Of a DNA stretch of 44,262 bases, positions 1-44,262 are shown in pieces. The notes beneath the pieces are model-generated. The model ran no database searches. It saw only the letters and a program-made list of their open reading frames with translations, and was not told where the DNA came from. A program made the position numbers and the translations under genes. The stretch comes from Candidatus Bathyarchaeia archaeon (GTDB taxonomy: Archaea; Thermoproteota; Bathyarchaeia; Bathyarchaeales; Bathycorpusculaceae). Location: positions 1 through 44,262 of the forward strand of contig JAVZNE010000011.1 of NCBI GenBank assembly GCA_038882975.1. Direction: 5' to 3'. Within the stretch, counting starts at the first letter, position 1. Every line of letters begins with the position of its first letter.

Positions 1-351
1 GTTTATGATAGCCACCACTATGGGCTCCTTCAGCCTAGAAGCGTCAGCCGCTAAGAACGAGACTGAGAATGTGTTGATTACGCCAGTATCCTTCACATAA
101 GTCCACCCATCCGTCGGCTTAAAGCACTTTTCGCAGTAAATCCGCGGCGGAACCATTATGCGCTTGCACTTGCTGCATGTCGTGGCGATAATTCGCCCGT
201 TCTTAAGCTCTTCTAGGAAGCGGCTTATGGCTATGCCAGCGCTCCAAGCATATTTGGCTTTTGGACGAAAACTTTCAAAAAGCACTTTTCCCTCGCGGAA
301 GTCTTTTGTCTCAATCTCCTCGCCAGGAAAATGCTTAATCTTTACACTCAT
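1..351 (-). CDS. DUF35-family Zn-ribbon/OB-fold protein (3' end outside window)
   Basis: Not in the ORF track. Manual translation from ATG at 351: MSVKIKHFPGEE...CSKCKRIMVPPRIYCEKC...GVINTFS. CxxC-x10-CxxC ribbon followed by an OB-fold start; lies directly after two thiolase-fold genes. Confidence 0.88.
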   Translation of the reverse strand, partial: MSVKIKHFPGEEIETKDFREGKVLFESFRPKAKYAWSAGIAISRFLEELKNGRIIATTCSKCKRIMVPPRIYCEKCFKPTDGWTYVKDTGVINTFSVSFLAADASRLKEPIVVAIIN

Positions 352-367
352 ATTCCATTTGCCTCCC

Positions 368-1534
368 TTAACGCCTTAACACTATTACTGACCCGTACTG
401 CATTAGGTCACCCCACGCCTGTGCCACGCCGGTTCTGGGGTCTCCGGGCACCTGTCTCTTGCCAGCCTCACCTCGCAGTTGCCAGAAGATTTCGCACACT
501 TTCATCATGCCAGCCGCTGCTATGGGGTTGCCGCATCCTAACAGCCCGCCTGATGGGCATGTTGGCAAGTCTCCGTCCCTTTGGGTTACGCCTTCCCTTG
601 TTAGTTTTGGCGCTTCACCCTTCTTGCATAAGAGTAAGCCCTCCATGTGGTGCAACTCCTTATAATCGAAGGGGTCGTAGGGTTCAGCCACGTCAATTTC
701 TTTAGGTGGATTCTTAATTCCAGCCATTTTGTAAGCCATGCGGGCCGCGTACTCCACATAGTCCGGATAATACAAGTCGCGGTCTGTCCAATGGGTTGAG
801 TCTATACACCAGCCGACACCATCAATCCAGACTGGGTTGTCTGTAACCTCTTTGGCCACGTCTTCAGAGACGAGCACTGCTGCGGCGGCTCCATCGCTTG
901 TCGGGCTGACGTCTAGGCGTTGAACCGGCCAAGCCATAATCTCAGAGTTTAAAACGTCCTCCACTGTTATGTTGGCGGCCAGCTGTGCTATGGGGTTGTC
1001 TAGGGCGTTCCGCTTGTTTTTAACAGAAACTAGGGCTATGTCCTCCTTCTTTATGTTATGCTTATGCATGTAGCGGTGCATTTCCAAAGCAAAAATCCAT
1101 ATTAGGTTCATGCCAATTGGCCGCTCAAGAATCGGGTCGAAGATTGTTGTGAAGGCGTATTGCGGATGTGGATAACAAGAGGACATCTTCTCCTCGCAGA
1201 CAACAAGGCATGTGTCAAACTGTCCAGAGGCTACATGCCACCAACCAGCCAAAGGCGCAAAAACACCTGTTCCGCCGCCAACATAAACCCTTGTGTACGG
1301 TTTGTGATATGCTCCAGCCCCATCCGCCAAATATTCGCCTTTCATGTGGACTCCGTCGAAGGCGTCTGGCGCCGTTCCCATGACAATGCTTTGGATGTCG
1401 CGGAGCTCCATCCCGGCCTGTTCCAAAGCCATCTTAGCCGCGTGGTACGCCAACTCCTTTCCAGTCTCTTTCAAATTTCTCCTAAATAGGGTTACGCCCG
1501 CACCAACTATGGCTACCCTCTTCTTACCAAACAT
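368..1534 (-). CDS. Thiolase-fold (SCP-x type) protein lacking the catalytic Cys, Ltp3-like
   Basis: Thiolase motifs VAIVGAG, CEEKMS, SPTSDGAAA, PSGGLL. The Cys loop reads VYVGGGTG; EPYDPF and GNPIAAAG replace EVHDCF and GHPVGATG. Start set at ATG 1534. Confidence 0.88.
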   Translation of the reverse strand: MFGKKRVAIVGAGVTLFRRNLKETGKELAYHAAKMALEQAGMELRDIQSIVMGTAPDAFDGVHMKGEYLADGAGAYHKPYTRVYVGGGTGVFAPLAGWWHVASGQFDTCLVVCEEKMSSCYPHPQYAFTTIFDPILERPIGMNLIWIFALEMHRYMHKHNIKKEDIALVSVKNKRNALDNPIAQLAANITVEDVLNSEIMAWPVQRLDVSPTSDGAAAAVLVSEDVAKEVTDNPVWIDGVGWCIDSTHWTDRDLYYPDYVEYAARMAYKMAGIKNPPKEIDVAEPYDPFDYKELHHMEGLLLCKKGEAPKLTREGVTQRDGDLPTCPSGGLLGCGNPIAAAGMMKVCEIFWQLRGEAGKRQVPGDPRTGVAQAWGDLMQYGSVIVLRR

Positions 1535-1549
1535 GCCTCTCAACACCTC

Positions 1550-2707
1550 CTACTTAACATTGCTTAAAACCGCCACCGCGCCTGTTGCTGTTGGGATTCC
1601 CCGCCATGTGTGGGCTAAACCCATCTCTGCATCCTCGACCTGCCTAGAGCCAGCCTCGCCCCTAAGCTGTAAGACGACTTCAAGCACTTTCTGCAGTCCA
1701 GAAGCCTCCAGCCCATAACCCATTCCAAGCAGTCCTCCAGACGGGTTTACTGGAAACTCGCCGTCTAAGGCTGTTAGGCCTTCCTCTGTTAGTTTGCCAG
1801 CCATGCCATAATCACACAGTTTTAAGGCTTCCATATGCTGAAGCTCTTTATAGGCGAACATGTCGTGAATTTCAGCAAAGTCTATATCCCTCCACGGATT
1901 GGTGATTTTAGCCTCTTTGTAGGCCATCTCAGCCGCCAACCTCGTGTAAACAGCCCTTGTCCAGTCTCTGGTTTCTAGACTCGGGGTTTCGGTGCACCAT
2001 CCAACGCCTTTGACCCAGACGGGCTTGTCGGTAAGCTTTTCAGCAACCTTTTCAGATGCTAGAACCAAGACTATGCAGCCGTCTGCCGGTGTGCTTATCT
2101 CCAGCTTTTTCAGCGGGTGGAAAAGCTTCTCAGAATGCATGACTCGGTCTAGGGTTATGTCTGCGCCATAAGCCGCATACGGGTTCAGTATGGCGTTTCT
2201 CCTGTTTTTGACCACAACTTGGGCGCACTGCTCCTCAGTCGTGCCAGTATCATGCAAATAACGGTTCATCTCCAAACCAGCAATGTAGTAGGGATGTCCG
2301 CCCAAAGGCCTGTTAAAAATTGGGTCAAGCCCAAACTGCACAATATCCATATATGTTAGTATGTCTGAAGCTTTGCTATGGGCTTCCACGACAACAGTGT
2401 CAAAATAGCCGGTCTTTATTAGCATGTAGGCTGTTGCCAATCCAAGCATGCCGTCGCCGGAAACGGTGAACAGGTGGCGTAGGGCTGCGCCAAGCTGGTC
2501 TGGGACGAACTCGTCGAATATGCTGAAGCCTTCCAAATAGTCTTCGGCACATGTAACGAAGATGTCTACGTCTTTTCTGGGGTTTATTCCGCCGGCATCC
2601 TCGTAGGCTTTAACAGCCGCCTCAAACATCAACTCCTTGTAGGAAAGCTCCGGCGTTATTGGTCTAAAGCCGACACATCCAACACCAACAATGGCAACCT
2701 CGCTCAT
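1550..2707 (-). CDS. Thiolase-fold protein lacking the catalytic Cys, possible Ltp4-like partner
   Basis: VAIVGVG, STPADG, EIHDMF and VNPSGGLLG are present. VSGDGMLG lies at the Cys position and MGYGLEASG replaces GHP. Confidence 0.85.
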   Translation of the reverse strand: MSEVAIVGVGCVGFRPITPELSYKELMFEAAVKAYEDAGGINPRKDVDIFVTCAEDYLEGFSIFDEFVPDQLGAALRHLFTVSGDGMLGLATAYMLIKTGYFDTVVVEAHSKASDILTYMDIVQFGLDPIFNRPLGGHPYYIAGLEMNRYLHDTGTTEEQCAQVVVKNRRNAILNPYAAYGADITLDRVMHSEKLFHPLKKLEISTPADGCIVLVLASEKVAEKLTDKPVWVKGVGWCTETPSLETRDWTRAVYTRLAAEMAYKEAKITNPWRDIDFAEIHDMFAYKELQHMEALKLCDYGMAGKLTEEGLTALDGEFPVNPSGGLLGMGYGLEASGLQKVLEVVLQLRGEAGSRQVEDAEMGLAHTWRGIPTATGAVAVLSNVK

Positions 2708-2867
2708 AATTTCTCCTTCCCCTTTCCTCCATTTTAGAGGCTATAGTTTGAGCTGGTTTTCACATAAAACTTTTCGTGGAAAACAAGCCTAAGCGTTGAA
2801 GAAACTTAAATACTTGTTCGTAACTATGGATTTTCTCCAAAAGGCTAACCTTGGGAGAAGTTTAACT

Positions 2868-4040
2868 TTGAAGGGAAAACCCCTAGCCTCAATAGTTTCT
2901 GCAGGCTTGTCAAAATTCGGGAGGCTTGAAGGCTTATACGCCCGTGAAATTTTCGCCCAAGCGGCAAAGGAGGCTTATGAACGCTGTCCAAAACTAGACC
3001 CGAAACGGGACATAAAAGCCCTATTTATTGGGCATATGGGCGAATCCTATGAGCATCAAGGGCACACAGGCGCGACAGCAGCAGACTGGGCTGGACTGCT
3101 GCATATACCAGCAACGAGAACCGAGGCGGCTTGCAGCTCTTCTGGTGCGGCCTTAAGGGCAGCCATATTTGCTGTTGCCTCGGGCTTGTGCGATGTTGTT
3201 ATGGCTGGTGGCGTTGAGAAAATGACTCATCGAAGCACCCCCGAAGTCACGGAGTTTCTGGCTATGGCTTCGGATTTCCCCTTCGAACAGTGGCACGGCA
3301 TAACCTTTCCAGGATTATACGCATTGATGGCAACAGCCCACATGCACAAGTATGGCACAACAGAAGTGCAGTTGGCGCATGTTGCCGTAAAAAACCATTA
3401 TAATGGAAGCCTAAACCCCAAGGCCCACATGCAGAAGGAAATAACCCTAGAACAAGCCCTATCATCGCGGGTTATCGCCTGGCCCCTAAAACTCTATGAT
3501 TGTTCGCTCATAACGGATGGGGCAAGCTGTCTCATACTGACAAAGCCTGAACTAGCCAAAAAATACACGGACACACCAGTCCACATAATTGGAAGCGGAC
3601 AAGCAAGCGACACAATTGGCATTTATGAAAGGGACGATTTCACGTCGCTTAGAGCCGCAAAACTAGCTGCAAAACAAGCCTACGAAATGGCTGACGTAAC
3701 GCCAGAGGACATTGACGTGGCTGAAGTGCATGACTGCTTCACCATAGCCGAAATAATAGCCTACGAGGATTTAGGCTTCTGCAAGCCAGGCGAAGGCGGA
3801 AAACTAGCCGAAAAAGGCGAAACAACCTTGAAGGGCAGAATCCCCGTAAACGCAAGCGGAGGCCTAAAGGCGAAGGGCCACCCAGTAGGCGCCACAGGAA
3901 CAGCCCAAGCCTACGAAATATACCTACAGCTTACTGGGCAGGCTGACAAGCGACAAGTGGACGACGCCGAAATAGGCCTAACCCATAATGTTGGCGGTTC
4001 AGGCGCCACAGCCACCGTTCACATCTATAAGAGGGGGTAA
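2868..4040 (+). CDS. Acetyl-CoA acetyltransferase (archaeal thiolase), catalytically intact
   Basis: EAACSSSG (catalytic Cys), GGVEKM, EVHDCF, KGHPVGATG, HNVGG. TTG start at 2868 chosen after a GGGAG motif. Confidence 0.92.
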   Translation: MKGKPLASIVSAGLSKFGRLEGLYAREIFAQAAKEAYERCPKLDPKRDIKALFIGHMGESYEHQGHTGATAADWAGLLHIPATRTEAACSSSGAALRAAIFAVASGLCDVVMAGGVEKMTHRSTPEVTEFLAMASDFPFEQWHGITFPGLYALMATAHMHKYGTTEVQLAHVAVKNHYNGSLNPKAHMQKEITLEQALSSRVIAWPLKLYDCSLITDGASCLILTKPELAKKYTDTPVHIIGSGQASDTIGIYERDDFTSLRAAKLAAKQAYEMADVTPEDIDVAEVHDCFTIAEIIAYEDLGFCKPGEGGKLAEKGETTLKGRIPVNASGGLKAKGHPVGATGTAQAYEIYLQLTGQADKRQVDDAEIGLTHNVGGSGATATVHIYKRG

Positions 4041-4046
4041 AAGTAT

Positions 4047-4448
4047 ATGACCGAGCAGCCACAAAACTTCACAATTGAACAATTCTACAAGTACATAAGC
4101 CAGAAAAAACTGTTGGGTGGGAAATGCCAAAAATGCGGAAAAATCCACCTGCCGCCAAGACCATTATGCGACAAATGCCTATCAACAGAATTCGAATGGA
4201 CTGAAATGCCAACAACAGGCAAACTCTTAACATATACGATAATCCACGTGGCGCCAACCCAATTCCAGAATATGGCGCCATACGCAGTAGGCATAATCCA
4301 ACTAGAAAACGGAGTAAAAATCCCAGGAATGATAAAAAACACGCCACTAGACAAAATAAAAGTGGGAATGACCCTAAAAATGGGATTCGAAGAACCCCAA
4401 CAGACCCAACAATGGCCAAACTGGCCAAGATACTACTTCGCGCCCTAG
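4047..4448 (+). CDS. DUF35-family Zn-ribbon/OB-fold protein, thiolase partner
   Basis: CQKCG..PPRPLCDKC, GKLLTYTIIH, PYAVGIIQL; 6 nt downstream of the thiolase. Confidence 0.92.
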   Translation: MTEQPQNFTIEQFYKYISQKKLLGGKCQKCGKIHLPPRPLCDKCLSTEFEWTEMPTTGKLLTYTIIHVAPTQFQNMAPYAVGIIQLENGVKIPGMIKNTPLDKIKVGMTLKMGFEEPQQTQQWPNWPRYYFAP

Positions 4449-4572
4449 TGAAATCTTTATTTGCGGCATTCCCAAATATAAAAGACTTTTAGAAGTTTAT
4501 TCTAGTTGATTTTTCCAAAAATTTTAAAAATAAATACGTTTTAAATCAAGGCTCATAGCCGAGGTATATACA

Positions 4573-7377
4573 ATGTGGCTTAGAAAGCATGTTTTTATTC
4601 CAATTTTGTTCTTGCTTTTTGTTTGTTTATTTTCCTTTAAGGTTGGGTTTGTTTTTGGTCAGAATGACGCTGGTAGTGGTGGTGATGCGCCTAATGTTTT
4701 TGTTGATGCCTTGCTGATATCGCCTGGTAGATATTATGGTTGGATGGGTGAAAATGACACGGAAGATTGGTATAAGTTTCAAGCCATAAAGGGACAAGTC
4801 ATATATGTTAATGTGAGACCTCCTAAAGATGTTGATGTTAATTTATATTTGTGGGATTCTTTAGGCAACTCGAGAACAAGTTCAACTTATGGAGTCAGCA
4901 GCGCCGAATATGTGCAATACGTTTGTGACGTTTCTGGCGAGTGGCGGATAAGGCTTGTTTTGGCTTCTGGTTCTGGATGGTATAGGTTCAACTTAACTGT
5001 TCAGAATCAGAACGATGCTAGTTCAGGCTGGGACGCTGGTAACATATACGACGAGGCCGCTTACATTGAAACTGGACATATCTATAATGGGTACTTACTT
5101 TCAGGGGACTCTGATGACTGGTTTAAGTTTTATGTCCCCTTGTGGAAGATCATTGAAATAAACTTGACCTTACCAATTGGGCAAAGTGTTACGTTGAGCC
5201 TTTATGATGCCTTAGGTAATGCTAGAGCATCGTCATACTATACTGGAATTGCGGATGAACATTTAGTATGCATAGGCAACATTGAGGGTAATTGGTCGCT
5301 TAATATACACCCAATAAGCTGGCAGGCCAATTATACATTCAGTATTTTCCTCACTAATCAAAACGATGCTGGTTCTGGCGGGGACGCTGGCAACGAGTTT
5401 GAAGGTGCGCTGCAAATTTCGAATGGCTTATATGCTGGTCAATTGCTTGACGCGGATATAAGGGATTTTTACCAAATTAACTGCGATGGTGGAAAGTGGC
5501 TAAATATACTTTTAAAACTGACTTTTCCGCTGGAGTGCGACCTTGAATTATACGATGATTTAGGGTACCTTATAGCTAGTTCAACTTATGGAGAAAGGAT
5601 AGATGAGTACATTTCGTACTATGTTAACACATCAGAAAAATTCTATGTTTTGGTTGAGCTAAAAAGCTACTACGGATTCTACTCGTTAAACATTACACAA
5701 TCTGATAGAAGTTGGCAGAAAAACGCTGAAGAAAGCGGCGACGCAGGAAACACGTTTCAAGCGGCTACAATAATAGGCGAGGGGTACTATAGTGGAGTTT
5801 TAAGCAACTCGGATGATCAAGACTGGTATAGATTCAGTGTTTCAAGCAGCCAAATAATTATTGTAGGGATAAGCACTGATGTCCGTTTATACGCACCAGA
5901 TGGGTCACAAAAGGCTTACACATACGGCTACGCCACATTGTTGTATGTTGCCGATTCGAGTGGTGACTGGAGAATTCAAATATACGGCAATGGTGTCTAC
6001 GCTTTTACCTTAAACGTAAGGAATCAAAACGACGCTGAAATTGGTCAAGACGCCGGAAACACCTTTGCAATGGCCAGTTCAATAACCGATGGGTGCAAGA
6101 TAGGTTATTTATATCCGGCGGATTCTGATGATTGGTTCAAGTTTAATGTTTTAAGCGGACAAGTAATTATTTTAGGAGTTAGCATACCGTATTATAGTTC
6201 AGCCTATATATATGCGCCTGATGGGACGCAAAAAACATATGCGAACGGTTACACATTTGTAATATCATATATTGCCGATGTGAGTGGAAACTGGAGGATA
6301 AGAATTTCTGGCTATGGTACATACCTTTTTACATTAAATATTAAAGAACAAAACGACGCTGAAATCCGTTGGGACGCTGGAAACACCTTTGCAATGGCTA
6401 GCCCAATAACTGAAGGGTACTGGATTGCATATCTAGAAGCCGCAGACACTGAAGACTGGTTTAAATTTAATGTACAAAGCGGCCAAACAATTGTCTTAGG
6501 CATCTCAATGAACTATGGATCAGCCTATATATATGCGCCTGATGGAACAGAAAAAGTATATTCACCGGGCTGGGGTTTTACAATATCTTGCGTTGTTGAT
6601 TCAAGCGGAGATTGGAGGATAAGAATCAGCAGTCATGGCGTATACACCTTCATCTTAACAATTCAACTGCTTTCAGAAGATCTTGTTCCCCCGACAACTG
6701 TTGCCAGCTATAATGGATTATGGCACAACAAAGATTTCACAATTTATCTTTCAGCCAGTGATGATTTAAGCGGCGTGGCAGAAACATTTTACAGAATCAA
6801 CAACGGTCCAACCCAAAATGTCAGCTTTCACGGTCATCCCCTTATCACCACGGAAGACGACAACAACACACTTGAATATTGGAGCGTAGACAATTCAGGC
6901 AAAGAAGAGTTGCCACACAAAATTCTTACAGGAATAAAGCTGGACAAAACAAAGCCCATAATAGAAATTCCATCTCGAACGCCAAGCGGCGATGTTCAAC
7001 CTTTACAGCCTGTAAAAGTTTCAGTTAACGTGACAGACAACCTCAGCGGACTCCGAAATGTAACATTAATTTATAGCTTTGACAATGGAACAACATGGGA
7101 ACCACTAGCACCTATGACCTTGAATTCAACAACAAACCTTTATGAAGCTACAATACCAGGCAGGGAAGCCGGAACAGTTGTAAGGTTCAAAATAGTCGCC
7201 TATGACGATGCTGGAAATGATGCAACCAGAGACGGCACAGAATCCTACTGCGTATACGAAGTAATCCCAGAATTTCCATTATCAATTTTGTTGATGTTGA
7301 TGACCATTTTGGCTATATTACTTGTCCTTGTGAAGAAAAGTTTCAAAAAGAGGTCAGCGACCTCATTAAGGCAATAA
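4573..7377 (+). CDS. Secreted surface protein with six PPC-like repeats, Ig-like domains and a PEF-CTERM-like anchor
   Basis: N-terminal signal peptide; six units starting (Q/K)NDAxxGxDAGN with DxxDW(Y/F)xF and GxWRIRI; C-terminus VIPEF + hydrophobic helix + KKSFKKR. Confidence 0.8.
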   Translation: MWLRKHVFIPILFLLFVCLFSFKVGFVFGQNDAGSGGDAPNVFVDALLISPGRYYGWMGENDTEDWYKFQAIKGQVIYVNVRPPKDVDVNLYLWDSLGNSRTSSTYGVSSAEYVQYVCDVSGEWRIRLVLASGSGWYRFNLTVQNQNDASSGWDAGNIYDEAAYIETGHIYNGYLLSGDSDDWFKFYVPLWKIIEINLTLPIGQSVTLSLYDALGNARASSYYTGIADEHLVCIGNIEGNWSLNIHPISWQANYTFSIFLTNQNDAGSGGDAGNEFEGALQISNGLYAGQLLDADIRDFYQINCDGGKWLNILLKLTFPLECDLELYDDLGYLIASSTYGERIDEYISYYVNTSEKFYVLVELKSYYGFYSLNITQSDRSWQKNAEESGDAGNTFQAATIIGEGYYSGVLSNSDDQDWYRFSVSSSQIIIVGISTDVRLYAPDGSQKAYTYGYATLLYVADSSGDWRIQIYGNGVYAFTLNVRNQNDAEIGQDAGNTFAMASSITDGCKIGYLYPADSDDWFKFNVLSGQVIILGVSIPYYSSAYIYAPDGTQKTYANGYTFVISYIADVSGNWRIRISGYGTYLFTLNIKEQNDAEIRWDAGNTFAMASPITEGYWIAYLEAADTEDWFKFNVQSGQTIVLGISMNYGSAYIYAPDGTEKVYSPGWGFTISCVVDSSGDWRIRISSHGVYTFILTIQLLSEDLVPPTTVASYNGLWHNKDFTIYLSASDDLSGVAETFYRINNGPTQNVSFHGHPLITTEDDNNTLEYWSVDNSGKEELPHKILTGIKLDKTKPIIEIPSRTPSGDVQPLQPVKVSVNVTDNLSGLRNVTLIYSFDNGTTWEPLAPMTLNSTTNLYEATIPGREAGTVVRFKIVAYDDAGNDATRDGTESYCVYEVIPEFPLSILLMLMTILAILLVLVKKSFKKRSATSLRQ

Positions 7378-7416
7378 AACAACAATTCTCCATTCAAAAC
7401 TATTAACGTCCATGAA

Positions 7417-7686
7417 CTAGGATTTTCTTCCCTTTTTCAGCGTTTTCTTGACGACTATGCTTTTATCTTTGAGTTTTTCAAATTCTTTTGGTGTGAATTC
7501 GAAGGCTTCAAGCATTACGTCGTGTTTCCAGCTCTTCTGCAATATTGGCATTCCTCTCTTGAAGGGCATCCCATCAAAATCCTTCGAAACCACTATTAGG
7601 TCTATGTCGCTGTCTTTTAGTCTCTCGCTGTAAACTGTTGAGCCCAAGAGGATGACAAAATTTACTTTAAATGGCAAACTTCTCAA
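7417..7686 (-). pseudogene. Minimal nucleotidyltransferase (MNT-type) remnant
   Basis: LLGS...SDIDLIVVS motif, with the usual GSxARG eroded to GSTVYS. An in-frame stop lies four codons upstream of the TTG and no HEPN partner is adjacent. Confidence 0.55.
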
Positions 7687-7707
7687 GTAGCGTCTTACTT
7701 CAATTAT

Positions 7708-8391
7708 TTAAGCACCTTTGGAAGTGTTGATTTGTTCTATTAGGGTTGGTATGTCTGTTATTGTTGTTATTATGTAGTTGGCTCCAGCGTCTGCTAGTTC
7801 TTTTTGTGTTGACATGCCTGGTAGGGCTGCTGCTATTGCGCCTAGTTCTTTTGCGCATTTCATGTCTGCTGGGCTGTCTCCAACAACCAAAGCTTCTTTC
7901 GGGTCTATTCCCAGTGCTTTTAATGTGTTTTCTAAGTGTTCTGTGTTGGGTTTAACATTTTTAACAACATCTCGTGGGGTTACAGTGTCGAAGAACTCAT
8001 TTATCCCGAATTTTTTAAGGATGTGGTCTACTGATTTTTGGCTGTTGACGGTGCATATGCCAATCTTTAAGCCCATATTCTTCAAGGTTTTTAGAATTTC
8101 TTTTATTCCGGGCTGTAGGCTTGTGGTTTTGGCGGCTTCCAACTCGTATTTTTCTGCTATTGCCAGGGCTTTCTTTCGAACTTCTTCTATTTTGTTGGCT
8201 GGTTTTCCATTGTTTTTCATGAAAATTTCCATTTTCTTCAACATTTCGAATATGCTTTCGTTTATGGATAGCACCGAGGCTGGCACACCCTCCTTTATTA
8301 GGAGGCTTCTAACATCGGCTCTCACGGCTTTAAAGTCTATGTTGAATTTTACTATTGTTCCGTCTAGGTCGAAGACAACAGCCCTAATCAT
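7708..8391 (-). CDS. HAD-superfamily hydrolase (phosphoglycolate phosphatase-like)
   Basis: MIRAVVFDLDGT motif I, KP motif III, VGDSPAD motif IV. Confidence 0.9.
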   Translation of the reverse strand: MIRAVVFDLDGTIVKFNIDFKAVRADVRSLLIKEGVPASVLSINESIFEMLKKMEIFMKNNGKPANKIEEVRKKALAIAEKYELEAAKTTSLQPGIKEILKTLKNMGLKIGICTVNSQKSVDHILKKFGINEFFDTVTPRDVVKNVKPNTEHLENTLKALGIDPKEALVVGDSPADMKCAKELGAIAAALPGMSTQKELADAGANYIITTITDIPTLIEQINTSKGA

Positions 8392-8526
8392 GCCCAGCCC
8401 TTTTTGAATTTGTAGCCTAACGGAATCGTTAAAGATAAACTTTACCAAAAGTTCCTTCTGGCGGTTTTTCACCACGTAAAACCTTATTTCAGACGCGAAG
8501 CATAACGCTCTTGTGGTGTTTACAGG

Positions 8527-9075
8527 ATGGATGTGTTTGAGGCTGTTCAAGTGAGGCGTTCGGTGAGAGCTTATCAGCTGACACCGGTGCCAAAGGAAAA
8601 GCTTTTGCGGGTTTTGGAGGCTGGTAGGCTTGCACCTTCAGCTGGCAACATTCAGCCTTGGCACTTCATAGTTGTTACCGATGCTGAAAAGCGGGAGAGG
8701 CTTGCCCAAGCCAGATTCGCTAAGTTTCTTAAAGAGGCGCCAGTCGTTATTGTTGGCTGCGGCGACCATAGGGCTTCTCCCAAATGGTTTGGGGTGGATG
8801 TTGCCATAGCCATGCAAAACATGGTTTTAACAGCCACAAGCATGGGTCTTGGGACATGTTGGGTTGGAAGCTTCGATGAAAATCAAGTGCGCGATTTACT
8901 AAAAATTCCAGAAAACTACCGCGTTGTGGCGCTATTGGCACTGGGATATCCGAGAAAGAAATTCGACTTGACAGGCAAGGTGCTTCACTTGATTAGGCGT
9001 AGGAAACCGCTAGAAAAAATTGTAAGCTTCGAAGAGTTTGGGAAGCCTCAAGACGTCGGTGGCTCTGAAGAGTAA
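8527..9075 (+). CDS. Nitroreductase family protein
   Basis: RRSVRAY, APSAGNIQPWHF, GLGTCWVG, LALGYP. Confidence 0.93.
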   Translation: MDVFEAVQVRRSVRAYQLTPVPKEKLLRVLEAGRLAPSAGNIQPWHFIVVTDAEKRERLAQARFAKFLKEAPVVIVGCGDHRASPKWFGVDVAIAMQNMVLTATSMGLGTCWVGSFDENQVRDLLKIPENYRVVALLALGYPRKKFDLTGKVLHLIRRRKPLEKIVSFEEFGKPQDVGGSEE

Positions 9076-9117
9076 ACCGAATAACCAACCTTGGCGAATA
9101 TTCTTTTATGATGAGTT

Positions 9118-9345
9118 ATGAGCCTTGAGGAATACGCTAAAGAGAAACTTTGGCCCATACTTGTCGAGACTGTTCACGCTATGGTTATGTACCCCCATCA
9201 TAAGGCCTACACAAGGGATGTTCTACTCCACGAAAATCCGGATATTACGCCTTCCGAGCTTGCATCTAGGCTTGGCATTCCCCTCGGCGAGGCGCTAGTA
9301 ATCCTTTACGAATTAAAAAACGAGAGGAGAGGCGTTAGCTCTTAA
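9118..9345 (+). CDS. Small hypothetical protein, possible helix-turn-helix
   Basis: 75-aa ORF filling the gap; ITPSELASRLGIPLGEALVIL resembles an HTH. Confidence 0.6.
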   Translation: MSLEEYAKEKLWPILVETVHAMVMYPHHKAYTRDVLLHENPDITPSELASRLGIPLGEALVILYELKNERRGVSS

Positions 9346-10142
9346 GGTTCTGTTACCATTCGAACTGTTGCCAAGATTAGGATCGCGCCGAGCAGCACTT
9401 TTAGAACGTCCTTTTCCACAACTCTCGCGTAGGACGCGCCTATAAAAGCGCCCAGCACCGAGCCTACGCCCATGGCGACTGCTATTATGGTGGCTTTTCT
9501 GTTCATGTGCCCCATGTTCTGATGCTTCAAAAAGCCAGAAGCCACGGTCGGTATGGAAACGAGGAGGCTTGCCGTTCCAGCCGCAACTATGTCTAGGCTA
9601 AAAATGTATATTAAGGCTGGAATTCTGAACTCGCCGCCAGCAACCCCCAAGGTTCCAGAAATAATACCTATCAGCAAGCCAGTTAGGGCTGCCAGGAGGG
9701 CTTCCTCCATAAAACCAAGAGTTATGGTTAAGGTGAATGGCGTTTGGATGAAAGGTTCAAGCCCGATTTTCAAGCCAACAATTATGAGGAAGGCTGCCAA
9801 GAGCCTTTTCAATGGTTTTTCTGGAATCTTGTCGGTTAAAAGCGCCCCGAAATAGGCTCCGACGATTGACGTTATGGACATGATTATGGCTATGTTAATG
9901 CTATGCCCATTTAGCAAGCCCAGTTGGAAGCGCCTAAAAAACGAGACCACAACCGTCAGTAAGCCGACAAGTAGGTTTACGGCTATGGCTGTCACCACTG
10001 GAAGCCCAATAACATAAAGCAGTATCGGCGTTCTAAACTCGCCCCCACCAACACCTATCAATCCAGCGGCTGCTCCGAGAAGGATGCCGAAGACGAGGGC
10101 TGCCGAAATTTTACCAGCAGATAATGGAGTATCTTCCTCTAT
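9342..10142 (-). CDS. TauE/SafE-family (TSUP) membrane transporter
   Basis: Duplicated G(V/A)GGGEFR / GVAGGEFR half-motifs and about 8 hydrophobic helices. The frame stays open upstream of 10061 through the first TM helix to an ATA at 10142. Confidence 0.85.
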   Translation of the reverse strand: MEEDTPLSAGKISAALVFGILLGAAAGLIGVGGGEFRTPILLYVIGLPVVTAIAVNLLVGLLTVVVSFFRRFQLGLLNGHSINIAIIMSITSIVGAYFGALLTDKIPEKPLKRLLAAFLIIVGLKIGLEPFIQTPFTLTITLGFMEEALLAALTGLLIGIISGTLGVAGGEFRIPALIYIFSLDIVAAGTASLLVSIPTVASGFLKHQNMGHMNRKATIIAVAMGVGSVLGAFIGASYARVVEKDVLKVLLGAILILATVRMVTEP

Positions 10143-10157
10143 AACTTGTTGCCTCCT

Positions 10158-10181
10158 CGTTGTGCTTTCGTATTCACATCG
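10158..10181. promoter_or_regulatory. Putative ModE-type operator
   Basis: CGTTGTG-N10-CACATCG, a 24-bp imperfect palindrome between the divergent tauE-like and modE-like genes; same CG...CG span as known ModE boxes. Confidence 0.55.
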
Positions 10182-10222
10182 AATAAACTTATAAACCTAA
10201 CGTGGCAAATACCAAAAACAAA

Positions 10223-10561
10223 ATGCAAAACAAGACAAAACACAAACCATCCTTCAAAATATGGCTGGAACATCATGGAAAACCACTAATAGGCAAGGGC
10301 GGAGCCCAAATCCTAGAACAAATAGAAAAGGAGCATTCCATATCAAAGGCTGCGAAAGGGCTTGGCATGTCTTATCGCTATGTCTGGAGCTACATAAAGA
10401 GAGTTGAGAAAACGTTAGACAAGCCGATAGTGGAAACTTATAGGGGAGGCAAAAAGGGCGGTGGTGGTGCAAGACTCACAAGTTTTGGAAAAGAGCTTTT
10501 GGAAGAGTATAAGCATGTGGAAAGCCTCTTGAACAAAGTTCTGGCCATCAAAAATCGTTGA
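10223..10561 (+). CDS. modE: ModE-family winged-helix regulator (DNA-binding domain only)
   Basis: KIWLE..G..LIGKG, SISKAAKGLGMSYRYVW, RGGKKGGGARLT; no molybdate-binding domain. Confidence 0.88.
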   Translation: MQNKTKHKPSFKIWLEHHGKPLIGKGGAQILEQIEKEHSISKAAKGLGMSYRYVWSYIKRVEKTLDKPIVETYRGGKKGGGGARLTSFGKELLEEYKHVESLLNKVLAIKNR

Positions 10562-10647
10562 AGAGACCGCTTTTGCAGTGGCGAGTTCTAAAGTTTAGTT
10601 TTAAATAGTGAGCGTATCAAATAGTTTTACCGCATAGGTGAGATTAG

Positions 10648-13600
10648 ATGTATGAGAAAATGTGGAAAAACCTTGCAGTGATAACATTTGTTATGATGCT
10701 ACTTCTGCCAAATATTGTTGCTGCCGAAGCCTTTAACAATGTCCCCTTAGAAATGAGTGAAAATGCAAAGACTATCGCTGATTCGGCAAATTCTCCAATT
10801 CTTTCCAATGGAAACTTTAATTCAAATCCTAAACACTTTGCGAAAAGTGACTCGTTTCCCTCTACATTTAACGGTTTGTGGTGGTTTGATAACCGCTTTA
10901 CACAGAACACTTTTGGAGACATGAGTGCAGGCTTTGGCGGATTTGCCAACTACAAAGACTATATCGTTTCAGACGGAGATTCCGTGCAGTTGATAATTGG
11001 TGTGGATTATACAAAGGTTTGGGCTTACGATAATGTTGCTAACGCAGTCGCCAACACTCAAGGAAAAATCGTAAACACCGTCTCTCTAAAAGGCAAGGTC
11101 ATAGCCGCGGTTGCCGATGTTCCAATGAATGCTGTTTCCTCGTTTATTGAGCAGATGAGCAAGAACCCCTTCGTGCGTTATATAGAACCAAACATGAAAC
11201 GCCAAGCACTATTTGAACCGAATGACCCCTATTGGGGCTTACAGTGGGGGCCAAAGAAGATAGAGGCAAACTTTGCTTGGAACACAACGTTAGGCTCCTC
11301 TGACATTATTGTAGCGGTTGTTGACAGCGGCATCGACTACAACCATCCAGACCTAGCTGCAAACTACATTATTGGGGGTTATGACTGGGTTAACAATGAT
11401 GACGACCCGAAAGATGATTTTGGTCACGGAACCCATTGCGCTGGCATAATTGCAGCTGTCATAAACAATGGTGTTGGAATAGCTGGCTTAGCCCAAGTTA
11501 AGATTATGGCGGAAAAAGTTTTAGATGAATTGGGCTCTGGATACGACGATTGGGTTGCCAATGGAATAATACATGCAGTTAACCATGGGGCTAAAATAAT
11601 TAGCATGAGTTTGGGGGGCTACGGCTACAGCAGGCTTTTACACGAAGCCGTTAAATATGCATATGAAAATGGCGTTTTGCTAGTTGCCGCCGCCGGAAAC
11701 GACAACATTAACCTTAAGTCATATCCAGCGGCTTACGAAGAAGTTATAGCCGTAGCAGCCACGAATCAAAGCGACTTAAAGGCTTATTTCTCCAATTGGG
11801 GAGACTGGATTGAGCTGGCCGCTCCGGGAGTAGACATTTACTCAACCATGCCAACATACTATGTAACCCTAAACGACTATGGCTATCTCATGAATTACGA
11901 CTATATGAGCGGCACTTCCATGGCTTGTCCCCATGTTGCTGGCGTTGCAGCTCTCATTTGGAGCATTTATTCTGAGGCAACAAGTAACTGGGTTAGAATC
12001 CAGTTAAGGTATACAGCAAAAGATTTGGGAGACCCTGGCTTCGACGAATATTATGGTTATGGAAGGGTTGACGCAAAAAAGGCTATGGAACAAAAGCCGC
12101 CAGATCATGACATGCTAATTTTTGACATAGACAGACTACAATGCATCAAGCTTGGAGAATCTGCAACCTTTAATGTGACCGTGTTAAATTTCGGAGCAAG
12201 CAACGAATATAACATAGAAGTAAGGCTGCTTGTAAACGACACTCAAGTCGACTCAGAGACGATAGTTTCTATACAAATGTACAAATCAGCCACCGTGAGC
12301 CTGTCATGGACACCATCCGAAACTGGTTTACATAATGTCACATACTACGTGGTTCCAGTTCCAGATGAGACAGCGATTGAAAATAACCAGATAATGGAAC
12401 TGCTGAATGTTGTACTTCCACCATCAGAGACCAAATGGATACTTCTAGAAGAGGATCCCGATGAAGGTTATGGATGCAACCTAAAAGCTACATACGGTCA
12501 AACATCTTCAAGCATTATGTACTTCAAAGTTGAGTATCATAGGAATTGGACAACCATCGAAGAAATAAACACAGGCATCCTTATAGATGCAGATCAAAAC
12601 CCCGCTACGGGTTTGCCCGACGGAACCTATCCATTTCAGGACACCGGCATAGGCGCTGACTACTTGATTATTGTTGGTTGGGAAGCAACTGAAATGTGGA
12701 AATGGAACTCGAGTATTGGATTTTGGGACATATATAACCCTATTCCTCTGGCTTATCTTGAACTCCAGAAAATTCCAACTGGTTCATAGTGGGAATATTT
12801 CTCTCAAACATAGAAACAAGCGGTTTAATCGACTGTGCTGTTGCTGATACTATGTCGTACTGGGATTGGATGCCCAACCATGGACACTTTACATGGCTTG
12901 TAACCCAATATGAGCATGAGCTAGCTGTTTTGCTAAATGCTCCACAATATCTTCTACCAGGCGAACACTCCATAATAAATGCGACAGTTTACAACAATGG
13001 ACTAAACAATGAAACAAATGTGAAAATTCAGTTGATTATAAATGGAAGCATTGTTGCAAATGAAACATTGCCTGAACTCACTAACGGCACATACTATGCG
13101 ATAAGTTATCCATGGGCGCCCATTGAGGAAGGAATCTACAACGTTACTGCTTATGCACCACCCGTGCCCGAGGAAAACTTCACCCTGAACAACGTAAGAA
13201 CAAGATTTGTTAGTGTGTACTACCCATTAATCAACCCCAAGCCAGGACAATACGCCAACTACACTATGAGCTATTATGATTCTTCTGGAGTCTTCATAGG
13301 ACAAGGATATTTGAACCTTACATACCAGTACTACATTGAACCCTACAAGATTTATATCACCGCTTGGCTGAAGGACCCTACAGGCTACACTAGCACGGGG
13401 TATATGATAGTTAACACGGTGACACGGTTCGTGGAAGAAGGCATATGGTACAGCCTCTGGTATCCGGGATGGATTGAAACAGACATAGATATAGGCTCCA
13501 CAATAAACCTTCTCGATAGCACCGCAACGGTTAGTGGCGCTAAAATATTGGCTGTTGGTCCAAGGGCTATAGACTGTTGGGAAATACCCTACACCATGTA

Positions 13601-16600
13601 TGATTATCCATACACATTCTGGTATGACAAGGCTTCTGGACTTTGGATTGGAATGAACAGCACAAACCCCCGTACGGGAGAATACATTGAACTATTTTTA
13701 ATCGACACAAATGTACCCATAGGCGTTCAATACGAGCATGATTTAGGCGTAACTTTAGAAGCGCCGCTTCGTCTCCAGCCAGGCGAGTCCTCAGTGCTGA
13801 ATGCAACTGTATATAATTTGGGCTTACACAACGAAACAAATGTACAGATTCAGATTCTTATAAACGGAACTGTTGTTGAAAGCGAAATTATAACAGAACT
13901 TGTGAACGGCACATCTTTCACTTTGCATTATCCTTGGACACCGACGGCGGAGGGAGTCTACAACATAACCGCATATGCGCTGCCAGTTTCAGGCGAGGAC
14001 GTTATAATAAACAATGTAGCAAGCGTTATGGTGCGGGTTCGCTTTGTACAAGTTGCTCTAATATCCTCCTATTCAGAATTGTTGGCGATAACGGCATTTT
14101 TGGATTCTATGGGAATTGGCTATGACATATACAACGACAATAACTATTACCTTTACACAAAGAACTTGGACCTGCTCCTCAAATACAAGGCGGTTATATT
14201 CTATAATCGCTACAGATTGATAACTCCAGACGAATATTTAGCACTTGAATCCTACTTATCCTCTGGCGGAAACCTTCTTGTCACAGGATGCGATTGCCTA
14301 ATAAGCGATACGCTTTTAGCAAGTCTCGTTCGTTCATCATCGACGGGAGATAATGTAGGCGAACCAGATCTAATAGTTGTTAACGAGGCTCATCCAATAA
14401 TGAATGGACCCTATGGAAGTTTTTCACAAGGATACCACGTATACGGCTTATACTATGATTGCGATATGGCGGAGGCTGACACGACACGCGGAGCCGCAAC
14501 GGTGGCTGAACTCTTGGATGGATACGACAAAATAATAGCGACTGAAGGGCTTCCTGGAAAGGTGGTTTTCTGGAATGGCGATGGAACATATGACTGGATG
14601 TATAACAGCGACTGTCAAGTCATGTTAAAAAACATGATACACTGGTTCCTTATTCGCTATCAGCACGAGCTTACTGTCTCCTTACAAGCTCCTAAATATC
14701 TTGAACCCGGCGATTCTGCTGTGCTTAATGCTACCGTGCGAAACGAGGGATTAAATGATGAGGCAAATGTGGAACTTCAACTTCTAATTAACGGAACAAT
14801 AGTTAAAAGTGAACTAATATCATTCCTCCAAAACGGAACAACCTACACGCTCAGTTATCCGTGGACGCCAACAATTGCCGGAAAATATAACATTACGGTT
14901 TACGCTCCACCAGTTCCAAACGAAAACATAACAAGTAACAACATTTGCTCAAAAATAGTTCCAGTACAGTACGCGCCGAAAATCCTTGCTTACGTGCAAT
15001 ACACGGATTACTACTATGACTACCAAAATACCCTAAAAGCTATAGAGTCGGCCTTTGGACCAAACTACGAAATAACGGAACTTTGGGATTACACCCAACT
15101 GAGTTTGAAGCTTCCTGGAAAAGACATTCTGCTGATCCCAGATCAAGAATATGCAAGCCTCTACATTATGCAGACAATTGGTTCCTCATGGTCTGAAACT
15201 TTAAGCGAATTCCTTGAAAATGGAGGGATTATAATCTTATGCGATGGCTTCTGGGGCTATGGCGGAACTTACGGCATCCTCACCGGCGCTGGGCTCATGT
15301 CGATTTTAAGCACCAATTACCGAAGCTATTATACACTTTATGTAGTGGATCCAAGCGATCCTTTGGCTGAGGGTGTTTCCCAAACCTTCTTAGGTCCCTA
15401 TTACACGGTGAGCTTTGTAACCCGGGAGACAAAGGTTGTTGTTGATGATGGTGTCTATCCGGTGATGATTCGCAAAGAGGTGGGTAGAGGACAAATAATG
15501 CTTCTTGGATTCGATTTTGAAACCTCCAACAAGGATACGGAGAGATTATTAGGCAATGCTGTTGCCCTAACCACATACATTACAATATCCTTAAATCCAT
15601 CAGCTGGCTCTCCTGGAACCAAAGTGAAGGTGACGGGAACAAGGGCAACTGCAAACGGCAACGTTTCAATTTATTGGGATAGAACCTTTATGGCAAACAC
15701 TACAGCCAATAATGTAGGCGACTTTTCCTATGTTTTAATAGTTCCAGAAGACGCTGCAGCTGGGGTTCATGAAATAATGGCTGTGGACACGGCGACTGGC
15801 AGGATGGCTTCAGCTCCATTCAGAGTTGTTATAATTACCTTAAATCCATCCGAAGGACCTGTGGGAACAAAAGTAACAGTAAGAGGTTTGGGCTTCACAC
15901 CAGAAACTCAAGCAAGAATAACCTACAACGACATGCTAATTGGATACGCCTTAGTCGAAAACACCGGAATCTTTAACTTCACCTTTAACATACCCCTTTC
16001 CACAGCGGAAACCCAGCTAATTAAGGCATATGACATCGAAGGCTATGCAAGCGCAACGTTCACCGTCATAGAAATAACACAGCTGGATGTCCAAGTGGAC
16101 GTTGGCACAATACACTTTAGAGGGGAACTGGTTGAGTTTTATGTCCAAACAGCCCTCAAAGGACACGCGATAAACGCTACCAGCATAGGCGCAAAATTGT
16201 ATGGTCCAAATGGTGAAATAGTCTATTACCAGTATCCAACTAACATAACGGCAATCGCAACTGGCTTCTATAAAATAGTCTATACGATTCCTGCAGACGC
16301 TGACGTTGGAACCTATGCCTTAGTGGTTAACGCCGACTACATTAACGGTACTGTTCAAGCTTTTGGGACATCCTTCAAAAGCTTCATGATAAGCCAGACC
16401 TTGACAACAATGAATGCCCGCATAACAGAAATTAGAAACGGAATAGCTACGATTATAATACCTGACCTGGGGCTTATCAAGCTTAACTTAACGGCTATTA
16501 ACGTGACTCTTGACAAAATCTTCATCAAAGTCGTGGCGATAAACGGCACAGTGGCGACCATCCAAACAACGTTGGGTACAATGAACGGAACAATCACAGA

Positions 16601-16802
16601 AATTAGAGGCAACATGGCTACGATTGTTGTTCCTGGGCTTGGACAGATTCAGACAGATGTTTCAAGCCTGATAGGGACTCAAGAGACTTGGACGATACCG
16701 CAGTATTTGGTTATGGTGTTTTCGATCGTCGCCGCTATCGGTGCTGTTTTATCGGCTACCCTATTGTTAAGGCAGAGAAAGTTCGTCAAAACGCAGGCTT
16801 GA
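10648..16802 (+). pseudogene. Large membrane-anchored S8 subtilisin-like protease with CARDB and IPT/Ig domains, split by a 1-nt frameshift near 12766 (ORFs 10648-12789 and 12789-16802)
   Basis: Triad VVDSG, HGTHCAG, GTSMACP; repeated CARDB-like units (EHELAVxLxAP...NATVxNxG); C-terminal TM + RQRK. Adding one base at GAACTCCAGAAAAT joins the frames as LELPENSNWFIVGIFLSN. Confidence 0.8.
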
Positions 16803-16835
16803 GTGGTTCACCTTTCTCTCTTTTTCTTTGCATTT

Positions 16836-17387
16836 TTATTCTACTACGTATCTGTAGGCTACGTGTTCGCCTGCTGTGGGGCTTTTTCGTATTATTCGCA
16901 GAATATCGCCTGGTTTTGCTCCTATGGCTTTTGCTGCTGGGTCTGAAGCTTTTATTTGGGGTAGCTGGTATGGCTTAACTCTGTATTGGGCTAGGACTTT
17001 TTCGCGTTCTTCCGGCGTTAAAATTTCATGTTTTGGCACAAGCTTATGTTCGAAGATGTCGAAGACTGGGAAGGTTTTCGGTAGAAGCTCTATGTGTTTT
17101 TTCTTTGCTGTTTGTTTTGCGGCGTTGGTGTAGCGTCCGCTTGCTATTAGGATTCCGTGTTCTATTTCGGCTTCTTTCATGGCTTTTGCCATGCGGTTTA
17201 CGGTTAGTATGCCAACGGTTTCTTCTGGAACACACCAGATTAGGATTTTCTTTTTCTCCTCTTTGGGAGCTTCAACGATGTAGCTTGCTACTTCTTTAAC
17301 TTTTTCCTTCTTAACGAGTTTGTAGCCCCTAAGCTTGATTAGAATTTTCGCTTTACGTTCTTCTAGGGTTTCCTCTTCAACACTCAA
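16836..17387 (-). CDS. rpoH: RNA polymerase subunit Rpo5/RpoH with an extra N-terminal Rpb5-like domain
   Basis: C-terminal [10 protein letters not shown]...[10 protein letters not shown]...[20 protein letters not shown], preceded by about 105 extra residues. Confidence 0.93.
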
Positions 17388-17523
17388 ACCATTAAACCTC
17401 ATGTGTCTGAATCTGGCATTCGAATCCTACATGGCATTAGACCTTTAAACTTTGCGCTTGCCAAAGCTTAAAACCGAGCCTCGCATATTTAATTGTTCTA
17501 GGCTGGATGAGAGGTGTCGGGAG

Positions 17524-18972
17524 ATGACTGTTGATTTTGGAAGGTTAGCCCTTGAAGAAGCTAGCAAGCAAGGCGCATCCTACGCCGACATTAGAATCAG
17601 CGAAATCCTAAATGAAAACTTGACGGTTAAGAACGGCGAGCCGGAAACCATAGCCTATTCGCAGATGCGCGGTTTCGGTGCAAGAGTCATCGTTGACGGT
17701 GCTTGGGGTTTTGCCGGTTCAGTGGACGTAACCAAAGATGAGATTAGGCGTTGTGTTGAGAAGGCTGTTAGCATAGCAAAAGCCAGTGCCATGCTCAAGA
17801 AGAGGGACGTAACCCTTGTAAAGGAGAAGGTTTACCGCGAGAAGTATGCTACAAGCTTCAAGAAGGACCCCTTCAAAGTGCCGTTAGAGGAAAAGCTGAA
17901 GGTTCTTGTTGAGGCTAGCCGCTTCTTGAAGGATTTTTCGCCGCTGGTGAATGTTTCCTACGCCCATTATCGGGGTTACCGTGAAAACAAGCTTTTCATG
18001 AGCAGTGAAGGCGCAGAAATAAGCCAGCAAATAACATGGTGTGGCGGCGGAATATCAGCCATAGCTGTTAAAGGATCAGAAGTCCAAGTGAGGTCTTATC
18101 CGTCTGCCTTCCGCGGCGACTTTGCCACCAGCGGCTACGAGTTTTTCGAGTCTTTAACCTTAATGGACCATGCAAAAACTGTTGGGGAGGAGCTTATCCA
18201 ACTTTTTGAGGCTGAGATGTGCCCTTCTGGTGAGATGGACTTGATTTTGTGCGGAGACCAGTTGGCTTTGCAGATTCACGAGAGTTGTGGACACCCCACA
18301 GAGCTTGACCGTGTATTGGGAACAGAGGCGGATTATGCTGGGACAAGCTTTCTAACGCCTGAAAAGCTTGGAAGATTCCGTTATGGCTCTGAAAAGGTGA
18401 ATATTGTTGCTGACGCCACTGTGCCGCTGGGGCTTGGAACCTTCGGCTTCGACGATGAGGGAACAAAAGCCAAAAAGGTTTACCTTATAAGAAGGGGAAT
18501 TTTCGTCGGCTATCAGAGTTCGCGGGAGACGGCTGCCCAGCTTGGGCTTAAGGAGAGCAGCGGAGGCATGAGGGCTGACTCGCCCTTTGCTTTGCCCCTA
18601 ATAAGGATGACCAACATTAATTTGCTTCCAGGCGACTACAAGGCTGAAGAGATAATTGAGGATACTCGCAGGGGCGTTTTGATGATGACCAATCGCTCGT
18701 GGAGCATAGATGATAAGCGAATAAACTTCCAGTTCGGCACGGAAATAGGCTGGCTGATAAAGAATGGCAGCCGTGAGAAGATGGTTAAGAACCCGACTTA
18801 TATGGGTGTGACGCCCCAGTTTTGGCGTTCATGCGACGCTGTAAGCAAAGACGACTGGAAGATGTGGGGTACGCCAAACTGTGGCAAGGGCGTGCCTGGA
18901 CAAGTCATGTATGTTGGGCATGGATGCGGCACTGCCCGCTTCAGAAAAGTCCGTGTTGGATTAATAAGGTGA
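17524..18972 (+). CDS. tldD: TldD metalloprotease subunit
   Basis: YADIR, GFGARVIVDGAWGFA, HESCGHPTELD (HExxGH), FDDEG, RMTN, CGKG. Confidence 0.92.
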   Translation: MTVDFGRLALEEASKQGASYADIRISEILNENLTVKNGEPETIAYSQMRGFGARVIVDGAWGFAGSVDVTKDEIRRCVEKAVSIAKASAMLKKRDVTLVKEKVYREKYATSFKKDPFKVPLEEKLKVLVEASRFLKDFSPLVNVSYAHYRGYRENKLFMSSEGAEISQQITWCGGGISAIAVKGSEVQVRSYPSAFRGDFATSGYEFFESLTLMDHAKTVGEELIQLFEAEMCPSGEMDLILCGDQLALQIHESCGHPTELDRVLGTEADYAGTSFLTPEKLGRFRYGSEKVNIVADATVPLGLGTFGFDDEGTKAKKVYLIRRGIFVGYQSSRETAAQLGLKESSGGMRADSPFALPLIRMTNINLLPGDYKAEEIIEDTRRGVLMMTNRSWSIDDKRINFQFGTEIGWLIKNGSREKMVKNPTYMGVTPQFWRSCDAVSKDDWKMWGTPNCGKGVPGQVMYVGHGCGTARFRKVRVGLIR

Positions 18973-18988
18973 GAGGCGGGGATGGCGG

Positions 18989-20362
18989 GTGGATGTTGAA
19001 AGGTTGAGGGAAATAGCCGAAAAAACCGTTGAGTACGCCATGAAACAGAAGGTTAGCCAAGCCCAAGCCGTGGCGTTTATGGTTGACAACTCTTTAACGC
19101 GTTTTGCAAACTCTCAGATTCACCAGAACCTATCCCAAAAGATGGGCGGGGTATCCGTCAAGGTTGTTTTAGACCAGCGGATAAGCACTATTCAAGCTAA
19201 CACGTTTGAGGAGAGGGGCATAAAAGAGGCTGTAGAGCAAGCCGTCAAAATTGCAAAGGCTTCATCGCCTAACAAGGAGTTTAAGAGCCTTCCAGAACCA
19301 GAAGCCTGGAAACCTGTTAAGGGCGCCTTTGACAGGGCTACGGCTGAGTGCACGCCGAAGTTTAGGGCTGAAAGGGTTAGGGAAGCCATAAACAAAGCCC
19401 ATGCCAAGTCGCCTAAAGTGGCTGCCGTCGCCGGATACCTTTCAACTGGTTCGATGGGCTATGCTGTTGTCAACTCTCTGGGGGTTTCAGCATGGGCTCA
19501 GCTTTCATTGGCTTACATGAAAACAACAGTTATATCAAGAGATGGGGAATCCGAAGGCTTCGGGGCAGCCCAACAATATTCCAGAAGGGTTAAAGACATC
19601 CAGCCAACAGCCTTGGCTGAAGACGCTGCAGACAAATCTGTGCGGAGCCTACATCCGGTGAAGGTTGAGCCCGGCGAGTATGAGGTTGTTTTGTCGCCTT
19701 TGGCTGTGGCTGTTCTTTTGGACTATATGGGTTATGTTGGTTTTTCAGCCAAAGCTTACCAGGATGGAGAGTCCTTTGTAAAATACGTGGCAAACCAGCA
19801 GGTCTTCGACGGCAAGCTGAACGTTGTTGACGATGCTAGAAACCCGAAAACGTTGTATGCTGTGCCAGTAGACGGCGAAGGAGTTCCAAAGAAACCCCTA
19901 GAACTTGTAACCAACGGCGTGGTTTCTGAGAAGAGCATTTGCTACAACTCTTTCACGGCGGGCAGAGAGGGCAAGAAAAGCACTGGGCATGCACTTCCTC
20001 CACTGGGCGACTATTATGGCGAGATGCCCCTACCCTATAACATGATAATGAAGCCCGGAGACGCCACACTAGAAGAAGCGATTGCGGAAACAAAGCACGG
20101 CATATTCGTAACAACATTCCACTACGTAAACCCTGTTGAGCCCACAAAACTCGTATTGACCGGGCTGACTCGAGATGGAACCTTCCTAATAGAAAATGGC
20201 GAGATAACAAAGCCCATCGTTAACTTGCGCTTCACAGACAGCATGCTCTCAGCCTTAAAGGAAATTCCAATGATTGGAAAAGAGCTTGTAACCCTCGAAA
20301 CCTCAACGGTGCCAATGGTTAAGCTGAAAAAACTGCGCTTCGTAGGCATATCAGCCTACTAG
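18989..20362 (+). CDS. tldE: TldE/PmbA non-catalytic subunit
   Basis: TRFANSQIHQN, PGEYEVVLSP, DGEG, TGLTRDG; lacks HExxH; follows tldD. Confidence 0.88.
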   Translation: MDVERLREIAEKTVEYAMKQKVSQAQAVAFMVDNSLTRFANSQIHQNLSQKMGGVSVKVVLDQRISTIQANTFEERGIKEAVEQAVKIAKASSPNKEFKSLPEPEAWKPVKGAFDRATAECTPKFRAERVREAINKAHAKSPKVAAVAGYLSTGSMGYAVVNSLGVSAWAQLSLAYMKTTVISRDGESEGFGAAQQYSRRVKDIQPTALAEDAADKSVRSLHPVKVEPGEYEVVLSPLAVAVLLDYMGYVGFSAKAYQDGESFVKYVANQQVFDGKLNVVDDARNPKTLYAVPVDGEGVPKKPLELVTNGVVSEKSICYNSFTAGREGKKSTGHALPPLGDYYGEMPLPYNMIMKPGDATLEEAIAETKHGIFVTTFHYVNPVEPTKLVLTGLTRDGTFLIENGEITKPIVNLRFTDSMLSALKEIPMIGKELVTLETSTVPMVKLKKLRFVGISAY

Positions 20363-20395
20363 CTTTTTCTGCTTTTCTTTATTAAATGAAGAATA

Positions 20396-20680
20396 CTATG
20401 AATCTTGGATGCTTTCTTGTGGTGTAAGTTGCTTTATCGTACCGTTAGGAAAATCAACGATTGCGGAAGCGTATGCTGATATGTGTAAAGAAAATTGAGG
20501 AGACGTGTATGCTTCAGTGAGTGTAGGCAGTTCTATTTCACGTATCCTTTGTATCAAAACTATCCTTTCTCCAGTTAAAGATTGTATGAGCGTTAGTATT
20601 GTGATAATAAGAGATATGAGGTCAATCGTTGCTTTATGTTTCTTATATTTCTTGAGGATATTCTTCCAAATTGCTTTCAT
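20396..20680 (-). CDS. Small hypothetical membrane protein
   Basis: 94 aa, basic N-terminus followed by one hydrophobic helix; GGAG upstream; AT-richer than its neighbours. Confidence 0.5.
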   Translation of the reverse strand: MKAIWKNILKKYKKHKATIDLISLIITILTLIQSLTGERIVLIQRIREIELPTLTEAYTSPQFSLHISAYASAIVDFPNGTIKQLTPQESIQDS

Positions 20681-20703
20681 TACGCTTCCAGCTCCTTGTT
20701 AGC

Positions 20704-21381
20704 TTAAAAGCGTGTTATGACTGTGCGTACGTATTTCTGCAAGATTTCTGCGTATTTTCCTAAAATTTCCGGTGAGTATGGTTTTAGGTTTTTGTATTCT
20801 TCGCTTAGGGTGTCGCCGGGAATAAATTGTTGTAGTGCATAGGTTTTTGCGCCTTTCGCGGTTTCACCCATGCGGATTACGTCTGCTTCTTCCACAATTT
20901 TTGGCACCACGGTGGTTCTGAACTCGTATTCTATTTTGCCGCTTTTTAGCATCTCAACAGTTTTTAGGAGCGCCGCCGTGTCCTTTGCCCCTAGAAGGTG
21001 GTATTTTTCCGGCGAAGTTTTAATGTCCAAAGCCACGTAATCCACGTAGGGGAGGCACTGCTCCAAAACTGTTGGGTTTAAGCCGTTAGTGTCAAGTTTT
21101 ACGGCTAAGCCTCGCTCTTTCAGCTTTTTTAGGAAGCGGGGCAGCTCCTTATGTATGGTTGGCTCCCCACCGGTGACGACGACGGCGTCCACATATTTTC
21201 TGCGTTCATCCAGTATTTGTAGGGCTGTCTCCTCATTTAAGAATGGGGGTTTTGGGTCGACAACTATCCGCCAGTTATAACAGTAGGGACAGCGCATGTT
21301 ACAGCCAGGCGTAAAAAGCACAGAGGCTATTTTTTCCGGGTAGTCTATTAGGCTTGTTTTTTGTATGCCGCTGAACTTCAT
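20704..21381 (-). CDS. nrdG: Anaerobic ribonucleotide reductase activating radical-SAM protein
   Basis: SLIDYP, GCNMRCPYCYN (CxxxCxxC), TGGEPT, KLDTNG; follows nrdD. Confidence 0.92.
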   Translation of the reverse strand: MKFSGIQKTSLIDYPEKIASVLFTPGCNMRCPYCYNWRIVVDPKPPFLNEETALQILDERRKYVDAVVVTGGEPTIHKELPRFLKKLKERGLAVKLDTNGLNPTVLEQCLPYVDYVALDIKTSPEKYHLLGAKDTAALLKTVEMLKSGKIEYEFRTTVVPKIVEEADVIRMGETAKGAKTYALQQFIPGDTLSEEYKNLKPYSPEILGKYAEILQKYVRTVITRF

Positions 21382-21388
21382 GGGCGGA

Positions 21389-23521
21389 TCACGCGCTGCC
21401 TGCCGGCACTGTTGCTGGTGGCAAGACAGCGGCTTTCTCAAAGGTTTTGCGGATGGTGAATTCCGCCTGTTTCCCATCGTTCCACTGGTCTACTGGGCGC
21501 AGGTAGCCAACAACCCTTGAGTAAACTTCGCAGTTGGCTCCACATTTTGGACACTGCTTGTGCTCGCCGCTTAAGTAGCCGTGGGTTGGGCAGACGCTGA
21601 AGGTTGGCGTCAACGTGAAGTATGGTAGGCGGAAGTTCCAAGCCACCTTACGCACAAGCTCGGCTGCAGCCTTCCATGAGTAGAGCCTCTCGCCAAGGTA
21701 GATGTGGAAGACTGTTCCGCCAGTGTAGAGCGTCTGAAGCCTATCCTGATGCTCTAAAGCCTCGAACAAGTCTGCCTCGTGGTCTACTGGAAGCTGGGAG
21801 GAATTCGTATAAAAGGGCTCCGCGCCCTTAGCCAAATACCTTTCATTAGCCACCTTAATGTCTGGGTATTTGCGCTTATCTATGCGTGCTAGGCGGTAGC
21901 TGGCGCCTTCTGCGGGTGTTGCCTCCAAATTGTAGATGTTGCCCGTCTCCTCCTGAAAGTCTGCAAGTTTCTCCCTCATGAAGTTCAGCACTTTAACGGC
22001 GAACTCCAGCCCGTCTGGTGTTGCGATACCATAGCCAAACAGGTTCAGTATAGCCTCATTCATGCCCACCAAGCCTATGGTTGAGAAGTGGTTCTTCCAG
22101 TACTTTCCAAAGGTTTCCTTAACACCCCTGAGATAGCGTCTAGAATATGGGTACAAGCCCTTCTCTGTGAACTGTTCTAAGGCTTTACGCTTTATTTCTA
22201 GGCTGTCTTTGGCTAGCTCCATAAGCGCTTCTAGGCGCTCGAAGAATTCGTCCTCGTTTTTGGCTAAGTAGCCAATCCTTGGAAGGTTTAGGGTTACAAC
22301 GCCTATGCTGCCGGTCAGCGGGTTAGCCCCAAAGAAGCCTCCGCCCCGCTTTCTGAGTTCGCGGTTATCTATGCGTAGGCGGCAGCACATGCTTCTGACA
22401 TCTTCCGGCTTCATGTCACTGTTGACAAAGTTTGAGAAGTATGGCGCCCCATACTTGGCTGCCACCTCAAAAATTTTCTGGGAAACCGGCGAATCCCAGT
22501 CAAAATCTTTCGTTATGCAGTAAGTCGGTATTGGAAAAGTGAAAACTCTTCCTTTGGCGTCGCCTTCGCCGAGAACCTTTGCAAAAGCAGTGTTGAACAT
22601 CTCCATCTCCTTCTCCATGTCGCCGTAATTGGCGTCCATAACTTTCCCGCCAATTATGACTGGCTCATCACGCATGAATTCTGGAACCTTCAAATCCAAC
22701 GTGACATTTGTGAACGGTGTCTGGAAGCCTACCCGCGTTGGCACGTTCATATTGAAGAAGAACTCCTGAAGCGACTGCTCCACCTCTTTCTGGCTTAGCC
22801 CATCATAGCGTATAAAGGGCGCCAGGTATGTATCAAAGTTTGAGAAGGCTTGTGCCCCGGCGGCTTCACCCTGCAGCGTATAGAAGAAGTTTACCACTTG
22901 CCCCAAGGCTGTTCTGAAGTGCTTTGCTGGGACGCTTTCGATTTTTCCCGGAACGCCGCCGAAGCCTGTTAAAAGTAGGTCTTTGATGTCCCAGCCTACG
23001 CAGTAGGGTCCGAGAACGCCTAGGTCGTGGATGTGGAAGTCTCCTGAAAAGTGGGCGTCTGCGATGTTTGGCGGATAAATCCGCGTAATCCAGTATTTGG
23101 CGATAACGGTTGATGACAGATAGTTGTTTAAACCTTGCAGCGAATAGCTCATGTTGGAGTTTTCCTTAACCCTCCAATCTTCCATGTCAAGATACTGGTC
23201 CACAAGGTCTGCTTGGCTTAGGAGTCCAGCCAACTCCCTTATGTCTTGGTGCTGTTTACGATAGAGGATGTAAGCCTTAGCTGTTCTTGCATGCCCATTC
23301 TCTATGAGAATTTTTTCCACAACGTCTTGGATTTCCTCAACCGTTGGGACGCCGTCCTCGCCGAAGCGCCTTTTAAGCTCAGCCACAACCTGGTCGCTTA
23401 GCCGTTTTGCTAGTTCGCGGTCTTTTCCGCCTACGGCTTTGGCTGCCTTCCAAATGGCATTTGTTATCCTCTCTTGGTCGAAGGGTTCTAACCTACCATC
23501 CCGCTTCCTAACAAACTTCAT
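21389..23521 (-). CDS. nrdD: Class III anaerobic ribonucleoside-triphosphate reductase with an ATP cone
   Basis: VRKRDG ATP cone, RSMCCRL finger loop, EATPAEG, CxxH-CxxC zinc site, YSRVVGYLRP glycyl-radical motif. Confidence 0.96.
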   Translation of the reverse strand: MKFVRKRDGRLEPFDQERITNAIWKAAKAVGGKDRELAKRLSDQVVAELKRRFGEDGVPTVEEIQDVVEKILIENGHARTAKAYILYRKQHQDIRELAGLLSQADLVDQYLDMEDWRVKENSNMSYSLQGLNNYLSSTVIAKYWITRIYPPNIADAHFSGDFHIHDLGVLGPYCVGWDIKDLLLTGFGGVPGKIESVPAKHFRTALGQVVNFFYTLQGEAAGAQAFSNFDTYLAPFIRYDGLSQKEVEQSLQEFFFNMNVPTRVGFQTPFTNVTLDLKVPEFMRDEPVIIGGKVMDANYGDMEKEMEMFNTAFAKVLGEGDAKGRVFTFPIPTYCITKDFDWDSPVSQKIFEVAAKYGAPYFSNFVNSDMKPEDVRSMCCRLRIDNRELRKRGGGFFGANPLTGSIGVVTLNLPRIGYLAKNEDEFFERLEALMELAKDSLEIKRKALEQFTEKGLYPYSRRYLRGVKETFGKYWKNHFSTIGLVGMNEAILNLFGYGIATPDGLEFAVKVLNFMREKLADFQEETGNIYNLEATPAEGASYRLARIDKRKYPDIKVANERYLAKGAEPFYTNSSQLPVDHEADLFEALEHQDRLQTLYTGGTVFHIYLGERLYSWKAAAELVRKVAWNFRLPYFTLTPTFSVCPTHGYLSGEHKQCPKCGANCEVYSRVVGYLRPVDQWNDGKQAEFTIRKTFEKAAVLPPATVPAGSA

Positions 23522-23526
23522 TTAGT

Positions 23527-23970
23527 TCACCTAACCTCTTGAAGCACGCGACGGAAGTCCTCCGGCTCCTCAAATCTGCGGTAAACAGACGCGAAACGAA
23601 CGTAGGCCACTCGGTCAAGGCTTTTCAAGTGCCTCATCACCAAGTCGCCAATTTCTTGTGATGTGACTTCGTCCTTGCCCATAGCCATCAGTTCCTGCCT
23701 AACTTTTTCGGCTAAGGCGTGGATTTGCTCCATTGAGACTGGTCTTTTTTCGCAAGCTTTTTGTAAGCCCCTAACGATTTTGTTTAGGTCGAAGCGTTCA
23801 AGTCTACCGTCACGTTTCCGCACCATCAACTCTATGGTTTCAATGTATTCGTAGGTTGTGAAACGCTTCCCACAGTTGACGCATTCCTTTCGCCTTCTTA
23901 TGGTGTTGTCTGGCGAGTCGCGTGTTTCAAGGGTTTTTATGTTCTCCGAGCCGCAGTAGGGACACTTCAT
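23527..23970 (-). CDS. nrdR: Transcriptional repressor NrdR
   Basis: MKCPYCG...RRRKECVNCGKRFTTYE Zn ribbon, ATP cone, AYVRFASVYRRF. Confidence 0.96.
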   Translation of the reverse strand: MKCPYCGSENIKTLETRDSPDNTIRRRKECVNCGKRFTTYEYIETIELMVRKRDGRLERFDLNKIVRGLQKACEKRPVSMEQIHALAEKVRQELMAMGKDEVTSQEIGDLVMRHLKSLDRVAYVRFASVYRRFEEPEDFRRVLQEVR

Positions 23971-23987
23971 AGCGCTTCCGTCACGTG

Positions 23988-24003
23988 CTTCAATATATAG
24001 TGT
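23988..24003 (-). promoter_or_regulatory. NrdR box (gene-proximal)
   Basis: Minus strand reads ACACTATATATTGAAG, matching the consensus acaCwAtATaTwGtgt. Confidence 0.8.
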
Positions 24004-24020
24004 TTAATTTTTATTTCCAT

Positions 24021-24036
24021 GCACTAAATGTAGTGT
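24021..24036 (-). promoter_or_regulatory. NrdR box (TATA-proximal)
   Basis: Minus strand reads ACACTACATTTAGTGC, 33 bp from the first box and just downstream of a TTTAAAAA TATA-like element at 24047-24040. Confidence 0.75.
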
Positions 24037-24333
24037 GGCTTTTTAAACTTTATGCAACAAAAATGTAAACACTCGCCCAAATCAGAGCCATCAAATAACA
24101 AAATTCAGTGCTAATTAAATAGGGGACAGCCAAAATTTTCAAGCATTTTGGAGGCGTCGTCAACCGAATAGAAATCACAATTTTAAAAGACTTTATTTTA
24201 GGGGTACTCCACCTTTAAAGGGGAGAATTTTTCCCGTTAAAGAGCGTAAAAGCTAAAAAATTTTAAATATAGAAAATCTATGCTGAGCCTTGGTAATGTT
24301 TATTTCCGGCTTTGCGTCTTGTCAAGAACTGTT

Positions 24334-25236
24334 ATGGATTTGAAAATTGTGGCTTTCACGCGTGAAGACGCCGCTAGCCTAGTTATGCTGCTTAATGAGG
24401 AGTATGCCAACTCCTACGAATTTATCCCATACACTGTTGAGAAACTTCTAAAAGAGATTGAGGAGCGAAACCTAACGGTTCTTGTTGCAAAAAGGGACAG
24501 CGAAATCTTGGGTTGCATAGCCCTTCACGCGGGGCATCATGGCGAGCACATTGAGTGGCTGACGTCTTCGAAAGGCGTTCACCAGCAAGTTGTTGAAGAA
24601 ATGCTTGTAAGCGAAGTTGAAAAGCGGATTGTTGGCTCAGACCTTTCAGTAAGAGTTGACGCCGACAGCCCTAAAATGAGGTTTTGGATTGAGCGCGGCT
24701 ACAAAGCCGAGGATGGATTCTATCACATGGTTGCAAGATTGGACGGCGTAAAACCATTGCCACCAGTCCCAGAAGGCGCCGTCATCAGAAGCCTAAAACT
24801 CAACGAGGAAAGGGCGCTTATCGAAACTGTTAACACCGGATATGGCTGGGAAAGGCTTAGGGAAGGCTTCATAGCCCAATGGAAAGCCGAACACCCGCCC
24901 TTTGACGAAAGCTGGATTCACATAGCTGAAATAGGCGGCAAAATAGTCTCAGCCGTGGCTTCAAGACCAGACACAGAATACAACAAACATTTCAAAGCCA
25001 GAAGGGGCTACCTTGGACCAGCCGTAACACTGCCAGAATACAGAGGGCGGAATTTGGCTTCGGCTCTAACCCGCCGCGCCATGAACTTCCTATACGAAAA
25101 GGGAATGGACTCTGTGGCACTCCACACAGCCGAGAAGAACACGCCATCCGTAACCCTTCTGAAAAATTTAGGCTTCGAGGTTAAGCACATTTGGAAGTTT
25201 ATGCACAAAAATATAGTTAAAATAAACACGTTTTGA
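24334..25236 (+). CDS. Tandem GNAT-family N-acetyltransferase
   Basis: C-terminal VTLPEYRGRNLASAL acetyl-CoA motif and N..S..L.KNLGF; degenerate N-terminal GNAT domain (FWIERGY). Confidence 0.85.
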   Translation: MDLKIVAFTREDAASLVMLLNEEYANSYEFIPYTVEKLLKEIEERNLTVLVAKRDSEILGCIALHAGHHGEHIEWLTSSKGVHQQVVEEMLVSEVEKRIVGSDLSVRVDADSPKMRFWIERGYKAEDGFYHMVARLDGVKPLPPVPEGAVIRSLKLNEERALIETVNTGYGWERLREGFIAQWKAEHPPFDESWIHIAEIGGKIVSAVASRPDTEYNKHFKARRGYLGPAVTLPEYRGRNLASALTRRAMNFLYEKGMDSVALHTAEKNTPSVTLLKNLGFEVKHIWKFMHKNIVKINTF

Positions 25237-25274
25237 AAGGGTAAGAATGAAAAATCTGAAAATACTGGAAAATT

Positions 25275-25742
25275 TTATGGGCGCTTCTGGACTGTCTTCT
25301 CAGCCTCCAACTCCTTCACCCTTGTTTCAATGAACTCCGCAACCTTTTCTTGACTATAGCGCTTCTCCTCCTCATACTTTCTAAGCTGCTCCTTGATGGT
25401 GGCTAGAACCTTGTCCATGTCAAAGGGCTTTAGTATGTAGGCGTCTGCACCGCGGTTGACGGCTTCTATGGCATTCTGCAGTGTCGGATAACCAGTTATA
25501 ATTATTTTCCTCATTTTTGGCACCGTGTCCTTCATCTTTGTTAGAAGTTCTATGCCCTCCATGTCCGGCAAACGGATGTCTATCAGGGCTAGGTTGTAGA
25601 CTTTTCGCTTGGTCTTCTCTATGGCTTTCTTAGCGTTTTCAGCTTCGTCAACAGCGTAGCCCTCCTCCTCCAGTATGGTTGTTAAGACTTTTCTTATGTT
25701 TTCGTCGTCGTCAACAACGAGGATTCTTGCGTTTTCAACCAT
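25275..25742 (-). CDS. Response regulator (receiver domain with a short helical tail)
   Basis: ILVVDDD, LIDIRLPDMEG, IITG, YILKPF. Confidence 0.93.
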   Translation of the reverse strand: MVENARILVVDDDENIRKVLTTILEEEGYAVDEAENAKKAIEKTKRKVYNLALIDIRLPDMEGIELLTKMKDTVPKMRKIIITGYPTLQNAIEAVNRGADAYILKPFDMDKVLATIKEQLRKYEEEKRYSQEKVAEFIETRVKELEAEKTVQKRP

Positions 25743-28700
25743 ATTTTTTCACCTCCCTCTTCTTTTATTTCGGGTTCTATTGGAAGGATTACCGTGAAGG
25801 TTGAACCCTTTCCTAAGACACTTTCAACTTTTATGGTGCCCCCGTGGGCTTCAACAAAGCGTTTGCATATGGATAAGCCGAAACCCATACCCTTCGCCTT
25901 CGTGGTGAACAGCGGAGTCCAAAGCTTCTTCATGGTTTCCTTTGATATGCCAACCCCCGTGTCACCCACTACAAACTCGACGTTAGCGCCTCTCTTCCTA
26001 CACTTTATTGTTAGGGTTCCACCCTTAGGCATGGCGTCAACAGCATTCCTAATTAAATTCACGAGGACGCGCTTAACCTTCTCAAAGTCAGCCCTTATCC
26101 TAGGAGCTTTGCGAACAACCTTCACCACATGAATGTTGCTTGGAATTTCAACAGAGGCTAGAGCATCTTCCACCAAAGTCTTAGGAGTTGTCTCAGTTAT
26201 GTCAAGCTTTATTTCCCTCGAATAATCCAAAAGGTCATTTATTATCTTGTTGGAATAGCCAATATTCTTCTCTATAAGGTTGAGCATCTCCATAACCTTC
26301 CCATCTATTGTCCGGTTTAGCCTCCTCTTGAGATAGTATGTGGCGCCAGCTATGCTTGTCAAAGGATTGCGTAAGTCATGTCCCACCATCCCAGCCAACT
26401 CGCCTATGACGGCCAGCCTCTGAGCCCTAAGCAGCCTGTCCTGTATTTCCCTCAGCTCCTTTGTTCTCTCTTCCACTTTTTCTTCAAGCTGGTCAGCGTA
26501 TACTTGAAGCTCCCTTCTGGCTTTCTCAAGGCTTTCCATAAGCTCGGCATTCTCAATGGTTATAGCCGCTTGATGGAGGAAAAGCTCCAGCGGCATTAGG
26601 GATTCCCTTGTTGGCTTGCGCCCATCAACAGGGTCGTCCATGCTTAAAATTCCAACTATTTTGCCTTCGGGCGTGCGTAATGGAGCGTAAAGCATGTCCT
26701 GCGGGTGCCAGTCCACCATGTTCTCCTCGGACAAGCGGCTTGGAACAGCTGTATAGATGTGCTTTTCCGCCTCGCCCAGCGGGATTTCTGGTGGGATGTG
26801 GAAGAAGTGCTCCCTAATCCACGGGTCCCTCCAAGGTATATAATAGAACTCGCCAATCTTGTACTTCTCAAACTTTGAACCTAGGCGTTCTCTCCAAACA
26901 TGCCCCGGAGCCCTTCTTTCTTTAAGAAGTTTTATCTCATCCCTTGTTAGACCTACCGTGATGAGCTCTTTTCGTTCTAGGTTTTCATCCACACGCCCAA
27001 TAACCACTCTTCTCCAGCCAAACCGTTGTATTGTCCTAGCTATTTCCTTAAGCCTCTTACGAGTATCTTTGATAGTCATTATTTTTGTGGAGCTTCTCAT
27101 CAAGTGTTCAAGCTTTTCCGAAAGTTTTTCAAGGTTCTCTCTTCTCTCTATATTGCTTAATGCTATCGCAACGTGGGAAGCCAGTATTTCAAGAAGCCTC
27201 TTATCTTCCTCGTCGAAGGCTGCCAACTTTTCGCTTTCAACGTTTAATACGCCTAAAACACGATTACCAATTTTTATTGGCACTGCAAGTTCAGATAGTA
27301 CTCCCTTTATTCCCGCGTCAACGTAGGCTTTCTCCTTTCTGACGTCTGGAACATAAACTGTCTTACCAGTTTTTGCCGCTATAACTGTTATGCCTTTATC
27401 CCCATCTAACGAGAGCGTCAGTTTTGGCGTGAAACTTAATCCCCTTGTTTTCAAAAGCTTAAGCTTTTTGCCGACAACCAGGAAAAAGTCAACATATTTG
27501 AATTCCAGAATTCTATGCATTGCCTCCAAAGTTTTTGTGCATACTTCTTCTACACTTTTTGCTCTGTTTAAAGTGCGACCATAAGCGTTTAGTGCAGAGA
27601 GTTTCTCCCTTCTTCTAAGGTTGCTTATCGCTATAGCCACGTGAGAGGCTAATATTTCAAGAAGCTTTTTATCTTCCTCGTCGAAGGCTGCCAGTTTGCT
27701 GCTTTCAACATTTAAAACTCCTAAAACCTTCCTTCCTATCTTCATGGGCGTTGCAAGCTCTGAAAGGGTTTCTACGCCGCCTTTTACATAGGCTTTCTCC
27801 CTTCTAATATCTGGAACAATTATTGACTTCCCAGTTTTAACCGCCTTGACGGTTACGCCCCTTTCACTGTCAAGTGGTAGTTTAAGGGAGGCGACCTCTG
27901 AATATCCTCTATGGGCTACCATCTTCAAGAAGTTTTCTTCCACCATGAAGATTGAGGCATATTCAAAACCTAGGGTTTTCTCCATTACGTCTAAAGCTAG
28001 TCGATAAATTTCCTTGATGGACTTTGCATCATTAAGCCTTTTAGCATAAGTGTTCAGCTCTGAAAGCCTCTTCTCGAAAAGTCTTCTTTCCTCTTCAAGC
28101 TTAACACGTTCTGTTATGTCAAGCACTTGAGCTATTGTCCTCATCTCGCTTTTGGCATCCCTTAACGTTACGGCTCTAACTTCGATTTTCCTTTCCGCGC
28201 CATCTTTCCTAACGATTTTTAGCATGTACTCTGAGAGAACCTTCCCCTCATTTTCATGCTGTCTCGCCTGTACACAAAGCTTCTTAGTCGTGAAGTGTTT
28301 TTTGAACTCATCTGTTAGGAATTTTCTGAAATCCTGTCCGACTATCTCCTCTTTTGGGTATCCGAGAATGTTGGAAAGCTCATCATTGGCGTAAGTAATC
28401 TTGTAACTTCCATCTATTATTGCTATGCCGTCGTGTGAGTTTTCAACAATTGAGCGGAAGAGCTCCTCTCTCTCCATCAGCTTCTCTTCAATAAGTTTGT
28501 GCTCTGTTATGTCTCTGCTCACGCCAATTAAGCCAGCAATGTTTCCGTTTCTATCTCGAATTGGAACCTTAATTGTGTCGAAAATCTTCCTGTTGCCTTT
28601 CTCGTCAACTGTTTGCTCTTCCACGCGGACGGCAATGCCTCTGCTAAGTACTTCCTCGTCGCTTTTCCTGCAATGGGCAGCCAAATCCTGCGGTAAAAGC

Positions 28701-29614
28701 TCTTCGTCCCTTTTTCCAATGATATCCTCTTTTTTCAAGCCTACAAGCTTTTCGAAGGCGCTGTTCACAATTAGGTTTCGCCTTTCAGCATCCTTGAAAT
28801 AAACGATGTCTGGGATCGCCTGAATCAAAGTGTGAAGGGTTGATGTTATTCTCTGAAGATTCTCTTCGTAGGCTTTGCGGCTTGTCACGTCTCTGGCTAT
28901 GCCTAGCTCACCAACAATCCTTCCATCCTCAATTAAGGGCACACTTATGAATTCGCCAACTAAATATTCGCCGGACTTTGAACGGACACGAAGTTCCACC
29001 ACTTCCGGCTTGCCAGCAAGAGTTTTCTGGAAGGATTCCACAGCCCTTTCAAGGTCTTCTGGATGCATAAGCTCGGTGAAGGGTTTTCCAATCCACTCTT
29101 CACATTTCCAACCGGTGATCTTCTCAAAGGCTGGATTAAGCGAAATAATTCTCCCATCCGATGAAACACTGTAAATAACATCTGGGGCAGCCTCAACAAG
29201 GGTACGGTACTGCCTTTCACTTTCAACCAAAGCTCTCTCCATTCTCTTATGCGCGGTCACATCAACGGCAATCTCGAATCGGACATATTTGTTTCCAGGC
29301 CAGCTTATGGCTTTGTCTATACACTTGTACCATTGATTCCTCTTCCTGCAGTGGTACTCCCACATGTGAGTTTTTCCAAGGTTTTCTCCAAAAATGTACT
29401 TGTTAGTGCAGAAAGGGCATGGACTTTTGGCGCCATGAATAACCTCGTAACATTTTCTGCCTGCAACTTCGCCGCCGAGAACCTCTTTAAACTTGTCATT
29501 TGCGAAGAGTATCTCGTATGTTTCAGGGTCAGCCACATAGACAAGATCTTCTAAACCATCAAATAACGCGTGAAGCCTTTCCAAGACATGGGCTACGTTT
29601 TTGTTATTCTCCAT
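25694..29614 (-). CDS. Cytoplasmic sensor histidine kinase, 4xPAS-3xGAF-HisKA-HATPase
   Basis: Repeated PAS units (N.AFEK.TG, ARDVT/SRDIT/DITE), GAF units (GVLNVES..LAAFDEED), H-box GHDLRNPL, N-box NLIRNAVDAM, DTGVGI, GMGFGL; no TM helix. Confidence 0.93.
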   Translation of the reverse strand: MENNKNVAHVLERLHALFDGLEDLVYVADPETYEILFANDKFKEVLGGEVAGRKCYEVIHGAKSPCPFCTNKYIFGENLGKTHMWEYHCRKRNQWYKCIDKAISWPGNKYVRFEIAVDVTAHKRMERALVESERQYRTLVEAAPDVIYSVSSDGRIISLNPAFEKITGWKCEEWIGKPFTELMHPEDLERAVESFQKTLAGKPEVVELRVRSKSGEYLVGEFISVPLIEDGRIVGELGIARDVTSRKAYEENLQRITSTLHTLIQAIPDIVYFKDAERRNLIVNSAFEKLVGLKKEDIIGKRDEELLPQDLAAHCRKSDEEVLSRGIAVRVEEQTVDEKGNRKIFDTIKVPIRDRNGNIAGLIGVSRDITEHKLIEEKLMEREELFRSIVENSHDGIAIIDGSYKITYANDELSNILGYPKEEIVGQDFRKFLTDEFKKHFTTKKLCVQARQHENEGKVLSEYMLKIVRKDGAERKIEVRAVTLRDAKSEMRTIAQVLDITERVKLEEERRLFEKRLSELNTYAKRLNDAKSIKEIYRLALDVMEKTLGFEYASIFMVEENFLKMVAHRGYSEVASLKLPLDSERGVTVKAVKTGKSIIVPDIRREKAYVKGGVETLSELATPMKIGRKVLGVLNVESSKLAAFDEEDKKLLEILASHVAIAISNLRRREKLSALNAYGRTLNRAKSVEEVCTKTLEAMHRILEFKYVDFFLVVGKKLKLLKTRGLSFTPKLTLSLDGDKGITVIAAKTGKTVYVPDVRKEKAYVDAGIKGVLSELAVPIKIGNRVLGVLNVESEKLAAFDEEDKRLLEILASHVAIALSNIERRENLEKLSEKLEHLMRSSTKIMTIKDTRKRLKEIARTIQRFGWRRVVIGRVDENLERKELITVGLTRDEIKLLKERRAPGHVWRERLGSKFEKYKIGEFYYIPWRDPWIREHFFHIPPEIPLGEAEKHIYTAVPSRLSEENMVDWHPQDMLYAPLRTPEGKIVGILSMDDPVDGRKPTRESLMPLELFLHQAAITIENAELMESLEKARRELQVYADQLEEKVEERTKELREIQDRLLRAQRLAVIGELAGMVGHDLRNPLTSIAGATYYLKRRLNRTIDGKVMEMLNLIEKNIGYSNKIINDLLDYSREIKLDITETTPKTLVEDALASVEIPSNIHVVKVVRKAPRIRADFEKVKRVLVNLIRNAVDAMPKGGTLTIKCRKRGANVEFVVGDTGVGISKETMKKLWTPLFTTKAKGMGFGLSICKRFVEAHGGTIKVESVLGKGSTFTVILPIEPEIKEEGGEKIWLKTQESSLLTTTKT

Positions 29615-29615
29615 T

Positions 29616-29942
29616 TTAGGCATCACCCGAAAAAATCCGCCTTTTCAAACTCTCCACACTATTTATTAGGCTTGGCTGCTGGTTTTCAGGCTCTTCAAAT
29701 TCCAGTTGAAACTTGCCGTAAAGCTTTTTTAGAATAAGCTTTTCTAGGTATGATGCTCCCGGTCCGAAGATTTTTTCCAGAGCCTTTTGGAACTCTGTTA
29801 GGTTCTGCGGGATTTCCTCCCGCTTTATTTTGAAGGTGTTTTCCAAGTGGAATAGGATGGCTTGTTTTGGCGAGTCGCCGAGGGTTGATAGTCCCTCTTC
29901 AACGGCTTCTAAGAATGTCCTTTGGAAGTCTTTTGGGGGCAC
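29616..29942 (-). CDS. DUF3227/NitrOD5-like small helical protein
   Basis: EAVEEGLSTLGDSPKQAILFHLE...F..ALEKIFGPGA..LE; paralog of the next gene. Confidence 0.7.
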   Translation of the reverse strand: MPPKDFQRTFLEAVEEGLSTLGDSPKQAILFHLENTFKIKREEIPQNLTEFQKALEKIFGPGASYLEKLILKKLYGKFQLEFEEPENQQPSLINSVESLKRRIFSGDA

Positions 29943-30048
29943 TGTTATTCGCCTTACAGTATATTAAATCGTAAGATGCATTAAACTTTTTCGAAAAACA
30001 CCATTAAAATCCTTATGAATCCAAAATCAATAACAACACTAAAAGCCT

Positions 30049-30375
30049 TCAACGCTTAGCCTTTTTAAAGCTCTGCTTAGCAGCCTCAACATAATTGACA
30101 AAAACAAACTCTTTTCGCTCGTCCCATTCAAGGGGCTTACCAATGCGGTCATAAAGCTTCCTCATTATCAAAATTTCGAGAAACCGCGCACCTATACCAA
30201 AAATTTTCTCTAGGCCTTCCGCAAAATCCCCTATGCGTTTTGGAATCTCCTTTCTGGGTATTTTGAACTTTTCTTCAAGGTGATAATAAATTGATTGTTT
30301 CGCTGAATCTCCTAGCGAAGCCAGAGCTTCGTCAACAGCTTCCAGCAGGATTTCCTCGAAGCTTTTTTCCGTCAA
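30049..30375 (-). CDS. DUF3227/NitrOD5-like small helical protein
   Basis: EAVDEALASLGDSAKQSIYYHLE...F..GLEKIFGIGA..LE. Confidence 0.7.
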   Translation of the reverse strand: MTEKSFEEILLEAVDEALASLGDSAKQSIYYHLEEKFKIPRKEIPKRIGDFAEGLEKIFGIGARFLEILIMRKLYDRIGKPLEWDERKEFVFVNYVEAAKQSFKKAKR

Positions 30376-30502
30376 CTTTCGCTCCTCTTTTCCTCCTTAA
30401 CTATCTCTTGCGTGTTAGAATAACGGTTTACCACTTTCTTGTTATAAAATTTGTGCAGCGCTTCAATTTTAAATTGTTGATTAAGCCGAATTCGAATCGG
30501 AT

Positions 30503-30682
30503 TTAGGGTTTTGGGGCTTGTTTGCGGACGCGCTCCTTCATTAGGCTCAACTCCTTTGCATAGTCCATCAAAGCCATCCTTAGGGTTTCGCTCTCGCTTG
30601 TGCCAAGCCTTTTTGACAACTCCTCTAGAATCTCCTTTTGCTCAATGCTTAGGACGACTTTGACTATGCGTTTTCTAGGCAT
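30503..30682 (-). CDS. CopG-like ribbon-helix-helix regulator
   Basis: MPRKRIVKVVLS beta strand, then LEELSKRLGTSESETLRMAL. Confidence 0.8.
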   Translation of the reverse strand: MPRKRIVKVVLSIEQKEILEELSKRLGTSESETLRMALMDYAKELSLMKERVRKQAPKP

Positions 30683-30696
30683 TACTTTTGCCTTCG

Positions 30697-30729
30697 GTGT
30701 ATTCTGTATATTTAGTATATCAGAAACAC
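30697..30729. promoter_or_regulatory. Imperfect inverted repeat between divergent RHH genes (putative operator)
   Basis: GTGTATTCTGTATA-TTTAG-TATATCAGAAACAC. Confidence 0.5.
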
Positions 30730-30774
30730 TTAAAAGACTTACTCCACAAAATATCAAAGGGGAGAAGCAATAAA

Positions 30775-31206
30775 ATGAAAACTTTACGCATATCAGACGA
30801 CGTCCACCAGAAACTCACAGCCCTGTTAGGCGAGCTTATGGCCCAAACAAGCAAGATGCAAACATACCAAGACGCCATTGAAGCCATGCTATACCAGTCG
30901 GTGATACTGCCACCTGAACTCCTAAGCGAGGTTGAGCGTTTTATCCAAACCCATAAGGGGAGGGGCTACACCACTAAAGAGGAGTTTATACGCCAAGCAG
31001 TGCGCTTCATGCTGAAATGGGAGTCTGGCGGATACGAGCATGTGGAGGTTCCAAGGGAAGATTATGAAAGGCTTAACAAAGCCTTAAAGGAGATGGACAC
31101 GCCCTACACGAACGCTGAAGACTTCATTTACAAACAGATTCAAAAAGCCCTAGAACAATACGAGGAATGGCAGAAAATGAAAGATGACGTGAGGAAACGA
31201 CCATGA
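30775..31206 (+). CDS. Multi-RHH DNA-binding protein
   Basis: Three RHH-like units: MKTLRISDDVHQKL, SVILPPELLSEVE...YTTKEEFIRQAVR, HVEVPREDYERL...YTNAEDFI. Confidence 0.72.
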   Translation: MKTLRISDDVHQKLTALLGELMAQTSKMQTYQDAIEAMLYQSVILPPELLSEVERFIQTHKGRGYTTKEEFIRQAVRFMLKWESGGYEHVEVPREDYERLNKALKEMDTPYTNAEDFIYKQIQKALEQYEEWQKMKDDVRKRP

Positions 31207-31448
31207 GCCGCGCAGTGCTATCCGCCATATTAGCCGAAATCGGCATAACGCTAAACGAAACGGAAAAAGAACTACTTTACCATGAGCTTTTAGCCTATTT
31301 TGGGCTTGTCGGCGCGTTAAACGAGTGCCAAGCCCTAGAAAATGCTTGGCAAGACCCCTACAACAAACATGAAATAGAGGAGTTCATAAAAGCGTGGCTG
31401 AGGCGAAAACAGAGGCGGAGAGAAGAAATAATGACATGGGTGGTCTAG
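31203..31448 (+). CDS. Hypothetical protein
   Basis: ATGA overlap with the upstream gene; 81 aa, predicted helical. Confidence 0.65.
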   Translation: MSRAVLSAILAEIGITLNETEKELLYHELLAYFGLVGALNECQALENAWQDPYNKHEIEEFIKAWLRRKQRRREEIMTWVV

Positions 31449-31454
31449 GGCAGG

Positions 31455-31784
31455 ATGGCTTTTGACATTTCATTTATCGCAAGCATCATCATAATCCTAG
31501 TGCTTGTGCTTTTTCTACTGGTCTTCGCTTTCACAGCGCTATCCTTTCTAAAATGGATGAAAGCCTCCGCCTATTATGAGAGGCCGCCAGCCATAAAAAT
31601 GGAGGAGTACGCTTGCCCAAAATGCGGCTCAAAAGAACTGGAGCTTATTGGAAGACGCACATTAAGGTGTAAGAAATGCGGGACAATATTTACGATACGC
31701 GCTCATGCCGCTGAGGAGTATTGGGTTTTCTGGCCCTTCTTCTGGTTCTTCCCCATAATATGGTGGAAAACAATAAAAGACTAA
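31455..31784 (+). CDS. Membrane-anchored Zn-ribbon protein
   Basis: N-terminal TM, CPKCG-x13-CKKCG, aromatic C-terminal patch YWVFWPFFWFFPIIWW. Confidence 0.7.
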   Translation: MAFDISFIASIIIILVLVLFLLVFAFTALSFLKWMKASAYYERPPAIKMEEYACPKCGSKELELIGRRTLRCKKCGTIFTIRAHAAEEYWVFWPFFWFFPIIWWKTIKD

Positions 31785-31787
31785 GGC

Positions 31788-32297
31788 TCACTCTTTGGCT
31801 GTGAGAATCTCTACAAACTTTTTAAAGGTTTCAGATTTTAAAGTGGCTTTTTTGATGTCTACTTCTTCTTTTGCTAGTCGCTTGTAGACTTCAGGACTTT
31901 TGATGTAATGCCTACCTCTTTTTTGCATTATCTTCTTGAGTTCCTCTTCTGGGTCTGGTATTTCTTCCGGATTGTTTACGGAAAGCCCCGCAAGAATCCA
32001 TGATTCAACGTTCCTTTTGACAATAATGATTTGAGGTTGTAATCTTTGACTTTCCAGTTTTCTAATTTCCATTTTTAATCTGCTTACAAGCGTGGTTGTT
32101 TCTGTATCTCCTCTGTGCAAGTCTTTAAGGATTATGGCTTTTCTGATTTCTTCAGCGAAGGCCATTAGGAGGCGACGTATTTTGTCTGGTTTGTTCCCCC
32201 TCATGGGGTGAACTTTACATTGTGTTTGGAGTTTTTCGGCTACGCCTTCAATGAAGCTTTTATCTGTTATTCCTTCAACAATTATTAGCGTAGTCAA
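31788..32297 (-). CDS. TOPRIM-fold protein (DUF4276-like), partner of the ABC ATPase
   Basis: LIIVEGITD, ILKDLH, NVESWILAG; the TTG start overlaps the ATPase stop codon. Confidence 0.72.
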   Translation of the reverse strand: MTTLIIVEGITDKSFIEGVAEKLQTQCKVHPMRGNKPDKIRRLLMAFAEEIRKAIILKDLHRGDTETTTLVSRLKMEIRKLESQRLQPQIIIVKRNVESWILAGLSVNNPEEIPDPEEELKKIMQKRGRHYIKSPEVYKRLAKEEVDIKKATLKSETFKKFVEILTAKE

Positions 32298-33406
32298 GGT
32301 GTTCCACCGAATATCCCTGAGTACCATGCTTCACCTAAAGTGCCACCTTCCTCCAAAAATCGCTTCACTCGTTCCATCTCTTTGGCGGTTGACAATTTCT
32401 TTACTTTAGTTTCCAAGCCTTCTTTCCATACCACGTAAACCTCTTCTGGTTTAACGTAGTCTAGCAAGTATGGTGAATGTGTTGTTATGAGAACTTGGGA
32501 AGGCGAATCTCTCACTAGATGCATAAAAGTTTCAAGAAGGTATGGGTGAATACAGTTTTCAGGCTCTTCCAAAACCACTAGACTAGAACCGCCATAAAGA
32601 GTTGCAATCATGGCAAGAAGCCTTAAAGTGCCATCAGAAATGTTATGAGGCTTTAAGGGCTCATCTACGCCCTTAATCTTAACCCATATTTCAACATTTG
32701 TCCCCTCTATATGCGGTATCACTTCCTCGATTTCTGGAATCATGCCTTTTAAAGTCTCCTCAATGCGCCCAAAATCCTTACGTCTCTCGGTATACAAATA
32801 AAGCAGATGACGAGCCAGATTTCCACCATGATAGTCTAAAGACGGTTGTTCAGAAACAGAGTTCATTAGTCGAAGCCTATCCGGAGAAAATGAATGAACG
32901 GATATATTCCTCAAACTGGAGGCCAAATGATGAATTTCTCTTTCCGTTCCTAGGGGCAAATTCGTTAATATGCTCTTAAATGTAAGTCCGTAGTAACTCT
33001 CTTTTCCTTCAACAATAGCCTCGTGAATATATCTTTTTATCCCTTTGATAATTGCCTCTCTACCTCCTCCGTAAGATATGATTACCTCATTCCCCTTTAA
33101 TACCTGCTCATTGTAGCGTACATTTGTTAACTGAAGCGTATAACCGTAGTTTGTTCTTTCGATCAGCATTTCCAGAGCTATCCATATATCGATCGTTGGA
33201 CTGAAATTGAAGGATAGATCTTTTAGGCTTTTATAACCATCTAGTGCTGGTACTCCTTCTCTCGCGTGTCTTGCTATTAATTGAAGGGCTCTTGCTATAT
33301 TGCTTTTGCCACTGGCATTTGGTCCTATAAGAACATTTACTTTCCCAAGCTCTATGTCAACATTTTTGAGACTCAGAAAGTTTTGAATGCAAAGTCCTGT
33401 GAACAT
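32294..33406 (-). CDS. ABC-type ATPase (AAA_15/AAA_21, OLD/RecF-like)
   Basis: IQNFLSL, Walker A GPNASGKSN, signature ISDGTLR, Walker B/D-loop VVLEEPENCIHP, H-loop ITTHSPY. Confidence 0.9.
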   Translation of the reverse strand: MFTGLCIQNFLSLKNVDIELGKVNVLIGPNASGKSNIARALQLIARHAREGVPALDGYKSLKDLSFNFSPTIDIWIALEMLIERTNYGYTLQLTNVRYNEQVLKGNEVIISYGGGREAIIKGIKRYIHEAIVEGKESYYGLTFKSILTNLPLGTEREIHHLASSLRNISVHSFSPDRLRLMNSVSEQPSLDYHGGNLARHLLYLYTERRKDFGRIEETLKGMIPEIEEVIPHIEGTNVEIWVKIKGVDEPLKPHNISDGTLRLLAMIATLYGGSSLVVLEEPENCIHPYLLETFMHLVRDSPSQVLITTHSPYLLDYVKPEEVYVVWKEGLETKVKKLSTAKEMERVKRFLEEGGTLGEAWYSGIFGGTP

Positions 33407-33499
33407 TTTAGCACAAACTCCGTGCATTTTAACCTTAAAACGTCTAAATTTAAATAGGTTACTAAATACTACAACAGTACGACTCAATTTTTGTGTTTT

Positions 33500-33540
33500 G
33501 GCCAACGGGTTGGGCCTTGCTTGGGCCAATAGATTGGCCC
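33500..33540. repeat. Tandem palindromes CCAAY-NN-RTTGG upstream of the head operon
   Basis: CCAAC-GG-GTTGG at 33502-33513 and perfect GGGCCAAT-AG-ATTGGCCC at 33523-33540; cores 24 bp apart. Confidence 0.7.
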
Positions 33541-33624
33541 TTGTGTGGTACAATTCGGCTTTTCATTTTCCTCCGCGTATTCTTCTTCTGCTGAAAAGTG
33601 CGTGTTTAGGGGCTGGTGTCTGGG

Positions 33625-34830
33625 GTGCCTTGGGAAGTAACCGCCAACTATATTCGTAGTGGCCACCGAAATTTGGACGATTTTGAGCCTGAAAGTCTCC
33701 GCACAATTGTGCTTTCTGAGGCTGATGGGATTAAGGCCATCATTGGTAAGCCTAAGGGCGGTAAAGGCTCCACTGAGGTTGTTAGTTTTCTTTTTGATGT
33801 TTCTAAGGGATGGACTTTGGAGAAGGCCAAAGAATGGTTTGAGAGGCATTCTAGGCGTAAAGAGCATTTCTTTGCTGTTTTGCCCTTCAAAGTGCTTGAG
33901 AAGGTTGTTGATAAGCCGCTGCGCATCCGTGGCATAGCCCTAACAGCTGGCATGAGCCGAAACTTGAATGTTTACTTGCCTGATGAGCTTGAAGCCTTTG
34001 CCAGTCGGCTTGTTTCCGCGCCTGTTTATGTGGAGCATGTGGCTGCCGCGAATGCTGTTGGCAAGGTGGTGGACGCCCACTGGGATGGGCAGAACCTCTG
34101 GTATGAGGCTGAAATCTACGATGACGAAATCGCCGAAAAAATTCGTAAGGGGCTAATCCGCCACGTGAGCATAGGCGCCGACTACGAGCGTCTGGATTTT
34201 GTTGATGGCAAAATCCCCAAAGGCTTGCACAACGCCGAACTAAGCCTTGTGGCTGTTCCAGGTGTTCCAGAGGCGAACATCCAAATCTTGGAGAGGCTTC
34301 AGGAGCAGTGCTTCAGTCCAATAGCTTCAGGCGAGTACATTCTCGGATTTTACCAGGACGTGGAGGCTTTCATGCCAGAGCATTTCGCCACTGTTTGGCT
34401 TGACCGTGAGAATGGCGTTTTAGCCATCATGGGGCGTCCCAAAGCGCAGCCGGACACCAGCCTTGTTCAGAGCATATTCTTTGCGAAGGAGAAGATGTGG
34501 GATGAGCGGAAAATTAGGGACTGGCTTAGCTTGCATCCAGCCTACATGGCGCCTGTTCCAACGGCTAAAACTTTGAAGGAGAGTGAGGCTGGTGGTGACA
34601 GCGGCGGCGGTAAAGCTGGCTCTGGGGCTGAGGGCTTGTTTGTTAAAAGCGCCAAGCCAATGATTCCCATCGAGGATGTTGCGAGGATGATAAGGAATGT
34701 TTTGCCAAGCCCGATGGTGGAGCGTAGCTGGGGACTTGGTCCCCAAAGAATGTGCCAAGAGCTCCGCGGCGTGCTCCATAAACTAAGCAAGCTTGAAGGA
34801 GCTGTGAAACAGAATGTTTGTGGGCGTTGA
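33625..34830 (+). CDS. Caudoviricetes-type prohead protease flanked by two copies of an accessory domain
   Basis: IRGIAL..G.SRN..VY...EL, PVYVEH (His), AVGKV, HVSIG (Ser), ELSLVAVPG; lies upstream of the decoration and capsid genes. Confidence 0.82.
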   Translation: MPWEVTANYIRSGHRNLDDFEPESLRTIVLSEADGIKAIIGKPKGGKGSTEVVSFLFDVSKGWTLEKAKEWFERHSRRKEHFFAVLPFKVLEKVVDKPLRIRGIALTAGMSRNLNVYLPDELEAFASRLVSAPVYVEHVAAANAVGKVVDAHWDGQNLWYEAEIYDDEIAEKIRKGLIRHVSIGADYERLDFVDGKIPKGLHNAELSLVAVPGVPEANIQILERLQEQCFSPIASGEYILGFYQDVEAFMPEHFATVWLDRENGVLAIMGRPKAQPDTSLVQSIFFAKEKMWDERKIRDWLSLHPAYMAPVPTAKTLKESEAGGDSGGGKAGSGAEGLFVKSAKPMIPIEDVARMIRNVLPSPMVERSWGLGPQRMCQELRGVLHKLSKLEGAVKQNVCGR

Positions 34831-34926
34831 TGGCACTTTCGCGGTTGCCTATGCATGTTTGGGAGTAAGCCAGGATGAACTGGCTGAAACCGTAAAAAGC
34901 CTTTATGTATGGAGGGAGGGTGGCTT

Positions 34927-35358
34927 ATGGCTGACAACACCGGTAAGCCTTGGATGGGTATCGGCGAGACAGACGACCCTAAGGCTGTTATTGAAACCTT
35001 TGAGGCTGCAGCAGCCATAACGAAGGGCGACCCAGTCTATTTAAGTGCTGATGACAAGGTTAGCCCAGCAACTTCAGCGCAGGACTGTGTTGGCGTAGCC
35101 CTAAAGAGTGTGGCGGCAGGCGACCCCTGCCCAGTGCTGGTTCGTGGAAGAGTTAAGGTGAAGGTTGGCGGCGCTGTAACTCGTGGTAAAGCGGTTTACG
35201 GTGCTGATTCCAGTAGGCGCATTTTACAGTTGACAGACCAAGCCGTGAACGAGGGTGGGACGGCAACCTACACCATCTATTACAACCGCAAGCTTGGGTG
35301 GGCTTTGGAGTCTGCCTCTGCGGCTGAAGACCTCATTTTCATTTACGTGGAAAAGTAG
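34927..35358 (+). CDS. DUF2190-like capsid decoration/cement protein
   Basis: FEAAAAITKGDPVYL, VGVALKSVAAGDPCPVLVRG, GGAVTRG, LGWALESA; sits between the protease and capsid genes. Confidence 0.78.
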   Translation: MADNTGKPWMGIGETDDPKAVIETFEAAAAITKGDPVYLSADDKVSPATSAQDCVGVALKSVAAGDPCPVLVRGRVKVKVGGAVTRGKAVYGADSSRRILQLTDQAVNEGGTATYTIYYNRKLGWALESASAAEDLIFIYVEK

Positions 35359-35370
35359 GAGGGGCATGCC

Positions 35371-36324
35371 GTGAAACCGAGGCTTTTTGAGAGTTTGATG
35401 GAGACGGACAGCGAGTTCCGCCAGCTCATGGAGAATCTGAGCCGAAGGGCTTCGACGCATCCTTTTTTGAGGCGTTACTGTGAGGTAGCCCTCAAAGAGA
35501 GGCTTTTCAGCGACACTGTTGGCGCCATTGGGCATATGCATGACACATTGGTTGAGGCTGCCTACCCGGAAATGATTGGAAGAGAAATCGTTATGGTGCG
35601 TCCTACAACAGAAGCCATGGAAAGATTCCCGTTAGATGAGAAGGCTGTGGCTTACCGTTATGCCGAGGGCGCCTACACGAGGCTTAGTGGCAAGAAGGTC
35701 AGCACCGTGGACGTTTACACAAACATTGTGGCTGAGGCTTCTGAAGTTTGGACTAGGGAGTTTTTGGAAGACGCCACGTGGAATGTTATGGAAACCATGA
35801 CTGAGAAGGTTGGGAGAGCCCTAGGCGAGGCTGAAACCAACAAGATTCTATCCATGTATGGGGCTATTGCCAATTCGGATTTGGCTGGCGGCGCCCCAAT
35901 AGACAATAATGGGCAAGCCCTAAACTGGTCTGGCGTTGTCAAGCTTCACAATGCTGTTAGGGGCGAAAACTGGCGTCCAACAGTGCTAGCCCTAAACGAG
36001 GTTCAACTCCACCAACTACTTAACGACGACAAATTCATTCACGCACAGTACCTGCCATCAGAGCACGTGGACCTGGAGCGGGGCGTTGTCGGCAACGTTT
36101 TAGGCATGAAGGTTTTGGCAAGCACCCTAGTGCCCAACGGTGTGGCTTACGCCATAGACACAAGAGTGGCAGCGGTCATGCTTCTCCGCAGAGACATAAC
36201 TGTGGAGGACTGGGAAGACCCTAGGACGGGCGAGTTCGGAGTTAGGGCAACAACCCGCTTTGGCTTAGGCGTACTACGCAGCAAGGCAGTAGCCAAAATG
36301 GTGAACATTAGCACTTCGCTGTAG
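35371..36324 (+). CDS. HK97-fold major capsid protein
   Basis: AEGA E-loop, spine-helix region WTREFLEDATWNVME...GRALGEAE, LALNEVQLHQLL, GNVLGMKVLAS..VPNG.AY, C-terminal RFGLGVLRSKAVAK. Confidence 0.85.
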   Translation: MKPRLFESLMETDSEFRQLMENLSRRASTHPFLRRYCEVALKERLFSDTVGAIGHMHDTLVEAAYPEMIGREIVMVRPTTEAMERFPLDEKAVAYRYAEGAYTRLSGKKVSTVDVYTNIVAEASEVWTREFLEDATWNVMETMTEKVGRALGEAETNKILSMYGAIANSDLAGGAPIDNNGQALNWSGVVKLHNAVRGENWRPTVLALNEVQLHQLLNDDKFIHAQYLPSEHVDLERGVVGNVLGMKVLASTLVPNGVAYAIDTRVAAVMLLRRDITVEDWEDPRTGEFGVRATTRFGLGVLRSKAVAKMVNISTSL

Positions 36325-36376
36325 CCAAACGCCATGAAAAGGCTGACTTGAAAAAAAGGGTGGCGGGTGCCTTTTG

Positions 36377-36634
36377 ATGGAAACCCTCGAAGCGAAATGT
36401 CCAAGATGCGGCATAACCCACCAGTTGCGAAGCAAGCAAGACACTGTAATCTGCGACTGTTGGCGCATCTGCCCAATTTGCGGGGAGGAGATGACGCCCT
36501 ACACGCCTGACACTGCGCCGAAAACCTATGGGTTGGATGGCTTGAGGGAAATGCAAATCCTAATGGTTTGCACCCGCCACCACCCCAATTTTTATGGCAC
36601 GCAAAAGCCTGTGGAGGTTAGGGCTGATGCGTAA
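36377..36634 (+). CDS. Cys-rich zinc-finger protein
   Basis: CPRC, CDC, CPIC, CxxH. Confidence 0.7.
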   Translation: METLEAKCPRCGITHQLRSKQDTVICDCWRICPICGEEMTPYTPDTAPKTYGLDGLREMQILMVCTRHHPNFYGTQKPVEVRADA

Positions 36635-36866
36635 GCTCGGCGACAGGCTGCACTTGGCGAAGATTGTGCTTTCAGAACTTAAAAAACGCCCGCTGGGCAG
36701 AACAGAGCTGGAGAAGAGGACAATCCGCCAGTTTGGAACCCACAGCGCCTTCGAGGGAATATTCCGCTACCTTGTTCAGGGCGGTTATGTGACGAAAAGC
36801 GAGAGCCGCCACAGAGCACCCTACACGATAACCGAGAAGGGACTGAAGCTTCTGGAGGGCTTATAG
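36627..36866 (+). CDS. Winged-helix DNA-binding protein
   Basis: IVLSELKKRPLGRTEL...FRYLVQGGYV...YTITEKGLKLL. Confidence 0.78.
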   Translation: MRKLGDRLHLAKIVLSELKKRPLGRTELEKRTIRQFGTHSAFEGIFRYLVQGGYVTKSESRHRAPYTITEKGLKLLEGL

Positions 36867-36870
36867 GCTT

Positions 36871-38094
36871 ATGGGCAGTGTTTTAAGGCGGCTTATTGAA
36901 GCCTTCACCTTGAAAAGGCGGAGCGGCTACGCATACGCAGAACCCCAAACAGTCTACGAGACTCCGAGCATTCCATTGGCTGATGTTATTAGGCTTTATG
37001 AGCGGGACCCGGCTTGTAAGGCGAGCGTAGACCTTTTGGCGGCTTCAGCCGTTGGGATGGGCTTCTACACAACAGTGAACGAAAGGTATGCGAAGGCTGG
37101 GGAAGCCAAACGCGTCATAGACCAGTTTAATGAAGAGGCTAATTTGGACATGCTTTTATGCGACATGGCAAGAGTGCTAATCGCTTGCGGAAACGATTTC
37201 TGGCTTAAAATAACCCCTGAAAAGCTTATCAGCCTTCATCGGCTGCCAGTGGACGCCGTAGAAAAAATAGAGTACAGCCTAATCCGTGAGGCGGGACTTA
37301 AAATCCCATACAAGGTTGAGGGCTACAAGCTTCGTTTGGCTTATGGTGGCGAAACCCTAAATCCGGAGGCGGTTATCCACTGGCGGATAAACTGTTTGGG
37401 CTCTTCTGGTTTTGGAACAGGCGTCTTGCAGGTTTTGCTGCATACGCTTGCCTTCTTTTCGGATCGGCGACCAGCCTATGCTTGGATGAAAGCCAAAATT
37501 GAGCGCATAATGCCAAAAATCTTTGAGAAGTATGCCGGACCAGACGTTTTGGCTCTTCTGGAGAGGGCTGACGCTGGCACCATCCAAAAGTTTGAGAAAG
37601 CCATAAAAAGCCGCCCGGAAGAGGGCGTATGGCTATTCTACAGCGGAAAGGGCGACATAAAACCGCTTACGATAGATCCCCGCGCAAGATTCGAATATTA
37701 CGTAGACTACCTCGTGAACCAGTTCTATCTTGGGTGTGAAACGCCGCTGCCAAGGCTTTTCAGCACTCCGGGCTTCACAGAAGCCAGTGCAAAAGCCGCC
37801 TTGGAACTGCAGGACATGCTCATAAAACCCATTCAACGCTATATTAAGCGGCAAGTGGAACACGCCATTTTCAAGCTTGTTCTTGTTCAGGCTGGGCTGG
37901 ACCCTGTTGAGGCTGGTGTTCGCCTAAACTGGGGTTCTCCAAAAACGCCTCAGATAAGCGTTTCAGACATGTTGAAAGCCGCTGAGTTGGGGCTTATCCG
38001 CCTAGAAGAGTTCCGCAAAAACGCCTTAAAGTGGGGTTGGGAGTTGTGGGAGCGCTCCGAAACCACTCCAGAAAGGCGGGAGGCAGAAGCCTAA
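36871..38094 (+). CDS. Phage portal protein
   Basis: 407 aa; LYERDP..KASVD, GMGFY, LIACGNDF, EAVIHWR....FGTGVL, TPLPRL, EASA, IKPIQRYIKRQVE, EEFRK; located in the head-gene cluster. Confidence 0.8.
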   Translation: MGSVLRRLIEAFTLKRRSGYAYAEPQTVYETPSIPLADVIRLYERDPACKASVDLLAASAVGMGFYTTVNERYAKAGEAKRVIDQFNEEANLDMLLCDMARVLIACGNDFWLKITPEKLISLHRLPVDAVEKIEYSLIREAGLKIPYKVEGYKLRLAYGGETLNPEAVIHWRINCLGSSGFGTGVLQVLLHTLAFFSDRRPAYAWMKAKIERIMPKIFEKYAGPDVLALLERADAGTIQKFEKAIKSRPEEGVWLFYSGKGDIKPLTIDPRARFEYYVDYLVNQFYLGCETPLPRLFSTPGFTEASAKAALELQDMLIKPIQRYIKRQVEHAIFKLVLVQAGLDPVEAGVRLNWGSPKTPQISVSDMLKAAELGLIRLEEFRKNALKWGWELWERSETTPERREAEA

Positions 38095-38211
38095 TGCTGT
38101 TTTTCCACGTGTTTTCTCCTTTCTCCCCTCGAAAAAGGGTGCACGCCTTCCCTCTTTCTGGGTGGCGGAACAGCCTTGGAAAAGGGCATTAAGCGTTAGG
38201 GAGGTGACTGG

Positions 38212-38451
38212 ATGAACCTTCTACATATCGGTTTGGGTGTTGGCGCCGCTTTAGCCTACGCCTTTCTAGGGTTTGCAGCCCAAGAAAAGCCCTTCAACTG
38301 GCGAAAGTTCCTCAGAACAGTGGCTATTGCCGCCTTCTCAGCGCTTGGCTTGGACTTGGCTGGAATGACCTTTGACGTTTACACAGCCCTTGTTGGACCA
38401 ACAGCCATAACGGTTTGGCTTCAAAAGCTTGTGGACACTGCTAAACACTGA
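38212..38451 (+). CDS. Small multi-TM protein, holin-like
   Basis: 79 aa with 2-3 hydrophobic segments and a FNWRKFLRT loop; strong GGAGGTGA RBS. Confidence 0.55.
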   Translation: MNLLHIGLGVGAALAYAFLGFAAQEKPFNWRKFLRTVAIAAFSALGLDLAGMTFDVYTALVGPTAITVWLQKLVDTAKH

Positions 38452-38477
38452 AAACAGGCGAGGGAGTGCGACATAAA

Positions 38478-38711
38478 ATGAGCCAGGAAGTGCCCTATTG
38501 GCGTTATGAAGAGGCTTTTAAGGCTGTTCACAGTGCCCTAAGCGGACTTATGGCTCCTCCAAGCGGTAAGAGGGTTACAAAGCTGACGTTTACATGGAAT
38601 GCCGACGGCACTATTAGTACTATTAAGGCGTTTATGGGCGAGGAGTTGCTTTTCACCCTCACCTTTTCTTGGAACGCGGATGGCACTTTGCGGGAGGTGG
38701 CTCGAACATAG
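38478..38711 (+). CDS. Virion-associated hypothetical protein with a duplicated TF(T/S)WNADGT motif
   Basis: LTFTWNADGTI and LTFSWNADGTL beta-hairpin repeats. Confidence 0.6.
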   Translation: MSQEVPYWRYEEAFKAVHSALSGLMAPPSGKRVTKLTFTWNADGTISTIKAFMGEELLFTLTFSWNADGTLREVART

Positions 38712-38764
38712 GCTGGTTTAACCAGTCTATGCGGGAAACCAATAGAATGGAGGATTGATATAGG

Positions 38765-39250
38765 ATGGAGAAAAGTGTTGGAGCGTTAGTGCGATACCGT
38801 GTGATTAAGCGAAGGCTCAGCGAGCAAAAGCCCTACGCCATAGACGAAACAGAGCACAACTGCTTCCTCATCGAGGGCATGAATGAAATGTGGAATTTGA
38901 TTTTGGGTTTGACGGCGACGCCTTTCAACAGTTCAAACGCGTATATAGGCGTTGGCGACGGCACAACCGCCGAAAGCGAAGCTCAGACGGGATTGCAGGG
39001 CACAAACAAGTATTATAAGGGCATGGCAAGCGGCTATCCACAAGGCCCTTCACAGGCTGGCGATAAAAAAGCAATTTTCAGAGCAGTCTTTGCCAGTGGC
39101 GAGGCGGAATTCGCTTGGAACGAGGTCACTGTGGCTAATGGCAACAGCGACTCCGCCGTAAACATGCTACGCATAGTGGCTTCAAAAGGCACAAAGAGTA
39201 GCGGTGAAGAGTGGACGGCTGAAGTGGAAGTACAGTTCCAGAACCCATAA
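38765..39250 (+). CDS. Putative tail/fibre-attachment structural protein
   Basis: YIGVGDGTTAE...T.L, F..GEAEFAWNE, KGTK.SGEEW pattern, recalled from phage tail-fibre N-terminal-type domains. Confidence 0.55.
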   Translation: MEKSVGALVRYRVIKRRLSEQKPYAIDETEHNCFLIEGMNEMWNLILGLTATPFNSSNAYIGVGDGTTAESEAQTGLQGTNKYYKGMASGYPQGPSQAGDKKAIFRAVFASGEAEFAWNEVTVANGNSDSAVNMLRIVASKGTKSSGEEWTAEVEVQFQNP

Positions 39251-39267
39251 ACTGAAGGGGGCTAAAA

Positions 39268-39627
39268 ATGTCAGAGATTTCAAGGGACGTGATTCTCGAC
39301 AAGTTTAAGGCCGTCAAGAAAGACAAGGATGTCATTTTGTTTAGGCAGTTAGAAAGTGGCTGTTACGTTGGCATAACGGCTGAAGACTTTGCTAAAATGC
39401 TTGACTGGATTTTGAAGGGTAAGGTTGTCGAGGAAACTGTGAAAGGCTATGCGGAAGACGGCGCGCCCATCATAGAGCGGAAAGAAAGAGACCTGACATT
39501 GGAAGAAATAAAGCAGCGATTTAAGGACAGCGGCTATGTTGAAATTCTTGAAGATATGCTTGCTAAAGGCGTGGTTAAGCTGAAGGATTTGCTTGAATTG
39601 TTTGGGGGTAAATTGCCATGGCGGTAG
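39268..39627 (+). CDS. Hypothetical protein
   Basis: 119-aa charged ORF tightly packed in the operon. Confidence 0.65.
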   Translation: MSEISRDVILDKFKAVKKDKDVILFRQLESGCYVGITAEDFAKMLDWILKGKVVEETVKGYAEDGAPIIERKERDLTLEEIKQRFKDSGYVEILEDMLAKGVVKLKDLLELFGGKLPWR

Positions 39628-39905
39628 GCGACGTTAAAAGCGACTTGCAAAGCATTGCGGCTGGAGCTTTCTTGGCTATTCAGCCCCCTCAAGGCGAGGA
39701 ATGGGTTATCCATAACATTTATCATGAGCATGATGTTGAGCTTCACTTTTATGATGGAACAAACAGCCTTGCCTTTGACACAGATGCTGGCGCCGGCGTT
39801 TATGCTAAATATGCTTTTCATTGCACTAACAGCCGCTATATCCGCGTGAAAAACACGAACACTTCAGCCCGCCTAATAGGCTTCTGCGGTGTGCAGACTA
39901 AATGA
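39618..39905 (+). CDS. Small beta-rich hypothetical (putative structural) protein
   Basis: Overlaps both neighbours; IQPPQGEEWVIHNI, YIRVKN. Confidence 0.65.
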   Translation: MAVGDVKSDLQSIAAGAFLAIQPPQGEEWVIHNIYHEHDVELHFYDGTNSLAFDTDAGAGVYAKYAFHCTNSRYIRVKNTNTSARLIGFCGVQTK

Positions 39906-40651
39906 CAAGGTTAACGCCTCTGCTGACCAACCTCAAAACGTTAGATATAACTTACTCTAAGCAAGAAACGCTTTTAGATACGCCTGAAACTTTGCCCACA
40001 AGCGAGCCCGCCACTCCGCAGATAGGCTACACGGTTCAGAACAGCGATTTGCCCGTTTTGAGCTTTCCACCTTACAAAAAAGTTTGGGTTGCCTTTCTCT
40101 TAGGCGCAGGAAAATTCCCTACCGCTGGAACAATTTACTGGCGTATGAAAAAGAACGGTGCAAATGTTGCTTCAAGTTCAACTTCAGTTTCAACAAACTA
40201 TTATTATACTGTGTGCTGTTTTTTCAATAATGTTGCTGTAGACGATGTTCTAGAATTAGCCTTATGGTCAAGTGTAAACGGTAACAACTGGGATTATAAA
40301 GCATTTCAAATACAAGTTTCACGCATAATTCCCACAAATAAGCCGAGACTGCTTATGCCATGCGCTTTCACCTCGCTTGCCACGCATCCACAACTAACTC
40401 TGGGCAACCCATCATCATCTGTCACCAACCTTTACATCTACCACCTTGATAAAAACATTGGTAACATTAACACTGCCACAACATATGAGTGCATGTACCC
40501 CAAAGACACTTATGGATTATGCCAAATCTATTACGGCGACAACTATCTACCTAACTCTGCCACCGTTAGAACAAGCAGCACTTACCGCCCATATTATTAC
40601 CGCAACTATGTTCCAGCCCAGATACGGTTCAGAGGCGTAAAAATTGACTGA
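39902..40651 (+). CDS. Beta-rich T/Y/N-rich protein, possible receptor-binding or fibre protein
   Basis: 249 aa, AT-richer than its neighbours, coupled overlaps on both sides. Confidence 0.55.
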   Translation: MTRLTPLLTNLKTLDITYSKQETLLDTPETLPTSEPATPQIGYTVQNSDLPVLSFPPYKKVWVAFLLGAGKFPTAGTIYWRMKKNGANVASSSTSVSTNYYYTVCCFFNNVAVDDVLELALWSSVNGNNWDYKAFQIQVSRIIPTNKPRLLMPCAFTSLATHPQLTLGNPSSSVTNLYIYHLDKNIGNINTATTYECMYPKDTYGLCQIYYGDNYLPNSATVRTSSTYRPYYYRNYVPAQIRFRGVKID

Positions 40652-41186
40652 GACCAGCGAATATGGCGACGTAATCACAAACGCCTATATAGACGAATGG
40701 GGAAGACGGCGAGCCAACAGCCTATTAGAGGACGGTGTCAAAATATTAGCTTTTGTTGGCGCGCCAATAATTAGGGCGTGGTTTAACTCGCTGATGGCAA
40801 CCCACAATCTTAGGCGCCCCCACCGCGCTATAAAAATGGCTCAAGCTTTGCAGACATTGCATACATGGTTTGTCTCTGTTCCAGCAGTGATAATTAGGCA
40901 GTGGTCTGCAACCCTCAAATTGTCCCACATCCTCCGCAGACCGGAAAGGAAAATGCTTTACACACAAGCCTTAAAACCCGCCCACACATTAAGAAAACCC
41001 TTAAGAGTTATAAGGATTCCAGCTCTTCTCAGCTTAATCCACACCCATAGACGACCGCACCGCCTGATAAGGCTTCTTCAACTGCCAGGGCTAATCCATG
41101 TATGCTATATTTCTAAGCCCGGCGTGAAGAAAACAAGGCTTTTCCTAGTGATAGGTGAGTTAGCCCTTCAACTATCCGGAGACTAA
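40644..41186 (+). CDS. Basic protein with ~19-aa HxxRRPxR repeats
   Basis: HNLRRPHR, HILRRPER, HTLRKPLR, HTHRRPHR. Confidence 0.6.
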   Translation: MTETSEYGDVITNAYIDEWGRRRANSLLEDGVKILAFVGAPIIRAWFNSLMATHNLRRPHRAIKMAQALQTLHTWFVSVPAVIIRQWSATLKLSHILRRPERKMLYTQALKPAHTLRKPLRVIRIPALLSLIHTHRRPHRLIRLLQLPGLIHVCYISKPGVKKTRLFLVIGELALQLSGD

Positions 41187-42188
41187 AACCTTCATTTTAA
41201 ACTGGTACGTTGTGTTCTCGTCTATTACGTAGAAGATATGCTCCTGATCTTCAGTCACATGCACCACTGGTTTTGCGAGAATCTCAGCGATCTTCGCCAG
41301 TTCGCTTAAATCCTTAACCTCTATGATTGTCTGCGGCAAAGTTTTCGGTGCTTCCAAAGCTTCAACAACTAGATCCTTGTAAGGCGCTATAATCCTCTCC
41401 AATGGTTTCCAAACCCTCGGCTTGGCCTTAAAATGGAAAAATGTTGAGAAGGTCAACCCAGCCAAAGCCGCTACAACTAAAATGTATGAGACGTAACGTT
41501 GACCGACAACTTCCTGATGGATTATTTTTTCTGTCTCTGTTAGTGCACCAGCCTTCGAGTGATGTAATGGCGCGATAACTGTTATTTCGCCCTTGTCGGT
41601 TTGCTGAAAAGAAATTATTAAGGTTGGCGAAAACATCTCATTTATCCTTCCAACAGTTGTTTCGGCTCTCACGGTGAAGGTTGGCTTAATCTCCAAGCTG
41701 TATGCCCTTGTGCTAGTCCCAATTTCTGCATCCATTTCCGCCTTCAACTGGTCTAACCATGTCTTATTTACTGTTGGAAAAGCGATTTCGATTTGTGTCT
41801 GGTCCGTTGTGTTTGGCGCGGTTCTGCTTATCTCATAAGTCCACCCTGAAGCCTTGAGGATCCACATTACAGTGTAGGTTATTTGGACACTTGTCAGTGG
41901 CTGGCTTGCGTTAAACTTGTATGTTAAGGTTAAATTTATGTTGCGAACCAGCCTCGTATAAAGCGTTTCGTATTCTGGTCCCACCACGCTTTTATTGTCA
42001 TACACGAGGTTCGGCGTTTTAACCAAAGCCAAATAATTGTAGTTCGCTATACTTTCATAAGCGCAAAGCGTTTTTGTTTCAGACTCCTCCACGGGAATTT
42101 GATGCACAACATAAAATGTCACAAGTGCAATTATGGTTAGAATTATAAATACTGCGAGGAGAACCATGGTCTTTTGGAGCTTCCTCAA
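41172..42188 (-). CDS. DUF5305-like two-TM membrane protein
   Basis: N-terminal TM, extracellular beta domain with N-x-S/T sites, second TM, C-terminal YKDLVVE...IEVKDLSELAKIAEILAKPVVH...YVID..T.Y. Confidence 0.75.
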   Translation of the reverse strand: MRKLQKTMVLLAVFIILTIIALVTFYVVHQIPVEESETKTLCAYESIANYNYLALVKTPNLVYDNKSVVGPEYETLYTRLVRNINLTLTYKFNASQPLTSVQITYTVMWILKASGWTYEISRTAPNTTDQTQIEIAFPTVNKTWLDQLKAEMDAEIGTSTRAYSLEIKPTFTVRAETTVGRINEMFSPTLIISFQQTDKGEITVIAPLHHSKAGALTETEKIIHQEVVGQRYVSYILVVAALAGLTFSTFFHFKAKPRVWKPLERIIAPYKDLVVEALEAPKTLPQTIIEVKDLSELAKIAEILAKPVVHVTEDQEHIFYVIDENTTYQFKMKVLVSG

Positions 42189-42299
42189 ACTTCCACACAG
42201 CCAATATTTTACTTTTAAAATGATGTTTCTTGAAAAATGTTTTGTTAGTAAGAGTCTTCAGTATTCATTTGCAAAGAGCTTACTAGAAGATTTTTATTT

Positions 42300-42323
42300 T
42301 AATCTAGATTTCTAATCTAGTTT
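42300..42323. promoter_or_regulatory. Tandem TAATCTAG(A/T)TT repeats, putative operator
   Basis: TAATCTAGATT (contains the palindrome AATCTAGATT) and TAATCTAGTTT, 13 bp apart, in the divergent intergenic region. Confidence 0.45.
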
Positions 42324-42366
42324 AAAAATTCTTACCTCTTTATAAAGGGGCGTTCACCCCTTTTAT

Positions 42367-42780
42367 GTGGAGATAGGAAGTGGGATTTTGCCGACAAAAC
42401 TTGAGAAACTTCTAGAGGTTTTAGGCGATGGAGCATGGCACCCTTTAGAGGAAGTCGCCAAAGCCCTGAACATGCCGGCGGAGAGGTTTCAGCAAGTGGT
42501 GGATCTTCTTGCCGATGTTGGAATAATTCAGCGAAATTCAGCTACAAACGAGGTTAAGTTAAACCAGAACTGGAAGACCCTCATGATTGGTCAGGGAGAT
42601 GAGGGCTTGGAAGACTCTGAGAAACCAATTTACGGAAAGGTGCTTGGCACCATAATAGTTCCTCCCCAAAAGGCTGTTGTTATCCAGTGCACTCAAATAA
42701 CAAACCTCACGGATACAAGCCTTGAACTTGAAATATGCGTCGATAAGAAGATTGAAGAAATAACTATAAGCAAAGTTTAG
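42367..42780 (+). CDS. HTH protein with a small C-terminal beta domain
   Basis: LLEVLGDGAWHPLEEVAKAL...VVDLLADVGII. Confidence 0.7.
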   Translation: MEIGSGILPTKLEKLLEVLGDGAWHPLEEVAKALNMPAERFQQVVDLLADVGIIQRNSATNEVKLNQNWKTLMIGQGDEGLEDSEKPIYGKVLGTIIVPPQKAVVIQCTQITNLTDTSLELEICVDKKIEEITISKV

Positions 42781-43043
42781 ATGGAAAAGAGCTCGTCTGC
42801 CCTCTGTAAAATTTTGAGGAGTTCCTTTCCCTTATCAGTTGTTTTAAATATGGTTATCCCGCTCGGATTTGGGGTTATGCATTCCAGTAACTTGGCTTTC
42901 AACAGTTCTCTTAAATAATAATTGAATCTTTCGAGGTTTAAGTTACACCTATACATAAGCCTTGTCTTGTTGGCTCCATTCAAGGCTTCGCTTAAAATTT
43001 CGCAAATAATCTCCTTCTTGCTCCTCCTCTTCCGCTCTCCCAT
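42777..43043 (-). CDS. Archaeal winged-helix regulator (HTH_45-like)
   Basis: RRSKKEIICEIL, GANKTRLMYRCNLN, FKTTDKGKELL. Confidence 0.85.
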   Translation of the reverse strand: MGERKRRSKKEIICEILSEALNGANKTRLMYRCNLNLERFNYYLRELLKAKLLECITPNPSGITIFKTTDKGKELLKILQRADELFSI

Positions 43044-43284
43044 ACGCAGACTCTTCAATCGGATTTGGAATTAGAACAATTGGGTGTCATATTAAATGCT
43101 AAAACCCTCTAATAAAATTAACGATTAACCATTAAAATACATCAGAAAAGCACAAAACAAAAGTATTTTAATAAAATAGCGAAAATTTTTTGGTTAAATA
43201 AAAAATTATTCAGAAAATAGCTTTATAAACGTGAAAATTGCTTAAATTTTGCCCCTCCAAATTCCTTATCGGAGGCAGCAGCGT

Positions 43285-43638
43285 TTGGCAAGTGTTTCCG
43301 TTGAGGATGTTCGGGATGTCTTAAACATAGGGGCTGCTGACATTCCAAACGAGAAAATTGTTAAGATGATTAAGAGGGCTGAGGTGGCTTTAGAGCTTGA
43401 GCTTGGAAAGGATATCGACTACGCGGACTGCACAGAAGCTGAAAAAGAGGCTATAACGCTTCTTGCAGCCATATATGCCATCTGCTATTTGACGGGCGGC
43501 TCGGCTGTTGGCTTAAACTTCACTCTAGGCGACGAAGGCATAAGCGTACTAAACAATGCTCCGCCACTGAATGTTCTGCAGAGCGAGTTAGAGCGAATTT
43601 TAGCCGTTTTAAAGCAGCCCCATTTTGGGAGGGTTTAA
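43285..43638 (+). CDS. Putative head-tail adaptor/connector protein
   Basis: (M)ASVSVEDVRDVL...IPNEKIVKMIKRAE helical pattern, then G.NFTLGD..IS hairpin, as in gp6/gp15-like adaptors; GGAGG RBS. Confidence 0.62.
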   Translation: MASVSVEDVRDVLNIGAADIPNEKIVKMIKRAEVALELELGKDIDYADCTEAEKEAITLLAAIYAICYLTGGSAVGLNFTLGDEGISVLNNAPPLNVLQSELERILAVLKQPHFGRV

Positions 43639-43643
43639 GCCTT

Positions 43644-44262
43644 TTGGGAAAAGTTCCAGAAGCCTATTACGCCTTTGTCATGGATTATGCACCCTACGTT
43701 TATGTTTTTCCGCCGGGCAATCCAGACCAGGAATGGGGGCGGGCAGCCTTTGCAGCAGCCTTCGCCATAGACTTCCTTTATGAGGCTTATTTCGCCAAAC
43801 AGTTTAGCAACCGAAAAACAGTCATATACAACAAGATTGTTTCGCTGGCGGATTGGATTTTAACCCAGCAGTGCACAGATCAGCAGAAAAAGGCTTATGG
43901 CGGATTTCAAAGTACAGAAAACAGCACTTATTATTATGCCATTGATGCTTGCCGTGTTATTCCATCGCTTCTTAAAGCCTATGAGTTGACTGGCAACGGC
44001 GACTACCTAAATGCTGCACGGTTGGCTGGAAACACTTTCCTTAGGGTTATGCAGGAAAAACAGCCTTATGGTGGTTTTGCAAGAGCCGTTGATATAAGCG
44101 ACCATTGGCTTTTGCAGTTGGATGTTGAATGCCTTTATGGGCTTATTGGCTTAAAAATGTTGGCTGAAAAGTATGATGTGGCAAACGCTGGTCTATACCA
44201 AAACATGATGCACAAGGCTGCTGATTTCCTCCGCGAGGGCTTTGAAGGCTTATGGCTTCACT
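43644..44262 (+). CDS. Alpha/alpha-toroid protein (six-hairpin glycosidase or prenyltransferase-like), 3' end outside window
   Basis: Not in the ORF track. Manual translation: MGKVPEAYYAFVMDYAP...LADWILTQQC...YGGF...LLKAYELTGNGDYLNAARLAG...QPYGGF, open to the window end. Confidence 0.65.
   Translation, partial: MGKVPEAYYAFVMDYAPYVYVFPPGNPDQEWGRAAFAAAFAIDFLYEAYFAKQFSNRKTVIYNKIVSLADWILTQQCTDQQKKAYGGFQSTENSTYYYAIDACRVIPSLLKAYELTGNGDYLNAARLAGNTFLRVMQEKQPYGGFARAVDISDHWLLQLDVECLYGLIGLKMLAEKYDVANAGLYQNMMHKAADFLREGFEGLWLH

Follow-up and report, generated by a model that had tools for sequence, protein, structure and literature searches.

Gene content of the locus

The window analysed here is a stretch of 44,262 nucleotides that makes up an entire contig (C11) of a 1.42-Mb Bathyarchaeia metagenome-assembled genome (MAG; G000, 94.7% complete). 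It holds a head gene module that runs toward the right contig end, and its left flank consists of cellular signalling genes, as noted in the first-pass annotation. The features of the window, together with the large terminase found on a second contig (C14), are:

25694..29626, minus strand: 1310-aa PAS/GAF sensor histidine kinase (Pfam PAS, GAF, HisKA, HATPase_c), host flank
29616-29942 and 30049-30375, minus strand: two paralogous 108-aa genes, upstream of the head module and pointing away from it
30688..31784, plus strand: small genes of 172 aa, 81 aa and 109 aa (Zn-ribbon and N-terminal hydrophobic segment), weak BAR_4/Zn-ribbon matches only
31788..33553, minus strand: candidate defence pair, AAA_21 ATPase (419 aa) and DUF4276/Toprim-like protein (179 aa), strain-specific insertion
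33616..34830, plus strand: 404-aa probable prohead (assemblin-type) protease, first gene of the module (phrog_976, E 0.007)
34909..35358, plus strand: 149-aa cement/decoration (or scaffold-like) protein (PF09956, formerly DUF2190, E 8.3e-13)
35371..36324, plus strand: 317-aa HK97-fold major capsid protein (PF05065, E 5.7e-7; phrog_267, E 3.1e-14)
36374..36866, plus strand: two small genes that separate capsid from portal, one of 86 aa (Cys-rich, Zn-ribbon-like) and one of 90 aa
36871..38094, plus strand: 407-aa probable portal (PF04860, E 1.2e-4)
38212..38451, plus strand: 79-aa hydrophobic protein, holin-like candidate (2-3 membrane-like segments by hydropathy scan)
38466..39250, plus strand: conserved 81-aa and 161-aa genes, probable head completion/connector
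39268..41186, plus strand: variable ORFs of 119, 95, 249 (Ser/Thr/Tyr/Asn-rich) and 180 aa (Arg/His-rich repeats)
41172..42188, minus strand: 338-aa DUF5305 membrane protein (PF17231, E 2.2e-17)
42367..43058, both strands: 137-aa ORF (plus) and 93-aa winged-helix regulator (minus; PF14947 HTH_45, E 3e-17)
43249..43638, plus strand: 129-aa conserved protein that opens the tail module, always upstream of the 462-aa gene in related loci
43644..44262, then C14:1-897, plus strand: 462-aa gene spanning the contig junction, first 206 codons in the window
C14:11718-13082: large terminase, TerL (PF03237, E 5.5e-17; PF17289, E 3.8e-10), N and C domains both present

All ORFs from protease to portal lie uninterrupted on the plus strand, which bears out the earlier description of intact protease, DUF2190 decoration, capsid and portal genes, the protease with moderate support and the portal as a probable assignment. 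The capsid scored 29.6 bits against PF05065 (cut-off 24.2), and this family matches once in the whole genome, making the capsid single-copy. Across four sister species the capsid is 97-99% identical at dS of 0.06-0.37, with dN/dS of 0.03-0.05. The cement protein also matches PF22758, PF23982 and phrog_673 (E 5.7e-13) and has a dN/dS of 0.05-0.18. Assignment of the 404-aa product as a prohead protease, below curated thresholds, is moderately supported: H141 and S185 are invariant in a 15-sequence alignment, and the best Foldseek matches of an AF2 model (pLDDT 56) were T4 gp21 (5jbl, E 0.029) and herpesvirus proteases (E 0.03-0.3). The protease domain may occupy residues ~100-215 between duplicated domains, with a helical C-terminal part that is possibly a scaffold; dN/dS for this gene is 0.08-0.14. 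The portal scored 21.8 bits against PF04860, under the cut-off of 39.1, and a PDB profile search returned no match; every named nearest Atlas cluster, at 0.97, is a portal family, and dN/dS is 0.05-0.10. The two small genes preceding it keep their order in most of 110 related loci, with Zn-ribbon matches that are all sub-threshold.

A protein earlier called holin-like does exist as the 79-aa hydrophobic ORF, which is 95-100% conserved within the genus (dN/dS 0-0.06) and matched nothing in Pfam or PHROG searches; hydropathy is the sole basis for that name. The adjoining 81-aa and 161-aa products, the latter matching phrog_23653 (unknown function, E 1.1e-40), are kept in both resident and provirus lineages; a role in head completion or as connectors is probable. 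In the head genes GC is 0.50-0.55 versus 0.445 for the genome, a composition that has not ameliorated and is unexpected in a very old resident.

Beyond the head genes lies a variable region, whose ORFs gave no family matches in profile searches. The 249-aa and 180-aa ORFs share 51-69% identity between sister species versus 93-99% for head genes; in G013, the 119-, 95- and 249-aa ORFs had no tblastn match and the 180-aa ORF a partial one only (q50-180, 57.5%). The end of the latter resembles the end of a 649-aa ORF in an integrase-bearing provirus. By inference, these are candidate host-recognition or fibre-like genes. No family match backs the fibre-like and head-tail adaptor proteins previously proposed for the window. 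The DUF5305 gene (hydrophobic segments 2-34 and ~232-254; 70-72% identity in G005, G003 and G013) lies inside the element on the opposite strand and is cargo or a host-type gene. Neither the 137-aa ORF nor the 93-aa regulator was found in G005, G003, G007 or G013, and homologues occur in G021 and IMG/VR contig L121.

The left flank and a strain-specific insertion

The kinase is the conserved left neighbour of the element within the genus and in several other genera, with adjoining orthologues in G005, G013, G003, G007, G021 and G019. The 108-aa genes match NitrOD5 weakly and below cut-off (E 0.0057). An upstream flank could be assessed for 45 tree rows, and in 27 of these, Bathy-6 genomes included, the 108-aa genes adjoin the head module. 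Both kinase and 108-aa genes are retained in G010 and G011, two genomes that have lost the element. The 108-aa genes mark the 'resident' site, and their products may act with the kinase as signalling outputs. The 172-aa gene has homologues near a second element copy in G005 (70%), in L122 and L152 (57-61%), and in L059 and G021; because they also stand beside non-resident copies, this gene may belong to the element family. The defence pair (PF13304, E 1.9e-30; PADLOC HEC-01A, E 6.4e-53, and HEC-01B, E 1.6e-5) sits between the kinase flank and the head genes at a GC of 0.39-0.40. It is absent from the corresponding loci of G005, G013, G003 and G007, and metagenome contigs lacking it join 31783 to 33500. 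It is not part of the particle genes.

Tail and packaging genes continue on a second contig

The right end of C11 and C14 share an exact overlap of 127 bp, and the 462-aa ORF across the junction is unbroken in G005, G003, G007 and G013. The head genes are therefore the left half of one cluster running onto C14, with a core of ~20 kb, or 26 kb including inserted cargo. The head order (protease, cement, capsid, two small genes, portal, small head/connector genes) is followed by the variable region and a tail module of 129 aa, 462 aa, 146 aa, tube-like 289 aa, 185 aa, Neck1/gp10-like 193 aa, 182 aa and YqbQ/VgrG-like 539 aa. After inserted cargo, made up of a paralogue of the DHDPS family, a toxin-antitoxin pair and an R-M-like cassette, comes a packaging module of 130 aa, 76 aa, a variable 111-aa ORF, TerL and an ABC-ATPase/GNAT fusion.

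Tail genes occupy C14:1-5268. Family matches identify the tail tube (PF18906, E 1.7e-14), the Neck1/gp10-like connector (PF04883, E 2.6e-8; phrog_5, E 3.4e-20) and the YqbQ-like tail protein (PF24032, E 5.6e-14). The 129-aa protein gave nothing in family searches. For the 462-aa protein, Atlas neighbours at 0.97 are viral hypothetical proteins, with GH/lyase-like clusters at only 0.81 and a weak C5-epim_C match; it is possibly an (alpha/alpha)6 glycosidase-like enzyme. PF03237 matches once in the genome, so the TerL 11.7 kb into C14 is its only large terminase; the 111-aa ORF before it is a candidate small terminase. Neither a tape-measure protein nor a lysis enzyme was identified, and G000 encodes no further capsid, terminase or tube and no further set of tail genes.

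The suspicion that missing genes lay beyond the right edge was thus correct. The reported lack of a terminase holds within the window, owing to the contig break, and is false for the genome. RcGTA, a gene transfer agent (GTA), itself encodes a terminase, so that such a lack would not have been GTA-like. Integrase, replication genes and att repeats, which the first-pass annotation had named along with terminase as signs of an ordinary provirus, were not found. No tyrosine integrase is encoded on C11 or C14 (all 8 PF00589 matches of the genome lie elsewhere), no recombinase or replication domain was detected in 37 scanned ORFs from the head genes to the right flank, no tRNA lies inside the window or elsewhere in the core, and no att-like repeat of the flanks exceeds 14 bp. 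Near the element in G005, G013, G003, G007 and G021, the sole integrase match is a 218-aa fragment in G005, beyond host TldD/PmbA.

Distribution and loss among relatives

Capsid-portal synteny among relatives, proposed earlier as a test, was found: within one GTDB family, sister species and further genera carry the element at the same chromosomal place, next to the sensor-kinase region, with flank-like divergence. By blastn, the 66-kb C11-C14 join is collinear with G005, G013 and G021; identity to G013 is 84-90% in the flanks, 87.8% in the head, 80.9% in the tail and 92.4% in the packaging region. All compared genomes are MAGs, so binning or assembly errors are possible. A capsid+portal tree of 56 rows contains one 34-row clade (SH-aLRT 100) that takes in 26 of the 27 copies beside 108-aa genes and 1 of the 18 copies not beside them, and this clade represents a resident lineage.

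Of the 13 species in the genus, 6 carry the capsid, as do 62 of 147 sampled family genomes. Such patchiness had been put forward as grounds for rejecting host retention; the distribution is indeed patchy, but the empty sites hold relics. In sister species G010 and G011 (97-98% complete) both flanks lie 4.9-6.7 kb apart, enclosing 45 N-terminal protease codons (query residues 3-47) and TerL codons 399-424 in G010, and an inverted piece of the 111-aa ORF with ABC fragments in G011. These fragments point to deletion rather than to absence or excision. In G013, TerL is cut to 263 aa and the Neck1 gene shortened; in G021 most tail genes are missing and TerL is of another kind (37% identical); the tail module is incomplete in L051, L057, L059 and L065. 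With many resident copies eroded, selection is not universal. Cargo inserted mid-element differs between species.

Divergence and selection

Element (capsid+portal) and host RpoB distances were strongly correlated across 14 genomes (Mantel r 0.909; 0 of 5000 permutations as high) and tree shapes were broadly alike, which, together with low dN/dS, agrees with the expectation that capsid and portal follow the host. Capsids are still 72% identical across hosts with 82% RpoB identity. With G000 as reference against four species (G003, G005, G007, G013), element dN/dS was 0.03-0.2 at dS of ~0.15-1.6 in the G003, G007 and G013 comparisons, near-identical G005 aside. TerL gave 0.11-0.13 and tail genes mostly 0.09-0.21, with higher values for the 129-aa and 193-aa neck genes and in near-identical G005 and G007 pairs with dS <0.05. 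Flank genes gave 0.03-0.28 against G003, G007 and G013. Overall, more than 20 element genes have open frames in four species, with dN/dS equal to or below that of host flank genes, and the cluster is thus under purifying selection. Against G013, dS is mosaic (0.145 for the capsid versus 0.5-0.8 for the flanks), which implies exchange of parts from one species to another and makes strictly vertical descent less convincing.

Split loci and mobile relatives

In a Bathy-6 complete genome the packaging module, with a TerL 67% identical, lies on the opposite strand 22 kb from the head-tail module, separated by ECF-S, GHMP kinase, GH5 cellulase, Zn-ADH and DeoC genes. The modules are spaced alike in G042 and G043 (about 26 kb), so three Bathy-6 genomes are split in this way. 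TerL is full-length in the split locus, and also 92-181 kb from head genes, provided those copies share the same lineage. The complete genome also carries an integrase-bearing provirus adjoining tRNA-Asn with a homologous head-tail module; unlike the resident element, it carries additional tail genes and, upstream, a terminase of its own, and the capsids are 64% identical. Homologous integrase-bearing proviruses are likewise described in PMC11697101 and PMC11705971. Extra copies occur at other sites in G005, G006, G015 and A05DMB-2, and IMG/VR holds 49 related loci, including six contigs with a compact tail-less form in which head-portal is followed directly by 130-76-111-TerL-ABC. Extra copies and integrase-bearing members indicate that the family is or was mobile, and the homologous head-tail modules of the latter suggest that the resident set is a grounded derivative.

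Discussion

The reading that we consider most probable, with a fair measure of confidence, is that of a non-mobile, vertically inherited and selected particle gene set whose genomic behaviour is GTA-like. The earlier inference of a host-retained particle locus is thus partly supported, by evidence other than it cited: non-mobility, synteny and dN/dS tests speak for it, while its premise of a lacking terminase has fallen.

An ordinary temperate provirus, still self-mobile, could always use the same site by the kinase and 108-aa genes and co-speciate with its hosts; its integrase/excisionase and replication functions would then lie hidden in small ORFs, be encoded at another place or be supplied by the host. 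A full set of head, tail and terminase genes with intact frames under purifying selection, a variable region resembling a host-range module, the IMG/VR relatives and extra copies, the integrase-bearing homologues, the deviating head-gene GC and the mosaic dS would all suit such a provirus. We nevertheless regard it as unlikely, given a 66-kb join without integrase and five relatives likewise (bar the G005 fragment), neither att repeat nor tRNA, internal relics instead of a clean attB at empty sites, mid-element cargo differing by species, 22 kb of cellular genes parting the modules in three Bathy-6 genomes, and element divergence equal to that of the flanks. At the other extreme, a functionless remnant in slow decay, its intact frames reflecting short divergence times or hitch-hiking, would account for the frequent erosion (truncated TerL/Neck1 in G013, relics in G010/G011, lost tails in G021/L051), for its absence in over half of the family genomes sampled, and for defence, TA and R-M cargo inside or beside the element, as in decaying islands. 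This seems very improbable in view of the more than 20 open genes at low dN/dS over dS of ~0.15-1.6 (G003, G007, G013), the capsid conservation relative to RpoB, and TerL remaining full-length though 22 kb (if the same lineage, 92-181 kb) from head genes.

There is also a slim chance of a helper-dependent, satellite-like element with its own capsids and packaging that draws replication, tails or release from co-resident proviruses, or of a set serving another particle role (excluding related viruses, a killing particle). The six tail-less IMG/VR contigs, several resident copies that kept heads and lost tails, and tail/connector genes homologous to integrase-bearing proviruses of the same host family fit such a role, as does the YqbQ-like tail domain, reminiscent of PBSX-type defective phages. 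Yet G000 offers no second capsid, terminase, tube or tail set as a helper. Capsid-forming satellites carry an integrase, primase or repressor module, and none was found in the element.

Under the favoured reading of a selected, non-mobile set, a siphovirus-like Bathyarchaeia provirus family would have given rise to a grounded, vertically inherited derivative, which the host lineage would retain because head-tailed particles are still made. Production would probably be host-controlled, with the adjoining PAS/GAF kinase and the two small output-like proteins as candidate regulators. Self-packaging by a locked-in virus or another particle-based role would be inseparable from GTA-like use by sequence alone. 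The GTA-like use appears most likely: TerL would pack chromosomal DNA into capsids, the cell would release them, and tails would then deliver the DNA to relatives. The locus resembles a domesticated virus, possibly one that continues to make particles.

The head module continues across a contig break into tail and packaging genes

The window holds an uninterrupted run of plus-strand genes at 33616-41186.

Head genes of the window, plus strand, in order from 33616
404-aa protein
cement/decoration protein (PF09956, E 8.3e-13)
major capsid protein
two small genes
407-aa protein

The major capsid protein has the HK97 fold (PF05065, 29.6 bits against a cut-off of 24.2; phrog_267, E 3.1e-14; TIGR01554 below cut-off at E 4.2e-5) and its PF05065 gene is present as a single copy in the source genome, G000. 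The 407-aa protein gave a sub-threshold portal match (PF04860, E 1.2e-4, 21.8 bits against a cut-off of 39.1), and its named neighbour clusters at 0.97 in the Atlas are portal families without exception. For the 404-aa protein, prohead protease is the probable identity: its PHROG match is weak, residues His141 and Ser185 are invariant among 15 aligned homologues, and the nearest structures to its low-confidence predicted model (pLDDT 56) are T4 gp21 and herpesvirus assemblins (E 0.03-0.3). PDB profile searches with alignments of the 404-aa, portal and 130-aa (packaging) proteins returned no match below E 0.04, and NCBIfam added nothing for the protease, portal, 462-aa, tube, 326-aa and 161-aa proteins. 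The first-pass annotation had also named holin-like, fibre-like and adaptor proteins in the window. A hydrophobic 79-aa ORF does exist at 38212-38451, hydrophobicity being the sole basis for calling it holin-like, and family searches backed neither of the other two labels. GC content of the head genes is 0.50-0.55 versus 0.445 for the genome. Among 18 public runs, the RNA library X16 has contigs that span 35389-36585 (the capsid gene and the gene after it) at 90-98% identity, with few other stretches of the element covered; we did not count them as expression, as they are too ambiguous and DNA carry-over is possible. Stretches that no run covers carry no weight. No CRISPR array turned up in G000 in a simple k-mer scan.

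Contig C11, which the window spans in full, is one of 15 in a 1.42-Mb genome that is 94.7% complete. Its final 127 bases are identical to the opening 127 of contig C14, and an open frame at 43644 runs on into C14 as a 462-aa gene that is unbroken in four related genomes. Atlas neighbours of the 462-aa protein (score 0.81) offer a lead only, toward a possible glycosidase-like function.

Genes of C14 after the 462-aa gene, in order
146-aa gene
tube-like gene (PF18906)
185-aa gene
Neck1/gp10-like gene (PF04883, phrog_5)
182-aa gene
539-aa tail protein (YQBQ-like)
DHDPS-family gene (opposite strand)
AbiEii/PIN pair
8411-10725: type II methylase and two unknown genes (326 and 165 aa)
10805-11197: 130-aa gene
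76-aa gene
111-aa gene
11718-13082: large terminase (TerL)
13064-14584: 506-aa ABC-type ATPase-GNAT acetyltransferase fusion, overlapping the TerL end
nucleotidyltransferase
host TldD/PmbA genes

Tail genes were recognised by PF18906 (E 1.7e-14), PF04883 (E 2.6e-8) and PF24032 (E 5.6e-14), with phrog_290, phrog_5 and phrog_400; family searches recognised neither a tape measure nor a sheath among the element's genes. The large terminase carries ATPase and nuclease domains, matches PF03237 (E 5.5e-17) and PF17289 (E 3.8e-10) above cut-off as well as phrog_2 (E 7.1e-43), and is the sole terminase in G000. It is of the PF03237 type, and PF03354 (TerL_ATPase) had no match in the genome. The module had initially been described as having no terminase; since TerL lies on C14, joined to the window by the 127-base overlap, this was an artefact. 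The practical warning is that the gene seemed missing solely through a contig break. The 130-aa protein is highly conserved (dN/dS about 0.05), always lies 5' of the TerL module and is predicted by AF2 (pLDDT 77) to form an SH3-like barrel, weakly resembling ribosomal protein barrels (E at least 0.013). Where the sequence reaches that far, the ABC/GNAT gene also lies 3' of TerL in a second element copy of the relative G005, in G021 (another genus), in Bathy-6 and in two tail-less IMG/VR contigs.

The element occupies a conserved site and carries inserted cargo

The 66-kb join of C11 and C14 is collinear with the relatives G005 and G013 and, more distantly, with G021. Nucleotide identity to G013 is 84-90% in the flanks, 87.8% in the head, 80.9% in the tail and 92.4% in the packaging region. 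The capsid-portal cluster is thus syntenic in related genomes with flank-like divergence, as the first-pass annotation had proposed to check. Beside it lie two 108-aa genes (29616-30375, minus strand) and a PAS/GAF histidine kinase (25694-29626, minus strand), and we call copies at this site resident. The kinase and the 108-aa genes were considered as parts of the element and rejected, because they show normal conservation where the element is deleted and the kinase also occurs in capsid-less genomes.

Several segments appear to be later additions. A candidate defence pair at 31788-33553 (minus strand), consisting of an AAA_21 ATPase (PADLOC HEC-01A, E 6e-53) and a DUF4276/Toprim-like protein (HEC-01B, E 1.6e-5), sits at the exact left edge of the head module. 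It is an insertion specific to G000, not found in G005, G013, G003 or G007, and in assembled contigs of public metagenome runs that lack the pair, 31783 is joined to 33500. The methylase cassette on C14 is present only in G000, G005 and G013, where it is 98-99% identical, and is absent in G003 and G007. With a dS of 0.005-0.06 and a GC content of 0.35-0.38, it looks like recently spread R-M-like cargo; its low GC, near-identity and absence in two relatives led us to reject it as a replication module. The second copy in G005 is diverged (capsid 77% identical) and lies at a different site, on contigs C4 (L104) and C3 (L105 and L106) of that genome. It has a compact canonical layout of about 19.5 kb in which the tail genes are followed directly by the 130-76-111-TerL-ABC packaging module (numbers are protein lengths in aa), so the DHDPS gene, the toxin-antitoxin pair and the R-M cassette are insertions. 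No tyrosine integrase was found on its contigs, and the contig break falls within the element, the two ends sharing 127 bp. We also rejected the idea that the DHDPS-family gene is an essential host gene that divides the element, as it has two paralogues elsewhere in the genome and is absent from this second copy.

Two strain-specific islands lie further left in the window and are not in the syntenic regions of G005 and G013. One (4438-7414) holds a 934-aa ORF, and the other (10536-16836) a subtilase-like ORF of 713 aa (PADLOC 'subtilase', E 7e-31) and, after it, one of 1337 aa without any match.

Losses leave relics and retained genes are under purifying selection

Two sister species, G010 and G011, are 97-98% complete, with RpoB 97% identical to that of G000 where measured, and have no capsid match. 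Both flanks lie on a single contig, 4.9-6.7 kb apart, with internal relics of the element between them and no clean attB. What is left in G010 is 45 N-terminal protease codons (query residues 3-47), the PIN gene, TerL codons 399-424 and fragments of the DHDPS and ABC genes; in G011, DHDPS and AbiEii remain, along with part of the ABC gene and an inverted stretch of the 111-aa ORF. Judged by these relics, the ancestors of both species had the resident element and lost it through deletion, as opposed to excising it or never having had it. In G013, a deletion of about 980 bp leaves a TerL of 263 aa and the Neck1 gene is shortened. Two other sister species, G004 (C21) and G001 (C15), carry an intact resident-type TerL (96% and 89% identical) and no capsid gene was found; their MAGs are 84-87% complete and the head genes are possibly lost or unassembled. 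On G021 contig C1, about 21 kb of unrelated sequence (about 338400-359300, L034-L035) lies between the portal and a tail-module remnant, most tail genes are absent and TerL is of another type (37% identical).

dN/dS of element and flank genes (Nei-Gojobori, G000 against G005, G003, G007 and G013)
capsid: 0.03-0.05
portal: 0.05-0.10
protease: 0.08-0.14
tail genes: mostly 0.1-0.2 (G003 and G013 comparisons); 129 aa and neck193 up to 0.35
TerL: 0.11-0.13
ABC gene: 0.21-0.31
111-aa ORF: 0.37-0.70
flank genes: 0.03-0.28 (against G003, G007 and G013)

Against G003, G007 and G013, dN/dS of most head, tail and TerL genes is 0.03-0.2 at a dS of about 0.15-1.6. The low ratios that had been looked for are therefore borne out for most of these genes, while several lineages are eroded. 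Synonymous divergence is mosaic (capsid dS is 0.145 against G013 versus 0.5-0.8 for the flanks), so segments, flanks included, have recombined between species.

The resident copy co-diverges with its host

Relatives of the capsid (58-99% identity) were found at 61 loci in species-representative genomes, nearly all titled Bathyarchaeia, and at a further 49 loci in IMG/VR contigs. Among sampled Bathyarchaeia genomes, 93 of 401 carry the capsid, as do 62 of 147 within the window's GTDB family (G000 not counted); other families of the class have mostly distant matches only (at most 49% identity). In the capsid and portal tree (56 copies), one clade of 34 rows (SH-aLRT 100) spans hot-spring genera and Bathy-6, represented by the complete MAG CP170178 (G041), of the same GTDB family as the window. 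Nearly all copies adjoining 108-aa genes fall in this clade (26/27) versus only 1/18 of the copies not adjoining them. The expectation that capsid and portal trees follow the host tree was confirmed: across 14 genomes with a resident copy, element and RpoB distances are strongly correlated (Mantel r 0.909, 0/5000 permutations as high) and the main groupings are common to both trees. TerL identity likewise declines with host distance (96%, 85-89%, 67%).

Packaging and head-tail modules are split in Bathy-6

The packaging module of CP170178 (130-76-111-TerL-ABC) is encoded on the other strand, and 22 kb separate it from the 108-aa gene and head-tail module. The genes in between encode an ECF S component, a GHMP kinase, a GH5 cellulase, a tubulin-like protein, a Zn-alcohol dehydrogenase and a DeoC aldolase. 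PF00589 had no match within 1.44-1.50 Mb of this genome. Two more Bathy-6 genomes show the same spacing (about 26 kb), and a further two genomes have a TerL in the same identity class that shares a contig with the capsid gene at distances of 92 and 181 kb.

Mobility genes were found in related proviruses and not in the element

The first-pass annotation's observation that integrase, att repeat and tRNA are missing from the window holds for the whole join. All 8 integrase-like genes (PF00589) of G000 are off C11 and C14, and PF00589 had no match near the element in five relatives (sole exception, a 218-aa fragment beyond the host TldD/PmbA genes in G005). The 66-kb join has no tRNA, and direct repeats shared by the candidate borders do not exceed 14 bp. 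From the head genes to TldD, none of the 37 ORFs scanned has a recombinase or replication domain (primase, helicase, polymerase and initiator domains included); small ORFs of unassigned function remain there. A self-mobile temperate provirus would carry an integrase, an att site or tRNA with a clean empty site and its own replication module, and none of these was found. Capsid-forming satellites (cf-PICI-like) have their own capsid, portal and terminase, no tail genes, and integrase and replication modules; the G000 element has a tail module and neither of the latter. An encapsulin or other portal-less compartment does not fit either, as the capsid gene comes together with a probable portal gene, TerL and a tail module. 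In six IMG/VR contigs (L117, L119, L120, L124, L127 and L146) we observed a compact tail-less form in which head and portal are followed directly by 130-76-111-TerL-ABC.

Mobile relatives do exist. At 811-852 kb, CP170178 carries a provirus beside tRNA-Asn that ends in an integrase-like ORF and is most likely the one of 46.8 kb described for this genome (PMC11697101). Its head-tail module is homologous to that of the window and in the same order (capsid 64%, portal 63% and tail proteins 42-54% identical), in the same host family. In contrast to the window's element, which has neither the tRNA nor the integrase-like ORF and whose TerL-ABC genes are downstream of the tail, it has another terminase upstream of the head, an extra 649-aa gene and about 8 kb more tail genes. 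Because this integrase-bearing provirus shares the head-tail module, the window's element is, by its gene content, a grounded relative of real temperate viruses. Another example is BATPV1 (Bathyarchaeia tailed provirus 1, on JAAKEZ010000002), described as a complete provirus whose limits are marked by an integrase, a repeat and a tRNA and which carries pPIWI and CpcE as cargo (PMC11705971). It is probably our locus L074, on the same contig, which shares the capsid family (69% identical) and the compact order head-tail-130-76 but lies outside the resident clade and does not adjoin 108-aa genes.

Discussion

The element is a complete, single-copy head-tail-terminase set without mobility or replication genes, fixed beside a host sensor kinase, and it has been inherited with the host across the family, selected and repeatedly eroded. 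GTAs and tailocins are well-documented domesticated virus-particle systems in bacteria; for archaea we know of essentially one, poorly defined, case. Like RcGTA-type GTAs of Alphaproteobacteria, the element is a chromosomal head, tail and large-terminase set that lacks integrase and replication genes, passes down with the host under purifying selection, is often incomplete or lost in some lineages, is spread over two or more loci in some genomes and has host signalling genes as candidate controllers. It differs in its archaeal host, its un-ameliorated head-gene GC, its order (protease-cement-capsid-portal, then tail, then TerL) and in having no specific sequence relationship past shared phage families. 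GTA particles package essentially random host DNA in pieces shorter than the gene set (a small head capacity), are made under the control of host regulators and pass markers from cell to cell; for the Bathyarchaeia element these features are conjectural. VTA of Methanococcus voltae, to our knowledge the only archaeal gene transfer agent, is a host-made particle containing host DNA; its host phylum differs, and the likeness is a functional conjecture. Enterobacteria have defective prophages that are likewise grounded, vertically inherited under purifying selection, persistent across species and low in dN/dS, but these are bacterial. PBSX, a bacterial killing particle with a contractile tail, shares the YqbQ-like domain of the 539-aa tail protein, but no sheath gene was found in the element.

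Both genomic hallmarks of a GTA, vertical inheritance in a host chromosome and maintenance by selection, are present. We infer that the element still makes particles for the host lineage, for which GTA-like packaging of host DNA would be the most economical use. Patchy retention, un-ameliorated head-gene GC and mosaic dS speak against this reading. Conserved adjacency alone provides the only lead to a host regulator, with the PAS/GAF histidine kinase and the two small NitrOD5-like genes as candidates. A fuller model, which we hold tentatively and consider rather unlikely as a whole, is a family-wide inherited particle machine whose own TerL would package chromosomal DNA, which the adjacent kinase and small output proteins would switch on, and which in Bathy-6 would work from split loci. 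The mosaic dS in and around the locus would fit gene exchange by such a machine.

Relatives of the element figure as ordinary proviruses in published surveys of the viruses and proviruses of Bathyarchaeia (PMC10848311, PMC11705971, PMC11697101). In literature searches we found no paper treating these elements as vertically inherited or GTA-like, and two proviral surveys are silent on this. Bathy-6 enrichment cultures exist (PMC11697101), so the idea is directly testable. Integrase-bearing sister proviruses in the same host family offer a natural before-and-after comparison. In an abundant and almost uncultured archaeal class, the element passes every culture-free genomic test of domestication (fixed site, no mobility genes, host co-divergence, purifying selection, relic-leaving losses and split loci). 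If the particle-machine model were true, this would be the first GTA-like system of Thermoproteota, and these uncultured archaea of sediments and hot springs would have a dedicated means of exchanging genes.
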